Positions 1 to 64,000 of a stretch of DNA of 64,000 nt are shown here, one piece after another. The first letter of the stretch is position 1. Every line of letters begins with the position of its first letter. This stretch comes from an uncultured Bifidobacteriaceae bacterium (GTDB taxonomy: Bacteria; Verrucomicrobiota; Verrucomicrobiia; Limisphaerales; UBA11358), in NCBI GenBank assembly GCA_964532525.1, contig CAZHIM010000014.1, positions 19,552 to 83,551 on the forward strand. Reading direction: 5' to 3'. A program made the translations under genes and the position numbers. The notes below the pieces were generated by a model. That model saw only the letters and a program-made list of their open reading frames with translations. It did no database searches and was not told the origin of the DNA.

Positions 1-1545
1 GGCGTGGACGCTGGCGTTGGTGCCCTGACGGGCCACGGATTCCAGAAACTGCGAACCCAGCGGCGAGAGACTGAATTCCGGCGGGTGCGCGAGATAGACG
101 TGATGCGAATCGCGCGGCAGGACGGGGGTTTGTCCCCGGGCGGCCTGCCAGAAGGGCTCCGCCAGCCGGGGGCCGTCCGTCAAAAACTCCAGCGGCTCGT
201 TGAACCCCCAGTCCAGGCTGCCCACGGTGACGTCGGAGCGGGGATTGATTTCGCGGGCGAACTTCACGAGGGCATCGCTCCACCAACCGCGTCCGCCGGT
301 TTCGCGTATGAGGTCCTGGGTGCGTTGGACGGCGGCCAGGCTGCACACGGCCACGAGCAGCGCCAGGACGGTCATCAGCACGCGTGCCGTGCGATGGAAG
401 GCAAAGGCCCGCCAGCGGCGGTGCCAGACGGCCACGCCGGCGGCGGCGATCAACAGGTGCGGAAACGGATAGACCAGCGTGGTGTGGTGCAGGCGCACCG
501 CGCCGGGGAGGGCCAGGGCGCCCAGCGTCACGAACGCCGCCGACAGCAGGACAAAGACTTTAGCGCGGCGCAGGGCGCTTTCCGGCGGGCAGAGCCAGGC
601 ATCCCCGGCCAACACCAGCGCCGCAATGACGACGGCGAGGCCAAAGGGTGTCCAGACCGCCGAAGGCGCCTGATACATTTTGTCGAAGAGGCCGCCGGCG
701 TCCATGAGCCGGTAGAAATAGGAGCCGTCGTACATGGCGCCGAGCGTGTGGAGTTTTTCCGGAAGTTCGCCCGGGAGGCCGGCGGCCTGCGGGGCAAAGA
801 CGGCGCGCAGGATCACGCGGGACAGCGCCAGCACCGGTCCGGCCCCCAGCAAAAAGCCCAGCAAGGCCGCCAGCGGAACCTTGGGCCGCTCGCGGAACGC
901 CACGCCGATGGACCGGCCGCCGACCAGAAGCGCGGCCAGGGCGGTGCCGGCGAGGATCACGCCGAAGTCAATTTTGTTGAACAGGCCCAGGCCAAACACC
1001 AAGCCCGCGGCCAGCGCCCAGGAGGCTTGTTGCCGCCGCCATGCCAGCAGCGCCAGATAAAATCCGCCCAACCGGCAGAGCAAGCTCGGCAGCCAGGATC
1101 CCCAATCCAGTGTGCCCAAAAAGAAGAACGCCGGGTCCAGCGTCAGCAGCAGGCCGGCGAGCAGGGCTTCCGCCAGACCCAGGAGCCGCCACGTCCACAG
1201 CATGCACAGCAGCAGCGCCGCGGCGCTGAAGGCCAGGTTGGCGGCGCGCAAGACCGGCAGCGTGGCGCCGAGCAGCTTGAAAATGGGGAGGAGCAGCCAG
1301 CATTTCAGCGCGCCCAGGTACGGCTGGACAAAAAGCGGAAACGGCCGGTCGAAAACGGCGACGGTGGCAGTGCCCGGCATGTGGCCGCCCGGGGCGTGGC
1401 CGATGAGAAAATCCCGCGCCAGGCCGCCGTAAATCGCCTCGTCATAAAACAGCCCCGGCGCGGTGAGATTTTGCCAGCCCAAGGCGAACAGAAACGCCGC
1501 CAGAACCAGCCAGGCGCCCAGCAGGATGGAGGAATCGCGTTTCAT
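1..1545 (-). CDS. Membrane glycosyltransferase, GT39/ArnT-PMT-like (3' end beyond window start)
   Basis: Not in the ORF track because it has no stop in the window. My translation of the minus strand from ATG (complement of 1543-1545) gives MKRDSSILLGAWLVLAAFLFALGWQNLTAPGLFYDEAIYGGLARDF..., open to position 1 (515 codons). It has many hydrophobic helices and an early YDE loop motif, as in GT39/GT83 enzymes. The 576-aa plus-strand ORF 4..1734 is its antisense shadow. Confidence 0.55.
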   Translation of the reverse strand, partial: MKRDSSILLGAWLVLAAFLFALGWQNLTAPGLFYDEAIYGGLARDFLIGHAPGGHMPGTATVAVFDRPFPLFVQPYLGALKCWLLLPIFKLLGATLPVLRAANLAFSAAALLLCMLWTWRLLGLAEALLAGLLLTLDPAFFFLGTLDWGSWLPSLLCRLGGFYLALLAWRRQQASWALAAGLVFGLGLFNKIDFGVILAGTALAALLVGGRSIGVAFRERPKVPLAALLGFLLGAGPVLALSRVILRAVFAPQAAGLPGELPEKLHTLGAMYDGSYFYRLMDAGGLFDKMYQAPSAVWTPFGLAVVIAALVLAGDAWLCPPESALRRAKVFVLLSAAFVTLGALALPGAVRLHHTTLVYPFPHLLIAAAGVAVWHRRWRAFAFHRTARVLMTVLALLVAVCSLAAVQRTQDLIRETGGRGWWSDALVKFAREINPRSDVTVGSLDWGFNEPLEFLTDGPRLAEPFWQAARGQTPVLPRDSHHVYLAHPPEFSLSPLGSQFLESVARQGTNASVHA

Positions 1546-1639
1546 GTGTGGCCGCAGGGCGAAGACATGGTTTATCAGTGCCAAACAGCGGCGGCACTGT
1601 CGAGCAAACATCCCGGGGGTCGGTGCCGTTTGCGGCCCA

Positions 1640-2170
1640 TTACGGCTTGGGGGAATTTCCCTGCTTTTGGATTTGATTCACCAGCTCGTTGTACTTGGCG
1701 ACAATATCATTGCGGTCCTTCACCTCGTTATTAAACCGGGCGGCCAGGTCGTCACGCTGGGCGACGAGGTTGGTGATGGCGCCGTTTTGGTTTTCCAAAT
1801 CGGCGTAGGCGTCCTTCAATTTTGTTTCCAAAGTGTCCACCGCCTGCTGGTATTGGGTGATTTCGTTGGTGAGGCTCAGATTGGCGACGCGCAGCCGGGC
1901 GATCTCGGCTTTTTGGGAAACGACCGATTGGGCATTCGTGGCGGCATCCGCCTTGACGGACGTGAGGCTGGCGTCCATTTGGGCGAGTTGGTGGTTGAGC
2001 ACGGCGATGGAGTTGGTGGCGTCGCGGATGGTCACGTCGCGGTCATAGACCAGGCCGTTCAAGGTGGCGATGATGTCGCGCTGCTGGGTTTGGCCGTGCC
2101 ATTGCCAGGCGCAGAGGCCGCAGAGGGCGAGCGCGAGGACGAGCAACAGGTTTTGCTGGAAGTTTTTCAT
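1640..2170 (-). CDS. Membrane-anchored coiled-coil protein (hypothetical)
   Basis: N-terminal hydrophobic anchor (LLLVLALALCGLCAW) followed by heptad-like, Q/N/A/L-rich sequence. Lies co-directionally just downstream of exbD. Confidence 0.5.
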   Translation of the reverse strand: MKNFQQNLLLVLALALCGLCAWQWHGQTQQRDIIATLNGLVYDRDVTIRDATNSIAVLNHQLAQMDASLTSVKADAATNAQSVVSQKAEIARLRVANLSLTNEITQYQQAVDTLETKLKDAYADLENQNGAITNLVAQRDDLAARFNNEVKDRNDIVAKYNELVNQIQKQGNSPKP

Positions 2171-2176
2171 GGGATA

Positions 2177-2590
2177 TCATTGGGGCGCGGCTTTCACGGC
2201 GATGGCGACTTGCTGGACGCCGGCGCGTTTCACCAGGTCCAAAACGAACACGATGGACCCGTGCGTGGCGTCCCGGGCGCCGGTGATGAAGACCGGCAGA
2301 TTGCTGTTGAGGTTGCAGCGATTGGTGAGCAGCGCATTGAGTTCCGGAAAGGAAACAGGCTGCCGGTCCACGGAGACCTGGCCATCGCGGTTGACGAAGA
2401 GGTTGACGATATCCGGCTTGGCGCTGGGATTGGCGAGCGTGGCGGTGGGCAGGCTGGCCTTGACCGTGCGGACAATCTGCATCTGCAGGCTGACCATCAT
2501 GAACGACGCCAGGAGAAAGAACATGATGTCAATCAGCGGAATGATTTCCAGCCGCGACTTCTTTTCGGGAACGGGCGTGCGGATTTTCAT
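2177..2590 (-). CDS. exbD: Biopolymer transport protein ExbD/TolR (copy 2)
   Basis: The internal ATG at 2590 gives MKIRTPVPEKKSRLEIIPLIDIMFFLLASFMMVSLQM..., the ExbD signature. The longer track ORF (to 2791) adds an Arg/Pro-rich extension that overlaps the upstream gene. ATGA overlap with upstream exbD. Confidence 0.85.
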   Translation of the reverse strand: MKIRTPVPEKKSRLEIIPLIDIMFFLLASFMMVSLQMQIVRTVKASLPTATLANPSAKPDIVNLFVNRDGQVSVDRQPVSFPELNALLTNRCNLNSNLPVFITGARDATHGSIVFVLDLVKRAGVQQVAIAVKAAPQ

Positions 2591-3006
2591 GGTCGGGGAT
2601 TGGGACTCTCCGCCAGGAAGGAGACTTTCTGGATGCCCGCGCCGCGCACGACCTGATAGACGGCCACCATGTCGCCGTGCAGGGCGTCGCGATCGCCGCT
2701 GATATAGACGGGGAGGTTGGTGTCGGCGCGAAAGCGGTTGCTCACGACCAGGCCCAGCTCCGCCAGCGAAATCGGTTGCTTTGCCAGCCACACCGCGCCG
2801 GACTTGTCCACGGCGATGTCCAGCATGTCCGGCTTGAAATCCTGCCGCGCCTGGGAGGCGTCGGGCAGGTGGACCTTGATGTTTTCGGTGCGGCTCATTT
2901 GCAGGCTGACCATCATGAACGACGCCAGGAGAAAAAACATGATGTCAATCAGGGGGATGATGACGATCCGCGAGCGCCGCCGGGGAATGGGTGACGAAAG
3001 CTTCAT
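2587..3006 (-). CDS. exbD: Biopolymer transport protein ExbD/TolR (copy 1)
   Basis: MKLSSPIPRRRSRIVIIPLIDIMFFLLASFMMVSLQM... This is a paralogue of the downstream copy. Confidence 0.85.
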   Translation of the reverse strand: MKLSSPIPRRRSRIVIIPLIDIMFFLLASFMMVSLQMSRTENIKVHLPDASQARQDFKPDMLDIAVDKSGAVWLAKQPISLAELGLVVSNRFRADTNLPVYISGDRDALHGDMVAVYQVVRGAGIQKVSFLAESPNPRP

Positions 3007-3012
3007 GCCGGT

Positions 3013-3690
3013 TCAATGGCTGGTGGGCTGGCTGGGGGCCGTGGGCTTGTGAAGATGAACGGCGTCGCCGCCCTTCCCGCTGCCCACCAGCACTTCCACA
3101 TTCGTCGCCGCCGTTTCCAGATCGAACTGCAACTGGGCGACTTTGGCGGAAAAATAATTAAACGGGATCAGTGAAAAAATTGCGATGCCCAGTCCGCAGG
3201 CCGTTGCAATCAACGCCTCGCCGATGCCGCCGGTGACGCCGGAGACGGACAACTCCGCACTGCCAATGTTTAGAAACGCGCGCATCAAACCGGTCACCGT
3301 GCCGAGCAGGCCGAGCAGCGGCGCCAGCGTGACCAGCGTGTCCATCACCATCAGAAAACGTCCGGCACGCTTGAGTTCCGCCCCCGCCGCCAATTGCAAC
3401 GCGCCCAGCAAGGAACCGTGCGAATGGCCCACGTGGTCCAAGCCGATGCGGATAACCCGGATCACCGGGTCGTTCGAGTTTTCCGAAAGGCTGCTCGCGG
3501 TGGGGACATCGGCATTTTCGAGCGCGGCGAGGATCTGTTCCAGCTTGCGGGCGTCGCGGCGCCGGGCCTCGCGCGCCCACCAGAAGGCGCGTTCGCCCAC
3601 GACGGCCACGGCCACGATGGCGCTGGCCAGGATGGGCCACATCACGGGGCCGCCTTGGGAGAAGAATTGGAAGACAATGTTTGCGAGCAT
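3013..3690 (-). CDS. exbB: MotA/TolQ/ExbB proton channel protein
   Basis: Starts at ATG 3690 (MLANIVFQFFSQGGPVMWPILA...). The C-terminal LLGLLGTVTGLMRAF...GGIGEALIATACGLGIAI region is typical of ExbB/TolQ. Confidence 0.85.
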   Translation of the reverse strand: MLANIVFQFFSQGGPVMWPILASAIVAVAVVGERAFWWAREARRRDARKLEQILAALENADVPTASSLSENSNDPVIRVIRIGLDHVGHSHGSLLGALQLAAGAELKRAGRFLMVMDTLVTLAPLLGLLGTVTGLMRAFLNIGSAELSVSGVTGGIGEALIATACGLGIAIFSLIPFNYFSAKVAQLQFDLETAATNVEVLVGSGKGGDAVHLHKPTAPSQPTSH

Positions 3691-3707
3691 AGGTTTGATT
3701 TGTTGGT

Positions 3708-4391
3708 TTAAAATTGGAGCTGGTAGGTGATGCTGGTTTGAAAAAGCCGGGAGCCATCGGCGCCGGGCAGCCGCCAATGACGTTTCACGAAATCCACCGT
3801 GGCGCGGTCCAGGAGCGGAAAGCCGGAAGACTCCTTCACGTCCACGGACACGATGTTGCCGGCGTCATCGCCGGCGAGCAAGAGTACCACGGTTCCCTGT
3901 TCCCCTTCCTGCCGGGCGATGGTGGGGTAGGGCGGTTCGGGCCGTTCGCCGCTGCCGCCGGTGCTGGACAGAGAACCGATTTGGGCCGGGGCGCGCATCG
4001 GTTCCAGCGGCGGTGCGGCGGCCAGGGCGGAGGGCACGACGAGCGAGCTGAGCGCCGGCACGCTGAAAGAAATATCCGGCGCCTGCGGAATGACCACGGC
4101 CACGCGGGCCGGCTGGTTGTCCGCGGGTTCCGTGCGTTCGGCCGGCTGGGCCGACGGTGCCGGCAACGCCACCGGTTCGGCCACCACCGATACCGTCTCC
4201 TCCAGTGGCGGCGCGGGTTTGATGGCGATGGCCCCGCGCCGGGCGCCAGCGAGGCCAATCACGAGAAAAAGGAGGCAAATTGAATTTGTCCACGCCAGCT
4301 TCAGGTTCGCGTCGCGGTTGGCTGAAGGCAGGCAGAGTCGCGCGAGTTCGTCTTTCAACTCGTATCGTGGCGCTGTCCGGTTGGTTTCCAT
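3708..4391 (-). CDS. tonB: Energy transducer TonB
   Basis: TM anchor, Pro/Ala-rich spacer and a C-terminal TonB domain (PPYPTIARQEGEQGTVVLLL...VDFVKRHWRLP). Confidence 0.8.
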   Translation of the reverse strand: METNRTAPRYELKDELARLCLPSANRDANLKLAWTNSICLLFLVIGLAGARRGAIAIKPAPPLEETVSVVAEPVALPAPSAQPAERTEPADNQPARVAVVIPQAPDISFSVPALSSLVVPSALAAAPPLEPMRAPAQIGSLSSTGGSGERPEPPYPTIARQEGEQGTVVLLLAGDDAGNIVSVDVKESSGFPLLDRATVDFVKRHWRLPGADGSRLFQTSITYQLQF

Positions 4392-4401
4392 GGTCAAGGA
4401 C

Positions 4402-6612
4402 TCAAAACGTGGCCGTCAGGCCCACCCGCACCTGAATGGGCTCCACGGGATGAAACACATCCTGAAACACCGGCGCGGACGTCGGCGTCGCCCGCGATTC
4501 GTAGGCGTAGTCAATGTCGTGATCGTGCCGGTCAAGCAGGTTCAGAACCTCGACGGAAACACGCCACGTTTTGTTGATCTGATAACCGGCCTCGGCATTG
4601 AGCAATACCGTTTGGGAGGATTGATAAACCCCATCCGAGGTCAGGTCGCGCGGGCCGAAGTAGCGCAGGCGCAAGCTCGCCGAAAAGCCGTGCCAGTCGT
4701 GCAACGTGATGCCGGAGGAAATCACCAACCCCACCGCCTCGGGCACATGCGTGCCGCCCGGACTGTCGGGCGCCGCATCCGCGGCATCCACCGAGGCGAA
4801 ACGGGCAATGGAATCCGCCGCGTCGAAGTCCAGCGTCAGATGCTTGGTCAGCGAGTAAAAGTTGGCCCATTCGACACCGTAGCGGTCGCTCGGCTGTTGC
4901 GAGGCCACGGTGCCCCCGGTGTCGCCATCCTGCTCCAGCTCGGAATCGCTGCGCAAATACCACAACGAAACAGTGCTTTGAAGTTTGGGCACGACCAGCG
5001 TCCGCACACCGATCTCCGCGCCCCGCGTCTGAATCAGGGCGGGAATTTTCGCGGTCGCCCCCCCGTAGGGATTGTCGGCCGAGATCGGCTCCTCGGTCTG
5101 TGTGGCGCCGCGTCCGTCGTTGCTGTGGAAACTGAAGCCGCCCTGCACATACAGTTCCGTTTTGTCCCACGGCCCGAAAATCAGGCTCAACTTGGGGCTG
5201 GGGAGGAAGGTGTCGGCGGTGCCGGAGTTGGTCGGGTTGGTCAGGCTGGTCACGTCAAAGTAATCCAGGTCGCCGCGCAGCGCCGCCACGGAGCGGAACT
5301 TGTCCGCCCATTGAATCTTGTTCTCCACATAAAAACCCGCCTGCGTGTCCGTCAGGCGATTTACATCAGTGTCGGCGGGCAGAATCGTGCCGGTGGCCGA
5401 ATCCAATTTGTCCACGCGCACGCGGTCCTCCGTCTGGTACAGGCCATTGGCGATCCAGTCATTGCGCACCTGCAGGCCAAACGTGTTTTCCACGTCGCGC
5501 CCGCACCACTGGTTGAACAGGGTGTGGTGCGCGTCGAGGCCCGCCACCTCGCGCTGGTCCAGCTGCTCAAACTGGTCGCCGCGGTCCGGGTCCGTGAGGA
5601 AATAGGTGAAGTCGGAGAACAAATCGAGGTCGTAATAAAACGCGTAGGCGGTGATCTTGGTTTCGGAGCTGGCGGTCTGGCGATGCCATTCGGCTTGGAG
5701 ACTGTAACGCTGCGAATCGCCGCCGTCCGTCGGATTGATGGCGCCGAACAGATTCGTCGCGCCAAAACTGGCCGGAATCTGGTCGCTGGAATTCCACTCG
5801 CCGTGATAGCCGCGGGCGGTGACGCTGAAACCGTTCGCCTCGTTGCCCTGGCTGTAGGTCAAAATGCCGTTGAACTTCCAGTAATCGTCCGGGTGCGTCC
5901 ACGGCCCGTCGTCGTGATACGCCTCGCCGCCATATAAGATGCGGCCCGGCCCGTTCGTTTGCGAGACGCCAAACACGCCGCGCTCAAACCCGTACATCCC
6001 GCTCTCCAGCGTCACAAAATCCTGCGGCAGCGTCTGGTAAAATTCCAGATGCGCCGCGCCCGCCGAACCGTAGTTGCCCACCTCCGCGTCGTAGGGCCCC
6101 TTCTCATAATCCACCCGCTGCACAAATTCCGGGATGACCGTGTTCAGGTCGGCATAGCCTTCGCCGTGGGCGTGCGACGGCAGGTTGAGCGGCATGTCGT
6201 CCAGAAACACCGCGAAGTCCGTGCCGTGATCCAGATTGAAGCCGCGCAAAAAATACTGGTTGGCCTTCCCGCCGCCCGCGTGCTGGGTGATGATCACGCC
6301 GGGCACGGTTTCAAGAATTTCGCCGCTCCGCAAAATGGGCCGGTCGGCCAGTTGCGCCGCGCCGATGGTGCCCTGGCTGGCCGAATCCGCGCCGCCCAGC
6401 AGGCTGTCCTGCCGGCCCACCACCACCACGTCGGGCAGGCGCGTGACATTGGTCCTCCCCGCGATTTGATTCGTGACGGCGCTGCCGGCCGGGGAAACCG
6501 GCGCTGGAGTGTTGGTGTGGTCAGCGGCCATGGCGGGGTCGGCAAGCAGGAACGCGGCCCCAATGAATGGCGCCGCCCCTCGGCATAACCGTGTGAACAC
6601 GCTTCCGCCCAT
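4402..6612 (-). CDS. TonB-dependent receptor
   Basis: Signal peptide, plug region (VVVVGRQDS...GEILETVPGVIITQHAGGGKANQYFLRGFNLDHGTDF), long beta-barrel and C-terminal aromatic residue (TATF). The start is placed at the internal ATG 6612. The track ORF extends to 6726 and would overlap the upstream receptor. Confidence 0.85.
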   Translation of the reverse strand: MGGSVFTRLCRGAAPFIGAAFLLADPAMAADHTNTPAPVSPAGSAVTNQIAGRTNVTRLPDVVVVGRQDSLLGGADSASQGTIGAAQLADRPILRSGEILETVPGVIITQHAGGGKANQYFLRGFNLDHGTDFAVFLDDMPLNLPSHAHGEGYADLNTVIPEFVQRVDYEKGPYDAEVGNYGSAGAAHLEFYQTLPQDFVTLESGMYGFERGVFGVSQTNGPGRILYGGEAYHDDGPWTHPDDYWKFNGILTYSQGNEANGFSVTARGYHGEWNSSDQIPASFGATNLFGAINPTDGGDSQRYSLQAEWHRQTASSETKITAYAFYYDLDLFSDFTYFLTDPDRGDQFEQLDQREVAGLDAHHTLFNQWCGRDVENTFGLQVRNDWIANGLYQTEDRVRVDKLDSATGTILPADTDVNRLTDTQAGFYVENKIQWADKFRSVAALRGDLDYFDVTSLTNPTNSGTADTFLPSPKLSLIFGPWDKTELYVQGGFSFHSNDGRGATQTEEPISADNPYGGATAKIPALIQTRGAEIGVRTLVVPKLQSTVSLWYLRSDSELEQDGDTGGTVASQQPSDRYGVEWANFYSLTKHLTLDFDAADSIARFASVDAADAAPDSPGGTHVPEAVGLVISSGITLHDWHGFSASLRLRYFGPRDLTSDGVYQSSQTVLLNAEAGYQINKTWRVSVEVLNLLDRHDHDIDYAYESRATPTSAPVFQDVFHPVEPIQVRVGLTATF

Positions 6613-6722
6613 GCCGGAAAATATTATCCGCAGCCTGGGTGTTACGAAATATAAAATTCGTATGAACAAATAAATCCCGGCGCCGGCCCGGCTGGCGGCC
6701 GGCGTCGGGAGGTGGGTTCGTC

Positions 6723-9005
6723 TCAAAACTCATAGCTTAGCGAGCCAAAGAAGCCCAGCCGCGCGCCGTATTGGGCGGCGTTGACGCCCACGCCGGTGCC
6801 ATTGCGGAGCTCGTAGATGTTGTCGGTCAGATTCACCACGTCCAGCCGCGCCTTCAACCTGTCCTTCCCGTGGAGTTTGATCTCCTGTTCGACGCCAAGA
6901 TTGATCGAGTAATAGGCGGGCACGCGCGCGCCGTTGGGAATGGGATCCGTGGGGTCCACTGAGCCGCCGATGGTCCCGCCGCCGTCGGCCCGCAACCCGC
7001 TGCCATAAATGGCGTCCACGTAGGCGCGCGTGGTCTCTTTTTCGCCTTCCACCAAGGTGTAGGACATGCCGAACGAGCCGGTGACGCGCTGGTCGTGATC
7101 GAGGTAGATCCAGTGGCCATTGACGTAGTTCACGGTGCCCTGGTCCGGCCAGAGGAACTGCGCGGAGGCCGCGCCCTCGCCTTGGGCGGTGGACCACGCC
7201 AGGTTGGCATAGGCGGCAAAGCGGCCCCATGTGAAGCTGCCTGTGCCCTCCAGTCCATAGACTCTTCCCCGTGCGTAGTTGAACGCCGAGAGAATGAGCG
7301 ATTGGCCGAACAGGCCGTCGTCGAGCTGGTTGTGCGCCTGTTTGTAATAGCCGTCCACCCCCAGTTTCAGGTGCGGGGTGACTTGTTGGGACGCCCCCAC
7401 GTCAAAATAATCCGCGCGCTCGGCCTTGACGCCGGTGTCCTCCTGCACGGCGGATTCGTTGGAAGTGCCGTTGAATTGCGCCACCGTGCCCGCTGGCACA
7501 TTTTCCACCGGCGGTGGTGTGAAGTAACGCGAATACCCCGCGTGCAACGTCGTCCCATCCAACGGCTCGTAAATCACGTTGACGCGTGGACTCAACTGGT
7601 ATTCGTTGTCAAACGAAGCCGCGTAGTCGTCGAAGCGCGCCCCGTAATTTATCGTGATTTTGTCGAAGAATTTCCATTCGTCCTGCAGGTACGCCCCGGA
7701 GAACAGGCCCGTGAGCCGACCGTCGTTGTAGAGGGTTTCCGGCGGGGCGCCGGTGGGGTTGCCGTTGCCATCCACGGGAAAGACCGTCGTGGCATTATTG
7801 TCAAAGACCACCTCATCCACCAACATCGCGCCGCCGCGCAGGGTGTTATGGTCGGTCAACTGGTAGCTGGCATCGGCCTGCAAGCCGCCGGTGTAGAGGT
7901 CTCGTTCCACATCGCTGGCCACGCCGTTGAAATACAGGTCGCCGATCTCGTCCGGCCGGAAATGCACGCCGCTGGCCCGCCCAAACACGGAGAACTGCCC
8001 GTTGAAATCGCCGACGGATTTCTGATAGGCCACGACCCCGTAATAATTCTGTTCCCGCTGCTGCTCATTCAAGTTGGACGAGTCAAAACTGGACGGCAGG
8101 CCGCTGCCCGGAAAATTCCAGGGCGTGCTGCCGTCCGGCGAGTTCCCCACCGGCAGCCCCGGCGTGTTGGGCACCTGGAAGTTGCTATAGGACGCGCTGC
8201 CCATGAACGTCAGCCGGCTCGTTTCGTCTATGAGGTACGACGCGAGGGCAAAGGCCCTGAATTGGTCCGTCACGTCGTGAATCGCGCCGTGGCTGGCCGT
8301 GGGATTTTCAATGCCCAGGTCGTTGTGGTCGTAACTGCCGTCCACAAAGTAGTCCCACTTCCCGGACGAGCTGCCGTATTCGAAGCTCGGGTGGATCGTG
8401 TCGAAACTGCCCCCATACATGTCCGCCGCGCCGCCGTTTTCGGCCGCGCCGGTTTTGGTCTGGATGTCCACCACGCCGGCGGTGCGGAAACCATACTGCG
8501 CCGGCAGCGAGCCGGTGATCAGTTGCATGCTTTGGACAAACCGCGGGTCCAGCTCCAGGCCGAACCCGGTGATGCCTTCCGGCAGCAGCACGTCGTTGAT
8601 GCGGTATTGCAGGTTGGCGTGCTCGCCGCGCACGTGCAAATCGCCGTTCACCGCCGAATCCTGCGCCACCCCGGGCGACCGCAGCACCACCTCGTTGAAT
8701 GGCGCATTGTCGCCTTGCGACTGCATTGCGATGTCGTCCGCGGTATGCGTGTAAGCGGTCGCCCCCAGATTGGGCAGGATGCTGCTCCGCGCCTCATTCA
8801 GCTTGCCAATGACGGTGATGTTGCCCAGTTGCGTCACATTCGTTCCCGTGGCCGCGACCCCATTCGTGGAACCGACCACCCCCGCGACGTTGTTCGTCTG
8901 CGCCAGCACCTTGCCGCCGCAGGAGAACGCCGCCACGGAAATAACGGCCCAATAAACCCGGCGATTCCGCTCTTTTTCCGCTCTTTCTGCTTTTGAAATC
9001 TTCAT
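6723..9005 (-). CDS. TonB-dependent receptor
   Basis: Signal peptide, plug (NEVVLRSPGVAQDSAVNGDLHVRGEHANLQYRINDVLLPEG), barrel and terminal SYEF. Confidence 0.85.
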   Translation of the reverse strand: MKISKAERAEKERNRRVYWAVISVAAFSCGGKVLAQTNNVAGVVGSTNGVAATGTNVTQLGNITVIGKLNEARSSILPNLGATAYTHTADDIAMQSQGDNAPFNEVVLRSPGVAQDSAVNGDLHVRGEHANLQYRINDVLLPEGITGFGLELDPRFVQSMQLITGSLPAQYGFRTAGVVDIQTKTGAAENGGAADMYGGSFDTIHPSFEYGSSSGKWDYFVDGSYDHNDLGIENPTASHGAIHDVTDQFRAFALASYLIDETSRLTFMGSASYSNFQVPNTPGLPVGNSPDGSTPWNFPGSGLPSSFDSSNLNEQQREQNYYGVVAYQKSVGDFNGQFSVFGRASGVHFRPDEIGDLYFNGVASDVERDLYTGGLQADASYQLTDHNTLRGGAMLVDEVVFDNNATTVFPVDGNGNPTGAPPETLYNDGRLTGLFSGAYLQDEWKFFDKITINYGARFDDYAASFDNEYQLSPRVNVIYEPLDGTTLHAGYSRYFTPPPVENVPAGTVAQFNGTSNESAVQEDTGVKAERADYFDVGASQQVTPHLKLGVDGYYKQAHNQLDDGLFGQSLILSAFNYARGRVYGLEGTGSFTWGRFAAYANLAWSTAQGEGAASAQFLWPDQGTVNYVNGHWIYLDHDQRVTGSFGMSYTLVEGEKETTRAYVDAIYGSGLRADGGGTIGGSVDPTDPIPNGARVPAYYSINLGVEQEIKLHGKDRLKARLDVVNLTDNIYELRNGTGVGVNAAQYGARLGFFGSLSYEF

Positions 9006-9147
9006 AGCTCATATCAGTTAAAGTTCTAAAGGAATTCGCGAACTCCCTGCGAGTCCGCGCCTCCGCGTTGCACCAAGGCGCAACGTGGAGAATCAAGCAA
9101 GGAAACCAGTTCCCGGCCGGCCAGTGGGCGCGGCGGGAACCGGCGAA

Positions 9148-9474
9148 TCAGGAAACGGCGGGAAGGGCGGGCGGGCCGCGGCCGGCGGGAAGATCTTCAA
9201 TGGCCGGGCGGAACGCCACGAACACGCCGCAGGGCGTGGTGACGATGAACAGAAGCGGGGCGGGCAGGGGAACCGTGACGGAGGCGGCATGCACCTGGCC
9301 GTGGGCAAAGAGGGTGACGGCGCACTGGTGCTCGGGAGTGCCGGCGTCGGCATGAATCCATTCATGGAGCGCCGGGGAGGCGGCCATGGCGTCGAGCAGC
9401 AGCACCGTTGCGACCAGAAACAATGCAATGACTGTCTGGCAGCGGGCGGCGGCCTGGCGCGGGTTGAGCCTCAC
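9148..9474 (-). CDS. Small membrane protein with His/Cys motif (hypothetical)
   Basis: One TM helix followed by SPALHEWIHADAGTPEHQCAVTLFAHGQV. It is the first gene of the receptor/TonB cluster. An alternative overlapping frame exists, so coding status is uncertain. Confidence 0.4.
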   Translation of the reverse strand: MRLNPRQAAARCQTVIALFLVATVLLLDAMAASPALHEWIHADAGTPEHQCAVTLFAHGQVHAASVTVPLPAPLLFIVTTPCGVFVAFRPAIEDLPAGRGPPALPAVS

Positions 9475-9612
9475 AACATAGGGAAATTAGCAGAGGAATC
9501 GCCGGGCGCAAGTGGTTGCCGGATTTTTTTTATGGCCGCCCGGTGACGGCCCGGGGGCCGGCCCGACTTTGAGCTTTGAACTTGGGCCGGGGGCCTTTAT
9601 TTTTTGGGGACG

Positions 9613-10500
9613 ATGAACGAGCCAATTTTGAGTCTGGACCTGCCGGGGATAAAAAAAATCCGTTCGGGCAAGGTGCGGGAAGTTTTCGACCTGGGCGACC
9701 GTTTGCTGATGGTGGCCAGCGACCGCATTTCGGCCTTTGACGTGATCATGCCCAACGGCATTCCCCGCAAGGGCGAGGTGCTCACGCAGATCTCGCATTT
9801 CTGGTTCGAGAAATTTTCCGGCCTGGTGCCCAATCACCTGCTTGCCCGCGCCAATGATCCGCTGCCGCCGACCCTCCGGCCGTTTGCGGCGCAGCTCGCG
9901 GGGCGTTCGATGATCGTCAAGAAGGCCAAGCCGCTGGCCATCGAGTGCATCGTGCGCGGCTATCTTTCGGGCAGCGGCTGGAAGGAATACCAGAAATCGC
10001 AGACCGTCTGCGGTATCCACCTGCCGGCGGGCCTCACGGAATCGGCCGAGCTGCCGGAGCCGATTTTCACGCCGTCCACCAAGGCGGAGGCGGGCCATGA
10101 CGAGAACATTTCGTTCGACGCGGCATGCCGGATCACGGGAAAAGAGATTGCCACACAGGCGCGCGACCTGAGCCTGAAGATTTACCGGGCCGGGCGGGAT
10201 TACGCCCGCCAGCGCGGCATCATCATTGCGGACACCAAGTTCGAGTTCGGGCTGTTCGAAGGACGCCTGATCCTGATTGACGAGGTGCTCACGCCGGATT
10301 CCTCACGCTTCTGGCCCGCCGACCAATACGCGCCGGGCCGGGGCCAGCCGAGCTTCGACAAACAATTTGTGCGCGATTACCTCGAAACGCTCGACTGGGA
10401 CAAGACGCCGCCGGGGCCGCGGCTGCCCGCTGACGTGGTGGCCAAGACCACGGCCAAGTACCTGGACGCCTACGAACGGTTGACGGGCAAAAAGCTATGA
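9613..10500 (+). CDS. purC: Phosphoribosylaminoimidazole-succinocarboxamide (SAICAR) synthase
   Basis: IRSGKVREVFDLGDRLLMVASDRISAFDVIMPNGIPRKGEVLTQIS...IIIADTKFEFG, full-length PurC pattern. ATG at 9613; the track start at 9604 is TTG. Confidence 0.95.
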   Translation: MNEPILSLDLPGIKKIRSGKVREVFDLGDRLLMVASDRISAFDVIMPNGIPRKGEVLTQISHFWFEKFSGLVPNHLLARANDPLPPTLRPFAAQLAGRSMIVKKAKPLAIECIVRGYLSGSGWKEYQKSQTVCGIHLPAGLTESAELPEPIFTPSTKAEAGHDENISFDAACRITGKEIATQARDLSLKIYRAGRDYARQRGIIIADTKFEFGLFEGRLILIDEVLTPDSSRFWPADQYAPGRGQPSFDKQFVRDYLETLDWDKTPPGPRLPADVVAKTTAKYLDAYERLTGKKL

Positions 10501-10733
10501 CGCCGCGCTGAATTGCGCGGTTGGAAGCGGTTGTGCGATCAGGCGCCGCCGGACTTGGATGGGTTGCCGGCGGCGTCGTTTTGTATCATGAGCCGGCCTC
10601 CCGCCGGCCCAGCCGGACGCCGCTGTCGCCGTTTCATGCGACTGCCGGAAAATCCCCCGGCCACTAGATTTCTAAAACATGTCCCACGCATCCTCCGCCC
10701 GTCCGCCCTGCCGGATGCGGCCCCCTACGCCCA

Positions 10734-13700
10734 ATGACCACCCACTTGTTTCGTGAGAGCCGCCCAGCCCGCCCAAAAAACACGCCCGGTTTGCGCGGAG
10801 TGAAACCCTTGGACCCGCGCCGGTTGGCGGGGCGCGGACGCATTCTGGCGCTCGGTCTGGCTCTGCTCCTGCCGGCGCTGTCCGCCGCCGCCTACAGCGG
10901 TGCCGCGGTGCCGTGGACCACTTACGAGGCGGAAAACATGACCATCAGCGGCGGCACGATTCTGGGGCCGCAGTACGGCACCGGTGAGGTGGCGTCGGAA
11001 GCTTCCGGCCGGGAGTGCGTGCAGCTCAACGCGACCGGCCAGTACGTGCAATTCACCGCCCAGTCCGCGGCCAACGCCCTCGTCGTGCGCTACAGCGTGC
11101 CGGATACCGCCAACGGCTTGGGCACCAATTACACGCTCAGCCTGTACACCAACGGTGTGTTCGTGGAGGAGCTGCCGGTCACCTCCCAGTATTCGTGGCT
11201 TTATGGCGCCTATCCGTTTACAAACAATCCCACCGCCGGTTCGCCGCGGAATTTCTACGATGAGGTGCGCACCAACGGTTTGAACATCAATCCCGGTGAC
11301 GTCATTCGCCTGGAAAAGGGCGGCGCCGATACGGCGGCCACTTATGACATTGATCTGGTGGATTTGGAAAACGTGGCGGCGCCGGGCGCCGCGCCGGCCA
11401 GTTCCCTGTCCATCATGAGCTATGGCGCCGCGGGTAATGGCGTGAGCGATGACACGACGGCGCTGCAAAATTGCATAGCCGCCGCCATCAGCCAGGGCAA
11501 AACCGTGTGGCTGCCGCCAGGCTTTTACAAGATCACCTCGTCCATCAACCTGCCTTCCAACCTCACCCTTCAGGGCGCGGGCATGTGGTATTCCTCGCTG
11601 GTGGGCGACCCGGTGCTGTACACGAACTCGGCCCGGCGCGTCACCCTCAACGGCGCGGGCTCCAACATCCATTTGTCCGACTTTGCCATCGTGGGGAAAT
11701 TGAATTACCGGAATGACAACGAACCGAATGACGGCTTGGGCGGTTCCTATGGCACGGGCTCAACCATCAGCCGGGTGTGGGTGGAGCATACCAAGACCGG
11801 CGCGTGGCTGGTCAACTCCAGCGGCCTGGTGGTGGACAGTTGCCGGTTTCGCGACACCGTCGCCGACGGCATCAACCTCTGCGTGGGCATGGCGAACACC
11901 GTCGTCACCAACTGCGCGGCCCGCGGGACGGGCGATGACTGCTTCCCCATCTGGCCGGCCACGTACACGTCGCAGGCCTATTCACCCGGGAACAATCTCA
12001 TCACGCATTGCACGGCGGTGGTGCCGTTCCTGGCCAACGGCGGGGCCATTTACGGCGGCGTGGGCAACTCCATCCAGGACTGCCAGTTTTTCGACATCAC
12101 TTATGGTTGCGGCGTCCTGTTGAGCACGACGTTTGCGGTGGGCACCAACAGCATCAGCGGGAACACGAGCGTCCAGCGCTGCGACCTCATTCGCTGCGGC
12201 GGCTATGATCCCGGCTATCAATGGCGCGCTGCGCTGCAATTCTGCCTGGACACCTATGCCAACGGCATTTCCGGGGTGACGCTCAACAGCTTGAACATCA
12301 CCAACAGCGTCTCGGACGGGATGAGCGTGATTGGCGGCACCGGCACGCTGGCCAACACGGTGGCCGGCGGCGTGAGTATTCCCAATTACGGCATCGGGAC
12401 CGGCGGGCGAAACGCCCTGTGGGCGCGCAACGACGCGGTGGGCAGCATGACGTTGAGCAACTCGCCGGTCGTGGAATATCTGGACGCCTCCTCCCAATTC
12501 ACCTTCCACTTTGTGACCAACACCATCATCAGCGTGACCGTGCAAGCGAGCGTCGCAGGGCTGGCCTTTGCGGTGGACGGCACCAATTACACGGTCGCCC
12601 AGACCTTTCTCTGGACGCCCGGGTCCAGTCACACGCTGGCCACCACGGCGGTCCAAGACCCGGGCGCTGGAAGCCAATATGTCTGGAGTTCGTGGAGCGA
12701 TGGCGGGGCCATTTCGCACACCATCACCCCGAATGTGGGCGCCACGTACACCGCCAATTTTAATTTGCAGTACTATCTCACCATGGCCGCCGGGCCGGGC
12801 GGCAGCGTGTCGCCGGGCAGCTTGTGGAGCAATAGCGGCACGGTGGTGGACCTCAGCGCCACCGCGTCGAACGGCTTCAATTTTAGCGGCTGGATCGGCA
12901 GCGGCAGCGGATCCTATTCGGGGGGCAGCAGTGCCGCCTCGGTGACCCTGAACGGGCCGGTGACCGAAACCGCCGGTTTCACGCCCGCGCCGCAGGCGGC
13001 CACGCTGGCGTTTGTGCAGCAGCCGGGGAATGTGCTCCCGGGCGCCACGATCGTTCCGGAAGTCCAAGTGGAGGCGTTTGACGGCAGCGGCATCCCGCTG
13101 GCCAATGAGAACGTCGTCATCTCGCTGGGCAGCGGCACGGGCACCCTGGCCGGCACGTTGACGCGTCTGAGCGATGCGGGCGGGATTGCGCATTTCAATG
13201 ATTTAAACCTAAGCCAACCCGGTCCGAAAACGCTCACGGCCACCGCCGCCACCGGCACCGCCCCGCCCGTCAACAGCAACCCGTTCATGGTAATTGGGGC
13301 CGTGTCGGGACTGGCGTTCGCGGTTCAGCCCGGTCTGGCGGTGGCCGGCGTCGCCTTCGGCCAGCAGCCGGTGCTCGAAACCGTGGATGCGTATGGGAAT
13401 CCCTCCACCACCGGGCTGCCGGCCAGCTTGCTGGTGGCGGTGTCCCTGACCAACGGCAGCGGCACTCTGTTGGGCGCCGGTACCAACGACATCGGAACCG
13501 GCGCCGGCAACGGCGTAATATCCTTTGCGGGGCTGGCCATTAACACCGCCGGCACCGGCGATCAGCTCGTGGCCTCCACCACCGCGGCGCCCGGCAACCC
13601 CGTCGTGGGTGCCGTCTTGTGGCTGGACGCGAGCGATCCCACGACGTTGTCCACGAACGCCACCAAGGTCCAGGCCTGGAAAAACAAGGGCGCGGGCGGG

Positions 13701-14672
13701 GCGGGCGCCGTCGGCACCAATCTCTGGTTCACGCAAAACACGGCCGCCTTGCAGCCCGCGCTGACGAGTCAATTGAATGGCAGGCCGGTGATCACCTTCA
13801 ATAAAAACGGCAACGGCTACAGCGCCGGCTGCACCTACTTGGGCAACCTCGGCCAGCATTCGTACACCAACAGCGGCAATCAGATGAGTTACTTTGTGGT
13901 GGCGCGCCAATCGGAAAACACCTACGGCTGGCAGGCCCCGGTGAGCTTCAGCACCAACGGCCAGACCGACGGCCAGGGCGCGGCCGGGGTGGTGGTCTTG
14001 AGCGACGGCAGCCAGTCCGCCCCGTTTCCCATGGGCATTCAGCGCGACCATCCGGCCACGCCCATGCAGGCGGATGTGGCCGTGCCCGCCGCGAACACGC
14101 CCTTTGAGCTTTCCTTCGTGGACAATGCCGGCGCGGCGACGCTTTGTCTGACCGCGCCCGGCGGGGTTTTCAGCAGCAACAACGCGAGCATCGTCAACGG
14201 CATCAGCCCCTACCGCTACGGCATCAGCGATGTGGCCATCGGCGGACGGTTGGAGCCGGACCCGGGCACCGTGGACAATGGCTGGGATGGCGACGTGGCC
14301 GAGGTGCTGGTGTACAACACCGCGCTGAGCGCCGCGTCGCGGGTGGCGGTGGAGAATTACCTGACCAACAAATGGTTTTCGGCCAACGGCGGATTGCTCT
14401 TGAGCGCGGTGAGCGCGCCGTTCACCGTCCAGCCCGCCACGCCGCCGAGCCTGGGGATTCTCAACGTGGGGATCAGCGGCGGTGGCGCGGCGACGTTCAC
14501 CTATGCCACGGCGCCCGGCTACCCGTATCACGTGGTGACCACCACCAATCTGACCGCCGGTTGGACGCCCGTGGCCGGCAGCCAGACCAATGCCACCGGC
14601 GCGGCCGTAATCTTTACCGACCCGGGCCAGCCCGGCAGCCCGCAACGGTATTACCGGACGGTCTCGCCGTAG
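10734..14672 (+). CDS. Secreted right-handed beta-helix (pectate-lyase-fold, glycosidase-like) protein with InlB-B-repeat-like, Ig-like and LamG-like domains
   Basis: Signal peptide, then an N-terminal carbohydrate-binding-like module (YEAENMTISGG...). The beta-helix opener is YGAAGNGVSDDTTALQNCIAA. A GGSVSPG...FNFSGWIG repeat follows, and there is a late LamG-like segment (DVAEVLVYNTALSAASRVAVENYLTNKWF). Confidence 0.8.
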   Translation: MTTHLFRESRPARPKNTPGLRGVKPLDPRRLAGRGRILALGLALLLPALSAAAYSGAAVPWTTYEAENMTISGGTILGPQYGTGEVASEASGRECVQLNATGQYVQFTAQSAANALVVRYSVPDTANGLGTNYTLSLYTNGVFVEELPVTSQYSWLYGAYPFTNNPTAGSPRNFYDEVRTNGLNINPGDVIRLEKGGADTAATYDIDLVDLENVAAPGAAPASSLSIMSYGAAGNGVSDDTTALQNCIAAAISQGKTVWLPPGFYKITSSINLPSNLTLQGAGMWYSSLVGDPVLYTNSARRVTLNGAGSNIHLSDFAIVGKLNYRNDNEPNDGLGGSYGTGSTISRVWVEHTKTGAWLVNSSGLVVDSCRFRDTVADGINLCVGMANTVVTNCAARGTGDDCFPIWPATYTSQAYSPGNNLITHCTAVVPFLANGGAIYGGVGNSIQDCQFFDITYGCGVLLSTTFAVGTNSISGNTSVQRCDLIRCGGYDPGYQWRAALQFCLDTYANGISGVTLNSLNITNSVSDGMSVIGGTGTLANTVAGGVSIPNYGIGTGGRNALWARNDAVGSMTLSNSPVVEYLDASSQFTFHFVTNTIISVTVQASVAGLAFAVDGTNYTVAQTFLWTPGSSHTLATTAVQDPGAGSQYVWSSWSDGGAISHTITPNVGATYTANFNLQYYLTMAAGPGGSVSPGSLWSNSGTVVDLSATASNGFNFSGWIGSGSGSYSGGSSAASVTLNGPVTETAGFTPAPQAATLAFVQQPGNVLPGATIVPEVQVEAFDGSGIPLANENVVISLGSGTGTLAGTLTRLSDAGGIAHFNDLNLSQPGPKTLTATAATGTAPPVNSNPFMVIGAVSGLAFAVQPGLAVAGVAFGQQPVLETVDAYGNPSTTGLPASLLVAVSLTNGSGTLLGAGTNDIGTGAGNGVISFAGLAINTAGTGDQLVASTTAAPGNPVVGAVLWLDASDPTTLSTNATKVQAWKNKGAGGAGAVGTNLWFTQNTAALQPALTSQLNGRPVITFNKNGNGYSAGCTYLGNLGQHSYTNSGNQMSYFVVARQSENTYGWQAPVSFSTNGQTDGQGAAGVVVLSDGSQSAPFPMGIQRDHPATPMQADVAVPAANTPFELSFVDNAGAATLCLTAPGGVFSSNNASIVNGISPYRYGISDVAIGGRLEPDPGTVDNGWDGDVAEVLVYNTALSAASRVAVENYLTNKWFSANGGLLLSAVSAPFTVQPATPPSLGILNVGISGGGAATFTYATAPGYPYHVVTTTNLTAGWTPVAGSQTNATGAAVIFTDPGQPGSPQRYYRTVSP

Positions 14673-14678
14673 GGTTAA

Positions 14679-17600
14679 TCAGCGAAACTCCAGATAAGCG
14701 CGGCTGCCATCCCGGCGCAAGGTCTCGGCGCCGCCCACGGTGACGAAAATTCTCGCCGGCTCGACTTTGCCGGTATCCAGCAGGTACGCCTGCACGGCCC
14801 GGGCGCGGCGGGCGGCGAGCGCTTCAAAATCGGCTTCGTTCACCGGGAAGGTGGCCAGCAACAGCGCCTCGGATGGCGTGGGAGGCGGGTCGAGTTTGGT
14901 GACCGGTTTGGCCGCGTTGCCGGTCTGGCCGGCCGCCTTCGGCCGGCGGGAGAGGAGCACTGCGGCGCCCTTTTTGACCGAGGGCTGGCGGGCCAGTTGC
15001 TCGGCGGCATAGGCGACGAGATTCGAGTTGGCGGCGACCAGCGCGGGCGTGATTTTTTTGGCGGCGAAGGCCTCGCGGAAAAGTTTCTCCACGTAGCGCT
15101 CGCGCTCGTCAGCCGGGACGACGACTTGGTCCACGGAGTTGGTCGCGCGCACGGATTTGCGGAGCTTGGCCCAGAGGCGGGCGCGGATTTCATGGTCCAG
15201 CGCGGCGCGCTCCAGGCCTTCGCGGTCGCCTTCGGGGTCAATGCTGCCGGCGATGGCGAGCTGCAACGCCGGGCGCGCGTAGAGGGCGCGGGCCAGCGAG
15301 TCCAGCTTCTGCCGGTCCGCGGCGGTCAAGTCCGCGCCGCCGGCGGCGAAGTCCTGCCAGCCCAGCTCCTCACCCCCGCCGCCAAACGCCGCGCCCAGCA
15401 GCGAGAATGGCGAGGTGGCCACCTTTTCCAGAATATTCAGGACGGCGCGGGTGATCACCTTGCCCAGGTGAAATTTAGGGTCGTCCAAGTTGCCGCCAAT
15501 GGGCACATCCAGCACTATTTTCCCGTCCCGGTCCTTCAAGATGGCCACGGCCAGGCGCACGGGCAGGTGCGTGGCGTCGGGACTGTTCACCTTGTCGCCA
15601 AACGTGAAATGGTCGAGGGTGATCACGTTTTTGGAGGACAGGTTCCGGCCGACCAGTTGATATTGGAGTTCCAGGTTCAGTTTGCCTTCGGCGATGCCGT
15701 AGCCGGCGAATTTGCCCGCGTACGGGCTGGCCGGCGTGAGATCCACGTCCTGCACGGAGATTTTCAGGTCGTTGGTCTGGGTGTTCTTGAGGGGATTGAT
15801 GGTGCCGGTGATGGCTGCAGGGCCGATGCCATCCACCATGGCGCTGAGATTGACGACGCCATGCTCCAGTTCCTCGGTGGAAAGGTTGGCGATGGAGCCG
15901 TCCACCGATTGCACGGCCAGGTTCACGGGCGGCGCCACCGACAGGTCGGTAAAATGGAAGCTGGTATTGGTGATGACCACGGTCCCGATGGAAATCTGGA
16001 TGGGCGGATTGGTGGTTCCCGCGGCGGCGGCGGGCGGGACGCCGTTGGTGGCGGGCGCGGCGGCGCCGGCGGGGTGGAGGACGTTGACGAGGTTGATGGT
16101 GTGGTTGGTTTCCACGACCAGCCGGGCGTAGGCGTTGTCCGCCACGATTTCGCGCACGGCGACGAGTGGCGGATTCAGGTTGACGACGATGCCGTTGAAG
16201 CGCAGGGCATCCCATTTCACCAGGTCTTCGCCAAGCACGCCGTCCACGGTGCGAAAATGCTCGAGGCTGGCGTCGCCGTTGAAGGAGACGACGGGCAGAT
16301 TGTTGACCTGCGGGCGCAGGCGCACGGTGCCGTGCAAATTCACTTCGCTGCCGAGGATGTACAGATTGAGCTGGGAGGCCAGATAAGCGTCGAGCGTGGT
16401 GAGATCCAGACGGTCCACGTCCACGTTGACGTCGGCGGTGGCGGGCTGGAAGCCGACGTCGGCGGCGATGTGAATGGCGCCGTTGGTGTTCCAGCGCAGG
16501 GAGAAATCCGCGCTGAAGTTGGTGCCGGGCAGGTTGGAGAGATCTTTGGCGGTGAGGGAGATGTCACTCAGGTCGAGCCGCGCGGGGCGCGGGTTGGCGC
16601 GGTCATCCAGGTGCAGCGCGCAATTGGTGGCGTTGATTTCATGGATGGTGGCGGACCATTGATTGGTGCTGGCGAGCAGGAGGGACACGGCATTGGTCAC
16701 GGAGCGGAGCAGGAACAGGATGCCGCCCGGGGCATTGGTGGCGGAGGCCGCGGGCCGGGAAAGCTCCACCAAATTCACCGTGGCGCTGGGATCGCGTTGC
16801 ACGAGCGCCCGGGCGCCGTCCAGCCACACGGCCCCCACGTTGGCCACATGGTTTTGCAAATCCACATTGGCGTCCAAAACGGAGAAGAGCGGCACCTCCA
16901 CCAGGTTCCGGCGGTCGCCCGCCACGCCGAGCTTGAAATCACTGAGCGAGCACGCCAGGTCTTCCACGGCGGCGACGCGGTTGGTGGCGCTGAATTCCAC
17001 GCGGTACTTGGTGTCCAGCGCGATGGAGCCGTCGCGGACCTCGAAGCGCAGGAGGTCCTGGTAGAGCGGGGCGTACTTGGTGAGGGAGAAATGGAACAGT
17101 TGCAAACGCCCCTCCGAGCGCAGCGGCGAGAGGGAGAAGAAGCCGCTCCAGGAGATCGTCTCGCCGGCGTCGGTGGTGCCGGTGAAGGCGTAGGGATTCT
17201 TGTTGCCGGGCTCGGTGCGGAACTGGTTCAGGGTGATATCCAGCGGGCCGAGCTGGCGTTTGAAGGGCTGGCGCGGCGTCAAATCGGCCAAGGCGGCGGT
17301 GGCGCCGCCGATGTGCAGGCGGCCCACATGCACTTCCAGGGGCCGGGCGGGCGCGGTTTTGGCGGCGGGGGCGTTGGTGGAAAATTTCGTGACGAGGTCG
17401 GAAAAATTGAAGGTGCCGTCCCGGTTCATGCGCACGCGGATAAAGGGCCGGGACGCGCTGATCTCCTGGAACACCCAGGCGTGCCCCAGGAAGGACGAGA
17501 GCTGCAAATTGACGTAGAGATTGTCCCAGGAGACGAACGGTTGGCCGTCGGGGTCCTTGATGAGCAGGCCGTGGATGGAAACGGAGAGGACGAAGGGATT

Positions 17601-17786
17601 GATGACGACGCGATCAATGGAGACCGGGCGGCCGAGCTGGCGGGAGAGCTGGGTGACGGCTTCGTAGCGGACGATGGGCGGCAGGACGAGGAAGCCGATG
17701 ATGGCGTAAACCAGCGCGAGTCGGAAGGCCCAAAGCAGGAGCTTGCGATTCCGCGGTGTCCACTGTTCCCAAAAGCGTGCCTTCAT
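14679..17786 (-). CDS. DUF748 (AsmA-like) domain-containing protein
   Basis: N-terminal TM helix followed by PPIVRYEAVTQLSRQLGRPVSIDRVVINPFVLSVSIHGLLIKDPDG and repeated DUF748-type segments. ATG at 17786. Confidence 0.75.
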   Translation of the reverse strand: MKARFWEQWTPRNRKLLLWAFRLALVYAIIGFLVLPPIVRYEAVTQLSRQLGRPVSIDRVVINPFVLSVSIHGLLIKDPDGQPFVSWDNLYVNLQLSSFLGHAWVFQEISASRPFIRVRMNRDGTFNFSDLVTKFSTNAPAAKTAPARPLEVHVGRLHIGGATAALADLTPRQPFKRQLGPLDITLNQFRTEPGNKNPYAFTGTTDAGETISWSGFFSLSPLRSEGRLQLFHFSLTKYAPLYQDLLRFEVRDGSIALDTKYRVEFSATNRVAAVEDLACSLSDFKLGVAGDRRNLVEVPLFSVLDANVDLQNHVANVGAVWLDGARALVQRDPSATVNLVELSRPAASATNAPGGILFLLRSVTNAVSLLLASTNQWSATIHEINATNCALHLDDRANPRPARLDLSDISLTAKDLSNLPGTNFSADFSLRWNTNGAIHIAADVGFQPATADVNVDVDRLDLTTLDAYLASQLNLYILGSEVNLHGTVRLRPQVNNLPVVSFNGDASLEHFRTVDGVLGEDLVKWDALRFNGIVVNLNPPLVAVREIVADNAYARLVVETNHTINLVNVLHPAGAAAPATNGVPPAAAAGTTNPPIQISIGTVVITNTSFHFTDLSVAPPVNLAVQSVDGSIANLSTEELEHGVVNLSAMVDGIGPAAITGTINPLKNTQTNDLKISVQDVDLTPASPYAGKFAGYGIAEGKLNLELQYQLVGRNLSSKNVITLDHFTFGDKVNSPDATHLPVRLAVAILKDRDGKIVLDVPIGGNLDDPKFHLGKVITRAVLNILEKVATSPFSLLGAAFGGGGEELGWQDFAAGGADLTAADRQKLDSLARALYARPALQLAIAGSIDPEGDREGLERAALDHEIRARLWAKLRKSVRATNSVDQVVVPADERERYVEKLFREAFAAKKITPALVAANSNLVAYAAEQLARQPSVKKGAAVLLSRRPKAAGQTGNAAKPVTKLDPPPTPSEALLLATFPVNEADFEALAARRARAVQAYLLDTGKVEPARIFVTVGGAETLRRDGSRAYLEFR

Positions 17787-17840
17787 AAGTGCTCCGCGCA
17801 CAGCTTCCTTGCAAATGCGGCGCCCGTCAACCTTTTCGCG

Positions 17841-19160
17841 TCAGATCGCAAAGTCGGTGTATTCGGGCTGCAAGGTTTCGGTGGGGGGGGCGAGCAGGCC
17901 GGCGGCCACCGTGGCGTTGGTGCCCTGCTCGATCAGGATGAACGAGCCGGTCAGGCGGTTGGTGGTGTAGCCGTCAAAGATGAGGGGCTTGGCGGTGCGC
18001 AGCTTGACGGTGCCGATGTCGTTCATGGCCAGCGAGCCGTCGGCGGGCTCGGATTCCAGGGTGTCGAAATTGATCTTGCTTTCGATCTGGGTGATGAGGG
18101 CCTGGACCGTCTGCGTGGTGTGCTTGAGCAGGTACTTTTTGCCCGGCTGCAAGGGCCGCGGGTGCATCCAGCAGATCCGCGCGACGGGTTCCGCGCTGCT
18201 GCCCGGCAGGTTTTCCAGGCCCACGATCATGTCGCCCCGGCTGACGTCAATGTCGTGTTCGAGACACAGGGTGACGGACTGCGGGCAGAAGGCCTCGGCC
18301 AGCGAGCCGTTGTAGGTCCACACATCCTTGACGCTGGTTTTGATGCCGGCGGGCAGGACGATCACCTGCTGGCCCTTGCGCACGATGCCGCTGGCGATCA
18401 TGCCGCTGAGCCCGCGGAAATCATGCAGGGTGGGGTCGGTGGGATTGTTGGGCCGGTTGACCCACTGCACGGGAAAGCGGAAGGACGTCATGTTCCAATC
18501 GCTGGCGATGTGGACGTTTTCCAGGTGCCGGAGCAGGGTGGGGCCCTCATACCAGGGCGTGTGGCGCGAGCCGTCCACCACGTTGTCGCCGTTGAGGGCG
18601 CTCAGGGGAATGAATTTGACATCGCGGAAGACGTCCAGCCGGGGCAGGAAATCCTCGATCTCGTCGCGGATTTCGCGGAAGCGGTCCTGCTTCCAATCCA
18701 CCAAGTCCATTTTGTTCACGGCGATGATGAGGTGGGGGATGCCGAGCAGGGCGGCGATGTAGGTATGGCGGCGGGTCTGCTCGATGACGCCCAGGCGCGC
18801 GTCCACGAGCACCACCGAAAGGTTCGCGGTGCTGGCCCCGGTGACCATGTTGCGGGTGTACTGCACATGGCCGGGGGTGTCGGCGACGATGAACTTGCGC
18901 TTGGGGGTGGCGAAGTAGCGGTAGGCCACGTCAATGGTGATGCCCTGCTCGCGTTCGGCGCGCAGACCGTCGGTGAGGTTGGCCAGGTTGATATGGCCGC
19001 CGCCGGTGATGTCGGCGGATTTTTCCAGCGCGGCGACCTGGTCTTCCATCAGCGACTTGGAATCGTACAGCAGGCGGCCGATGAGGGTGGATTTGCCGTC
19101 GTCAACGCTGCCGCAGGTGTTGAAGCGGAGGAGTTCGATGGGATGCTCGGTGGATGGCAT
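17841..19160 (-). CDS. cysN: Sulfate adenylyltransferase subunit 1 (GTPase only, no APS-kinase domain)
   Basis: The internal ATG at 19160 gives MPSTEHPIELLRFNTCGSVDDGKSTLIGRLL...DTPGH...NKMD. The track ORF (to 19472) adds an Arg-rich artefactual extension. Confidence 0.9.
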   Translation of the reverse strand: MPSTEHPIELLRFNTCGSVDDGKSTLIGRLLYDSKSLMEDQVAALEKSADITGGGHINLANLTDGLRAEREQGITIDVAYRYFATPKRKFIVADTPGHVQYTRNMVTGASTANLSVVLVDARLGVIEQTRRHTYIAALLGIPHLIIAVNKMDLVDWKQDRFREIRDEIEDFLPRLDVFRDVKFIPLSALNGDNVVDGSRHTPWYEGPTLLRHLENVHIASDWNMTSFRFPVQWVNRPNNPTDPTLHDFRGLSGMIASGIVRKGQQVIVLPAGIKTSVKDVWTYNGSLAEAFCPQSVTLCLEHDIDVSRGDMIVGLENLPGSSAEPVARICWMHPRPLQPGKKYLLKHTTQTVQALITQIESKINFDTLESEPADGSLAMNDIGTVKLRTAKPLIFDGYTTNRLTGSFILIEQGTNATVAAGLLAPPTETLQPEYTDFAI

Positions 19161-19195
19161 GGGACAAAAGCTGGGTGGCGCGGTGGAAATGGGAT

Positions 19196-20134
19196 TCAAA
19201 AATACCCCGCTTTCTTGCGGTCTTCCATGGCGGCCTCGCCGACCTTGTCGTCGGCGCGGGTGCCGCGCTCGGTCACGCGGGCGGCGCCCACTTCGGCGAT
19301 GATGTCCTCCACGCTGTCGGCGCGCGACTCGATCATGCCGGTGCTGATCATGTCGGCAATGGTGCGGACGCGGACGACGAGTTTTTTGACGACGTCCGTG
19401 GGTTTGGGCCGCGCGCCCCGGTAGGGATCGGGCCGGCCGTTCTCGGCGTGGACCGGCGGCACGGGCAGCCACTGGCCGTTATGGCGGAAGCATTCGCGTT
19501 CGTGGCTGAAATAGATGGACGGCACGGCGAGCTGCTCCTTGCGGACGTATTCCCAGACGTCCATCTCGGTCCAGTTGGACAGGGGGAAGACGCGCATGTT
19601 TTCGCCGGGATTGACGCGGGCGTTGTAGAGGTTCCAGATTTCCGGGCGCTGGTTTTTGGGATCCCACTGGCCGAAGGAATCGCGGTAGCTGAAAAAGCGC
19701 TCCTTGGCGCGGGCTTTTTCCTCGTCGCGCCGGGCGCCGCCAATGCAGCAGTCGAAGCGGAACTCCTCGATGGCGCCGAGCAGGGCGGGAGTCTGGAGCT
19801 TGTTGCGGCTGATTTCGCCCGGCACGGGCTGGGCGAGCCCCTTGGCGATGGCTTGCTCCACAGTGCGCACAATGAGTTTGACGCCGAGTTGGTGGGCGCG
19901 GAAATCGCGGAACTGGATCAGCTCGGGAAACTCGTGGCCGGTCTCGATGTTGAGGAACGGCAGGGGAATGTCCGACGGCCGGAAGGCCTTTTCAGCGAGG
20001 CGCACCAGGCAGAGGGAATCCTTGCCGCCGGAAAAGAGCAGGGCGGGACGTTCAAACTCCGCGGCCACTTCACGCATCACGTGAATCGCCTCGGTTTCGA
20101 GAAGCTGCAAATGATCAAGATGATAACTGCTCAT
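19196..20134 (-). CDS. cysD: Sulfate adenylyltransferase subunit 2
   Basis: LLFSGGKDSLCLVRLAEKAF... PP-loop ATP pyrophosphatase pattern, at CysD length. Confidence 0.95.
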   Translation of the reverse strand: MSSYHLDHLQLLETEAIHVMREVAAEFERPALLFSGGKDSLCLVRLAEKAFRPSDIPLPFLNIETGHEFPELIQFRDFRAHQLGVKLIVRTVEQAIAKGLAQPVPGEISRNKLQTPALLGAIEEFRFDCCIGGARRDEEKARAKERFFSYRDSFGQWDPKNQRPEIWNLYNARVNPGENMRVFPLSNWTEMDVWEYVRKEQLAVPSIYFSHERECFRHNGQWLPVPPVHAENGRPDPYRGARPKPTDVVKKLVVRVRTIADMISTGMIESRADSVEDIIAEVGAARVTERGTRADDKVGEAAMEDRKKAGYF

Positions 20135-20185
20135 TTCAGATATATAACCAGAGACCAGCCCGGATAAAAAGCGGATTCATGGCAT

Positions 20186-20273
20186 GGGCTTCCAGACCCG
20201 CAAACGCCACGCAGTTGCGCCACCCTGCCGATTTGGAAATCGGCGATACAGCAGGTTGGGAAACCTGCGCCAC
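20186..20273. repeat. REP-like element made of ~18-nt palindromes (family A), inside the cys operon
   Basis: Perfect palindromes gccgatttggaaatcggc (20227-20244) and gcaggttgggaaacctgc (20251-20268). About 88 nt align by eye at high identity to 30835-30922. Confidence 0.7.
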
Positions 20274-20306
20274 CGTTGTTTGGCGCGTCTTCACGATTTC
20301 AGCCGC

Positions 20307-20981
20307 TCAAATGCCCGCGCCGCCGGAAACGGCCGCGCCGCCCCAACTGGCATGCAGGCCGCACTCGCGTTTTTCATCCGCCTTGGCCGGGTCGAAATAG
20401 TCCCACTCGTTGGGCAGGTTGTGTTCGCCCAGGTACTTTTCCAGGTCCGCATCGCTCCAGTAAAAGAGCGGGCTCACCTTGAGGGAATGGAAGTTGCGGT
20501 CCTCGCTCAAGATGTCCAGGCCGGCGCGGTTGGCGTTTTGGACCTTGCGCAAGGCGGTGAGCCAGACCACCGGGGCCAGTTCGCGCATGCCGCGCTGAAA
20601 CGGTTCGAGCTTCATGGTGGCGCTGAAGGCCTTGATGCGCGCCTCGTTTTCCGGGACGGGCTCGGGCATGCCGCCCAACACCGCGTCGTAATGCGCCGCC
20701 GTGCAGCGGGGCACGAACGGCTTGAGGTTCAACTTGAGCATGTTCTTTAGCAGCTCGGCGTGACGGTACGTGGCCGGGCGGTTGTAGCCGTGATCCACCC
20801 ACAGGACGGGGATGTCCGGATCCACCTGGGTGACCAGGTGCAGGATGACGGCTTCGTACGGCCGGAAATTGGTGGAAACGATGGCGCGGCCCTTCGCCAG
20901 GGCAATGGCCCAGCGGATGATGTCCAGCGGTGCTTGCGAATGCAGTTCGGCATTCGCCTTGGCCATCTGTTCGGTGGTCAT
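20307..20981 (-). CDS. cysH: Phosphoadenosine phosphosulfate (PAPS/APS) reductase family protein
   Basis: The ATG at 20981 gives MTTEQMAKANAELHSQAPLDIIRWA... with a C-terminal ECGLH motif. No CC...CxxC Fe-S cysteines are present. Confidence 0.85.
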   Translation of the reverse strand: MTTEQMAKANAELHSQAPLDIIRWAIALAKGRAIVSTNFRPYEAVILHLVTQVDPDIPVLWVDHGYNRPATYRHAELLKNMLKLNLKPFVPRCTAAHYDAVLGGMPEPVPENEARIKAFSATMKLEPFQRGMRELAPVVWLTALRKVQNANRAGLDILSEDRNFHSLKVSPLFYWSDADLEKYLGEHNLPNEWDYFDPAKADEKRECGLHASWGGAAVSGGAGI

Positions 20982-20985
20982 GGCC

Positions 20986-22665
20986 TCAGACTTTCGGGGC
21001 TTGCGGCAACAGCGCCCGCTGGCACCAGTCGCCAAAGCGTTCGCCGGGGTGGCGTTCGCTGGCAAAGCGCGTGAACAGCGGGCGGAACTCGGTTTCCAGG
21101 TCGGGTTCCTTGACCACGTCCTTCCACAGCCGGTTGAGCCGCGTGCCGGTCACATCGCCGCCCAGCCACACTTGGTAGCGGCCGGGGGATTTGCCCACCA
21201 GCCCGATCTCCGCCATGTAGGGCCGCGCGCAGCCGTTGGGGCAGCCGGTCACACGGATGATGATTTCCTCGCCGTCCAGCCCGGCTTCGGCGAGCAGTTT
21301 CTCGAAGCGGTCCACGAGCCCCGGCAGAATGCGTTCGCTTTCGGCCAGCGCCAGGCCGCAGGTGGGCAGCGCGGGGCAGGCCATCGAGGCGGCGTGCAAC
21401 CGGCTCGCCTGGTTTTCCGTCTTCACGCCGTAGGCCGAGAGCAGCATGGACACCGGGTGCTGGTCCGCGTCGCGGACGTTGGCGAGGATGACGTTTTGGT
21501 TGGCCGTGAGGCGAAACTCGATGTGTGGGAACGTGTCGGCCACGTGCCGCAGCGCGGTCTTCAACTTGTAGCCGCCGGCGTCCTTGATGCGCCCGGCGTT
21601 CACGAACAGGCCGAGAAACCAGGTTCCATCCACGGCCCGGCGCCAGTCCAGCAGGTCGGCGGTGGTGGTGAATTGATACGGCTTGGCGGGGGCGAACTTG
21701 AGGCCGGCGCGTTTTTCAATTTCCGCCCGCGCCCAGTCCGCGCCGCGCTCGGCGATGACGTATTTCAGGCGCGCGTGGCGGCGGTCGGTGCGGTCGCCAA
21801 AATCCCGGTGGATGGTGAGCGTGGCCCGGGCCACGTCCAGCACCCGGTCCGGCGGCACGAAGCCGATGACATCCGCCAGGCGCGGATAGGTGGCGTCGTT
21901 GCCGTGGCTGCGGCCCATGCCGCCGCCCACCGAGACGTTGTAGCCGGTGAGTTGGTCGTGTTCCACAATGGCGGTGAACCCGAGGCAGTTGGTGAACACG
22001 TCCAGGTCGTTTACGGGGGGAATGACAAATGCCACCTTGAATTTGCGGGGCAGATAGGTCTGGCCGTACAGCGGGTCCACGAAGTCCTTGTTTTCGTCCG
22101 CGTTCAAATCGAGCTGCCGGCCGTCAATCCAGATGGCGTGATAAGCCTTGGTCTGGGGGGCGAGGGCCAGCGCCACCGCGTGCGCGTGGGCATAAACCTG
22201 TTCGCGGGCGCGGGTGTAGGCGGGCGTGGGCGGGGCCAGGACGTTGCGGTTCACGTCGCCGCAGGCCGCGAGCGTGCTGAGCAGCGTGTCGTTGATGGCC
22301 TTGACCGCCGCGCGGAGGTTGTTTTTGACGACGCCGTGAAACTGGATGGTCTGGCGTGTGGTGACGCGCAGGGTGTGGTTGCCGTAGGTGGAGGCCAGGG
22401 CGTCAAACGCGGCGTATTGCCGGGCGGTCATGACGCCACCGGGAATCCGGCTGCGGATCATCATGATGTATTTCTTGCCGGTCTTGCGCAGATCGCGGTC
22501 GTCCTGCTGGTAACTGCCGTGAAATTTCAGGAACTGGTTGTCATCCTCGGAAAAATGGTCGGTGGCCGTGTCGGCCATGGTCGCCGCAATGGTACCAGCC
22601 AGGGTCGGAATGGCGGCCTTGATCTCTTCGTTGTGTGTCAATTTTACCGGTGCGTCTGCGCTCAT
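20986..22665 (-). CDS. cysI: Sulfite reductase hemoprotein (siroheme/4Fe-4S)
   Basis: FLKFHGSYQQDDRD, and Cys cluster MACPALPTCGLALAESE...VTGCPNGCARP. ATG at 22665; an alternative GTG lies at 22710. Confidence 0.9.
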   Translation of the reverse strand: MSADAPVKLTHNEEIKAAIPTLAGTIAATMADTATDHFSEDDNQFLKFHGSYQQDDRDLRKTGKKYIMMIRSRIPGGVMTARQYAAFDALASTYGNHTLRVTTRQTIQFHGVVKNNLRAAVKAINDTLLSTLAACGDVNRNVLAPPTPAYTRAREQVYAHAHAVALALAPQTKAYHAIWIDGRQLDLNADENKDFVDPLYGQTYLPRKFKVAFVIPPVNDLDVFTNCLGFTAIVEHDQLTGYNVSVGGGMGRSHGNDATYPRLADVIGFVPPDRVLDVARATLTIHRDFGDRTDRRHARLKYVIAERGADWARAEIEKRAGLKFAPAKPYQFTTTADLLDWRRAVDGTWFLGLFVNAGRIKDAGGYKLKTALRHVADTFPHIEFRLTANQNVILANVRDADQHPVSMLLSAYGVKTENQASRLHAASMACPALPTCGLALAESERILPGLVDRFEKLLAEAGLDGEEIIIRVTGCPNGCARPYMAEIGLVGKSPGRYQVWLGGDVTGTRLNRLWKDVVKEPDLETEFRPLFTRFASERHPGERFGDWCQRALLPQAPKV

Positions 22666-23111
22666 AAGCGAAAGTGCAGAATAACTTGTGATAAGCGCAT
22701 GTTCAAGCACAGCTTAAATGTGAATGCGGAAAGGGGGTGCTGAAGACCGGCACAAAAGCCATAAAAACCGAGGATGGAGGATGGAGTGTGGCCGGCCCGG
22801 GCGGGGGTGCCGAAAAGTTTTTAGGGTTGACGAGGGTTGACGATGGTGGGTTTTGCAGGGGTTTTCGCAGATTTTGGCGCACGAAATTGAGGTCTTTTTG
22901 GGGCTGGCGGGAGGGTGGGGAAGGGATGAGACCGATGCGACGAATGGGACCAAACGCCGAGGCGCGGAGACGCCGAGGTGAAATTGTGGGAGGCGGTGGA
23001 ACCAATGCGACGAATGGCTGCGCGGTGGCGGGACAAAGAAATCCTGCGGGCGGGCGCCGAGGGGGCGAACCGTCCGTGGCCGGACTCGATTGTGAGCATG
23101 GTGGCTCATCA

Positions 23112-23262
23112 TGGCGGGGGCGGTATCCCAGCCAGGGCGAGTTTAGCAGGGTTGGCGGATTCGCAAAGTTAGCGGCTAACGGGAAATGCGTAAATGGTTG
23201 GGAGGGAGGGGAATTTAGTTTCAAAAAACAGCTCAGGAGCGGGGGAGACGCGGCCAGCCGTT
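23112..23262. repeat. ~150-nt direct repeat, copy 1 (abuts the GH2 stop codon)
   Basis: Aligns by eye to 26472-26618. The shared core is ccagggcga..tagcaggg..ggcggat.cgcaaagttagcggctaacgggaaatg. Confidence 0.7.
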
Positions 23263-26200
23263 TTATTTATCCACAGGAAGGATATCCAGTTCGGCCAGCG
23301 AGGCGTACGGTTTTGACGAATCAAAGCTGCTGTTCGCCACCAGTTTCAAGAAACGCGCCTTGACCGGGGTGGCAAATTTGACCGTGTGCCATTGGGCGTC
23401 TTGCGGAAAGGTGCTCCGGGCTGCCGGCTCGCCCCAGTGCATGCCGTCGTCGCTGGTGAACACGGCGAAATCCTTGATCCAGCCGTTTTGGTTGTCGTCC
23501 TGTCGCGGCAGACATTTGATGCCGGCCAAGGTGGCGGGCTGAGACAGTTCGACGACCAGTTCATGCGGAAAATTCGGCGCGGCTCCATCCCAAGGCGTGT
23601 GCCACATCGTGTCCGCATCGCCATCGATGGCCTGGCCGGCGTCATATTGTTCCGACGCCTGGCTGTCGGCGTGGATCTTCGCGCCGAGCGCCTGAAGCCG
23701 GTTGGTGGTCTCTGACACAAATAGTTGGTCCAAGGTGCCGGCGGCGAGTTCCGCTTTCGGATTGAATGCGGCGGAGCCAAGGTAGGCGCAGAGGCTTTTG
23801 GCGAACTGCCGCGCGGCGGGACGGCTGGCCAGGTCGGAAGCGATGTCAATGGAGCAGACGAGAATTTTTCCCTTGGCAACGCGGGCCTCAAACACCGTGC
23901 CGAGCTTGTGGTTCCTCGCAAAGTTGTCAATCACCTGCACGAGCGGGCGGAAATCCGCCGGTGTTTCATCGAGGATCATCGGTCTGGAATGTTCCATCAG
24001 ATCGTGCCATTGCCAGTCGCTGTAAAAATCCGTCGGGAACTGCGCGAACAGCGGATGCTTCGGGTCGCAGAGAATGCCCATCGTGTCGGGCTGTTGCGAC
24101 GGGAACCACACCGGACTCCAGAACGTCGGCAGAAAACTTCCGCCAAGCGAATGGTGAAGGAACTTCTTCGCGGGCAAAAGCAAAACGGTCTTGCCGTCGG
24201 CGAGCGCGGCTTTCGTCGCCTCATCCCACGCGGTGCTGACGACAACGCCGGCGGGCGGCTGCGGCGCGGTTTCGTGGGGATAAACCCAGATGTTCCACCA
24301 GTTGGCAACCTTCGTTCCTTGCAATCCCACGGTGACGGTGAGCTGGCACGGCGCGGGGGCTTTCGCGAGCGATGCGCTGATGGCGCCGAGCGGCGAGAGT
24401 TTTCCCGTGGGCGCGGCCAGCGAATCCAGTTCGCCGCCGGCGATTTCCTTTCCGTGCTGGTCGGAGATTTTCCAGAACGGCTTAGCGCCGGCGAGGTCCT
24501 GCGCGCCGTAATTGGCAAGATCGGCGGTGGCGGAAAAGGTTTCATTGGCGGTGTAAGTGCGCTTGGGCATCCGCAACAGGGGAACAACCGGACTGCAGAA
24601 CCGGCGGAACTGCTTGGGCGTGATGAAGCCCTTGGAATCCCAGAAGGCGTCCAGCAGGCCGATGGTGGCCGTGCCCTGGGTTGGATAATCGTGCAGGTCG
24701 AGCAGCGAAAAGCCGCCGTAGCCCGGCGTGCGCAGCAGGACTTCAATTTCCTCCTTGTACAGCAGCGTGGCCTGCCGGCCCGTTGCCTTGGCGAATGCCG
24801 GCGCGAGGTCGAGCATCCCCTTGGTCTTCAGATCGTCGCGGATGGCCTCGTAGTTTTTCAACGCCATCACCCCGGACCATTTTTTGATCTCGGCGAAATC
24901 AGGGTAATAGACCCACTGTCCGATTTCGTGGCCGATGATTGGCCGGCTGTCGCGGGCGACGAACTCGCGTAAATCGCGCAGAGTGGCCGGCCCTTGCGCG
25001 CCGCGCCCGCTGCCGTCTTCAGTCCATTGCCGGTTAGGAGTGGTGGAATCCGACCACGACGACGGCGACGAATAAAGATGGCGCGGGTCGCGGTGAATCA
25101 GCATATCCACCCAGCGGGTGAGCAAGGCGCGATTGCCGCCATATTCGTTGCCGAGCGTCATCAGGCAGAACGAGGGATGATTCCCGTAAGTATCCACCAT
25201 CCGCTTGAACTCCGCCTCGACGAACGCATCGCGTTTCGGGTCCGTACCAGCGTCCACATTCGCCTGCGGCCCCTCGGCTTGAATCATGATGCCTTCGAGG
25301 TCCGCCGCCGCAAACGCGGCCTCCGGCGGGCACCACGAATGGAAGCGGATGAAATTCAGGCCGTAGGATTTTTCAATCTGGAAAATCCGCCGCCAGGCCG
25401 CCACATCCGTCGGCGGGTAGCCGGTGAGCGGCCAGACCGAACATTCCAACGTTCCGCGCATAAACACCGGACGACCATTCATCGCGAATTGCGTGCCGCG
25501 GGCTGCAAACTTTCTCATGCCAAAACACACCGTGCGCTGGTCGTCGCCAAGTTTCACCGTCAACTCGCTCAGGTTTGGCGAGAACTCATCCCACAACTTC
25601 GCGGTGCTCATGTCCACATTCATCTCGGCACTGCCGCCGGTTTCATCCCATGTTGCTTCGACCGTCTGCCTGTCTGCGCTCAATTTTCCGTGTCCGGCCT
25701 TGCCGGTGGCATTGCCGATCTTGACCACCACGCGCGCCAGTTTTTTATCCACGTCGGGATACACCTGCACGTCGTCAATCCACAGCGGCGGTGTGGCGGC
25801 CAGTTCGATGCGGCCGACGATGCCGTTCAGGTTGCCCCAGGTGCCGCCGAACAAGGCGGACACGAAATCGCCGAGGTTGATCTTGACGGTGTTGTCCACA
25901 CAGATCGTCAGCCGGTGTTGGCCCGGCGCGAGGCCCGTGCCGAAGTCATAAACATGCGGTGCAATCAGGCTGTCCTGCGAGCCGATGCGTTGGCCGTCCA
26001 GCCAGACCGTCGTGACCCAGCGGCAGCGCTCCAGGAAGAGCGTGACCCGTTTTCCCCGCCAGGCCGCCGGAATCTCGAGGTCGCGCTGGTACCACGCCGG
26101 CCCGGCGTAGTCGTAAAGCCGGTAAGGTCCGGCCAGCACGCCGTGCTGGTTGGCTAACTCAGGCGGTCTGGGATTTTTGGGGCCGAGGCCGGCGGCATCC

Positions 26201-26367
26201 ATCGTGCCGGGCAGATGAATCTTCTGTCTCAATTCCGCAGGGCATTTTTCTGAACTTACCCCGGCGACGTCAAACCGCCACTCGCCTGCCAGCGAAAGGG
26301 TTTGGGCGGATCCGCGTTGACAATGAAGGCCGGTCAAGACAGATAGAATAAAGATGAGTTTTCTCAT
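23263..26367 (-). CDS. Glycoside hydrolase family 2-like protein with C-terminal F5/8 type C (discoidin) domain
   Basis: Signal peptide and GH2 sugar-binding-like N-terminus (AWYQRDLEIPAAWRGKRVTLFLERCRWVTTVWLDGQRIG). TIM-barrel segment (NFIRFHSWCPPE...MTLGNE). Discoidin-like C-terminus (AIDGDADTMWHTPW...ARFLKLV). Confidence 0.8.
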   Translation of the reverse strand: MRKLIFILSVLTGLHCQRGSAQTLSLAGEWRFDVAGVSSEKCPAELRQKIHLPGTMDAAGLGPKNPRPPELANQHGVLAGPYRLYDYAGPAWYQRDLEIPAAWRGKRVTLFLERCRWVTTVWLDGQRIGSQDSLIAPHVYDFGTGLAPGQHRLTICVDNTVKINLGDFVSALFGGTWGNLNGIVGRIELAATPPLWIDDVQVYPDVDKKLARVVVKIGNATGKAGHGKLSADRQTVEATWDETGGSAEMNVDMSTAKLWDEFSPNLSELTVKLGDDQRTVCFGMRKFAARGTQFAMNGRPVFMRGTLECSVWPLTGYPPTDVAAWRRIFQIEKSYGLNFIRFHSWCPPEAAFAAADLEGIMIQAEGPQANVDAGTDPKRDAFVEAEFKRMVDTYGNHPSFCLMTLGNEYGGNRALLTRWVDMLIHRDPRHLYSSPSSWSDSTTPNRQWTEDGSGRGAQGPATLRDLREFVARDSRPIIGHEIGQWVYYPDFAEIKKWSGVMALKNYEAIRDDLKTKGMLDLAPAFAKATGRQATLLYKEEIEVLLRTPGYGGFSLLDLHDYPTQGTATIGLLDAFWDSKGFITPKQFRRFCSPVVPLLRMPKRTYTANETFSATADLANYGAQDLAGAKPFWKISDQHGKEIAGGELDSLAAPTGKLSPLGAISASLAKAPAPCQLTVTVGLQGTKVANWWNIWVYPHETAPQPPAGVVVSTAWDEATKAALADGKTVLLLPAKKFLHHSLGGSFLPTFWSPVWFPSQQPDTMGILCDPKHPLFAQFPTDFYSDWQWHDLMEHSRPMILDETPADFRPLVQVIDNFARNHKLGTVFEARVAKGKILVCSIDIASDLASRPAARQFAKSLCAYLGSAAFNPKAELAAGTLDQLFVSETTNRLQALGAKIHADSQASEQYDAGQAIDGDADTMWHTPWDGAAPNFPHELVVELSQPATLAGIKCLPRQDDNQNGWIKDFAVFTSDDGMHWGEPAARSTFPQDAQWHTVKFATPVKARFLKLVANSSFDSSKPYASLAELDILPVDK

Positions 26368-26471
26368 GTCATTGTTTTCTAAATACTTTTCGGGTCAGTG
26401 TAAATGGTCTTTCTTCCCTCCGCCTTTGCCCTCTGGGGAGAGGCGGAGATGCCGGCGCCAAACCGGCTCAG

Positions 26472-26618
26472 GTGGCGGGGGCGGTTTCACAGCCAGGGCG
26501 ATTCTAGCAGGGCAGGCGGATCCGCAAAGTTAGCGGCTAACGGGAAATGTGGAAGTGGTTGGGCGGAAGGTGAATGCAGTTCCAAGAAAAACGAGGTCGG
26601 GAGCGAGGAGACCAGCCG
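26472..26618. repeat. ~150-nt direct repeat, copy 2 (upstream of the GH2 start)
   Basis: See copy 1. Same orientation. Confidence 0.7.
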
Positions 26619-26715
26619 TTCCGTGGGTGAGCTCTTTTTCGGCGATTACCAGGCGGATCCGTCTTGGCGCCTCTTGGAGCGCAAATGTCAGGCTGCACGA
26701 ATGGATGAAATCGTG

Positions 26716-27029
26716 GGTTCTTCGCTGTTTTCAGTGGAATAGCTAAAACGAAGTTGCCTTGGAGTTCCCGAATTCTCGGGACATAACCCAAACAATTCCT
26801 CTTTGAAAAAGGTGAACTTCAAAGCTGGGATGGTTGAACAAAAAATAACACATACCCGCATTGAAGCCCCGCAATGCGGGTATGTGGATTTTAGAATTCA
26901 TCCGTCGATTTGTCGAGTCGATAATTCAATGAACCCTGCTTTCCACCTCCAAATAAGGCGGTTTAAATCTCACAGATTCCTGAGGCATTGGATTCGTAAA
27001 GTGTATTCCACTGAAAACAGCGAAGAACC
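26716..27029. mobile_element. MITE-like element with 25-bp perfect terminal inverted repeats
   Basis: ggttcttcgctgttttcagtggaat (26716-26740) is the exact reverse complement of attccactgaaaacagcgaagaacc (27005-27029). The 264-nt A/T-richer interior has no credible ORF. A third partial copy of the terminus lies at 28011-28029. Confidence 0.5.
26849..26893. terminator. Strong hairpin with flanking T-runs on both strands (bidirectional intrinsic terminator candidate)
   Basis: 15-bp perfect stem cacatacccgcattg / caatgcgggtatgtg with an 8-nt loop. It is followed by gatttt on the plus strand and by ttattttttg on the minus strand. Confidence 0.5.
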
Positions 27030-27136
27030 AAATCCGGTAACTGACTAGCACCAAGCAGTATATGAAAGAAAACGAGCCATGTTATGGATTGACCCCTTTC
27101 GTGGGCGCCCGCCCGGCTCCGACTCCGGCGATTTTG

Positions 27137-27415
27137 TTAAGCGTTCGATTTCTTACGTCTGGGTGAAAGTAATAACGCTAGACCAAGCACGATGGAAACA
27201 ATAAAAACAGCCTGGAACCAAAGTGGAAAATGCACCGAGTAAACTGACGCGGTCGCAATGTTCGTGTTTGAACTGGAAGAAAACGTCTGGTTGGACTCCA
27301 AAGTTTCGGGAAAGACATGAAACAAAACCAGTAAAGTCGAGCCCACAAATGGCGCTCCAATGAGGGCTGCACCAATCCATCTACGTTCAGAAGTTTTCAT
27401 GTGTGTTAACGACAC
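27137..27415 (-). CDS. Small two-TM membrane protein (hypothetical) in a low-GC islet
   Basis: Two hydrophobic helices (WIGAALIGAPFVGSTLLVLF; FQAVFIVSIVLGLALLL) and a basic C-terminus. The likely ATG is at 27400. Composition is atypical for this genome. Confidence 0.4.
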   Translation of the reverse strand: MSLTHMKTSERRWIGAALIGAPFVGSTLLVLFHVFPETLESNQTFSSSSNTNIATASVYSVHFPLWFQAVFIVSIVLGLALLLSPRRKKSNA

Positions 27416-27828
27416 CTGTTATTCACGAACTGCCGTCTCGTATTGAAATCGACGTTTCGGTAAATGCAAGAGTTATAAACCATTCATATTCCACGATTCC
27501 ATGCCTGATTAAACGACTGGCGGATCGTTTTGCCAAACCAACTTTAATCATGCGCCCCAAAGGAGGCAAGCGCTTGTCAACGGACGCTTCTGGCCGCCTT
27601 CGGGGTGCGGGAAAATTTGGGGGACGTTTCCCGGCGGTGTCGCTCCCGATGGTCGCTCAACCGCCGGCTACTATCTGGAACGCCTTCGGCGTTCAGGGGC
27701 GCGGAGGGCATTGCCTATGGAGTGTGCGGATATGTGCGCGGATATGTCCGCGTCTTGGAACTGGCAGACATGTCGCCGCACTCCACATGATGCCTCGCGC
27801 AATTACGAGCCGCCCGGCAAGTCCGTGC

Positions 27829-27962
27829 GCGTCATGGACTGCGCCGGCAGAGCGCCAGCGGCGACGGCGCTTTCGCCCGCCCGCGCGAGCCGCGAGCTTT
27901 TAAGCACCGTTGCCCGCACGAAAGCGGCGTGGCGCTTCGCTTCCCGCCGCAGTCCATGACGC
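27829..27962. repeat. REP-like element (family B) bounded by 15-bp inverted repeats
   Basis: gcgtcatggactgcg (27829-27843) and cgcagtccatgacgc (27948-27962). The flanking motif cgcgcaatt.cga.c.gcc recurs at about 27795 and about 27965. Confidence 0.6.
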
Positions 27963-28036
27963 CCCGCGCAATTCCGACGCCCCGCCGCCGTTCCCCATGG
28001 CCGCTCAGTTTTCCACTGAAAACAGCGAAAGCGGGC

Positions 28037-28897
28037 TCAGGTGGCGGGCACGAATTTTTGGAGCCACTTGGTGAGGCCGAACAAGGGCAGAAACACCAGG
28101 GCGCTGAACCACGGGGGGATTTGCGGCGCCACGGCCAGCCAATCCACCAGCACGATGCCGGCCAGGAGGCTGCTGACGATCCAGCCGATATTGGGCTGAT
28201 GGCCGAAGAAAATGAAGCGCACATAGCGCACGACCCACAGCACCAGCAACAGGGAGATCCAGAGCACGGGCAGGCGGAAGGGGCCGGCATTGATGGCCAG
28301 GGCCAGGAGCACGGGCGCGGCCAGCAATCCCAGCGGCCAGAGGGCCACCCGGCTGCGGGAGCTTTCGCCGCGGGCGAGATAGGTCAGGCCCACGACGTAC
28401 AGGGCCAGGGCCGCGCCGCCGAAAACCGTGAAGCCGTTCAAGCCCTCCAGGCCCGTGGCGCCGGCGATGATATAGACCCAGAACCGGCACGCGCCCATCA
28501 ACCAGGGCGAAGCCATCAAGAACTTGTGCGTGAAATCATAGAGCACGATGAACAGGGCGAGGATCATGGCGGCGACGGCGGCCACCTTGCCGCAGCCCAG
28601 CAGCAGGAGGATGCCAAGGGCGAGCTGGCCGAAGCCGAAGCGCCAGACGGCGGCGGCGGAGATTTTGCCCGAGGGAATGGGCCGCTCCGGCCGGCGCAGG
28701 CGGTCGAATTCCTGGTCGAAGGCGTCATTCAAAAACATGCCGCCGGTGTACAACAGGCTCACCCCCAGGAAGAGCAGGGGCAGTTTTCCGGAATTTCCGC
28801 CCCCGCCCAGCCACCAGGCGGCCAGGCAGTTGGACCAGACGGTCGGCAGGTTGGAAACGCGGCCCAGCACCACCAGGGTACGAAACCTTTGGTTCAT
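28037..28897 (-). CDS. UbiA-family aromatic prenyltransferase
   Basis: The ATG at 28897 gives MNQRFRTLVVLGRVSNLPTVWSNCLAAWWLGGG...NDAFDQEFDRLRRPERPIPSG (Asp-rich motif NDxxDxxxD), with multiple TM helices. Confidence 0.85.
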   Translation of the reverse strand: MNQRFRTLVVLGRVSNLPTVWSNCLAAWWLGGGGNSGKLPLLFLGVSLLYTGGMFLNDAFDQEFDRLRRPERPIPSGKISAAAVWRFGFGQLALGILLLLGCGKVAAVAAMILALFIVLYDFTHKFLMASPWLMGACRFWVYIIAGATGLEGLNGFTVFGGAALALYVVGLTYLARGESSRSRVALWPLGLLAAPVLLALAINAGPFRLPVLWISLLLVLWVVRYVRFIFFGHQPNIGWIVSSLLAGIVLVDWLAVAPQIPPWFSALVFLPLFGLTKWLQKFVPAT

Positions 28898-28947
28898 CGG
28901 GGGCGAATGAAAGCAAAAACCGGCGGGTGTGAAAAGGAAGTTTGGAT

Positions 28948-30126
28948 TCACGCCAGTCCCCGCTCCTTCAATTGGGCCAGCGTCCACTGGTATTCGGCGG
29001 CCAGTTGCGTCACCACGTCTTGCGATTTCAGGTTGGGTGGCAGCACCTCCCAGGTGTAGGTCTCCATTTCCAGATGGGAGCAAAGCTGCGGGTTCTGGGC
29101 GAGCAGATCCAGGACGCCCAGCAGATGATCGTTGGTGTTCTCAAAGGGCGGCGCCGCCGGGGCGTGCAGCGGCACATGGAAATGAATCCGCCATTCGGGC
29201 AGCTCCGCCGGGTCCGGCCCGTAGGCGGAGCGCGCGTGCGCCAGAGCCTCCGGCAAATCGGAGAAAATCATCCGGCTCCCGGCCGGGTCGCGGGCCACGA
29301 CCTGGTGCAAATAGATGTCGTCGGCAAAGCCGCGCAGGGTCTCGCGGGCCTCCGGGGTGGGCACGACCTTGAGGGCGGAGCTGAGTTGGAGCTTGCTGAT
29401 CTTGATGCCGTTATTGGCCAGGCAGGCCAGCGCGTTCAGCGGTTCCTCGAACTCCACGGCAAAATGGCAGGTGTCGTAATTGACGCCCAGATACTGGGCC
29501 AGCCGCTCATCGTGGGGATGCTCGGCGCGCAGGCGGTCGAAGAGTTGCAGGGTTTCGCCGCTGCTTTCGAGCTGGCACAGCGGCTCGGGCTCCAGCCCCA
29601 AATGCATTTTGCGTCCGGTCCGGGTGTGGAGCAGGGCGATGTGTTCCACGCAGCGCCAGAAATTTTGCCGGATCGTTTTCAAGGCGTCGGGCGACGGGTA
29701 GAATTCCTTGAACGTGCCGGGCAGCGTGCTCACGCTGCCTTCCAAGCCGGGGGGCAGCAACTCGGCCAGCAGGTCAAACAGCAGATTGGTGTAGGCCAGC
29801 CGCTCGGGCACCACCCAATCCGGACTGTAAACGTGCTCCTTGACGCGGGTCCCGTGGAATTGGCCGTAGGGGAAACCGTTGAGGGTGAAAACGTAGCAGG
29901 AGTTTTGGCCCAGCCAGCGCCGGAAATCCTGCAGCCGGGTGCGCTCGTTCAATTCCATGGCCGCCCGCTGGCTCAGGCGCAGGCCGATGCCAAACGGCTT
30001 TTGGGGACAGACCTCCTGGCGCACGGCCAGCGTGTAATTTTGGAGGGAAAAAAACGTCTCTTCCCAGCTCTCGCCCCGGTGAATATTGGTGCAATAGGCG
30101 AGCTGAAGCGAATGGTTTAATTGCAT
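28948..30126 (-). CDS. eboE: Xylose-isomerase-like TIM-barrel protein, EboE-like
   Basis: The ATG at 30126 gives MQLNHSLQLAYCTNIHRGESWEETF...FGIGLRLS...YVFTLNGFPYGQFHGTRVKEHVYSPDW. This matches my recollection of the EboE family signature. The track ORF extension to 30318 looks artefactual. Confidence 0.6.
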   Translation of the reverse strand: MQLNHSLQLAYCTNIHRGESWEETFFSLQNYTLAVRQEVCPQKPFGIGLRLSQRAAMELNERTRLQDFRRWLGQNSCYVFTLNGFPYGQFHGTRVKEHVYSPDWVVPERLAYTNLLFDLLAELLPPGLEGSVSTLPGTFKEFYPSPDALKTIRQNFWRCVEHIALLHTRTGRKMHLGLEPEPLCQLESSGETLQLFDRLRAEHPHDERLAQYLGVNYDTCHFAVEFEEPLNALACLANNGIKISKLQLSSALKVVPTPEARETLRGFADDIYLHQVVARDPAGSRMIFSDLPEALAHARSAYGPDPAELPEWRIHFHVPLHAPAAPPFENTNDHLLGVLDLLAQNPQLCSHLEMETYTWEVLPPNLKSQDVVTQLAAEYQWTLAQLKERGLA

Positions 30127-30808
30127 GACCCCTGCCCCTAACATGCGCCCAAATTGGCGAATTGCAAGTGCCGCGAAGTCATCGCGCCCTGATCGGCGCG
30201 GGGCACCAGGTGGATTTGCGGCGTTTTGACGAGGGCGCGCACGACGGCCGCCAGGCGGTTGCGCGGACTGAAATTCGCGGGGGGCAGCATCCAATACTTT
30301 GTGGGCAAACTCACGCAAAAGTTTCAGTTCCTGGCGGCGTCCGGGCTGGCCGGATCAGGGTGGCGGTTTCAGCAAAGCCGGTTTGCTGGCCGGCAAACTT
30401 ACTTTGCAGACACGAGTTGGTCCGGGGGGCATGGACTCCAATAAGTTGCTGAAAATGAACGATTTTTGCGCTCAGGAACCGTTTGGCATGTTCCCCGCTA
30501 ACCATCCGAACAGGTTGGCAGCCCCTGGCGATTATTCGCCCCCGGTGGCGGCACGATGTCCCGGGGCAGGGGTAGATTGGAAAAGCCGCTTGATTTTGCG
30601 ATGTGGTTGGCTACGGTCATCAATCGCGTGTGGCAGAATTCCCGGTTCCGGGACTTCCGGACCCTGGCCTAATTGCGAACATGAAATTTGGTTATTTTAA
30701 CGAATGGAAATGAACATGTCAGATCCGATATCGCAGTCTGTCTCTTCCCATGCCCAGCGGGAAACGAGTGCCGTCCTAGCGCGAATATTTTCCAGGCAAT
30801 CTTGTAGC

Positions 30809-30922
30809 GCAGACTTCCAAGTCTGCTGTGGCGCGGGTTTCCAAACCCGCAGCCGCCACGCCATGGCGACACCCTGCCGATTTGGAAATCGGCGATACAG
30901 CAGGTTGGGAAACCCGCGCTAC
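30809..30922. repeat. REP-like element (family A): four consecutive ~18-nt palindromes
   Basis: gcagacttccaagtctgc (30809-30826), gcgggtttccaaacccgc (30833-30850), gccgatttggaaatcggc (30876-30893), gcaggttgggaaacccgc (30900-30917). Confidence 0.7.
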
Positions 30923-32269
30923 GCCGGTGTTGCCCTCCTCCGTCAATGCAACCATGAAATATCCCGGCTGGCGGCCCGTGGGCGCCAGCCGTGGGCCTGG
31001 CTCGTGGTGCTGCTGGTCCTGGCGCTGGCCGGTTGCAAACCGAACACCGCGGCTCAGCCGTCGGCGGCGGGGGGCGGCCGCGGCGGGGCCTCCGGGCCGA
31101 TCATGATCAGCACCGCGACGGCGACCAACGGGAGCATCGGCATTTATGTGAACGCGCTGGGCGTGGTGACGCCGCTGCAAACGGTGTCCATCAACAGCCG
31201 CGTGCAGGGCCAGATCGTGGCCGTGCGCTACACCGAAGGCCAGCAGGTGAAGGTGGGCGACCCGCTGATTGAAATTGATCCCGGTCCCAGCCAGGCGGCA
31301 CTCACCCAGGCCGAGGGGCAGCTCAAACGGGATCAGGCCATTCTGGCGGATGCCCGGCTGGATTTGCAGCGCTATCAGGAAGCCTACGCCAGCAACGCCA
31401 TTCCCAAGCAGCAGCTCGATACGCAAGTCGCCGCCGTGGAACAGAACGAAGGCACGGTGAAACTGGACCAGGGCCTGTTGGACAACGCCCGGGTGCAGCT
31501 CGCCTATTGCCACATCACCGCCCCGATATCGGGACGCGTGGGTTTGCGGTTGGTGGACGTGGGCAACATGGTGCAGGCCAACAGCACGACGCCCCTGGTG
31601 GTGATCGCCCAGTTGCAGCCGATCACCGTGATTTTCAACGTGGCGGAAGACGACCTGCCGCGGATTCTCACGCAATTGCGCGCCGGCAAGCAGCTCCCGG
31701 TGGACGCCTTTGATCGCGCGCAAACGCGGAAGCTCGCCGCCGGCATGCTGGAAACCCTGGACAACCAGATTGACCCCGCCAGCGGCACGGTCAAGTTCCG
31801 GGCCGTTTTCACCAACGATGACGAGGCGCTGTTCCCCAACCAGTTCGTCAACGCCCGGCTGCTGGTGCGGACGCTGGACCACGCCACGCTGCTGCCGAAC
31901 TCCGCCATTCAGCGCAACGCCGACGGCGCGTTCGTGTACGTGGTCAAGACCGGCCCCGCCGACGCCTCGCAGACGAACCAGGCGGGCGGCGAGGTGGCCG
32001 CCACCAACTCCCCCGCGGGTGCCGGCGGCCAGCATCCCGCCACGCCCGGCACCGTCACCATGCAAACGATCACCCCGGGCACCACCGACGGAATAGTCAC
32101 GGCCGTGGAGGGGATTGACCCGGGCACGGTCGTGGCGGCGGATAATTTCAACCGGCTGACGGACGGCGCCAAAGTGGCTGTGCGGCCGGGCGCCGCCGCC
32201 CCGGGCAGCGGCGCGCCGGCGGGCGCGGGCCAGGGCGGTCATCATCACAAAAGTCCGCCGTCACAATGA
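30863..32269 (+). CDS. mdtA: RND efflux periplasmic adaptor (MdtA-like)
   Basis: Lipobox LALAGC, then barrel-sandwich/coiled-coil hairpin pattern ([39 protein letters not shown]...RLDLQRYQ). The start is uncertain: the only in-frame ATG (30863) lies inside the REP element. Confidence 0.85.
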
Positions 32270-35200
32270 GTCCTTCCCGTCCATTCATTTTGCGGCCGGT
32301 GGCGACGTCGCTCCTGATGGCCGCCATCTTTTTGACGGGCGTCATCGCCTACGAGTTGCTGGCCGTTTCGGCCCTGCCGGAAGTGGATTATCCCACCATC
32401 CAGGTGGTGACCTTCTATCCCGGCGCCAGCCCGGATGTCTCGGCGTCGGCGATCACCGCCCCGCTGGAGCGCCAGTTCGGCGAATTGCCGGGCCTGAACC
32501 AGATGACTTCGATCAGTTCCGGCGGCAGCTCGATCATCACCCTGCAATTCGTGCTGAATCTGAACATTGACGTGGCCGAGCAGGAGGTGCAGGCGGCCAT
32601 CAACGCGGCCCAGACCTACCTGCCCAACGACCTGCCCTCACCGCCCATTTACAGCAAATCCAATCCGGCCGACGCGCCGATCATGACGCTGGCCGTCACC
32701 TCGAAGGCGCTGCCCCTGTCGCAGGTCGAGGATTACACGGACACGCGGATGGCCCAGAAGATTTCGCAGGTGTCGGGCGTGGGCTTGGTGACCATCAGCG
32801 GCGGCCAAAAGCCCGCCGTGCGCGTGCAGGTGAACCCCACCCAGTTGCTCGCCTACGGCATCAGCCTGGACAATCTCCGCACCACGCTCCAGTCCGCCAG
32901 CGTGAACCAGGCCAAGGGCAATTTCGACGGCCCGCACCAGGCTTACGAGATCAACGCCAACGACCAGTTGCTCAGCAGCAAGGATTATCAATCGCTCGTG
33001 GTGGCCTACCGCAACGGCGCCCCGGTGATGCTCTCGGACGTGGCCCAGGTGGTGGACGATGTTGAGAACACCAAGCTGGCCGCGTGGAAGAACGAAACCC
33101 CGGCGGTCATCGTGAATATTCAGCGTCAGCCCGGCGCCAACATCATCCAGGTGGTGGACCGGGTGAAGAAGCTGCTGCCGCAATTGAAAGCCAACCTGCC
33201 GGCTTCGATGGACGTCAGCATCCTCACCGACCGCACGACGACCATCCGCGCCTCGGTGCGCGACGTGCAATTCTCGCTGGCGCTCACCGTGGCCCTGGTG
33301 GTGATGGTCATCTTCATATTTTTGCGCAACGTCTCCGCCACGATCATTCCCAGCGTGGCGGTGCCGCTGTCGCTGGTGGGCACGCTGGGCGTCATGTATC
33401 TGCTGGGCTTCAGCCTGAACAATCTCACGCTCATGGCGCTGACCATCTCCACCGGCTTCGTGGTGGACGATGCCATCGTGATGATCGAAAACATTTTTCG
33501 CTACATCGAACAGGGCGAGAAGCCCCTCGCCGCGGCCCTGAAGGGCGCCGAGCAGATCGGGTTTACGATCATCTCGCTGACCATCTCGCTGATCGCCGGG
33601 TTGATCCCGCTGCTGTTCATGGGGGACATCGTGGGCCGGCTGTTCCGCGAGTTCGCGGTGACGCTGAGCGTGACCATCCTCGTCTCCGCCTGCGTGTCGC
33701 TCACGCTCACGCCGATGATGTGCGCGCGGCTGCTCAAGGCCAAGGGCGAGCGCAAACCCGGCCGGCTTTTTCAGGCTTCCGAGCGCGTTTTCAACGGCGT
33801 CATCGCGCGCTACGGCACCACGCTCCAATGGGTCTTCAAACGCCAGACGGCCACCCTGCTGGTGGCGGTGGGCACGCTCGCCTTGACGGTGCTGCTGTAC
33901 CTCCTGGTGCCCAAGGGATTCTTTCCCGTGCAGGACACGGGCGTGATCCAGGGCATTTCGGAGGCGGACGAAAGCGTGTCGTTCACCGCCATGGCCGAAC
34001 GGCAGCAGGCGCTCGCCCAGGTCATCCTCAAGGACCCCGCCGTGGAGAGCATTTCCTCCTTCATCGGCGCCGACGGCATCAACACCACACTCAACAGCGG
34101 ACGCATTCTGATCAACCTCAAGCCGCTGGCGGAAAGAAAAACCAGCGCCAGCGACGTCATCCGCCGGTTGCAGCCCGAGCTGGCCAGGGTGGACGGCATC
34201 ATGTTGTTCATGCAGCCGGTGCAGGACCTCACCGTGGAGGACCGCGTCAGCTCCACCGAGTACCAGTACACGCTGGAGGACGCCAACGCCGATGAATTGA
34301 ACCTGTGGACGACGCGGCTGGTGGAAAAAATGCAGGCCATGCCCGAACTGCGCGACGTGGCCACCGACCAGCAAATCCACGGCCAGCAGGCCATCCTGGT
34401 GATTGACCGTGTGACCGCCTCGCGCCTGGGCATCACGCCCGCGGCCATTGACAATGCGCTCTACGACGCCTTTGGCCAGCGGCAGATCTCCACCTTGTTC
34501 ACGCAGTTGAACCAGTATCACGTCATCCTCGAGGCCCTGCCGGATTTCCAGCGCAATCCGGCCAAGCTGAACGATATCTACGTGCCCGCCACCTCCGGCA
34601 CGGCGGTGCCGTTGAGCGCCTTCACCCATTTTGAATCCGGCACCACGCCGCTGTCCGTGAATCACCAGGGCCAGTTTCCGGCGGTGACGATTTCGTTCAA
34701 CCTCGCCCCCGGCGCGGCGCTGGGGCAGGCGACCAAGGCCATCGAGAAGGCGCAAAAGGACCTCAACATGCCCGCCAGCGTCCAGGCCTCCTTCCAAGGC
34801 ACCGCCCAGGCGTTTATCGCGTCCCTCACCAACGAGCCGCTGCTCATCCTGGCGGCCATCGTCACCATCTATATCGTTCTGGGCGTCCTCTACGAAAGTT
34901 ACATTCATCCCATCACGATCCTTTCCACCCTGCCGTCCGCCGGCATGGGCGCCATTCTGGCGTTGTTCATCACCGGCACGGAACTGGGCGTGGTGGCCCT
35001 GATCGGCATCATCCTGCTGATTGGCATCGTGCAGAAGAACGCGATCATGATGATTGATTTCGCGCTCGACCTGGAGCGCAAGCAGGGCAAGCCGCCCGAG
35101 GAGGCGATTTACCAAGCGTGCCTGCTCCGGTTCCGGCCCATTTTGATGACCACGTTCGCGGCGTTGTTCGGCGGCCTGCCGCTCGCGCTGGGCCAGGGCG

Positions 35201-35391
35201 TGGGGTCCGAGCTCCGCAAGCCCCTGGGCATCGCCATCGTGGGCGGCTTGATCGTCAGCCAGGTGCTGACCTTGTACACGACGCCGGTGATTTATCTTTT
35301 CTTCGGCCGGCTGGCCCGGAAGCTCTCCGGCGCCTCCGCGCCGGCGGCGGCGGGTGCCGCGCCGGCCATGCCGGCCACGGAGCGCCCATGA
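32266..35391 (+). CDS. mdtB: RND multidrug efflux permease (MdtB-like)
   Basis: [56 protein letters not shown]... 12-TM RND architecture. ATGA overlap with the adaptor gene. Confidence 0.9.
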
Positions 35392-38300
35392 ACATTTCGG
35401 CGCCATTCATCCGCCGGGCCGTGGGCACGTCCCTGCTCACCGCGGCCATCGCGCTGGCGGGGGCGGTGGCGTACCTGCAACTGCCCGTGGCCCCGCTGCC
35501 CCAGGTGGATTTCCCCACCATCAGCGTGGGGGCCTCCCTGCCCGGCGCCAGCCCGGAAATCATGGCGTCCTCCGTCGCCGCGCCCTTGGAACGCCAGCTT
35601 GGCCACATCGCCGGTGTCAACGAGATGACGTCCTCGTCCGTCCTCGGCGCCACCGGCATCACGCTCCAGTTTGACCTGACCCGGGACATCAACGGCGCCG
35701 CGCGCGACGTCGAGGCCGCCATCAACGCCGCCCGGGCCTATCTGCCCGCCAACCTCCCGTCCAACCCCACCTACCGCAAGGTCAATCCCGCCGACGCGCC
35801 CATCATGATCCTCGCGCTGACCTCGGACATCTACGATCGCGGCCAGCTTTACGATGACGCCTCCACCATCATCCAGCAGCGCCTGTTGCAAATCCAGGGC
35901 GTGGGGCAGGTGACCGTCGGCGGCGGCGCCCTGCCGGCGGTGCGCGTGGAAGTGGACCCCACCCTGTTGAACAGCTTCGGCCTGAGCCTCACGGACGTCG
36001 CCAACACGCTCAAACTGCAAAACGCCAATCTCGCCAAGGGCCAGTTGTCCGATGGCAAGACCACCGCGGACATCGCCGCCAACGACCAGTTGCTGCACGC
36101 CGTGGACTACCGGCCGCTGGTCGTCGCCTATCACAACGGCGCGCCCGTGCGGCTCTCGGACGTGGCCAAGGTGGGGGACGGGGTGGAAAACAACCGCACC
36201 GCCGGCTTTCTGAACGGCAAGCCGGCCATTCCGCTGATCATTTTCCGCGAGCCGGGCGCGAACATCATTGACACCGTGGACCGCATCAAGGCGGCGCTGC
36301 CCTCCCTCACGGCCTCCATCCCCGCCGGCGTCGTTTGCAGCATCGTGCTCGACCGCACCACCACCATCCGCGCCTCCGTCCAGGAAATTGAACGGACCCT
36401 GATGATCTCGATCATCCTGGTCATCTTCGTGGTGTTCCTGTTCCTGCGCAGCCCGCGCGCCACGCTCATCCCGGCCATCGTCGTCCCGGTCTCCCTGATC
36501 GGCACCTTCGGCGTCATGTACCTGTGCGGCTACAGCGTGGACAATTTGTCGCTCATGGCGCTGACCATTTCCACCGGTTTCGTGGTGGACGATGCCATCG
36601 TGGTGATTGAAAACGTTTCCCGCCACCTGGAAATGGGCATGAAGCCCGTGGACGCCGCGCTCAAGGGCGCGGGCGAGGTGGGGTTCACCGTGCTGTCCAT
36701 CAGCGTTTCGCTGGTGGTGGTCTTCATTCCGCTGCTGCTCATGGGCGGCATCGTCGGCCGCCTGTTCCGCGAATTCGCGGTCGTGCTGTGCACGGCCATC
36801 CTCATCTCGCTGGTGGTCTCCCTCACCACCACCGCCATGATGTGCTCGCGCCTGCTGCGGCACCGCCGGCCGGAGGAACACGGCAAGATCTATCGGGCCA
36901 GCGAAAGTGTCTTCAACGCCATCCTGGGCTGGTACGAACGCAGCCTGCGCGTGGTGCTCCGCCATCCCGCCATCACGCTCACCGTCCTGGGCGCCACCGT
37001 GGCGGTGAACATCGTCCTCTTCCTGATGGTGCCCAAGGGGTTTTTCCCGCAGCAGGACAACGGCACGGCCATGGGCGGCATCCAGGGCTCGCAGGATGCC
37101 TCCTTCCTGTCCATGCAGGCGGCGGCCGGCCGCTTCTCCAACCTTGTCAAAAGTGATCCGGCCGTGGACAACGTCATCACCTTCACCGGCGGCAACGGCG
37201 CCGCCAACAGCGGCTTCGTCTTCGTTTCCCTGAAGCCGCTCGCGGAGCGCAAAATCCGCTCCGACCAGGTCATCGCCCGCCTGCGTCCGACGCTGACCAA
37301 GGTCTCCGGCGCCTCCGTGTTCATGCAGCCCGGGCAGGATTTGCGCATTGGCGGCCGGCAAAGCAGCGCACAGTACCAATACACCATCCAGAGCGACAAC
37401 CTGGCCGACCTGGTGAAATGGGGCCCCGTGCTGCTGCAACAGATGCGCAAGCTGCACGGCTTCACCGAGGTGAACACTGACCAGCAAAACGACGGTCTCC
37501 AGGCCTCGCTGGTTTATGACCGGGCCACCGCCGCGCGGCTGGGCGTTTCCTCGCAGACCCTGGACAGCACGCTCTATGACGCCTTCGGCCAGGCCCAGGT
37601 CTCCATCATGTACACCGCCATGAACCAGTATCACGTGGTGATGGAGGCCGCGCCGCAATTCTGGCAGGGGCCGCAGGGCTTGGACGCGATCTACCTGCAC
37701 GCCACCAACCGCGCCGCCATGGTGCCGCTCTCGGCCGTGGCCCATTACGAGCCCACCACCGCCCCCATCGCCGTGAACCATCAGGGCCAGTTCCCGGCGG
37801 TCACCATCTCCTTCAACCTCACCCCGGGCATGTCTCTGAGCGATGCCGTCAAGGCGATCAACCAGATGGAACAGGACATCAAAATGCCCAACACCATCCA
37901 CGCCAATTTCTCCGGCACCTTGCAGGCGTTCCAGGATTCGCTTTCCAGCGAGCCGCTCCTCATCCTGGCCGCCCTGGTGGCGGTGTACATCGTCCTGGGC
38001 ATCCTCTATGAAAGTTTCATCCATCCGCTCACCATTATATCCACCCTCCCGTCGGCCGGCGTGGGCGCGGTGCTGGCGTTGATGATCGCCAGCAAGCTGT
38101 CTGTGGCCTGCGGGGGACAGCAGATTGACCTGAGCATCATCGCCATCATCGGCATCCTGCTGCTCATCGGCATTGTCAAAAAGAACGCCATCATGATGGT
38201 GGATTTCGCCCTGTCGGCCGAGCGCGAGCGGGGCATGAGTTCGCGCGATGCCATCTTCGAAGCCTGTCTGCTGCGGTTCCGGCCCATCTTGATGACCACC

Positions 38301-38531
38301 ATGTCCGCCATTTTCGGCGCGCTGCCGCTCATCCTCAGCGGCGCCACCGGTTCCGAGCTCCGCCGCCCGCTGGGCATCACCATCGTCGGCGGCCTCATCA
38401 TGAGCCAGGCGCTGACGCTGTTCACCACACCCGTCGTCTATCTCTACCTGGACCGCTGGCGCGTCCTTTGGGGGGAGAAGCATCCCCAAAAAGTCACCGC
38501 CGCCATGCTGCCCGGGATCGCACCCAATTGA
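35388..38531 (+). CDS. mdtC: RND multidrug efflux permease (MdtC-like)
   Basis: The internal ATG at 35388 gives [47 protein letters not shown]... ATGA overlap with mdtB. The track start at 35118 lies inside mdtB. Confidence 0.9.
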
Positions 38532-38541
38532 ACGAATTGAT

Positions 38542-40068
38542 TTGATGAATACCGACCTGTCATCCCACCGTGGAGCGCGCCGATCCGGGCGTGCCGGTCT
38601 GCCCGCCCTCGCCCTGGCCGCCGCCGCCGGCACCCTGTTCGCCGGCTGCAACTTCGCGCCCAAGTACACCAAGCCCCTGGTGGAAACACCCGCCGCCTTC
38701 AAGGAAATGACCCCTGCCGAGGCCAAACTGACCGCCGGCTGGAAAGCCGCCGAGCCCCGGGACGACGCCCTGCGCGGCAAATGGTGGGAGATGTTCGACC
38801 AGCCGGAGCTCAACGCTCTGGAGGAGCAGGTCACCGTCACCAACAACCAGACCCTGGCCGCCGCGCTCCAGAACTTCCTCGTGGCCCGCGACATCATGAA
38901 GGAGACCCGCACCGAGCTTGCGCCCACCGTCTCGGCTAACCCCAACGTCACCGTCTCGCGCTCCAATTTGCAGTTCCCCGGTGCCGCCGGCGGCTCCGGC
39001 AGTTCCACCGTCGGCCGGCGGATCACCTCATATTCGCTGCCGTTGGACGCCTCGTGGCAGCCGGATTTCTGGGGCAGCATCCGCAACGCCGTCAATGCCA
39101 ATGCCCTCGAAGCCCAGGCCACCTTGGGCGACCTCGAAAACATGCGCCTGACGATTCAAGGCGCGCTGGCCGCCGATTATTTCCAGCTCCGCGAGCTCGA
39201 TTCACAAAAGGCGCTGCTGGACGCCACCGTCGGCGCCTACCGCGATTCCCTGAACCTCACTCTCGTGCTTCACAAAACCGGCATCGCCTCCGACCAGGAC
39301 GTGGCGCAGGCGGAAACCCAGGTGAACACCACCCTCGCGCAGGACACCGACCTGGGCATCCAGCGCGCGCAGTTGGAGCACGCCATTGCCACCCTGCTGG
39401 GCAAACCGGCTTCGGAATTCTCCCTGGCCACCAACACCCTTTCGGCCAAACCCATCCCCATTCCCTATGGCGTTCCCTCCGCCCTGCTCGAACGCCGGCC
39501 GGACATCGCCGCCGCCGAACGCCGCGTGGCCGAAGCCAACGCCCAGATCGGCGTGGCCCGCTCCGCCTTCTTTCCCACCATCACCCTCAGCGGCGAATTG
39601 GGCCTCAATGGCGAACACATCGGCAGCCTCTCCTCCGGCCCCGCCCTCCTCTGGTCGCTCGGCGCGGCCGCTTCGGAAACCTTGTTCGACGCCGGCCGGC
39701 GCCAGTATGTCACCAAACAGGCCTGGGCGGCTTACCGCCAACAGGTGGCCAACTACCGCCAGACCGTGCTCACCGCTTTCCAGGGCGTGGAAGACAATCT
39801 CGCCGCCCTGCGCATTCTTTCCCAGGAGCTCAAACAGCAGGATGACGCCGTGGCCTCTTCGCAGCGTTATCTCAATCTCGCCAAGGACCGCTATCGTCTG
39901 GGCATTGACAGCTATCTCAACGTGATCACGGCCCAGACCACCCTGCTGGCCAACCAGCGCACCGAGCTGACCCTCAAAGGCGAGCAAATCACCGACAGTG
40001 TGCAATTGATCGAAGACCTCGGCGGCAGTTGGAACGGTTCCCTGACGGCGACCACGGTGGCGCGGTGA
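38542..40068 (+). CDS. RND efflux outer-membrane lipoprotein, NodT family
   Basis: Lipobox LFAGC and duplicated OEP repeats (DFWGSIRN...; RPDIAAAERRVAEANAQIGVARSAFFPTITLSG). Confidence 0.9.
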   Translation: MMNTDLSSHRGARRSGRAGLPALALAAAAGTLFAGCNFAPKYTKPLVETPAAFKEMTPAEAKLTAGWKAAEPRDDALRGKWWEMFDQPELNALEEQVTVTNNQTLAAALQNFLVARDIMKETRTELAPTVSANPNVTVSRSNLQFPGAAGGSGSSTVGRRITSYSLPLDASWQPDFWGSIRNAVNANALEAQATLGDLENMRLTIQGALAADYFQLRELDSQKALLDATVGAYRDSLNLTLVLHKTGIASDQDVAQAETQVNTTLAQDTDLGIQRAQLEHAIATLLGKPASEFSLATNTLSAKPIPIPYGVPSALLERRPDIAAAERRVAEANAQIGVARSAFFPTITLSGELGLNGEHIGSLSSGPALLWSLGAAASETLFDAGRRQYVTKQAWAAYRQQVANYRQTVLTAFQGVEDNLAALRILSQELKQQDDAVASSQRYLNLAKDRYRLGIDSYLNVITAQTTLLANQRTELTLKGEQITDSVQLIEDLGGSWNGSLTATTVAR

Positions 40069-40080
40069 GTGGGACTGGAG

Positions 40081-40174
40081 CGCGGGCTTCAGTCCGCTTC
40101 AGCGTGCAAAGCTCAAGCGGGCTGGGCAGGTCACGGGCCTCGTGTTTTTGGATATCGAAGCGGGCTGAAGCCCG
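40081..40174. repeat. REP-like element (family C): two self-palindromic arms in inverted orientation
   Basis: gcgggcttcagtccgcttc (40081-40099) and gaagcgggctgaagcccgc (40156-40174). Lies directly after the efflux operon stop. Confidence 0.6.
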
Positions 40175-40714
40175 CGGGCCGTCGCCGTATTGTGCGAGCC
40201 GCAATAAGAATCAGGCCACTACGCCGCGGCTGTGCCGGCGTCCGCCGCTTTGCTGGGGCGGAGCAAGCGCTTTCCGTCGGCCTCCAGATTGGGGCGGGCG
40301 GACTTGGCGCACCGGCACCCGAAACGTCGTCGTGCTGAACTGGCTCAACTCCAACGTCTGTCTGGGCGGGCGCTCGTCGCGCCGGTGATGGTTGCTTTTC
40401 TTCATTGCGGTTGCTTCGGCGCTTTCACCGGCCAATTATTTCACCAGGGAAGCGCCTGCTGCTGCGGCCGACACCCGTCCGCGAACCCGCCGGCGGCTGG
40501 AGGCCTTGCCCGGACCCATAGCGAGGAGTGTGCCAGATTTTCCGCCCGCGTTTTTTGGGGAATTGTGATTTTTCCGTCCCGCCGGGCGCGGCAGAAAGCA
40601 AAGCCGCTTTGCCGGAATGCTAACTTGCTTTACACCTCCCCCGGCCAGCCTCTCAAAAAGCCGCGCCGGGCCGCGTTTTTTCGCACCTTCCGGGCCTCGC
40701 CAACGCACGGAATT

Positions 40715-40730
40715 TGGCACGTCAGTTGCA
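40715..40730 (+). promoter_or_regulatory. Sigma-54 (-24/-12) promoter
   Basis: TGGCACGTCAGTTGCA matches the TGGCACG-N4-TTGCW consensus at every specified position. It lies ~140 nt upstream of the lipoprotein ATG, and an NtrC-family activator is encoded in the same gene string. Confidence 0.7.
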
Positions 40731-40870
40731 TGATAATGACCATCGGGAACGGCCGGTTTTAACGGCTGGTCCGGCCGGGCGGCCACGGGGCAGGGGACTC
40801 GTTCGGAGAAAAGAAGTTGCGCCAGATTTATTGCAAGACTTGAGGACGTGGATGGTAATATATATTGCGT

Positions 40871-41620
40871 ATGAGTATGAACAAATGTGTAGTGGTAATC
40901 GGTGGGGCAGCGATGCTGCTGACCGGATGCGTGAATCCTGACGGAACTCCAAACAATACCGGATCGGGCGCCCTCATTGGCGGCGCTTCGGGTGCCTTGA
41001 TCGGCGGCGCCGTGGGCGGCCGCCGTAACGGCGGCGTGGACGCGTTGATTGGCGCCGGCGCCGGCGTCGTGGCGGGTGCGCTGGTCGGCGCAGCCATGGA
41101 CGCGCAACAGCAGGAGCGGCTCAAGGCCCAATCTCCCGGTACCTACGATCGCGTGAGCCAAGGCCAACCCCTCACCGTGAGCGACGTCAAAGCGCTGGCC
41201 AAGGCCGGCGTCAACGACGACACCATCATCAACCAGATCACCAGTACCCGCACGGTTTATCACCTGACCGCTTCGGATATCATTTCCCTGCGCAAGGCGA
41301 CCGTGTCGGATAAGGTCATCAATTTCATGATTAACACGCCCGCGCTGGCGGCGGCCCAACCGCCGCAGGCGGCGGTGGCGCCGGCGCCCGAGGCCCCCGT
41401 TGTTGCAGTGGCCCCGCCGCCGGCCCCCGTCGAGACCGTCGTGGTGGCTCCGGGACCGGGCTACGTGTGGGTGGGCGGCGAATGGGCCTGGGGCGGCGCC
41501 GGCTGGGTTTGGGTCGGCGGTCATTGGGGCATGCCGCCCTATGGACATGCCGTATGGATCGGGGGACGTTCCTGGCATGACGGCCGTGGCTGGCATGTCG
41601 AACGGGGTCATTGGCGCTGA
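40871..41620 (+). CDS. Lipoprotein with glycine-zipper region and C-terminal YXWGXW-type repeats
   Basis: Lipobox LLTGC; GALIGGASGALIGGAVGG glycine zipper; C-terminal GYVWVGGEWAWGGAGWVWVGGHWG. Confidence 0.7.
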   Translation: MSMNKCVVVIGGAAMLLTGCVNPDGTPNNTGSGALIGGASGALIGGAVGGRRNGGVDALIGAGAGVVAGALVGAAMDAQQQERLKAQSPGTYDRVSQGQPLTVSDVKALAKAGVNDDTIINQITSTRTVYHLTASDIISLRKATVSDKVINFMINTPALAAAQPPQAAVAPAPEAPVVAVAPPPAPVETVVVAPGPGYVWVGGEWAWGGAGWVWVGGHWGMPPYGHAVWIGGRSWHDGRGWHVERGHWR

Positions 41621-41745
41621 ACCGTCGTGACCCATTTTCTGCAAATCACGGCGCCGACCGGCCGGAGGCTTCCGCCTCCGGCCAGCCGGCCGCCGGCAGA
41701 CTCCCGGGACTTTTCCCCGGCCTTTGACCCCCTCCTTCGCCCGGT

Positions 41746-43103
41746 ATGACTTCCGCCGTAAAACTCCGTCTCGCAGTCCTCGGTCTGGCCATCGCCATCA
41801 TGGGCGTGTTGATTGCCGGTGTCACCCTCAACTCCCAGCGCCAGAGCGCCGATCTCAGCGGCAAATTGAAGGAGGTGGACGCCCAGAGTTACGGCATGGC
41901 CGAGCTGTTCAAGGACATGCTCCGCGACGGCAGCGACAAGTTCACCCATTACCTGCGCACTGGCGACCCCGCCGCTTGGAACGATTTTCTCAAGTCCAGC
42001 AGCGAATTGAATGCCTGGATTCAGACCCAGATTTCCAGCCCGGTCACGCCTCGCGAGCGGACCATCCTGCAACAGCTCAATGCCACCTACACCGACTACC
42101 TCAAGCTGGCCGGCCAGGTGCAGAAAAAAATCCAGGCCACCGGCCCCGCTGCCAGCCTCCAATCCGATCTCATTGATCAGCTCAGCCAGACCCGCCGTCA
42201 TTTGTTTGACCAGGGCCAGGACCTGTCCCAGGCCCATCTGGATTTGAAGAAGCAGCTCGTGGTGGAGGCGCACCAGATGCTCCTCCACTTGCGGGTGACC
42301 ATCCTCGTGTCGCTGTTCCTCCTCTTTCTGGCCGGCATTGCCCTGGCCACCTTTGTCTATCGCGACATGATCCAGCCGTTGCGCAGCAAGCTGGTGGAAA
42401 CCCAGGCCATGGTCGAGCAGCGCGAAAAGCTCGCCTCCCTGGGCCTCCTCGCCGCCGGCGTCGCCCACGAAATCCGCAATCCCCTCACAGCCATCAAGGC
42501 CGCCCTGTTCACCCAGCAGAAAAAATTCGCCGCCGGCACCCCCGAGCACAACGACGTCAAGGTCGTCGAGCGCGAAATCGTCCGCCTCGAACGCATCGTC
42601 AACGACTTCCTCCAGTTCGCCCGGCCCGCCGACCCCGAAACCGTGGTCATCGCCGCCGACCTGCTCCTGTTGGAAACCAAGCTCTTCTTCACGCCGCAAT
42701 TGGAGAAAAACCACATCCAGATGCACCTGGAAGCCTCCGCGCCCATGTATGTGAAGGTGGACCCCGCCCAGATGAAACAGGTGCTCATCAACCTCGTCCA
42801 AAACGCCGCCGACAGCATCGGCCAGAACGGCGACATCACCCTGCGCGCCCGCCAGTCCCGCAAGCCGCTCCTCAACGGCGAGAAAAGCACCGTGATTTTG
42901 GAAGTGTCCGACACCGGCAAGGGCATTCCCGTGGAGGCGCAGAAACGGCTGTTCGACCCCTTCTTCACCACCAAGGAAAGCGGCACCGGCCTAGGCCTGT
43001 CCATCGCCGCCCGCATCGTGCAAAAGCACGGCGGCGTCCTGCAATATCAAACGCAGGTGAATCGCGGCACGACTTTTGGTATTCTGCTGCCACAGGCAAA
43101 CGC

Positions 43104-43107
<4 letters not shown>
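41746..43107 (+). CDS. Sensor histidine kinase (NtrB/AtoS-like)
   Basis: Two TM helices flank a helical periplasmic domain. H-box AHEIRNPLTAIKA; N/G boxes LVQNAADS, DTGKGIP, GTGLGLSIA. Confidence 0.9.
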
Positions 43108-44539
<1,432 letters not shown>

Positions 44540-44540
<1 letters not shown>

Positions 44541-44609
44541 CGGCAAACTGGCGTCTGCCGCCATCTGAAAATAAAGAGCGGGGCATTGAATCAGGGGTGA
44601 CCAATGGGT
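44540..44609. repeat. 70-nt direct repeat, copy 1
   Basis: gcggcaaactggcgtctgccgccatctgaaaataaagagcggggcattgaatcaggggtgaccaatgggt, identical to 49233-49302. Starts at the last base of the regulator stop codon. Confidence 0.9.
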
Positions 44610-44773
44610 TTTCGTATCTATTTTCCCCGTCTTTCATCTTCGCACGGTGTAACGATCCAACGCGACTATTCTGCGGCCGGCTCGTTGACTCAGCAGACCT
44701 TTCCAGCCGCCGGTTGACCTTGCAAAATGCAATTGAAGAATATAGCATCGGATAAATTTTTTAATCAAAACTA

Positions 44774-47700
44774 ATGACTCTTAAATCATACAATCCATTC
44801 AGACTATTCAAGACGGTAGTGTATCTGATAACGCTGGCGTCGGTTTCCGCCGGGGCGGCCGGTTATTCAGTGACACCGACGAACTGGGTGGAAGGCCCCG
44901 TCAGGGGTACCGATTGCGTTTGGCTGGCGGTCAGCCCCGCGACGACCGCTTGGACCAACACGTCGGGCGCCACTTGGTTGCACCTCGGCGCCACCAACGG
45001 CACGGGCAGCACGAATGTCGCTTTCACCTTTGACGCCAATACCAATGCCACCCGCACCGGCCTCCTCAGCATCGCCGGACAAGCCGTTACCGTCACCCAG
45101 GCGGGAACGAATTATGTTCCGGCGGGCGCCGTCACGATCGTCGCTTCGGCGCCGGGTTGGACCGATCAGATTGCCGTGGACAAGAGCAACAATGTCTATG
45201 CGGCATACGGCAGCGGCATCTTGAAATGGACCGCGGCGAATAATACGAGCAGCAACCTGTTTCCGTCCGGGGCCAGCTATTACACCTATTATGCTCAGAC
45301 CGTGGCGGTGGATGCCTCCAGCAATCTCTATTTCATCAGCGTGGAAAACGGCAAGCTCTCGGAATGGAACCCCAACAGCCAAATCACGACGACGCTGGCT
45401 TCGTCGGGATTCGACAACTCGGAGAGCGTGGCTTTGGATGCGGCGGGGAATCTTTATATTGCGGACACCGGCAGCAGCACCATCAAGAAGTGGAGTGTGA
45501 CCAACAGCAGCCTCACCACGATGATTAGCACGAATTTGGACGGCCCCGGTGGCGTGGCCGTGGATGTGTCCGGCAATATTTATATTGCCGATTCAGAGAA
45601 TTCGGCGGTGAAAATGTGGAACCCGGCCACGGGCAATCTGACGACCTTGGCGGGGCCATCAGTGATCCCGGCCTATTCCGGCCCTTACGAATTGACAGTG
45701 GATGGGGCGGGAAATGTCTTTTTCACCATCAACAATGCGCTCATGGAGTGGAACGCCGCCAATGGCGCGGTAACCACCGTGAGCACCAACGAAAGCTGGG
45801 GCGTGGCGGTGGATGCGGCCGAAAATCTTTATATCAGCACCTTTGCCGGTGCCTCGGTCATGGAATTGCCGCGCGCGTTCGTCAATTCCACTGCCGTAAC
45901 GGAGTCCGCGCTGGCGGGAAATGACAGCTTGCCCGCGGTGGTGCCCGCCACGCAAAATCTGCAAACGCCCTTTGCCCCCGCCACCAATCAAGCGTGGCTC
46001 CGCATTACTGGCGTGACCAATGGCGTCGTCAGTTTCAGCTTCACGACCAACAGCGGCTCCGCCAGCCGCACTGCGGAGATCAGTCTGCTTGGCCAAAGTA
46101 TCTCCATCGTTCAAGCCGCTCCTGTTTTTGTGGTCAGCCCCACTAATTTTAATGTCGGTCCGGCAGCCGGCTCCAACAGCGTGGCGCTGTCCGTGAATGT
46201 GGCCACGGCGGCTTGGACCAATACCGCCACCGCCTCGTGGCTGCACCTCGTCAGCACTAGCGGCGCCGGCTCCACCAATGTTGGCTTTTCCTTTGACACC
46301 AACATTGGGGCCGCCCGCACCGGCAGCCTGACGATTGCCGGCCAGACCGTCCTCGTCACCCAGGCGGCGCCCACGTTTGTCATGGGCCTGACCAACCGCG
46401 TGGAAGGTCCCGGTTCCGGCTCCAACAGCGTGATGCTGACGGTCAATGTCCCCACGGCCCTCTGGACCAACCAAGCCAATGCCACCTGGCTGCACGTCGT
46501 CAATACCACCGGCTCCGGTCCCACCAATATCCTCTTCAGTTTCGACGTCAATCCGGGCGCCACCCGCACCGGCACCCTGACGGTTGCGGGCCAGACTCTC
46601 ACCATTGTACAGGCGGGCGCCACGTATCAGCCGGCGAATTCCCTTGCCACGCTGGCCTCGAAGGTGCCCGAGTCCGCCGGGGTCACCTTGGATGCCGCCG
46701 GCAACGTCTATTTTTCCGCCGGCATCAGCCAGGTTCAGGAATGGCTGGCCGCCAGCAACACGCTCACCACCTTGATTTCGACCGGCTTGAAGAATCCCCA
46801 GTGCCTGGAGTTGGACGCCACCGGCAACGTGTATTTTGCCGACTTTTACAACCAGGAGATCAAACGGTGGAACGTCGCCAGTGATACCGTGACCATCCTT
46901 GATTCCACCCAAAGTTTGTTCAACCCCACGGGCATTGCCTTGGATGGCGCCGGGAATGTCTATTATGCCAACACCGGCAGCAGCCAAATCCGGGAATGGA
47001 TTGCCACCAGCAATCTCGACGTCGTTGTCTTCAGTTCCGGCCTCGCGAACCCCCAGGGCCTGGCCCGGGATATCGCCGGCAATTTTTACATCGCCGACAG
47101 CCGCAACAGTGCCGTTAAAGAATGGAATCCCGTCAGCGGCACCGTGACCACGCTGGTGTCATCCAATGCCACCACGCCCTTGTACTATCCCTACGGTGTG
47201 GCTGTGGACGGTTCCGGGAATGTCTTTATTGGCGACACCGATGACAATGCGATCAAACAATGGAACTTCGTCAGCAACTCGGTAGTCACGCTCCTCGCCT
47301 CGAATGCGACGACCGCCTTGTTCTATCCCGAGGGCATCGCCGTGGACGCCTGGGGCAACGTGTATCTGGCGGACCAGCGCGATAGCGCCATCAAGGAATT
47401 GACGCGGGCGTTTGTGGATTCCACGCCCCGGAGCGAACCGGCCGTGGGCGGCAACGATGCCTTGCCGGCCGTGCTGCCGACGGCCGAGAATCTGGCCGGC
47501 CCGTTCTGGCCCACCAGCGACCAATCCTGGCTCACCATCACGGGTGTCACCAACGGCATCGTCAGTTTCAGTGTCGCCGCCAACCCCGCGGGCGTCCGCA
47601 CGGCGAATATCAGCCTGTTGGGCAAAGTCATTTCCATTACGCAGGCCGCGCCGGCCTTTGTTCTGGCTTGCACCAATCTGGTCGAAGGCCCCGCGGCCGC

Positions 47701-49174
47701 CTGCGATGGTGTGCTGCTGGCCGTGGACCTGCCCTCCGCGCTCTGGACCAACGTGGTCAACGTCGGTTGGCTGCATCCGTTCATGCCCAACGGGGTCGGC
47801 CCCACGAATGACTTCTTCAGTTTCGATGCCAATCCGGGCGCCACCCGCGCGGGCACGCTTGCCGTGGGTGGCCAGACCGTCACCATCACCCAGGCGGGCA
47901 CCAACTACGTTGCGGTCGGTACTCCCACCACCCTGGTCTCCTCTGGTCTCAATTCGCCCTACGCCCTGACCGTGGACGGCGCAGGCAATGTCTATATCGT
48001 TGACACGGACAACGCGGAGGCCAAGCGATGGAATGTGGCCAGTAACACCGTTAGCACCGTGATCGTCTCCGGTCTGGCCCGTCCCTACGGGATTGCCTTG
48101 GATAGCTCCAACAACCTGTACATCACTGACCCGGGTTACTTCAACGGCAACGGTTATTCCGCCGTATTGAAATGGACGGCGTCCAGCGGCGCCCTGTCCA
48201 TGCTGTTCGGCTCCGGCTTGAGCTATCCGTGGGGCGTCGCCGTGGACCGCGTTAACAACGTTTATGCTGCCGACGGCAACAATGGCACCGTGCAAAAATG
48301 GACCGCCGCCAACCACACGCTTTCCACGGTCATGTCCGGCCTGAGCAGTCCCTACGGGCTGGCGGTGGATGCGCTGGGCGACTTGTACACCGCGAATTAT
48401 GGCAACAACACCTGCGCCGAATGGATTGCCGCCATGAACACCACCACGAACCTGCCCGTATCGGGTTTGTACTCACCCGCGGGTGTCGCCGTGGACGGTC
48501 GTGGCAATGTCTATATTGCCAACTCCTATCCCGTCAACTCGGTCACGGAATGGAGCCCGGCCAATCAGTGCGAGACCACGGTCGTTGGCTCGGGATTATA
48601 CAATCCTTTGGGCGTGGCGGCGGATGGCGCCGGCGACCTCTATATTGCGGATACGCAGAACAACGCCATCAAAGAGCTGCCGCGGGCATTTGTCTTCCCC
48701 ACCCTGCGGACGGAACCCCCGTCTGCCGGCAGCGACACCTTGCCCGCCGTCGTCCCTGCCACCGCCAACCTGACCGGGCCGTTTGCGCCCGTTTCCAGCC
48801 AGCCCTGGCTGGCCATCACGGGCGTCACCAACGGGATGGTCAGTTTCAGTTATCCCACCAACACCGGCGCGCCGCGGACCGCCAACCTCACCCTGCTGGG
48901 GCAGGCGATTGCCATTACGCAATCGGCGCTGGGTGCGGCCACGCGGCCCGTCATCGTCGGCCCCGGTTGGGGCGGCACCGGCGCGTTTCAGTTTGGCTTC
49001 ACCAACGGTACGGCGGGCGCCTGCTACACGGTGTTGTCCAGCACCAATCTCCTGCTGCCGCTCGCCAACTGGACCGTGCTGGGCGTCTCCACAAACACTC
49101 CGACCGGCCTCTTTGATTTCACGGATACCAACCACGCCGGCGGACCCCGGTTCTACCAAATCCGTTCGCCGTAA
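44774..49174 (+). CDS. Giant secreted protein: seven BACON-like domains and three NHL-type beta-propeller blocks
   Basis: Signal peptide. BACON-like units (e.g. ...AWTNTSGATWLHLGATNGTGSTNVAFTFDANTNATRTGLLSIAGQAVTVTQAG). NHL-like blades (GNIYIADSENSAVKMWNP etc.) occur in three blocks. Confidence 0.85.
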   Translation: MTLKSYNPFRLFKTVVYLITLASVSAGAAGYSVTPTNWVEGPVRGTDCVWLAVSPATTAWTNTSGATWLHLGATNGTGSTNVAFTFDANTNATRTGLLSIAGQAVTVTQAGTNYVPAGAVTIVASAPGWTDQIAVDKSNNVYAAYGSGILKWTAANNTSSNLFPSGASYYTYYAQTVAVDASSNLYFISVENGKLSEWNPNSQITTTLASSGFDNSESVALDAAGNLYIADTGSSTIKKWSVTNSSLTTMISTNLDGPGGVAVDVSGNIYIADSENSAVKMWNPATGNLTTLAGPSVIPAYSGPYELTVDGAGNVFFTINNALMEWNAANGAVTTVSTNESWGVAVDAAENLYISTFAGASVMELPRAFVNSTAVTESALAGNDSLPAVVPATQNLQTPFAPATNQAWLRITGVTNGVVSFSFTTNSGSASRTAEISLLGQSISIVQAAPVFVVSPTNFNVGPAAGSNSVALSVNVATAAWTNTATASWLHLVSTSGAGSTNVGFSFDTNIGAARTGSLTIAGQTVLVTQAAPTFVMGLTNRVEGPGSGSNSVMLTVNVPTALWTNQANATWLHVVNTTGSGPTNILFSFDVNPGATRTGTLTVAGQTLTIVQAGATYQPANSLATLASKVPESAGVTLDAAGNVYFSAGISQVQEWLAASNTLTTLISTGLKNPQCLELDATGNVYFADFYNQEIKRWNVASDTVTILDSTQSLFNPTGIALDGAGNVYYANTGSSQIREWIATSNLDVVVFSSGLANPQGLARDIAGNFYIADSRNSAVKEWNPVSGTVTTLVSSNATTPLYYPYGVAVDGSGNVFIGDTDDNAIKQWNFVSNSVVTLLASNATTALFYPEGIAVDAWGNVYLADQRDSAIKELTRAFVDSTPRSEPAVGGNDALPAVLPTAENLAGPFWPTSDQSWLTITGVTNGIVSFSVAANPAGVRTANISLLGKVISITQAAPAFVLACTNLVEGPAAACDGVLLAVDLPSALWTNVVNVGWLHPFMPNGVGPTNDFFSFDANPGATRAGTLAVGGQTVTITQAGTNYVAVGTPTTLVSSGLNSPYALTVDGAGNVYIVDTDNAEAKRWNVASNTVSTVIVSGLARPYGIALDSSNNLYITDPGYFNGNGYSAVLKWTASSGALSMLFGSGLSYPWGVAVDRVNNVYAADGNNGTVQKWTAANHTLSTVMSGLSSPYGLAVDALGDLYTANYGNNTCAEWIAAMNTTTNLPVSGLYSPAGVAVDGRGNVYIANSYPVNSVTEWSPANQCETTVVGSGLYNPLGVAADGAGDLYIADTQNNAIKELPRAFVFPTLRTEPPSAGSDTLPAVVPATANLTGPFAPVSSQPWLAITGVTNGMVSFSYPTNTGAPRTANLTLLGQAIAITQSALGAATRPVIVGPGWGGTGAFQFGFTNGTAGACYTVLSSTNLLLPLANWTVLGVSTNTPTGLFDFTDTNHAGGPRFYQIRSP

Positions 49175-49232
49175 TCATCCGGCCCCGCAACGGTGTTGGC
49201 CGACCTCCCAAGTTTGCCGCTGCGGCCCCGTG

Positions 49233-49302
49233 GCGGCAAACTGGCGTCTGCCGCCATCTGAAAATAAAGAGCGGGGCATTGAATCAGGGGTGACCAATGG
49301 GT
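49233..49302. repeat. 70-nt direct repeat, copy 2
   Basis: 70/70 identical to 44540-44609. Lies between the convergent stops of the giant gene and ygjV. Confidence 0.9.
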
Positions 49303-49337
49303 CGCCGTGTTTGTGCACGCGTCCGGGACTGGTTGGG

Positions 49338-49904
49338 TCATTTCTGCGGCGCCGCTGGCGCGGATGATTGCCGCTTTTTCAGCGGACTCGCGCTCGGTAG
49401 CGCGGCCGCCTGGCGCGTTTCCGTCAACAGGCGTGCGAGGGTGAAGCCGTTGGCCAGGGCGTTGAAGGATTCCAGCAGCATGCCGCCCACGGAGCCGGTC
49501 AGGCAGTTGTTCCCCAGCCAGCAGAGCGTGCTGATGAGCAGCACCACGCGCATGGGCGTGCCGGTCATCGTCAGCAGGGCCACCGAGCCGAGCACCCCGC
49601 CCATGATCGGCAGCACGTCTGTCCAACGGCGGGCAAACAGGATGCCCAGCCCCAGGTTCAACGCCACAAACACCAACGCCATCAACCAATGTCGGTACTT
49701 GATGGCCAAACCGGATCGGCAGCCGGACAGAAATGCACTCAGCGCCGCCGGCGGATTGCCCAGCAGCCAGAAATGGGCCGTATAAACGGCGCATTCTGCG
49801 GCCAGGAAACCTTTCAGCCGGGTGTCTTTCTTTTGCAGAAAAGCCGTCACCCCCAACGCGCACGCCACATAACCCAAACATTGAACCAGCGAAAAAAACT
49901 GCAT
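49338..49904 (-). CDS. ygjV: YgjV-family inner membrane protein
   Basis: MQFFSLVQCLGYVACALGVTAFLQKKDTRLKGFLAAECAVYTAHFWLLG... Five to six TM helices, with YgjV-like spacing. Confidence 0.7.
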   Translation of the reverse strand: MQFFSLVQCLGYVACALGVTAFLQKKDTRLKGFLAAECAVYTAHFWLLGNPPAALSAFLSGCRSGLAIKYRHWLMALVFVALNLGLGILFARRWTDVLPIMGGVLGSVALLTMTGTPMRVVLLISTLCWLGNNCLTGSVGGMLLESFNALANGFTLARLLTETRQAAALPSASPLKKRQSSAPAAPQK

Positions 49905-50096
49905 AAAACAACAAAACTCTTGTGACAGGGAAATAGCGCCCGGGCAATGCCCCGCCTATCTCGGACACATTCGTTCACTTTACCACAGCCCGGCCCGGCG
50001 ACAAGCAACATCCCGGGGGCGGGCATTGGCATTTCAGCCGACGCACCGTTCGGAAGACGTTAATGACCAGGACGTTGAGAACCCATTCTGCCTGAT

Positions 50097-51668
50097 TCAG
50101 CCCGCCAAATGCCGCGCTTGGCGCTTGGCGAGCGAATTTCGGGGCGTGGACGCGGCGGCGCGCCGGCCGTTTTCCACCGGCAGAAATTCCCGGAGGCACT
50201 CGGGCACGTCGTGGCGGCCGCCGCGCTGCCAGTCCTCCGCCATCACTTGGGCCACGCCCGCCGAGGCCAGCTTCAATTCGGCGGTGAGAAACGCAAACAC
50301 CAGTTCCGTCAATCGCGCCAGCGCGATGCTGTCCGTCCGCCCCAGCCGGGCATACAACCAGTCGCTCAGGCGCAGGAAGCCGGCGAACGGCGATTCCCCG
50401 CCCCAGATCAGTGGCGTGGCGCGCACGAAGTTGCCGCTATTGCCGATCAGCTCCCAATACTTCGCGAACCGGCGCAGGCGCTGCATCGTGGCAAAGTCAA
50501 TCAACCGGTTTTGCAGGATTTCGTAGGGCGGCAGCGCATGGTAGATCATCTGCCACTCCGCATCGTGCCGCCCGATCGGCGTGCCGCGCAGCCGTTTCAA
50601 AATGCCCACTTGAATCTCCTGCGGCCCCAGCGCAATCAATCGGTCAAAGCCCGCCGCAAAGCTCTCCACCGTCTCCCCCGGCAGGCCGGCGATGAGATCG
50701 GCGTGAATGTGGACGCTCGTGTGGGTGCGCAAAAAATTGAGATTGTCCGCCAGCCGCTCGTAATTCTGCCGGCGGCTGATGTTCTGGCCCACCTCGGGAT
50801 TGAACGTCTGCACCCCCACCTCGAATTGCAGCGCGCCGGGCGGGAACCGGGCGATGACCTCCCGCAATTCCCCCGGCAGCCGGTCCGGGACCATTTCAAA
50901 ATGATAAAAATTCCCCGGCTGGTGCCGCGCCAGGAAGAATTCCAGGATCGCCCGGCCGGTGGCGATGTTCAGGTTGAACGTCCGGTCCACGAACTTGAAC
51001 TGCTTGAGCCCGCGATCCAGCAGCTTCTGCATCGCCGCCAAAAATGTCTCCAGCGGCACCGCCCGCACCGGGATGTCCAGCGACGACAGGCAGAATTCGC
51101 AGGTGAAGGGACAGCCTCGCGACGCCTCGACATAGATGATGCGATGCGCGATGTCCGCGTCCGTGTAATACTCGTAGGGCAGGGCGAGGCGCGAAAACTC
51201 CGGCGGCTCGGCGGGAATGATCTTGGGCAGGGGCGCCCGGCTCGGGGCGTGGCCGTTCCCCTCCGGCGAACCGTTCCCGCCCGCCAGCAATTCCCCGCAC
51301 ACTTCCGCAAATTTCAGGTCGCCCTCGCCGGTGATCACGTGATCCGCCAGCCGCACCAGTTCCTGCCCCTCGGTTTCATAGCTCACTTCCGGACCGCCCA
51401 AAACGATGATGATGTCCGGCCGCACGCGTTTGATGGCCGCCACCACGGCGGTGGTTTCCGTCACGTTCCAGATGTAAACGCCCAGGCCGAGGATTTTGGG
51501 CGCGCGGGCCAGCAGTGCTTCGGCGATGTCCAGCGGGCGCTGGTTGATGTCGAACTCCGCGATGGCCGCGCGCGGCTGCAGCGCGCCGAGGTTGGCGAAG
51601 AGATAGCGCAAGCCGAACGCGGCGTGAATGAACTTCGCGTTGAGGGTGGCGAGGACGATGTCCGGCAT
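50097..51668 (-). CDS. B12-binding-domain radical SAM protein (DUF4080-type)
   Basis: The ATG at 51668 gives [23 protein letters not shown]..., and the radical SAM motif is [13 protein letters not shown]. Confidence 0.85.
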
Positions 51669-51725
51669 TGCCGCCAAATTACCAACGTTTGCAGCAAACG
51701 CCAAAAGGGAAATCGGTCCGGCCGG

Positions 51726-54443
51726 TCAGGGTTTCGCGGCGGCGGCCTTCATGGCCAAGGCCCGGGCGAGGTTGTTGCTGGCCTCCGCGGAATCCGGCCG
51801 CAGGCGGACGGCTTCCCGGAACTCAACGATGGCGTCATCCAGCCGCCCCTGGCCGCCCAGCACCACGCCGAGCCGGTCGTGCGCCGCGGCATAATCCGGT
51901 TTCAGGCGGATGGCGGCTTGGAACTCGGCGATGGCCTCGCTCGCGCGGCCCAGTTTGGCCAGGGCCACCGCGAGGTAATGGTGCGCCGGCGCGAAATCCG
52001 GCGCCAGCCGGGTGACGGTTCGAAATTCGCCGATGGCGTCATCCACCCGGCCCAATTTGTAGAAGGCGCTGGCGAGATTGTAGTGTGCGTCCCGGTAGTC
52101 GGGCTTGCTGTGGACGGCGGCCTGGAACTGGGCGATGGCGTCATCGGCGCGGTCCCTGGCCGCGAGCAGATTGCCGAGGTTGTTATGGGCCTCGGCAAAG
52201 TCCGGGGCCAGCCGGATGGCCGCCTGGAACTGGCCCATCGCTTCGTCCGTGCGCCCCGCCTTGGCGAACAGGTTGCCCAGTTTGTAATGGGTGTCGGCAT
52301 CATCGGGCCGGAGGCTCAGGGCCTGCTGAAACTGCGCGATGGCGCCGTCCGGCTGGCCGTTTTTGGCCAGCAAATTCGCCCAGTTGTAGTGCGCATCGGC
52401 ATCATCCGGCTGGAGCCGGAGGGCCGCTTGAAATTCCCTGATGGCGGCCTGCGTTTGACCTCGCATCGCCAGCACGTTGCCCAGGTTGTTGTGGGCTTCG
52501 GGCCAGTCGTTTTTCAGCCGGACCGCTGCTTGCAACTGGACGATCGCATCGTCAGCCTGCCCCTGGCTGGCCAGCGCGTTGCCCAGCTCGAAATGGGCCT
52601 GCGGATCATCCGGTTTTTCGCGCAACGCCTGCTGAAACTGGCTGATGGCCAAGTCGGTTTGTCCGCCCCGGGCCAGCAAAGTGCCAAAGTTATAGTGGGC
52701 GTCGGGGTAGTCCGGGCTAAGGGCGATGACCTGCTGAAATTGGGCGATGGCTTCATTGGTCCGGCCGGCCAAGTCCAGCAGCGCCGCCAGATTGTTGCGG
52801 GCCTCAACGTAATCGGGCCGCAGGCGGACGGCGTTCTGGAATTCCTGGAAGGCGGCGTTGGTTTGGCCTTGGGCCAGCAGCATTGTGGCGAGATTGTTGT
52901 GGGGATCGGCAAACCCCGGTTGCAGGCGGATGGCAGTCTCATATTCCCTGATGGCGGCCGGCGTTTGGCCCTTCTGTTTCAAGGCGTTGCCGAGGTTGTT
53001 GTGGGCCTCCACGCAGTTGGCTCGGTCCCGGAGGGCGGCCTGAAACTCGTTGAGGGCGGCATCCACCTGGCCCCGGTCCATCAGGACGGTTCCGAGATTG
53101 TTGCGCGCCACCTCGTTGTCGGCCGTGACTTCCAGCGAGTGGCGGAAGAGAATCTCGCTGTTCTGCCAAAAGCCAATCTGGTGCCAGGTTGCAGCGCACA
53201 GAATGACGGCTGCCAAGCCGGCCAGCGCGCCGGCCAGCGCCTCCTGTCGCCAGCGCCGGGCCAACTCGGAGATGCCCCAGACGATCAGCACGAATATGCC
53301 CAACGACGGGATGTAAGTGTAACGATCCGCCATGGCCTGAATGCCCACCTGCACCAAGCCAATCACCGGCACCAGCGTGCCGATAAACCAAAACCAGCCC
53401 ACCGGCAGAAACGGATATGGTCGCCGGGCCAGCCAAACCAGGATCGAAATGCCCGCCAGACATGCGCCAGCCAGAAGCACCCCCCCCACCGGCCAGTGCC
53501 CGGGATGCGGATAGAAGAATGCCAGGTCCACCGGCCAGACCAGCTTGAGCAGATAGCGGCCATAGGAAACCACGGCATTCTCGCACCGGCTGCCAAAAGT
53601 CAGGTGTTCCAATATCTTCATGGCGCCCGTTTGGTGTTGGACGTAAAACGTCATCAGGCTCCCCGCTGCTGCCAAGGCAAAGAAGGGAAGCTTTTCCACC
53701 AGCAACCGCCCCGCGCGGCCCGGCTGGAACCGTTTCAACGGCCAATAATCCAACAGCAGCAGGACAAACGGCCACGTCACCAGCATCGGCTTGCTCAGCA
53801 GCCCGAGGGCGAAACAAAAGCAGGCCAGCCAGTACCAGGCCGAGACATAAAACACGGGGCCGGCGCCGGCTTCCGCGGCTTCCGCATCCTTGGTTTTCCG
53901 CCCCTGCGCATAAGCCGAGTACAGCAGCAGTGTCACGAGCCCGAAGCAAGTGCTCAGCACGTCCTTGCGTTCCGCCACCCACGCCACCGACTCCACGTGC
54001 AACGGGTGCCAGCCAAAGAGGGCTGCCACCATTGCGCTCCGCCAGCGTGCCCCGGTGAGCCGGTGCAACAGCAGGAAGACCAGCACCGTGTTCAGGGCGT
54101 GCAGCAAAATGCTGGTGAGATGATGTCCCCACGGCCGCAAGCCATACCACTGGCAGTCCAGCATGTGGGACAGAACGGTCAGCGGATGCCAGTTCGAGCA
54201 AACCACAGCCGTAAGCGCCCACCGGATGTTTTCCAAAGTCAGACCGCGTTGCACCTCGAGATTTGCCGTTACATATTGGCCATCGTCATAGGCCACGAAT
54301 TCATGACGCAGGACGGGCGTATAGAGTGCGAAGGTGAGCAACCCCAATACGGCGGCCAGCAACCAGGCGGGAAAGCGCGTCCGTTTCACCGACACGGATT
54401 CCCCGGTTGGCGGGTGGGCGGCTTCAGTTGGTGGTCGGAACAT
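51726..54443 (-). CDS. TMTC-like membrane protein: N-terminal multi-TM (O-mannosyltransferase-like) domain plus long C-terminal TPR array
   Basis: N-terminal FVAYDDGQYV...NWHPLTVLSHMLDCQ...GHHLTSILLHALN with about 10 TM helices, then more than 12 TPR units (AHNNLGN.L...G....AI..F..A..L.PD). Confidence 0.8.
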   Translation of the reverse strand: MFRPPTEAAHPPTGESVSVKRTRFPAWLLAAVLGLLTFALYTPVLRHEFVAYDDGQYVTANLEVQRGLTLENIRWALTAVVCSNWHPLTVLSHMLDCQWYGLRPWGHHLTSILLHALNTVLVFLLLHRLTGARWRSAMVAALFGWHPLHVESVAWVAERKDVLSTCFGLVTLLLYSAYAQGRKTKDAEAAEAGAGPVFYVSAWYWLACFCFALGLLSKPMLVTWPFVLLLLDYWPLKRFQPGRAGRLLVEKLPFFALAAAGSLMTFYVQHQTGAMKILEHLTFGSRCENAVVSYGRYLLKLVWPVDLAFFYPHPGHWPVGGVLLAGACLAGISILVWLARRPYPFLPVGWFWFIGTLVPVIGLVQVGIQAMADRYTYIPSLGIFVLIVWGISELARRWRQEALAGALAGLAAVILCAATWHQIGFWQNSEILFRHSLEVTADNEVARNNLGTVLMDRGQVDAALNEFQAALRDRANCVEAHNNLGNALKQKGQTPAAIREYETAIRLQPGFADPHNNLATMLLAQGQTNAAFQEFQNAVRLRPDYVEARNNLAALLDLAGRTNEAIAQFQQVIALSPDYPDAHYNFGTLLARGGQTDLAISQFQQALREKPDDPQAHFELGNALASQGQADDAIVQLQAAVRLKNDWPEAHNNLGNVLAMRGQTQAAIREFQAALRLQPDDADAHYNWANLLAKNGQPDGAIAQFQQALSLRPDDADTHYKLGNLFAKAGRTDEAMGQFQAAIRLAPDFAEAHNNLGNLLAARDRADDAIAQFQAAVHSKPDYRDAHYNLASAFYKLGRVDDAIGEFRTVTRLAPDFAPAHHYLAVALAKLGRASEAIAEFQAAIRLKPDYAAAHDRLGVVLGGQGRLDDAIVEFREAVRLRPDSAEASNNLARALAMKAAAAKP

Positions 54444-54601
54444 ACGGATGTCGGGGTTTCGCGGCTCTTGGCGGCTTGGGCCTCATTTGTTAAACGAAAA
54501 CCGGCTGGTTGTGCAAGCCGCTTTGGCGGCGCCGTTCGTCCGTTCGTCCCGGCGGAGGGCCGCCCGCGGCAGGTCTGCGAAAAGACCGGTTGGGGGGAAG
54601 A

Positions 54602-54676
54602 TGGTGCGCGGTAGAGGTTTCGAACCTCTGACCCCTACCGTGTCAAGGTAATGCTCTACCACTGAGCTAACCGCGC
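54602..54676 (-). tRNA. tRNA-Val (anticodon GAC), CCA encoded
   Basis: The reverse complement folds as a cloverleaf. Acceptor GCGCGGT/ACCGCGC; D-stem GCTC/GAGC; anticodon stem TTACC/GGTAG; loop TTGACAC; T-stem AGAGG/CCTCT; loop TTCGAAA; 3' ACCA. Confidence 0.9.
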
Positions 54677-54831
54677 AACCGATGGCCATGTTTGCTAGCG
54701 AACACCGCATTTTCATTGAGGTTTTACGGCCTTTTCCTCAACTCCGCTCAACGCAACTTCTACCAAGCTCCTACCAACCTGTTGCCCTTTTGCGATTGAT
54801 TTTTTGGGCACAAACGGGCACAGTTGGCTCG

Positions 54832-55947
54832 ATGAAATTCTCGATTTCATATTTGCCTGCCCGCAAGCGCTGGCGATTAGAATATCGTAATGGGAAACGC
54901 TTCAGGGTCAACTTCAAAACAAAAGCCCTGGCCCAGGCGGAGGCTGAACGGCTCCAGGAAGACCTGGAAAGGGCCGGCGCGGTGTGGGTGGCCATGTCAC
55001 ACCCGGAACGGAATGAACTCATGTCTGTGGTCACGGAGATGCGCGAGGAGGGCCTTACGCCGCGGCAGGCCTGGGATGAATTCAAAAGGCTGCGGGTGGC
55101 CGGTGGGGCACAAACGGGCACAGTGACGGCAGAAAAGGCGCTAACGGAGTTGCACAATGCCAAGCTGGCCGCGGGGCGGGCCAAGCTCTACCTGGCCAAC
55201 TTGAAGCAGATCATCGGTGATTTCATTGTGGGCCGTGAGTATCTGCCAGTGTCCAGGTTCACCTTGGCGGACGTGGAGACCTTCCTGAACCAGTACAACA
55301 TCGAGTATCGGAGCACGCTCCGCAGCCGGCTGGCGACTTGGTTCCGGTTCGCTGTCAAACGCGGCTACCGGGCGGATAACCCCTGTGAGCGCTTGGAGAC
55401 CATCCGGCTCCGCAGGGGAGCCCCGCGGGTGTTCACGCTGCCGGAGGTCACGAAGGCCCTGGGCTGGCTCCAGGTGCATCCGCGGGCGCTGGCGTGGTTC
55501 TACCTGTCCACTTTTGCCGGCTTGCGCCCGGAGGAGGCTCAAAAGACAACGTGGAAGATGATAAATTTTCAGGACGGGTGGATACGCTGCGAGGAGCAGA
55601 CCACCAAGACCGGCGAGCGCCGGGTGGTTTACCCGCGGCCCGGGGTCATGGACGCCTTGAAATACGCGAAGGCGGCGGGCAGCGTGCTTCCCTTGTCCCG
55701 CCTGCAAATGAGACGGGAACGGACGAAATTGCGCAAGGCCCTGGGGCTGGAAGCATGGCCGAAGGACGTGACACGGCACACCGCAGCCTCCATGTGGCTG
55801 GCTGCTGCTGGGGAGGCATCCAAGGTGGCTGGCCAGCTCGGGCATAGCGAACGCATCCTGCACAGCCGCTACAAGGCCTTGGTGTTGCGGACCGACGCGC
55901 AAAAGTTCTGGTGGCTGGTGGACAGTTGTGCCGAGCTGCCATCGTAA
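54832..55947 (+). CDS. Tyrosine-type site-specific integrase
   Basis: The ATG at 54832 gives MKFSISYLPARKRWRLEYRNGKRF... The catalytic region has GLRPEEA, TRHTAASMWL and GHSERILHSRY (R..H-x-x-R..H..Y pattern). Lies directly beside tRNA-Val. Confidence 0.85.
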   Translation: MKFSISYLPARKRWRLEYRNGKRFRVNFKTKALAQAEAERLQEDLERAGAVWVAMSHPERNELMSVVTEMREEGLTPRQAWDEFKRLRVAGGAQTGTVTAEKALTELHNAKLAAGRAKLYLANLKQIIGDFIVGREYLPVSRFTLADVETFLNQYNIEYRSTLRSRLATWFRFAVKRGYRADNPCERLETIRLRRGAPRVFTLPEVTKALGWLQVHPRALAWFYLSTFAGLRPEEAQKTTWKMINFQDGWIRCEEQTTKTGERRVVYPRPGVMDALKYAKAAGSVLPLSRLQMRRERTKLRKALGLEAWPKDVTRHTAASMWLAAAGEASKVAGQLGHSERILHSRYKALVLRTDAQKFWWLVDSCAELPS

Positions 55948-56114
55948 TGCTGCCAGAACCTCATTTCAGGCTGCCGCTGGACCCGCGCAGATCTCATGAA
56001 GCCGGCGCTCCGCCTGGGCGGCGATGGTATGATCGTCGGTTTCAAAGATGACCTTGGCAGAGCCAGACTGGTGGTCAATAAAAGGCAGGGGGGAGAAGTC
56101 CTATACAGAATCAT

Positions 56115-56167
56115 CTAACTATTATCTATTATTAACTATTAAATAATTGATAATAGATAATAGTTAG
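56115..56167. repeat. 53-bp A/T-only-rich near-perfect palindrome (function unknown; candidate protein-binding or recombination site)
   Basis: ctaactattatctattat (56115-56132) is the exact reverse complement of ataatagataatagttag (56150-56167). The 17-nt centre also pairs apart from 2 mismatches. Built from TAACTATTA-type units. Confidence 0.8.
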
Positions 56168-56253
56168 TAGCGTTTTATATAGAGCTTTCCCCCTCGGGTT
56201 TTCCCGCGGAGCCCCGGCCCCGGAGAAATTGCCCCCGGCCCCCGCTTTTTTTG

Positions 56254-56290
56254 AAAAATTAACCCCACCCCTCCCCTGCCAGGAGGTAGC
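56254..56290. repeat. Left copy of a ~38-nt imperfect inverted repeat bracketing the recombinase cassette
   Basis: aaaaattaaccccacccctcccctgccaggaggtagc compared with the reverse complement of 57677-57715 (aaaaaattaacccccaccctcccccatcaggaggtaagc). Mostly identical with a few 1-nt indels. Confidence 0.7.
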
Positions 56291-56602
56291 TCCGATTTCC
56301 TGCACTCTAGATGAAGCAATATGTCCAGTGACGACAGGCGAGCAGTATAATATAGGTGGAACTCCGCCACGTTGCATCCTGGTGGCCATCTCTGGGACCA
56401 GGCAAGCCAACTCGGTCGGTAAGTTTTAGACCAGAAGAAGCCGGGCTGAGGGCGCACGCAGGCGCGCTGGAGGCCCGCCCGGACGCGTTTGATCGCGCGG
56501 CGGGGTGGAGAAGAGCCGGCAAGGCTGCTGCGAGCCCCTGGAGGGCATTCCTGCCCCGCCGGACGGACGCTACGCTGCCGGCGTTGCCGCCCGAAGCATG
56601 GT

Positions 56603-57160
56603 TCAGGTGGTCGAAACCGGGATTTTCAATTCCCGGGCTATCGCCCGAACCCCGAGCCCACGCGCCTTGAGCGTCAGCACTTCCGCGGGAACCCGGTTAT
56701 GCTTTGGATGCCGGCCAAGCTTCACGCCGCGGGCCTTGGCGGCGGCCAGCCCGGCGTTAACCCGCTCGCGGATTATCTCGCGCTCAAACTCAGCCACGGC
56801 CATGAGGACGTTCATTTGGAGCCGGCCAACCGGATTGCTGTTGCTGGTGTCTATCCCCTGGCTCGTGGCGATCAGGGCGACGCCATTACGCTCCAATTCG
56901 GCCAGCAGCAGCGCCAGATGGGGCAAGGAGCGGCCCAAGCGGTCGAGCTTGAAGACTACCACCCGCTCAATCTTGCCAGCCCGTATGGCGGCCATGAGCG
57001 CGTCGAGGCCGGGCCGGACGAATTTGGCCCCCGATATCTGGTCAGAGTAGATTTGGACTTCGCGCCAGCCGCGGCGCTCGCAATAGGCGCGGAGTTCGTG
57101 TTCTTGGCTGTCGGTTGTTTGCCCGTCAGTCGAAACTCGGACATAGAGTGCAGTGTTCAT
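56603..57160 (-). CDS. Serine recombinase (resolvase/invertase family)
   Basis: MNTALYVRVSTDGQ (catalytic Ser), RPGLDALM, VFKLDRLGRS, EFEREIIRERVNAGL and a GR-rich linker. The C-terminal HTH ends abruptly at ...IARELKIPVSTT. Confidence 0.9.
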   Translation of the reverse strand: MNTALYVRVSTDGQTTDSQEHELRAYCERRGWREVQIYSDQISGAKFVRPGLDALMAAIRAGKIERVVVFKLDRLGRSLPHLALLLAELERNGVALIATSQGIDTSNSNPVGRLQMNVLMAVAEFEREIIRERVNAGLAAAKARGVKLGRHPKHNRVPAEVLTLKARGLGVRAIARELKIPVSTT

Positions 57161-57212
57161 AAAATCAATTGTATCCGGACACTAATTTGTGCTTGGGTAT
57201 TCCCTCGGGAAT

Positions 57213-57464
57213 TTAGTGCTTTTTAGGCTTCTTTTGGGGGAGGGATTCCGGCCGGCCTGAATCGTCGGTGGCGGCTTTCAAGAAGACGCTCCCGGTTAAA
57301 GGCGGTTTTTCGCCTGGCTTTGCCCCGTTTGCCGCGGGCCGGGACAGAATTCTCCAGCCGCCGGAGAAGAGTTCGGGCGCGTTCTCCGGCGTGGCCAATC
57401 TTATCCGCGAAGTTGTCTCCGGGCTTCCAGGCGCCGTTTGTTTTGCATTTTTATCGTTTTTCAT
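57213..57464 (-). CDS. Small basic protein (hypothetical) upstream of the recombinase
   Basis: ATG at 57464 is preceded by GGAGAtaatc. The 83-aa product is Lys/Pro-rich with no recognisable family. The track ORF extends to 57533. Confidence 0.35.
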   Translation of the reverse strand: MKNDKNAKQTAPGSPETTSRIRLATPENAPELFSGGWRILSRPAANGAKPGEKPPLTGSVFLKAATDDSGRPESLPQKKPKKH

Positions 57465-57566
57465 GATTATCTCCACTTTCTCTTTTCTGGTTCCATCCAG
57501 GACTCCCCCAAGCCGGCGGGGAGGTACACGCACACCAGCCTGGTTCTGCCCCTCCCCTATAAAGCA

Positions 57567-57608
57567 CCTTCAATTTATCAATTTAATTTTAAGTTGATAA
57601 ATTGAAGG
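57567..57608. promoter_or_regulatory. 42-bp A/T-rich palindrome containing a hix-like 26-bp dyad (candidate serine-recombinase site or operator)
   Basis: ccttcaatttatcaa (57567-57581) and ttgataaattgaagg (57594-57608) are exact inverted repeats. The inner 26 bp read TTATCAATTTAA-TT-TTAAGTTGATAA (57575-57600). Lies ~100 nt upstream of the small-ORF/recombinase unit. Confidence 0.6.
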
Positions 57609-57676
57609 GGGTTTATGGAGGTTTTGCAGAGACCGAGGCCCCGCCGCCCGCCCAGACCCCCCAGGGTCAAAAAATG

Positions 57677-57715
57677 GCTTACCTCCTGATGGGGGAGGGT
57701 GGGGGTTAATTTTTT
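57677..57715. repeat. Right copy of the ~38-nt imperfect inverted repeat
   Basis: gcttacctcctgatgggggagggtgggggttaatttttt. See 56254-56290. Confidence 0.7.
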
Positions 57716-57984
57716 ACAAAATATCCACGGCGGGGGTATTTTCCCCATAGGCCAGCTCCGATGCCTTCGATGTATGGTCATGGTCGTTTTTTTTGCGTGC
57801 TGCCTAACGCATCAGGGAGGATGTGCGACGACAGAATCCCTCCGCGGGATAAGGTCATCGGGAACAGTTTTCGGAGAATCTTTTCTCCGCACATCGGAGC
57901 CGGTGTTAGGCCCCTACCACCGTGACTCTCGCACCCGCGAAAGCTCGGATTGGTAGCCATGACCGCTACGGGTCAGGCATTCCT

Positions 57985-58848
57985 GATGCTCAAAACAGAG
58001 TGTGCCTTAGTACTAAAAAGGCAAGCGCAAAGTGGTCGGGCGTCGCATCCGGCGGCAGCGTCAGCTCCACCCAGGTCAGTGCCTGCGCCAAACTCCGTGG
58101 ATGCCGAGGTCCAGCTCTGACGTGACCACCCCCTCGTCGCCTGCCCCTATGTGGTGTTCGATGCCCGCTACGAAAAGGTCCGCCACGACGGTCAACTCCG
58201 CGATTGCGCCGTCCTCGTTGCCCGGACATCACCGCCGAAGGCAAGCGCTCCATCTTGGGCGTCAGCGTCGCCCTCAGTGAAGCCGAAGCCCATTGGCGCA
58301 CCTTCTTCCAAGGCCTCGTCCAGCGCGGCCTCTGCGGCGTCACTTACATCGTCAGCGATGACCACCCCGGCATGGCTGCCGCCCGTAAAGCCGTCTTTGG
58401 CCCCGTCCCGTGGCAGCGCTGCCAGTTCCATCTTCAGCAAAACGCCCAAGCCTACGTGCCCCGCCTGGATCAGCGGGCCGAAGTCGCCCGCGCCATCCGC
58501 AGTGTCTTGGACTGCCCCTCGCGCCACGCCGCTGAATTGCGGCTCAAGGAAATCGCCAGCGACTATGCCAAAAGCGCGCCCCAACTGGCCCGCTGGCTGG
58601 AGGAAAACCTGCCCCAAGGCTTCACCGTCTTCGCCTTGCCCGCCGCCCATCAGAAACGCCTGCGCACCTCCGATGCGCTCGAACGCGTCAACCAGGAACT
58701 CAAACGCCGCACCCGCGTGGCCCGCGTCTTTCCGAACGAGGTCTCCCTCCTGCGGCTCACCACCGCGCTCTTATGCGAAACCAATGACGATTGGGAAACC
58801 GGAAAAATTTACCTCAACATGGAGAACCAAACCCGGCCCTCAGTTTAA
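57985..58848 (+). pseudogene. IS256-family (Mutator-type) transposase, 5'-truncated with frameshifts and an in-frame stop
   Basis: The C-terminal two-thirds can be read across three frames: ...VSSTQVSACAKL / VDAEVQL*RDHPLVACPYVVFDARYEKVRHDGQLRDCAVLVA / ITAEGKRSILGVSVALSEAEAHW...PWQRCQFHLQQNAQAYVPR...LRTSDALERVNQELKRRTRVARVFPNE. Stop codon at 58118-58120. Confidence 0.8.
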
Positions 58849-58971
58849 ATGCTAACAACTTTTACAGAAAAAACTTGCGCCTCCTGTGAACAAATAAGGC
58901 TTGTCAATTGGAGGCTTACTGATTACCACCAAACGACAGCATTCAGGATTGACAGGAACATCAGATCATTT

Positions 58972-59595
58972 ATGAAACCGTATCCCATTCAACTTGAAAT
59001 TTCCGGCCCAACTGCCATGTGGACGCGGCCCGACACCGGTTCGTCGCCCGTTTCCTATACCGCACCCACATTCAGCGCCGTGAAGGGTATTTTCGAATCT
59101 GTCCTGCGCTGGAAATCCGTGAATGTCCGGCCGATGAAGGTCGAGATTTGTGCGCCCGTGCAATTCCACCGATACACGACGAATTACGGCGGGCCGCTCC
59201 GAGCCAGCGACGCCATGAACAAAGGCGCGTCATTCCAATTTTACGCCGTCGTGTTGGTCAATGTGTGCTACCGGCTTTACGCGCAGGCCGAGTTTGCCGG
59301 GCATCACGACAGCACCACTTGGCCGCCACATGCGTATCATGATGTTTTCAATCGCGCCTTGGAACGCGGCCAATGGTTCTACACGCCGTGTTTGGGATGG
59401 AAGGAATTCGCCCCGGATTATGTCGGCCCGTTTCGCTCGGAAACTCGCGTTTGCGAAGCCGAGAACCACGAACTGTCCTCGATGCTGCGGATGGTATTTG
59501 ACCAGATGCAGGGCGGTAAAGTGAAGCCGTCTTTCTACAACATGCGCAATCACCCCAACCTCCGCGTCGAGAAAGGAGTCCTCACCTATGCTTAA
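58972..59595 (+). CDS. cas5: CRISPR-associated protein Cas5, subtype I-C-like
   Basis: MKPYPIQLEISGPTAMWTRPDTGSSPVSYTAPTFSAVKGIFESVLRWKSVNVRPMKVEICAPVQF follows the Cas5d pattern (xxGxxAxxTRPE/D...VSY..PT.SA.KGI.E...WK). ATG at 58972. Confidence 0.8.
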   Translation: MKPYPIQLEISGPTAMWTRPDTGSSPVSYTAPTFSAVKGIFESVLRWKSVNVRPMKVEICAPVQFHRYTTNYGGPLRASDAMNKGASFQFYAVVLVNVCYRLYAQAEFAGHHDSTTWPPHAYHDVFNRALERGQWFYTPCLGWKEFAPDYVGPFRSETRVCEAENHELSSMLRMVFDQMQGGKVKPSFYNMRNHPNLRVEKGVLTYA

Positions 59596-61771
59596 CGAAC
59601 TGTCACAGGTGGCAGACTCATTGGAACGGCTTGGCACGGTTCCAGGGTCACGCCATCCGCGGATCAACCCAATGGGCAAGAACAGAGACTTGATTGTTGT
59701 ACTGTTGGGCGGATCTGGCAATCCTTTACGCCTTGAGGTTCTGTCCGGCGAAATTGCCGCAAACTTGTTCCGTATTGAGCACGGTTCAGCCGGTTCGAGC
59801 TTTCCCGGTTTTAACATTCCATCTCCGTTACGGTGGCTTGATGACGCTCTCGTGACGGAATTGAGACCGGCTGTTGAGAAGCTGCTTGCACTCGGCAAGA
59901 ATAAAAACTCCAGCGCAGCAGAAATTGCGCAAGCCGTTCTTGTGCTGTTTAGGCTCTCCAAGCCAGCTGTTTTCAGCGCGAGCCAAGAGAAGCAGTTCTA
60001 CCGATCATGTTCCGAATTGACTTCAGAACTCAACGAATGGCTGCCTCGCGAAATGGCGGAGCTGAAGAATTTTACGACGCTGGTGGAAACGGTTGCAAAA
60101 TCGAAGCCGACGCTGCCTGCATTCGCAGAGTCGCTTACGGGCTTGATGGTGAGTCAAAACGCTGAACCTGACCGCATGATGTTGCTGCTGTTTCAGAAAG
60201 TTTTATTCGGAACACTTGATTGGAAAAAACGCGCTCCCGAGATTGGGTCGCCTGACTATTGGAATGAGAAGGCCAGGCAGGACAAAAACGCCAACCAGCC
60301 AATTTATCTCGACTTGGCGTCGCCAGATATGGTCTTTTGCAGAGTTGCCCATTCAAAGACGAGTGCACTCGTCAATGAGGCCCTTATCCGAACCGAGTCC
60401 AAGGTCTCCGACTGTGAGCCGGAACAAAGGAACTTGACAGAAGACGCCTTCGGCGAAACAGCAGTGTTGCAGGACAAATTTCCACCCGGGCCGAAAGTTG
60501 CGGAACTTGGCAACGTAAAACTATTTTCAGTGAATACCAACGAGGTACAGGCGTTACAGCGGTATCGCTTCAAAGGTTCGCAATCATTTCCAGTTTCGTC
60601 GGCGCGAGTTCAGAAGATGAGTGACGCGTTGCTTTATCTCGCGAGCGAAGATAAGCGTGGCATCACCTGCCGCGCTATACCAAGCGCGCAACCGGACAAA
60701 CGCGACCTGCTCGTTGCCTACTTGGAAGGTGAACCGACAAATCGCACCCAACTGGCGGAAATGTTTGGAGGCGAGGCAAACAAATTTTCGGATGCCGATT
60801 TCGAAGAGATTGCCAGGCCAGTTTTGGAGATGCTTGACGGCAAAGTGGCAGCCAACCCAAATCTCAGTGTTCGGCTGCTGGCGTTCTGCCCGATAGACAA
60901 GGCCAAGAAACAAATTAGCCTTAACCGACGCCTGCGTGTAGGCGATGTTGTCAGGGCGGCACGGGATTGGGAAATGGGCGCACGCAACGTACCTGAAATC
61001 TCTGTTTGGTTCTACGACAAGAACGCCAGACAATCTGTTTTCCGCTCACACACCGCGCCTTGTCCGCTCGAATTGGCATCGGTCGTCAACCGCGTTTGGA
61101 GCGCGGACGCTAAGAGTGGCTTCCAATCCACTTACCAGCGGGCGCTTTCTGTCGCCGACGCCTACGATGTATTTCTTGCGGACACGCCAGTTGCGCAGGA
61201 AAAGACGCGGACCGCCTTGGGATTGCTCATAACTCGAATGAGAACGGTGTTGATCGCCCTCGGCGCGGCAAAAACCGCCCGGGAGTGGACTGCTTTGAGC
61301 GATACTGTTCGCTGGCAGTCAGTCAAAACATTCGCCCTTCTCGGAATTCTCCTCCATCAGCTCAAACACCAAAGAAAGAACTTTATGCAAGAATCCATCA
61401 CTCACGTCGGACGGTTGCTCGCCTTGGCAGACAGCTTGCACCAGCAATATTGCAAACATGTGCGTAAGGGCGAATCACCCTCGCAACTCATCGGTAATGC
61501 CCTTTTCAACACCGCGCTCGACCAACCGGTCTTCGCGTTGGCTCGGTTGGCGGAGCGATTGGCTCCCTATCAAGCTTGGGCGCGGACTTTCCAGAGCAAT
61601 GATCCGGAAGCAGGCGTCGGGTTGATAAAATATTTCCTTGGCGAAATCGCCACCTGCACCGCTGCGATCCAATTGAACGAATTGCCCCAGCGTATGACCG
61701 ACATTGACAAAGCGAAACTCTTGCTCGGCTATCTGGCAGACCACCCCAAAAGCGAAACTTCGAAACAATAA
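59588..61771 (+). CDS. cas8c: CRISPR-associated large subunit, Cas8c (Csd1)-like
   Basis: Positioned between cas5 and cas7, with an 8-nt overlap with cas5. The C-terminal helical region VGRLLALADSLHQQ...LIGNALFNTALDQP...LPQRMTDIDKAKLLLGYL parallels the conserved Cas8c tail (GRLFAVLE..Q ... F.MGYY). At 727 aa it is longer than typical Csd1. Confidence 0.7.
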   Translation: MLNELSQVADSLERLGTVPGSRHPRINPMGKNRDLIVVLLGGSGNPLRLEVLSGEIAANLFRIEHGSAGSSFPGFNIPSPLRWLDDALVTELRPAVEKLLALGKNKNSSAAEIAQAVLVLFRLSKPAVFSASQEKQFYRSCSELTSELNEWLPREMAELKNFTTLVETVAKSKPTLPAFAESLTGLMVSQNAEPDRMMLLLFQKVLFGTLDWKKRAPEIGSPDYWNEKARQDKNANQPIYLDLASPDMVFCRVAHSKTSALVNEALIRTESKVSDCEPEQRNLTEDAFGETAVLQDKFPPGPKVAELGNVKLFSVNTNEVQALQRYRFKGSQSFPVSSARVQKMSDALLYLASEDKRGITCRAIPSAQPDKRDLLVAYLEGEPTNRTQLAEMFGGEANKFSDADFEEIARPVLEMLDGKVAANPNLSVRLLAFCPIDKAKKQISLNRRLRVGDVVRAARDWEMGARNVPEISVWFYDKNARQSVFRSHTAPCPLELASVVNRVWSADAKSGFQSTYQRALSVADAYDVFLADTPVAQEKTRTALGLLITRMRTVLIALGAAKTAREWTALSDTVRWQSVKTFALLGILLHQLKHQRKNFMQESITHVGRLLALADSLHQQYCKHVRKGESPSQLIGNALFNTALDQPVFALARLAERLAPYQAWARTFQSNDPEAGVGLIKYFLGEIATCTAAIQLNELPQRMTDIDKAKLLLGYLADHPKSETSKQ

Positions 61772-61795
61772 TCCGACCCAAAACTGATTCAATTT

Positions 61796-62695
61796 ATGAG
61801 CACAACCAAAGACAACAACCTTGTCCCCCGTATTACTGGACTCCTGATTTTGGAGGTCCGCAAATCCAACCCGAACGGCGACCCGGAGCGCGAGAGTTCC
61901 CCGCGCCAGCGCCCGGATGGCAAAGGCGAAATTTCGCCCGTCTCCGTGAAACGAAAACTCCGCGACCTCGTTCTTGAAAAGGAAGGTGTTGTCTGGGAAG
62001 AAATCAAGAAAGAGCTTGGCCTTGATGACAACCGCTTCCAAATTTTGGAGAGTCGAGGACGTAACCGCGAAGAGATCAAAAAGAAAATGGAGCCGAAAGA
62101 CGGCAAAATCGGCCAGGAGTTTATAGACGCCTATTGGGATGGGCGTCTTTTTGGCAACACGTTTCTTGAGGAAGGCGGAGCGGACACAATTCGTGCTGGC
62201 GTCGCCCATTTTGGCGTGGGAGTTTCCATCGCCCCGGTTGAAATCGAATTCTCAACTTGGACCAGCAAGTCCGGCGTTGAAACTGGAAAAGATCGTGGCA
62301 TGGCGCCAATGGCTTTTCGCGTTGTCAAGCACGGGCTTTATGCCGTTCCGTTTTTCGTGAACGCGAACCAAGCGCACAAGACCGGGTGCACGAAGCAGGA
62401 CGTGGACTTGATGTTGCACCTGCTAAAGCATACCTACGCCAGCACTCGCTCGGTTGTCCGCTCGATGGTCGAGGTCGTTCACGCTCATACGCTCACCCAC
62501 AAGAGCCGCGCAGGTTCGGTTTCTGATTTCGCTTTCATTGACGCCTTCACACCAAAGAAGCTCGAAAAGCCTTCAGAGTCGCTGGCGGATTACGGCGTGC
62601 TTCCAACATGGGAGAAGATCAAAGACCAGACCATCCGCCCCGACAGTAACGTTACGTTCGCGCAATGCGGTGAATACCACGACTACGCTTTGTGA
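61796..62695 (+). CDS. cas7: CRISPR-associated protein Cas7, Csd2/DevR family (I-C/I-B type)
   Basis: LILEVRKSNPNGDPERESSPRQRPDGKGEISPVSVKRKLRDLV contains the SNPNGDP...KRK(I/L)R signature of this family. Confidence 0.8.
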   Translation: MSTTKDNNLVPRITGLLILEVRKSNPNGDPERESSPRQRPDGKGEISPVSVKRKLRDLVLEKEGVVWEEIKKELGLDDNRFQILESRGRNREEIKKKMEPKDGKIGQEFIDAYWDGRLFGNTFLEEGGADTIRAGVAHFGVGVSIAPVEIEFSTWTSKSGVETGKDRGMAPMAFRVVKHGLYAVPFFVNANQAHKTGCTKQDVDLMLHLLKHTYASTRSVVRSMVEVVHAHTLTHKSRAGSVSDFAFIDAFTPKKLEKPSESLADYGVLPTWEKIKDQTIRPDSNVTFAQCGEYHDYAL

Positions 62696-64000
62696 GCGAA
62701 CCCGCGACCAAGCTTGAGCCGCTTGCCCACAGCGCCCGCGATGGGGCACCGGAACAGTCGTATAGCGACCATGCCGGGAATGTCCTTCGTGATGCAACAG
62801 GGTTTGCGCGGGCAGCGGTCGCGTTGTCACCCAAGTGGTGCGGTTCGTTTGTGGCGGCGGTCGAGCGGGCGGCGGCTTACCATGACCTCGGCAAATTGGA
62901 CGAGTTGTTTCAAGAAGTTCTACGCCACAATCGAAAGAACAAGCACGGATTCAATCACGTCGAAGGGGGTACAGCGCATTTGCTGCGCATAAAGCAATTT
63001 GAAGCGGCGTTTACTGCCTATGGTCACCACATCGGGTTGCCGTCGTTTCCCAAGGAAAAGGCCAAGTTTGCCAACGGTCACAATCTCGTGTTTCGCGACA
63101 CGGGCGAACTTGATGGGTTGGAGCAAGCCGCATGGCAGCGAACCGAGGAACATCTGGAAAGCTATTTGTGCCAGCATCACAAATTGCTTGCTCCCATTTC
63201 GCCAGTAGCTAACCAACACTTTACTGGTTTGGTGCGCCGCCTTGCCTTGTCCTGCCTGGTGGACGCCGACCACTCGGATACGGCGCGGCATTACCGGAAC
63301 GAGCGCGAAGTGCCCAGCCCGGATTTGCGCCCGGCGGAGCGTTTGGCGCGGTTGGATGAATATGTGGCCGGTTTGTCCGCGAAGAACCCGCCGGCAAATG
63401 ACAGGGAGCGACAGCGGCTGAAATTACGGCAGTTGGTGTATAGTGCGTGCCGTGAGAGAAAACTTGGCGACGGGGAGCACATTCTTGCGTGTGATAGCCC
63501 CGTTGGCACAGGCAAAACTACGGCAGTCATGGCACATCTCTTGCGCATGGCGGCGGAGCGGAAATTGCGTCGCGTGTTCGTCGTGCTACCGTTTACCAAT
63601 ATAATTGACCAATCGGTGGACGTTTATCGCCGTGCGTTGTGTCTAGCCGGGGAGTCCATGGAGGCAATGGAGAACGTGGTAGCCGCCCATCATCATCGCG
63701 TGGATTTCTCAAGCTATGAGGCACGATGTCTTGCCGCGCGCTGGGATTCACCCATTGTCGTCACCACTGCCGTCCAGTTCTTTGAGACGCTCGCCGCTTG
63801 TGACACAGCTTCTTTGCGTAAACTTCACCAGGTAGCTGGCAGCGCAATTTTTGTGGATGAGGCGCACGCTGCTGTTCCGCCCGCACTTTGGCCGCAAATG
63901 TTTCGCTGGTTGCGGGAACTTTGCGACGACTGGGGTTGCCATCTTGTGCTGGCTTCCGGCACTTTGCCGCGTTTCTGGAATCGTCCCGGATTCCTTAGGG
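62692..64000 (+). CDS. cas3: CRISPR-associated nuclease/helicase Cas3 (HD domain + DEAH helicase; 3' end beyond window)
   Basis: Not in the ORF track because it has no stop in the window. GTG at 62692 overlaps the cas7 stop (GTGA). My translation gives VSEPATKLEPLAHSARDG...AAYHDLGKLDELFQ...LVDADHSD (HD nuclease), then CDSPVGTGKTTAVMAHLL (Walker A) and IFVDEAH (DEAH). Confidence 0.85.
   Translation, partial: MSEPATKLEPLAHSARDGAPEQSYSDHAGNVLRDATGFARAAVALSPKWCGSFVAAVERAAAYHDLGKLDELFQEVLRHNRKNKHGFNHVEGGTAHLLRIKQFEAAFTAYGHHIGLPSFPKEKAKFANGHNLVFRDTGELDGLEQAAWQRTEEHLESYLCQHHKLLAPISPVANQHFTGLVRRLALSCLVDADHSDTARHYRNEREVPSPDLRPAERLARLDEYVAGLSAKNPPANDRERQRLKLRQLVYSACRERKLGDGEHILACDSPVGTGKTTAVMAHLLRMAAERKLRRVFVVLPFTNIIDQSVDVYRRALCLAGESMEAMENVVAAHHHRVDFSSYEARCLAARWDSPIVVTTAVQFFETLAACDTASLRKLHQVAGSAIFVDEAHAAVPPALWPQMFRWLRELCDDWGCHLVLASGTLPRFWNRPGFLR

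Follow-up and report, generated by a model that had tools for sequence, protein, structure and literature searches.

Does the integrase gene beside the 5' end of a tRNA-Val gene mark an island integrated into that gene in an unusual geometry, or is the tRNA merely a neighbour? The question is posed by a window of 64,000 nt, the whole stretch of DNA analysed here, on contig C14 of a verrucomicrobial metagenome-assembled genome (MAG; G000, 152 contigs, 5.3 Mb). In nearly all bacterial elements that target tRNA genes, it is the 3' end of the gene that is replaced, and the promoter stays as it was. The opposite arrangement, involving the 5' half, has to our knowledge been documented only a few times in bacteria. 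An earlier note on this DNA had described an accessory island beginning at the tRNA, with a right border outside the window, and had allowed for both answers. We find that the locus very probably holds a 22.1-kb integrase-borne island, its cargo an essentially complete type I-C CRISPR-Cas system, inserted site-specifically and in reversed orientation into the single-copy tRNA-Val(GAC) gene.

Island boundaries and contiguity

The tRNA-Val(GAC) gene (54602..54676, minus strand) is intact and, by ARAGORN, is the sole tRNA gene in the window and single-copy in the genome; its orthologues in L068 and L078 are 100% identical to it. A 47-bp block (attL, 54636..54682), comprising tRNA nucleotides 1–41 (5' acceptor strand, D arm and anticodon stem-loop) and 6 nt upstream, has an exact second copy on contig C43 of the same genome (attR, C43:1578-1624). 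The two copies are 47/47 identical and in the same orientation, forming a direct repeat; identity stops at 47 bp, with a different flanking base on both sides, and the genome contains no third copy. The att-repeat check advised for an island at tRNA-Val thus returned an exact copy at the island's far end, and placed the missing right border at C43:1578-1624. Direct repeats stand at both ends, one inside an intact tRNA gene; the partial copy is the tRNA 5' half, with the element upstream of the gene, as in reversed elements. Because it is a 5'-half repeat that lies at the far end, and the ends are physically joined, the suspicion of an unusual attachment geometry is borne out and the neighbour reading is decided against. 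The C43 copy sits 1.45 kb past the genome's only CRISPR array.

The island is contiguous, since a JGI metagenome contig (L066) bridges the end of C14, in the leader after cas2, through the array into C43: it overlaps the last 122 nt of C14, continues through 113 repeats of 37 nt and then matches C43:1-3053 at 100%. A second contig, L067, matches C43:1-11281 at 99.99%. The passage from island end through repeat to right flank is therefore present in two separately assembled JGI contigs, one of which extends back to the C14 leader, and the passage from left flank through repeat to int lies within C14 itself. The island measures 22,122 bp between the repeats. In run X1, one of the wetland runs (X1–X4), depth is 21–30x over the left flank and 21.7–23.7x over the island, and flank and island depth are equal in both X1 and X4. 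Logan unitigs of X1 end inside the repeat, at 54653-54658, and no X1 unitig spans attL.

Run X5, from a soil sample of another study, covers 50058-54659 at about 4x with 99–100% identity and has zero depth over 55015-57821 and 59025-61000, where missing cover proves nothing and is taken as a hint only. A loose end in X5 at 54681, considered as an alternative junction, was traced to the flank upstream of tRNA-Val(CAC) on contig C1.

Island cargo

Domain searches confirmed the integrase, serine recombinase, IS remnant and cas genes that the earlier note had listed past the tRNA. In full, the island carries an intact integrase, a truncated resolvase cassette, an IS256 remnant, a full type I-C cas set, a CRISPR array and three small ORFs.

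All cas genes within the window lie on the plus strand: cas5c (58972..59595; PADLOC Cas5c E = 1e-23, Pfam Cas_Cas5d), cas8c (59588..61771; PADLOC Cas8c E = 1e-118, full length), cas7c (61796..62695; Pfam Cas_Cas7 E = 2e-42, and PADLOC) and cas3, with an N-terminal HD domain and a helicase (62692..64000, continuing to C14:84543; Pfam/PADLOC). They are followed by cas4 (C14:84540-85184), cas1 (C14:85203-86312) and cas2 (C14:86327-86617), after which come the leader, the 113 CRISPR repeats, three small ORFs, the distal arm pair described below and attR. The array, the only one in the genome, has 113 repeats of 37 nt, each ending in ATTGAAAC, and 112 spacers. For every Cas protein encoded (cas5c, cas8c, cas7c, cas3, cas4, cas1, cas2) the best PADLOC profile is I-C; cas6 is absent from the system. 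The canonical type I-C order is cas3-cas5-cas8c-cas7-cas4-cas1-cas2. Our system shares with type I-C the profiles, the lack of cas6 and the 37-nt repeat with its ATTGAAAC end, but departs from the cas3-first order, reading cas5-cas8-cas7-cas3-cas4-cas1-cas2: cas3 follows cas7 and precedes cas4, its usual place upstream of cas5 is taken by an IS256 remnant, and att sites enclose the system as a whole.

Between the integrase and the cas operon, the resolvase cassette (56247..57721) is bounded by 42-nt inverted repeats (56247-56288 and 57680-57721), and its region contains A/T-rich palindromes at 56115-56167 and 57545-57630. It encodes a small serine recombinase of 185 aa (56603..57160, minus strand; Resolvase PF00239, E = 6e-44) whose catalytic domain is complete and whose helix-turn-helix is cut short, the HTH_7 match stopping at profile position 37 of 45. 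The IS256/Mutator-family transposase remnant (58204..58848, plus strand; PF00872, E = 7.5e-48), directly upstream of cas5, retains the C-terminal half only (profile positions 189–378 of 379). Together, the IS remnant and the truncated resolvase suggest island decay. At the distal end, between the array and the distal arm sites, the three small minus-strand ORFs had no match in Pfam, NCBIfam or PADLOC. Among the island ORFs scanned against these databases there were no relaxase or T4SS conjugation genes and no virion or packaging genes, and no recombination directionality factor (Xis) was recognised.

Composition and comparison with relatives

The part of the island on C14 has a GC content of 56.8% and the cas operon one of 55.5%, against a genome mean of 60.9% (sd 2.7) in 12.5-kb windows. 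The visibly more A/T-rich DNA reported earlier holds up as a mild GC drop but not as an outlier: the island ranks at the 8th percentile, and 15% of genome windows have a larger tetranucleotide distance. Since the deviation is not significant, we did not take composition to prove foreign origin.

None of 15 related genomes has an integrase or cas gene near the orthologous tRNA-Val(GAC). The same gene string at this locus in all relatives, with neither an att-like repeat nor a compositional break, had been named as what would speak against an island; we found it in 0 of the 15, alongside an existing att-like repeat and a weak compositional break. In the comparison with an empty site, all 15 loci are free of int and cas, but no true empty site could be aligned because the flanks are not syntenic in the genus. 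No gene flanking tRNA-Val(GAC) in the 15 relatives is found on either side of the island, and the regions upstream of the tRNA do not align. On the left, the TPR gene belongs to a multi-copy family; on the right, the WbsX-like gene has 81–86% identical orthologues in seven congeners, none adjacent to a tRNA gene. A search of metagenome contigs gave no exact match to the predicted 71-nt attB and no attB or circular attP junction.

The integrase and its arm sites

The long integrase ORF (54682-55947, plus strand) does adjoin the 5' end of the minus-strand tRNA, as had been described; its true start is M51 at 54832, 155 nt from the tRNA 5' end, the Met at which homologues also begin (alignment A1). 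The resulting tyrosine integrase (54832..55947, plus strand; 371 aa from M51; PF00589, E = 6e-8, and homologue alignment) has an intact reading frame; among its catalytic positions, R232, R315 and H316 are invariant in A1, and K259 and Y347 near-invariant. Members of this integrase family are nearly always adjacent to a tRNA gene.

Ahead of the integrase lie two GGGCACA heptamers 10 nt apart (54806..54824, plus strand), putative arm-type sites that end 8 nt before the int start and lie 124 nt from attL. A second exact copy of this 19-nt double unit lies inside int (55106..55124, plus strand), and a distal pair at C43:1513-1531, 47 nt before attR. The 5.3-Mb genome has just four tandem GGGCACA pairs, three of them at these positions near attL, within int and before attR; the 15-mer context of the proximal pair recurs genome-wide only once, 71 nt before attR.

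Relatives in both orientations

Distant relatives of the integrase are classical, at tRNA 3' ends. Among the seven closest (47–49% identity), five, from other Verrucomicrobiota, are reversed (L073, L075, L077, L078 and L079), with tRNA-Val on the opposite strand and its 5' end facing int. In two reversed genomes we found 5'-half copies with the same inner boundary (G496:C70, 42 nt exact; G497:C151), and at least four other genomes have a related integrase in the reversed geometry, with the inner boundary at tRNA nucleotide 41/42. The arms of the G496 element are arranged in the same way, with a motif of their own, TGGCAAAC, at either end. In the classical relatives G466 and G457, the partial copies are 3' parts that start at about tRNA nucleotides 21–30, and the block in our island ends at nucleotide 41. 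The anticodon stem-loop is thus common to all blocks, which is what crossover at that place would produce.

In the integrase tree, our protein pairs weakly with the classical L076 (support 83/81), not with the reversed clade; L076, L083–L089 and other classical relatives belong to the same protein family, and both orientations occur within one well-supported integrase clade. The distance from tRNA end to int start is 155 nt in our element and about 154 nt in L076, with the same arm layout. The closest relative (L037/L074), considered as classical, offered only 9 nt at a contig end, which is ambiguous; its spacing fits the reversed clade, and we left it unlabelled.

The tRNA gene has a symmetry of its own: read as its reverse complement, the 5' half likewise gives anticodon stem, hairpin and acceptor strand in turn, and the TGACA core of the Val(GAC) loop is one base short of a palindrome. 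We tentatively suggest, at slightly less than even confidence, that a lineage of verrucomicrobial tRNA-Val integrases switched once or twice from the 3' to the 5' half by way of this near two-fold symmetry about the anticodon stem-loop. If so, our element and L076, with their near-equal spacing and shared arm layout, would make a natural matched pair for questions of orientation and tRNA takeover.

A model of integration

In the model that we favour, the tyrosine integrase would have brought about recombination between attP, carried by a circular element, and the tRNA gene at its anticodon stem-loop. This attP would consist of a distal arm (two GGGCACA), a core of tRNA nucleotides −6 to +41 and a proximal arm (two GGGCACA) before int. 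Because it would carry the 5' rather than the 3' half, the island would come to lie upstream of the gene; the intact tRNA gene would then be a recombinant of the chromosomal 3' part and an island-side 5' part, and its original promoter would be stranded at attR with a 41-nt tRNA stub. Transcription of the tRNA would now have to start in island DNA, divergent from int, and this geometry, in a single-copy tRNA gene, would make the island the supplier of the promoter. A promoter scan gave no convincing tRNA promoter in the 155 nt of upstream island DNA; the sole consensus match is weak and lies 208 nt upstream of the tRNA, inside int. In reversed relatives, a −35/−10-like pair can be read by eye 11 nt upstream of the tRNA.

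Discussion

Alternative accounts differ in what they make of the repeat. The island might have entered at this site with its 5'-half duplication produced by RecA-type recombination or a later rearrangement, for example by Campbell-type crossing-over of the chromosomal gene with a circular DNA that carried a tRNA fragment, the integrase being a bystander or relic. We judge this improbable. A plain 47-bp identity is in principle usable by homologous recombination, the contig search revealed no excision product, the IS remnant and truncated resolvase indicate decay, and the integrase's nearest single tree neighbour is classical; yet related integrases in at least four further genomes show this geometry, their boundary also at nucleotide 41/42, the block ends exactly at the anticodon stem as a mirror of the classical blocks, and element-specific arm-site pairs flank both att copies. 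Less credible still is that the tRNA is a mere neighbour, or that assembly or binning misled us, with C43 not following C14 or the 47-bp repeat mis-joining an empty site and a circle. Against the fragmented state of the 152-contig MAG and the X1 unitigs that break inside the repeat stand the two independent JGI contigs with the right junction, one reaching the C14 leader, the passage of C14 from left flank through repeat into int, the equal flank and island depth in X1 and X4, and an exact 47-bp tRNA fragment so close behind the sole CRISPR array that a chance match is not credible.

It is a more serious possibility, if still an unlikely one, that the element integrated as modelled and is now immobile, a domesticated CRISPR-Cas locus with relic integrase and att sites. 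The integrase reading frame and catalytic positions, the 47/47 identity of the att copies and the arm-site pairs are all intact, and cover of the left flank but not the island in X5, as a hint and not as evidence, points the same way; the lack of Xis, transfer or phage genes among the ORFs scanned, the decayed IS256 and resolvase, the long residence implied by 112 spacers and the missing attB/attP junction in metagenome contigs would suit an element at rest. Present-day mobility of the integrase-borne island appears plausible.

Mesorhizobium loti reportedly carries a reversed element. That element and ours both use the 5' part of a tRNA gene, displacing the native promoter, and not its 3' end; ours differs in its verrucomicrobial host, its tRNA-Val target, its CRISPR-Cas cargo, the small reversed clade nested among classical tRNA-Val integrases and the site pairs on both arms. 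Reversed-orientation tRNA integration in bacteria is attributed to Zhao and Williams (2002, J Bacteriol 184:859) where that work is cited in PMC6563490 and PMC1635311. In archaea, according to the review PMC8371274 on work from 2017, integrases use the tRNA 5' half as attB, and expression of the recombinant tRNA is put down to the promoter region of the integrase; the review calls the 5'-half case 'seldomly encountered in bacteria'. Many of the archaeal integrases are 'suicidal', with an attP inside int that integration splits. Our island has a whole int, with attP 150 nt upstream of it, and we liken the two by geometry only. Classical islands with an anticodon-loop sublocation (Williams 2002, as summarised in PMC8371274 and PMC6563490) likewise have a tyrosine integrase by the tRNA, the anticodon stem-loop within the block and arm repeats before int; our block, however, extends from the anticodon stem towards the 5' end, which it passes by 6 nt, where theirs extends to the 3' end, and tRNA and int are divergent where theirs are co-directional.

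Reversed 5'-half integration is thus already known but rare, and this island is a further example. Island-finding software restricted to 3' tRNA fragments would miss such elements. Since the element is cleanly delimited, its parts intact and both orientations present in one integrase clade, the orientation rule becomes testable: one can ask which attP features set orientation, and how such an element keeps a single-copy, presumably essential tRNA expressed. That a whole type I-C system, its array 112 spacers long, makes up nearly all the cargo of an integrase island also bears on how defence systems spread.

An island bounded by the 5′ part of a tRNA-Val gene

The tRNA-Val(GAC) gene at 54602-54676 (minus strand; ARAGORN) is the sole tRNA gene in the window and the single copy of its kind among the 39 tRNAs of the genome (5.34 Mb, 152 contigs). 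It is intact and 100% identical to its orthologues in two other genomes. The earlier note had proposed that an accessory island begins here, with its right border outside the window, and had suggested looking for a repeat of a tRNA-Val segment. Searching the genome with the tRNA region, we found a 47-nt copy of window positions 54636-54682, 100% identical and in the same orientation, on another contig (C43, 1578-1624), which places the right border beyond the window as anticipated. The block consists of tRNA nucleotides 1-41 and 6 nt upstream, spanning the 5′ acceptor strand, the D arm and the anticodon stem-loop to its last pair; the bases just outside it differ between the copies on both sides. 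We refer to the window copy as attL and the C43 copy as attR.

C43 starts with one spacer and two CRISPR repeats, and no other repeats of this kind occur in the genome assembly. Two JGI metagenome contigs were retrieved from the metagenome collection with a flank pattern. The reverse complement of L066 has the last 122 nt of C14, the contig on which the window occupies 19552-83551, near its start, followed by 113 repeats of 37 nt and then C43:1-3053 at 100%; L067 matches C43:1-11281 at 99.99%. Because L066 matches the C14 end, the array and C43, the island is contiguous across all three, with 22,122 bp between the att copies (12,570 bp on C14, a 7,975-bp array-filled gap and 1,577 bp on C43). 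Sequencing depth in the probable source run is equal for flank (21-30x) and island (21.7-23.7x).

Left of the tRNA lie minus-strand genes for a TPR protein (51726-54443) and a B12-binding radical-SAM enzyme (50097-51704). A 1501-aa open frame on the plus strand (50109-54614) overlies both; it matched no family and is probably one of the spurious long ORFs typical of GC-rich genomes.

Integrase relatives lie at both ends of tRNA genes

The integrase ORF (phage-integrase domain) lies right of the tRNA and is transcribed away from it. Because homologues align only from ORF residue 40-63, and several have their starting Met at the position of M51, the start is most likely at 54832, 155 nt from the tRNA 5′ end. 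Relatives were sought first within the order (400 genomes), then in ~186,000 species genomes, and nearly always stood beside a tRNA gene (Val, Ala, Leu, Pro, Gly and others). The more distant ones have the classical layout, with the tRNA on the integrase strand and its 3′ end towards the integrase; in two with located partial copies, the block runs from about tRNA nt 21 or 30 to 9-11 nt past the 3′ end. The window block is the mirror image of these 3′ blocks, bearing out the unusual geometry that the earlier note had considered on finding the integrase on the unexpected side. The anticodon stem-loop is common to all blocks, in keeping with the standard model, where the 7-nt anticodon loop serves as the overlap region, with the stem arms as core sites (PMC8371274).

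Among the seven closest integrases, five (47-49% identity, from four Verrucomicrobiota MAGs) share the reversed layout, with a tRNA-Val(CAC or GAC) on the opposite strand, 5′ end towards the integrase; the tRNA of one such element (L078) is identical to that of the window. Copies of the 5′ half with the same inner boundary as in the window occur at other places in two reversed-relative genomes, G496 (C70, 42 nt exact) and G497 (C151, Val(GAC)-type). The G497 bin also has an unoccupied tRNA-Val(GAC) on C172 (L125), whose upstream flank is ~85% like that of the C151 copy (L121) by eye; the pair may represent empty and occupied versions of the site from two strains. The reversed-type island of the Verrucomicrobiota MAG G496 (L119, G496:C73:1-19999) encodes a 1750-aa FtsK/HerA-like ATPase, a class-V aminotransferase (cysteine-desulfurase-like), a methyltransferase-like protein and a UvrD-like helicase, a cargo that looks like defence, perhaps of the DNA-phosphorothioation type. 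At L059 (G214:C34, 2447-2550), two 45-nt tRNA-Val 3′-half copies lie head to head, 14 nt apart, adjoining a shortened integrase homologue; this arrangement could reflect an inverted att pair or a rearrangement of the site.

In a maximum-likelihood tree, the window integrase falls in a 12-member clade (support 100/100). Also in this clade are four elements of the classical type and a tightly grouped reversed clade (100/100). The window integrase pairs weakly (83/81) with one of the classical type, the Val(GAC) element L076; the two share a double arm site before the start codon and almost the same distance from tRNA end to integrase start (~154 nt in L076 versus 155 nt). A tree forcing all reversed members together was not rejected (AU p = 0.19). 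There may have been one reversal of orientation or two.

Putative arm-type sites at both ends

A pair of GGGCACA heptamers (10 nt apart) stops 8 nt short of the integrase start, and a second pair (12 nt apart) occupies the stretch 47-65 nt before attR. Only four such tandem pairs occur in the genome, and the 15-mer context shared by the integrase-proximal and attR-proximal pairs is found nowhere else in it. The G496 element has the same arm layout with its own motif, TGGCAAAC, at both ends. Since the motif varies between elements yet matches at both ends of each, the pairs look as arm-type binding sites should, and we regard them as putative arm sites. Together with the family habit and the recurrence in relatives, they argue that this integrase was responsible for the island's placement.

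Of the other two tandem pairs, one is a repeat of the 19-nt integrase-proximal unit inside the integrase gene (55106-55124). The last (G000:C10:2700-2830) follows another tRNA gene, ~45 nt beyond its 3′ end (...CCGCCA) and on the opposite strand. This pair could be what is left of the att arm of a related classical element; no second integrase homologue was found in the genome. A single TTTGGGCACAAA motif, as in the arm-site context, is present in the CRISPR leader between cas2 and the first repeat (G000:C14:86667-86680).

Proposed integration and the tRNA promoter

In the attP of the circular form, the 47-bp core would lie between the distal and proximal arms, with the integrase gene after the proximal arm, and the integrase would recombine attP with the chromosomal tRNA gene by strand exchange within its anticodon loop. 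Integration would leave the tRNA intact, with all DNA upstream of nt -6 belonging to the island. Because tRNA-Val(GAC) is single-copy, this geometry implies that the island would have to supply its promoter. Reversed relatives have a -35/-10-like pair (TTGCCG or TTGCGC, 17 nt, TAGTAT or TATTAT), read by eye, whose end is 11 nt from the tRNA; no comparable pair was seen by eye near the window tRNA, where a promoter scan gave a sole match inside the integrase gene (TTGACC-16-TACGAT, 54911-54884). The native promoter should remain at attR with the 41-nt stub, aimed into the distal end of the island, and a terminator-like hairpin lies on the stub's strand ~300 nt in (C43:1295-1276). The mirror image may be tolerable, we infer, in that the reverse-complemented 5′ half resembles a 3′ half in its anticodon stem, hairpin and ACCGCGC acceptor strand; TGACA, at the middle of the Val(GAC) loop, differs from a palindrome at one base.

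Island content

Domain and family matches agreed with the earlier inventory of tRNA, integrase, serine recombinase, IS remnant and cas genes. The small serine recombinase (56603-57160, minus strand) has a shortened HTH and is flanked by 42-nt inverted repeats (56247-56288 and 57680-57721), with A/T-rich near-perfect palindromes nearby (56115-56167 and 57545-57630); the arrangement could be an invertible or transposable 1.4-kb cassette within the island. The C-terminal half of an IS256-family transposase (58204-58848) follows, and right of it are cas5c, cas8c, cas7c and cas3. The rest of cas3, then cas4, cas1 and cas2, lie beyond the window on C14, which ends 3.25 kb past the window and 186 nt past cas2. 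Every Cas protein matches an I-C profile best (Cas8c E 1e-118, Cas1c E 1e-120), cas6 is absent from the system, and the CRISPR repeat ends in ATTGAAAC. The gene order, cas5-cas8-cas7-cas3-cas4-cas1-cas2, is non-canonical; in I-C operons cas3 usually sits where the IS256 remnant sits here. An array of 112 spacers suggests that the system has been active for long or intensely.

At the distal end, three small minus-strand ORFs (C43 249-1230; 106, 94 and 94 aa, two overlapping by 29 nt) have no Pfam or PADLOC match; they have the orientation in which the native promoter, displaced from the tRNA, would transcribe. Among the island ORFs scanned, none was recognised as a Xis, transfer or phage gene. 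The integrase and both att copies are intact, and the IS remnant and shortened resolvase show some decay of the island. The A/T enrichment described earlier is real but mild: GC is 56.8% against 60.9 ± 2.7% for the genome (8th percentile), with unremarkable tetranucleotide usage.

In the comparison with relatives proposed in the earlier note, none of 15 related genomes has an integrase or cas gene near the orthologous tRNA. Neither an empty site nor a circular junction was found among their tRNA loci and flanks or in metagenome contigs. In a soil run from another study the left flank was well covered and the island had zero cover, a lack of cover not usable as evidence.

A further case of a rare mode of integration

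Recombination with the 5′-distal part of a tRNA gene is described as 'considerably less frequent' than with the 3′ part (PMC6563490); the examples cited there are one bacterial (Zhao and Williams 2002) and several archaeal. According to a review, pTN3-like archaeal integrases use the tRNA 5′ half and expression of the tRNA then depends on the integrase promoter, a situation 'seldomly encountered in bacteria' (PMC8371274). The window thus adds a further case to a known but rare kind. What is new is that the reversed geometry is common to a small clade of Verrucomicrobiota integrases that is embedded among classical tRNA-Val integrases, and that the cargo of a reversed island is a complete CRISPR-Cas system.

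What the first reader, a model, noticed from the sequence alone, without database searches (positions are those of the whole stretch)
58972..64000. Type I-C-like CRISPR-Cas effector operon in a non-canonical order (cas5-cas8c-cas7-cas3), with no adaptation genes or array in view
- Cas5 and Cas7 carry subtype I-C signatures, and there is no cas6, as expected for I-C.
- Canonical I-C loci read cas3-cas5-cas8c-cas7-cas4-cas1-cas2. Here cas3 follows cas7 directly (GTGA start/stop overlap), in the position where cas4 normally sits.
- A decayed IS sits where cas3 normally would.
- The four genes are tightly coupled: 8-nt and 4-nt overlaps and one 24-nt gap.
- No repeat-spacer array occurs anywhere in the 64 kb.
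- The operon is carried on a recombinase-rich, A/T-richer island.
- It could be a permuted I-C variant, or an interference-only module borne by a mobile element.
Basis: partly seen in the sequence, partly recalled or inferred. Interest (0 to 1): 0.7.

Follow-up and report, generated by a model that had tools for sequence, protein, structure and literature searches.

The report
Complete type I-C CRISPR-Cas, cas3 relocated
The four genes are the front half of a complete and apparently active type I-C CRISPR-Cas immune system whose cas3 gene sits after cas7, an arrangement shared by a large, mostly verrucomicrobial lineage, so it is an ordinary if under-annotated system rather than a stripped-down or scrambled one.

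Summary
In detail: cas5 (58972-59595), cas8c (59588-61771), cas7 (61796-62695) and cas3 (62692 to the window end) are present, with exactly the overlaps described.

The apparent lack of adaptation genes and array comes from the window edge. Contigs 100% and 99.98% identical to the window continue with full-length cas3 (766 aa), cas4, cas1, cas2 and a 187-nt leader. An array of up to 113 identical 37-nt repeats (…GGATTGAAAC) follows.

All seven proteins score best against type I-C profiles. Cas1 passes NCBI's I-C cut-off, and the divergent Cas8 matches canonical Cas8c profile-to-profile (96%).

The order cas5-cas8c-cas7-cas3 is conserved in every informative related locus, about 20 genomes plus distant metagenomic members. 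The Cas8 family has 935 clusters at 50% identity. Relatives lack the IS remnant, so it did not cause the order.

The locus lies on a ~22-kb island at tRNA-Val, flanked by 47-bp perfect direct repeats and carrying an integrase and a resolvase.

Verdict: a new member of a known kind. "Interference-only" is refuted, "permuted I-C lineage" is supported, and "mobile island" is supported. Open points are the PAM and the absence of the canonical catalytic triad in Cas5.

The parts
54602..54676 (-). tRNA-Val(GAC); integration site of the island
   Evidence: ARAGORN. Its 5' 41 nt lie inside the 47-bp direct repeat.
54636..54682 (.). Left copy (attL) of the 47-bp perfect direct repeat that bounds the island. 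The right copy lies off-window at about 76804-76850 in window-equivalent coordinates.
   Evidence: 47/47 identity between window 54636-54682 and L047 (reverse complement) 1646-1692, which is 1450 nt past the last CRISPR repeat. The same flank is 100% identical in L045, which carries the whole array.
54832..55947 (+). Tyrosine integrase. Gene callers disagree on the start (54682 or 54832).
   Evidence: PF00589 4e-8; gene calls.
56603..57160 (-). Serine recombinase (resolvase family)
   Evidence: PF00239 6e-44.
58204..58848 (+). Truncated IS256/Mutator-family transposase gene, C-terminal half only
   Evidence: PF00872 7.5e-48, profile positions 189-378 of 379. Absent upstream of cas5 in relatives.
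58972..59595 (+). cas5 (Cas5c-like, 207 aa); first gene of the conserved cassette
   Evidence: PADLOC Cas5c 1e-23, PF09704. The nearest solved structure by sequence is N. lactamica I-C Cas5, 4e-12. The canonical Y46/K116/H117 triad is not conserved.
59588..61771 (+). cas8c (divergent large subunit, 727 aa)
   Evidence: PADLOC Cas8c PDLC01562 1e-118 over the full length. hhalign against canonical Cas8c gives 96% probability, E 3.8e-9, over residues 283-716, and 0.5% against Cas8b. No Pfam hit and no PDB sequence hit.
61385..61771 (+). Inferred internal cas11c reading frame (small subunit, 128 aa, from Met600 of Cas8c)
   Evidence: The Met is invariant in 11 homologues down to 27% identity. AAGGAGG lies 6 nt upstream in the Chlorobium homologue, and purine-rich SD-like stretches occur in the others. 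This region aligns to the C-terminal domain of canonical Cas8c. Internal translation of Cas11 in I-C is documented in PMC7684278. Inferred here, not shown.
61796..62695 (+). cas7 (299 aa)
   Evidence: PF05107 2e-42; TIGR02589 (I-C) 107 bits against TIGR02590 (I-B) 56 bits. The nearest solved structure by sequence is D. vulgaris I-C Cas7, 3e-17.
62692..64000 (+). cas3 (HD nuclease plus SF2 helicase), cut by the window end. Full length is 766 aa, ending at window-equivalent 64992.
   Evidence: PADLOC Cas3c 4e-64 for the partial protein and 5e-98 for the full one. HD at residue 64, GTGKT at 272, DEAH at 389, QxxGR at 576. The full gene is present in the identical contig L002.

Best explanation
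This is the 5' half of one complete, apparently active type I-C CRISPR-Cas locus. Its operon reads cas5-cas8c(+internal cas11c)-cas7-cas3-cas4-cas1-cas2-leader-array. It belongs to a large, deep-branching I-C lineage, mostly Verrucomicrobiota, in which cas3 always follows cas7 instead of preceding cas5.

Likely mechanism:
- The array is transcribed from the leader.
- The repeat forms a 10-bp hairpin with a single-stranded GGAUUGAAAC tail.
- Cas5 is inferred to cut at the 3' base of the hairpin, because no Cas6 is present.
- Cas5, Cas8c, several Cas7 and Cas11c assemble on the crRNA into Cascade.
- Cas8c reads a PAM, which is still unknown here, and an R-loop forms.
- Cas3 (HD nuclease plus helicase) is recruited and degrades the target DNA.
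- Cas1-Cas2-Cas4 add new 33-37-nt spacers at the leader end.

In this genome the whole locus is cargo of a ~22-kb island integrated at tRNA-Val. The island is bounded by 47-bp direct repeats and carries a tyrosine integrase, a resolvase and an IS256 remnant.

Shown: gene content, order, family assignments, the array, the island borders, and conservation of the order. Inferred: crRNA processing by Cas5, Cas11c translation, activity, the PAM, and mobility of the island.
For: Extension beyond the window:
- L002 is 100% identical and L001 99.98% identical to window 51796-64000 over 12,205 nt.
- Both continue with cas3 (766 aa), cas4, cas1 and cas2, then a 187-nt leader and the array.
- L045 shares the first 75 spacers in order. 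It holds 113 repeats and 112 spacers, and its terminal repeat is degenerate.

Subtype:
- Cas1 scores 400.8 bits against TIGR03640 (Cas1c), above the 385 cut-off. The best PADLOC hits are Cas4c 3e-66, Cas2c 1e-39 and Cas3c 5e-98.
- hhalign of Cas8 against canonical Cas8c gives 96% and 0.5% against Cas8b.
- The repeat has the I-C-type GTCGC start and ATTGAAAC end and folds at -20.4 kcal/mol, z -3.5.

Order:
- cas5-cas8-cas7-cas3(-cas4-cas1-cas2) is found in all informative loci L005-L026.
- It is also found in the distant members L040 and L043/L044.
- The Cas8 family has 935 clusters at 50% identity.

Signs of activity:
- The HD, Walker A, DEAH and motif VI residues of Cas3 are intact.
- All non-terminal repeats are identical.
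- 110 of the 112 spacers are unique.
- A co-occurring contig, L046, has the same leader and 44 entirely different spacers.

Island:
- The 47-bp perfect repeats are shown.
- Ordinary genes lie beyond the right repeat.
- G+C drops across the island.
Against: - The downstream half is not in the window. It is joined through identical or near-identical contigs from other assemblies.
- Cas5, Cas7 and Cas8 all fall below NCBIfam's I-C trusted cut-offs: 46 against 85, 107 against 182 and 16 against 219 bits.
- The first ~280 residues of Cas8 align to nothing, and the AlphaFold model was poor (pLDDT 43.7).
- The Cas5d catalytic triad Y46/K116/H117 is replaced by L/A, A and Y/F/L. Only a neighbouring His (position 115) is conserved, so processing by Cas5 is not assured.
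- No protospacer was found, so neither targets nor the PAM are known.
- No expression data are available.
Confidence: 0.88

Rival explanations
1. An interference-only Cascade-Cas3 module carried by a mobile element, with no adaptation genes or array of its own.
For: Within the 64-kb window there is no cas1, cas2 or cas4 and no array. The locus does sit on an integrative island.
Against: cas4, cas1, cas2, a leader and 113 repeats follow directly on contigs identical to the window. The same holds in about 15 relatives.
Confidence: 0.02
2. A local rearrangement in this genome: an IS256 element inserted where cas3 used to lie, and cas3 was moved or re-acquired downstream.
For: A truncated IS256-family transposase gene ends 123 nt upstream of cas5, on the same strand.
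Against: All relatives have cas3 after cas7 and none has the IS fragment. One locus (L024) has a weak second cas3-like stretch (30% identity) upstream. Homology among relatives starts exactly at the cas5 ATG. Upstream neighbours are unrelated from genome to genome. Distant family members keep the order.
Confidence: 0.03
3. The effector module (cas5-cas8-cas7-cas3) is a separate subtype-level lineage, intermediate between I-B and I-C. It keeps the I-B-like position of cas3 (possibly the ancestral state) and has merely recombined with I-C adaptation modules.
For: In neighbour-joining trees, Cas5, Cas7 and Cas3 of the lineage form one clade outside all canonical I-C sequences. Cas1, Cas4 and Cas2 nest inside canonical I-C. 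cas3 lies between the effector genes and cas4, as in Haloferax I-B. Cas7 is only 25-29% identical to canonical Cas7c. The repeats are 37 nt rather than 32 nt in most members.
Against: Every protein scores higher against I-C than I-B profiles. Cas8 is homologous to Cas8c and not to Cas8b. There is no cas6, and the cas5-cas8-cas7 order is I-C's. The repeat termini are I-C's, and the Chlorobium member has a canonical 32-nt I-C repeat. An existing curated profile already labels this Cas8 family Cas8c/I-C. The trees have few taxa, use distance methods only and have only a haloarchaeal outgroup.
Confidence: 0.12
4. The locus is a decaying, non-functional remnant carried along on an island.
For: The Cas5 catalytic triad is not conserved. 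An IS remnant lies directly upstream and no sigma-70-like promoter was detected before cas5. No spacer targets were found.
Against: All seven ORFs are intact and tightly coupled. The Cas3 catalytic motifs are intact. The repeats are identical across 112 units. Spacer sets differ between co-occurring strains that share the same leader. The same Cas5 residues are conserved across the whole lineage, which points to selection rather than decay.
Confidence: 0.06

Closest known systems
Canonical type I-C CRISPR-Cas (Desulfovibrio/Nitratidesulfovibrio vulgaris, Bacillus halodurans, Neisseria lactamica)
   Same: - No cas6, and the Cascade genes are in the order cas5-cas8c-cas7.
- Cas3 is a fused HD-helicase protein.
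- The adaptation module is cas4-cas1c-cas2.
- The repeat starts GTCGC, has a central hairpin and ends ATTGAAAC.
- Spacers are 33-37 nt.
- Cas8c has a C-terminal Cas11-like domain with a conserved internal Met.
   Different: - cas3 follows cas7 instead of preceding cas5. The reference order was checked in five annotated plasmids.
- Cas8 is 727 aa. About 280 N-terminal residues cannot be aligned, and it gets no Pfam or NCBIfam call.
- Cas5 and Cas7 are only about 25-30% identical to canonical ones and fall below the trusted cut-offs.
- The repeat is 37 nt with a 10-bp stem.
- The Cas5 Y/K/H triad is replaced.
- The PAM is unknown.
Type I-B CRISPR-Cas (Haloferax volcanii pHV4: cas6-cas8b-cas7-cas5-cas3-cas4-cas1-cas2)
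   Same: cas3 lies between the Cascade genes and cas4-cas1-cas2. The Cas7 and Cas5 families are related.
   Different: The window locus has no cas6, and cas5 comes first rather than last. Its Cas8 is unrelated to Cas8b by profile comparison. I-B profiles score lower for every protein.
Type I-G (formerly I-U; GSU0051-type Cas3g, Cas4-Cas1 fusion)
   Same: Partial, sub-threshold hits of Cas3 to TIGR02621 and of Cas4 and Cas1 to the Cas4g/Cas1g fusion model.
   Different: The scores are far below the cut-offs: 105 against 400, and 146 and 300 against 560. The HD domain is N-terminal, not C-terminal. cas4 and cas1 are separate genes. There is no Csx17/Cas8g and no Cas5-Cas6 fusion.
CRISPR-Cas systems carried as cargo of integrative islands or ICEs (for example type I-C on pKLC102-like ICEs of Pseudomonas aeruginosa; recalled from memory, not checked here)
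   Same: A complete I-C system sits inside an element with an integrase at a tRNA gene, bounded by direct repeats.
   Different: The island is small (~22 kb), and about 18 kb of it is the CRISPR-Cas locus. No conjugation genes were seen. The repeated segment is the 5' part of the tRNA rather than the usual 3' part.

Membership tests
Type I-C CRISPR-Cas | Signature large subunit Cas8c (Csd1) | tested here: met
   PADLOC Cas8c profile PDLC01562 1e-118 over the full length. hhalign against five canonical Cas8c sequences gives 96% probability, E 3.8e-9, 360 columns. The Cas8b control gives 0.5%. However, TIGR01863 scores only 15.9 bits against a 218.65 cut-off, and there is no PF09709 hit.
Type I-C CRISPR-Cas | No Cas6; a Cas5c (Cas5d)-family protein is encoded first in the Cascade operon | tested here: met
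   The seven-gene cassette has no cas6 in the window, in the identical contigs or in relatives. Cas5c 1e-23, PF09704.
Type I-C CRISPR-Cas | Cas5 carries the pre-crRNA endonuclease residues (Y46, K116, H117 of B. halodurans Cas5d; residue identities recalled from Nam et al. 2012) | tested here: inconclusive
   B. thuringiensis Cas5c has Y46/K116/H117. The window protein has L/A/Y at those columns, with a lineage-wide conserved His at column 115. N. lactamica Cas5, from a working I-C system, also lacks Y46 and H117 in the alignment. The triad is therefore not universal.
Type I-C CRISPR-Cas | Cas7 of the Csd2 family | tested here: met
   TIGR02589 8e-31 (107 bits, below the 182 cut-off) against I-B TIGR02590 5e-15. 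The best PDB match by sequence is D. vulgaris I-C Cas7.
Type I-C CRISPR-Cas | Single-polypeptide Cas3 with an N-terminal HD nuclease and an SF2 helicase | tested here: met
   HD domain at residues 26-198, helicase from residue 260, Cas3c profile 5e-98, motifs intact.
Type I-C CRISPR-Cas | Adaptation module cas4-cas1c-cas2 | tested here: met
   Cas1 scores 400.8 bits against TIGR03640, above the 385 cut-off. Cas4c 3e-66, Cas2c 1e-39. The genes were found on contigs identical to the window.
Type I-C CRISPR-Cas | Repeat with a GTCGC start, an internal hairpin and an ATTGAAAC 3' end (source of the 11-nt 5' handle) | tested here: met
   GTCGCCCCGGTCAGGTGGCTGGGGCGCGGATTGAAAC has a 10-bp stem and a 10-nt tail. 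It is 37 nt, whereas the Chlorobium member of the same lineage has 32 nt.
Type I-C CRISPR-Cas | Canonical operon order cas3-cas5-cas8c-cas7-cas4-cas1-cas2 | tested here: not met
   Here the order is cas5-cas8c-cas7-cas3-cas4-cas1-cas2. The canonical order was verified in five annotated I-C plasmids. As far as I know, gene order is not treated as a defining criterion of the subtype.
Type I-C CRISPR-Cas | Small subunit Cas11c made by internal translation within cas8c | tested here: inconclusive
   Met600 is conserved in 11 of 11 homologues, with SD-like purine tracts upstream (AAGGAGG in L025). The mechanism is documented for D. vulgaris (PMC7684278). No protein-level evidence exists for this locus.
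Type I-C CRISPR-Cas | 5'-TTC PAM | not testable with these tools
   No protospacer was found in the window and fetched loci, in the phage collection or in IMG/VR with seven spacer seeds.
Type I-B CRISPR-Cas | Cas6 plus Cas8b, in the order cas6-cas8b-cas7-cas5-cas3 | tested here: not met
   There is no cas6. Cas8 is not similar to Cas8b. cas5 is first, not fourth. Only the position of cas3 agrees.
Type I-G CRISPR-Cas | Cas3g with a C-terminal HD, Csx17/Cas8g, a Cas5-Cas6 fusion and a Cas4-Cas1 fusion | tested here: not met
   Only partial, sub-threshold hits were found. The HD domain is N-terminal, and cas4 and cas1 are separate genes.
tRNA-integrated genomic island | An integrase next to a tRNA gene, direct repeats derived from the tRNA at both ends, and atypical composition | tested here: met
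   tRNA-Val, integrase, 47-bp perfect repeats about 22 kb apart, G+C 0.53-0.58 against 0.62-0.66, and ordinary PVC-type genes beyond attR. No empty site or excised form was found.

The most novel reading that the evidence does not exclude
The lineage may be a functionally distinct I-C sub-subtype rather than a cosmetic permutation. Three things would set it apart:
- Cas5 has lost the canonical Y/K/H active site, so crRNA would be matured through a different catalytic arrangement (the conserved His115) or by a host nuclease.
- The ~280-residue N-terminal part of Cas8 cannot be aligned to Cas8c and could read a different PAM.
- cas3 is co-translated with Cascade, possibly the ancestral I-B-like state. 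That would make the lineage an evolutionary link between I-B and I-C.
Probability: 0.2. Interest if true: 0.45.

Novelty: new member of a known kind. Interest (0 to 1): 0.25.

Why it matters
- The finding shows how a window edge can make a complete adaptive immune locus look like a stripped-down effector module.
- It documents that a large lineage of I-C systems, mostly from Verrucomicrobiota and other PVC bacteria, has cas3 after cas7. Its Cas8c is invisible to Pfam and NCBIfam, and the NCBI- and JGI-named homologues of this protein are nearly all called 'hypothetical protein'. Standard annotation will therefore under-call these systems.
- It gives one clear example of a whole CRISPR-Cas locus carried as the main cargo of a small tRNA-integrated island, which bears on how these systems spread.
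- None of this changes the current picture of how type I-C works.

Tried and rejected
- AlphaFold2 of Cas8 with a 13-sequence alignment gave pLDDT 43.7 and pTM 0.36. That is too poor for a fold search, so none was run and profile-profile comparison was used instead.
- A PDB sequence search with the Cas8 profile found no meaningful hit.
- The protospacer and PAM hunt found nothing:
  - Spacers against the window and all fetched loci gave only chance-level partial hits.
  - The whole array against 50,697 phage records gave no match.
  - Seven spacer seeds of 24-30 nt against IMG/VR gave no match.
- No relative of this Cas8 was found on viral contigs.
- Four full-text searches and six papers read turned up no paper that describes this gene order. 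The two CRISPR-Cas classification papers were not held under the ids I tried. I therefore cannot say whether the order has been explicitly described.
- A search for an empty attB site, through contigs encoding the identical flanking TPR protein, found only contigs that carry the island.
- Simple promoter and terminator scans around cas5 and the leader were uninformative.
- Rfam gave only a sub-threshold match of the repeat to CRISPR-DR9.
- Rejected readings: the IS-driven rearrangement, type I-B, type I-G, and the interference-only module. The reasons are given under the rival explanations and the membership tests.

Full report
**What is in the window**

Four co-directional ORFs occupy 58972-64000:
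- cas5: 58972-59595, 207 aa
- cas8: 59588-61771, 727 aa
- cas7: 61796-62695, 299 aa
- cas3: from GTG 62692, running off the window end

There is an 8-nt overlap between cas5 and cas8 (ATG 59588, TAA 59593-59595). A 24-nt gap separates cas8 from cas7. cas7 and cas3 share a GTGA overlap.

Profile searches identify all four proteins:
- Cas5c: PADLOC 1e-23, PF09704 4e-13.
- Cas8c: PADLOC PDLC01562, 1e-118, covering positions 1-650 of the 658-position profile.
- Cas7: PF05107 2e-42. The I-C model TIGR02589 scores 107 bits and the I-B model TIGR02590 scores 56 bits.
- Cas3: Cas3c 4e-64, with an HD domain at residues 26-198 followed by a DEAD/DEAH helicase.

Cas5, Cas7 and Cas8 all score below NCBIfam's I-C trusted cut-offs, and Cas8 has no Pfam hit. 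The proteins are therefore clearly I-C-like but divergent.

No CRISPR array lies in the 64 kb.

**Beyond the window edge**

An exact-sequence look-up of Cas7 returned four contigs. L002 (ENA ERZ27250145, a 126.6-kb contig) is 100% identical to window 51796-64000 over 12,205 nt. L001 (JGI 3300041809) is 99.98% identical.

Both contigs continue as follows, in window-equivalent coordinates:
- cas3, full length 766 aa, ending at 64992
- cas4: 65019-65633
- cas1: 65652-66761
- cas2: 66776-67066
- a 187-nt leader
- a CRISPR array starting at 67254

The 'missing' adaptation genes and array are therefore a window-edge artefact. The window stops 993 nt before the cas3 stop codon.

**The array**

L001 holds 76 identical copies of the 37-nt repeat GTCGCCCCGGTCAGGTGGCTGGGGCGCGGATTGAAAC, with 75 unique spacers of 33-37 nt.

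I scanned the metagenome collection with the repeat. This returned L045, which carries several features:
- It has the same leader.
- It has the same first 75 spacers in the same order.
- It has 113 repeats and 112 spacers in all.
- Its terminal repeat is degenerate (…GAAAT).
- It includes 2.9 kb of trailer-side flank.

L046 has the same leader, differing at 1 nt, but 44 entirely different spacers. That pattern is what ongoing acquisition or turnover in co-occurring strains would produce.

The repeat folds into a 10-bp stem with a tetraloop and a free GGAUUGAAAC tail (-20.4 kcal/mol, z -3.5). From established knowledge, this is the architecture of I-C repeats.

**Subtype assignment**

- Cas1 passes the NCBIfam equivalog cut-off for type I-C Cas1c (400.8 against 385 bits).
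- Cas4, Cas2 and full-length Cas3 score best against Cas4c (3e-66), Cas2c (1e-39) and Cas3c (5e-98).
- By sequence, Cas5 and Cas7 are nearest to the solved N. lactamica and D. vulgaris I-C Cascade subunits.
- The Cas8 profile finds nothing in the PDB by sequence.
- A profile-profile comparison with five annotated canonical Cas8c proteins gives 96% probability, E 3.8e-9, over 360 columns (residues 283-716). The same test against haloarchaeal Cas8b gives 0.5%.

I confirmed the reference gene orders in annotated records. Five I-C plasmids read cas3-cas5c-cas8c-cas7c followed by the adaptation genes: cas4-cas1c-cas2 in four, while the Monoglobus record lists only cas2 (D. vulgaris, B. thuringiensis, Monoglobus, Streptomyces, Zymomonas). 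Haloferax I-B reads cas6-cas8b-cas7b-cas5b-cas3-cas4-cas1b-cas2.

The locus thus has I-C composition, I-C Cascade gene order and I-C repeats. Only the position of cas3 matches I-B.

**Is the order a local accident?**

It is not.
- A scan of one genome per species found 22 loci encoding this Cas8 family. They are mostly Verrucomicrobiota, with Planctomycetota, an Acidobacteriaceae MAG and a Chlorobium MAG at 27% Cas8 identity.
- Every locus long enough to judge reads cas5-cas8-cas7-cas3, followed by cas4-cas1-cas2 wherever the contig extends that far. Where the contig extends further, an array usually follows.
- None has the IS fragment, and none but L024 (a weak 30%-identity cas3-like stretch) has a cas3 hit upstream.
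- DNA homology to the window begins exactly at the cas5 start codon.
- The upstream neighbours are unrelated from genome to genome.
- A full HMMER search of 1.84 billion representative proteins found 935 clusters at 50% identity (525 at E ≤ 1e-30).
- Two distant members that sit on long contigs keep cas5-cas8-cas7-cas3. One of them has the adaptation module inverted upstream.

Neighbour-joining trees have few taxa and should be treated as indicative. They place Cas5, Cas7 and Cas3 of the lineage in one clade beside canonical I-C. Cas1, Cas4 and Cas2 nest within canonical I-C.

**Two finer points**

First, Met600 of Cas8 is invariant in all 11 homologues compared. It is preceded by purine-rich, SD-like sequence, a perfect AAGGAGG in the Chlorobium member. 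It opens a 128-aa C-terminal frame that aligns with the Cas11-like domain of canonical Cas8c. Internal translation of Cas11c from cas8c is documented for D. vulgaris (PMC7684278). I infer the same here.

Second, the Cas5d catalytic triad is Y46/K116/H117 (recalled from the B. halodurans work, and present at exactly those positions in B. thuringiensis Cas5c). In this lineage it is replaced by L/A, A and Y/F/L, with a conserved His one position earlier. N. lactamica Cas5 also lacks two of the three residues (alignment), so this does not rule out processing. It does mean that Cas5-mediated maturation is inferred rather than shown.

**The island**

tRNA-Val lies at 54602-54676 on the minus strand. 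Four further elements follow, up to the cas operon:
- a tyrosine integrase (54832-55947)
- a resolvase (56603-57160)
- small ORFs
- the C-terminal half of an IS256-family transposase gene (58204-58848; profile positions 189-378 of 379)

A 47-bp segment, window 54636-54682, comprises the 5' 41 nt of the tRNA plus 6 nt. It recurs perfectly 1450 nt beyond the last CRISPR repeat in L047 and L045.

Beyond that second copy lie a WbsX glycosyltransferase, a giant Ig/CBM protein and a DUF1559 protein, which are ordinary PVC-type genes.

The island therefore spans about 22.2 kb, window-equivalent 54636-76850. About 18 kb of that is the CRISPR-Cas locus. G+C is 0.53-0.58 inside the island and 0.62-0.66 to its left. 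No empty site or excised form was found, so present-day mobility is inferred.

**Mechanism (inferred from the family, apart from the anatomy shown above)**

1. The leader drives transcription of the array.
2. The pre-crRNA is cut at the base of the repeat hairpin, probably by Cas5.
3. Cascade (Cas5, Cas8c, Cas7 multimer, Cas11c) assembles on the crRNA.
4. Cas8c recognises the PAM.
5. An R-loop forms.
6. Cas3 is recruited and degrades the DNA processively.
7. Cas1-Cas2-Cas4 acquire new spacers.

Cas3 has intact HD, GTGKT, DEAH and QxxGR motifs.

**Comparison and novelty**

This is a member of type I-C, in a deep sub-lineage with a relocated cas3, a divergent Cas8c, a longer repeat and altered Cas5 residues. 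A curated profile that labels this Cas8 family Cas8c/I-C already exists in public Cas profile sets. The lineage is therefore not unknown to curators.

I found no paper that discusses its gene order. NCBI and JGI name most of these Cas8 proteins 'hypothetical'.

I rate it a new member of a known kind, of modest interest. Its main value is corrective. The 'permuted I-C' and 'mobile island' readings hold, and the 'interference-only' and 'IS displaced cas3' readings do not.

**What led nowhere**

- The AlphaFold model of Cas8 was too poor to use.
- No protospacers were found.
- No viral contig carries this Cas8.
- The promoter and terminator scans and Rfam were uninformative.

Noticed in passing
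window 54602-54832: The 47-bp island repeat covers the 5' part of tRNA-Val plus 6 nt upstream, not the 3' part that tRNA-integrating elements usually duplicate. The integrase gene abuts the 5' end of the tRNA, so after integration the tRNA's promoter region is island DNA.
   Followed up: partly
L046 1-3328 (reverse complement): A contig with the same 124-nt leader (1 nt different) and the same repeat, but 44 spacers that share nothing with the 112 spacers of L045. It is either a co-occurring strain with a fully turned-over array or a second array.
   Followed up: partly
L047 11155-11349: The last spacers of this contig are numbers 101 and 112 of L045's 112 (positions 100 and 111 counting from 0), so the spacers between them are missing here. 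This is either a real deletion or an assembly collapse.
   Followed up: no
L025 8334-9326 and 17507-19874: The Chlorobium member of the lineage has a WYL/WCX/HTH regulator gene directly upstream of cas5 and a canonical 32-nt I-C repeat. Its Cas1, Cas4 and Cas2 group with those of D. vulgaris, while its effector genes group with the verrucomicrobial clade. This suggests exchange of modules.
   Followed up: partly
L040 234-11136: In this distant family member cas4-cas1-cas2 are inverted upstream of cas5-cas8-cas7-cas3. Three unannotated ORFs and a tyrosine integrase follow cas3.
   Followed up: no
L024 1482-3608: A second cas5-like stretch and a second cas3-like stretch (30% identity) lie about 5-7 kb upstream of the main locus. 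This may be a remnant of another system.
   Followed up: no
L015 7261-13102: Only partial tblastn matches to Cas5, Cas8 and Cas7, plus extra cas5 fragments upstream. These look like frameshifts or pseudogenes, or errors in the assembly.
   Followed up: no
window 26001-28000 and 28149-28169: G+C dips to 0.549 at 26-28 kb, which may mark another foreign segment. One spacer of L046 matches 20 of 21 nt at 28149-28169 (E 8e-4 for that query alone, with 156 spacers tested), most likely by chance.
   Followed up: no
window 50109-54614 (+): A 1501-aa ORF lies antisense to the 905-aa TPR-repeat gene (51726-54443, minus strand). It is almost certainly a spurious open frame of the kind common in high-G+C DNA. 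Gene callers on the identical contigs call only the TPR gene.
   Followed up: partly
window 59588-61771 and its homologues: Nearly all public homologues of this Cas8c are named 'hypothetical protein', and most have no Pfam domain on record. Standard annotation misses the large subunit of this lineage.
   Followed up: partly
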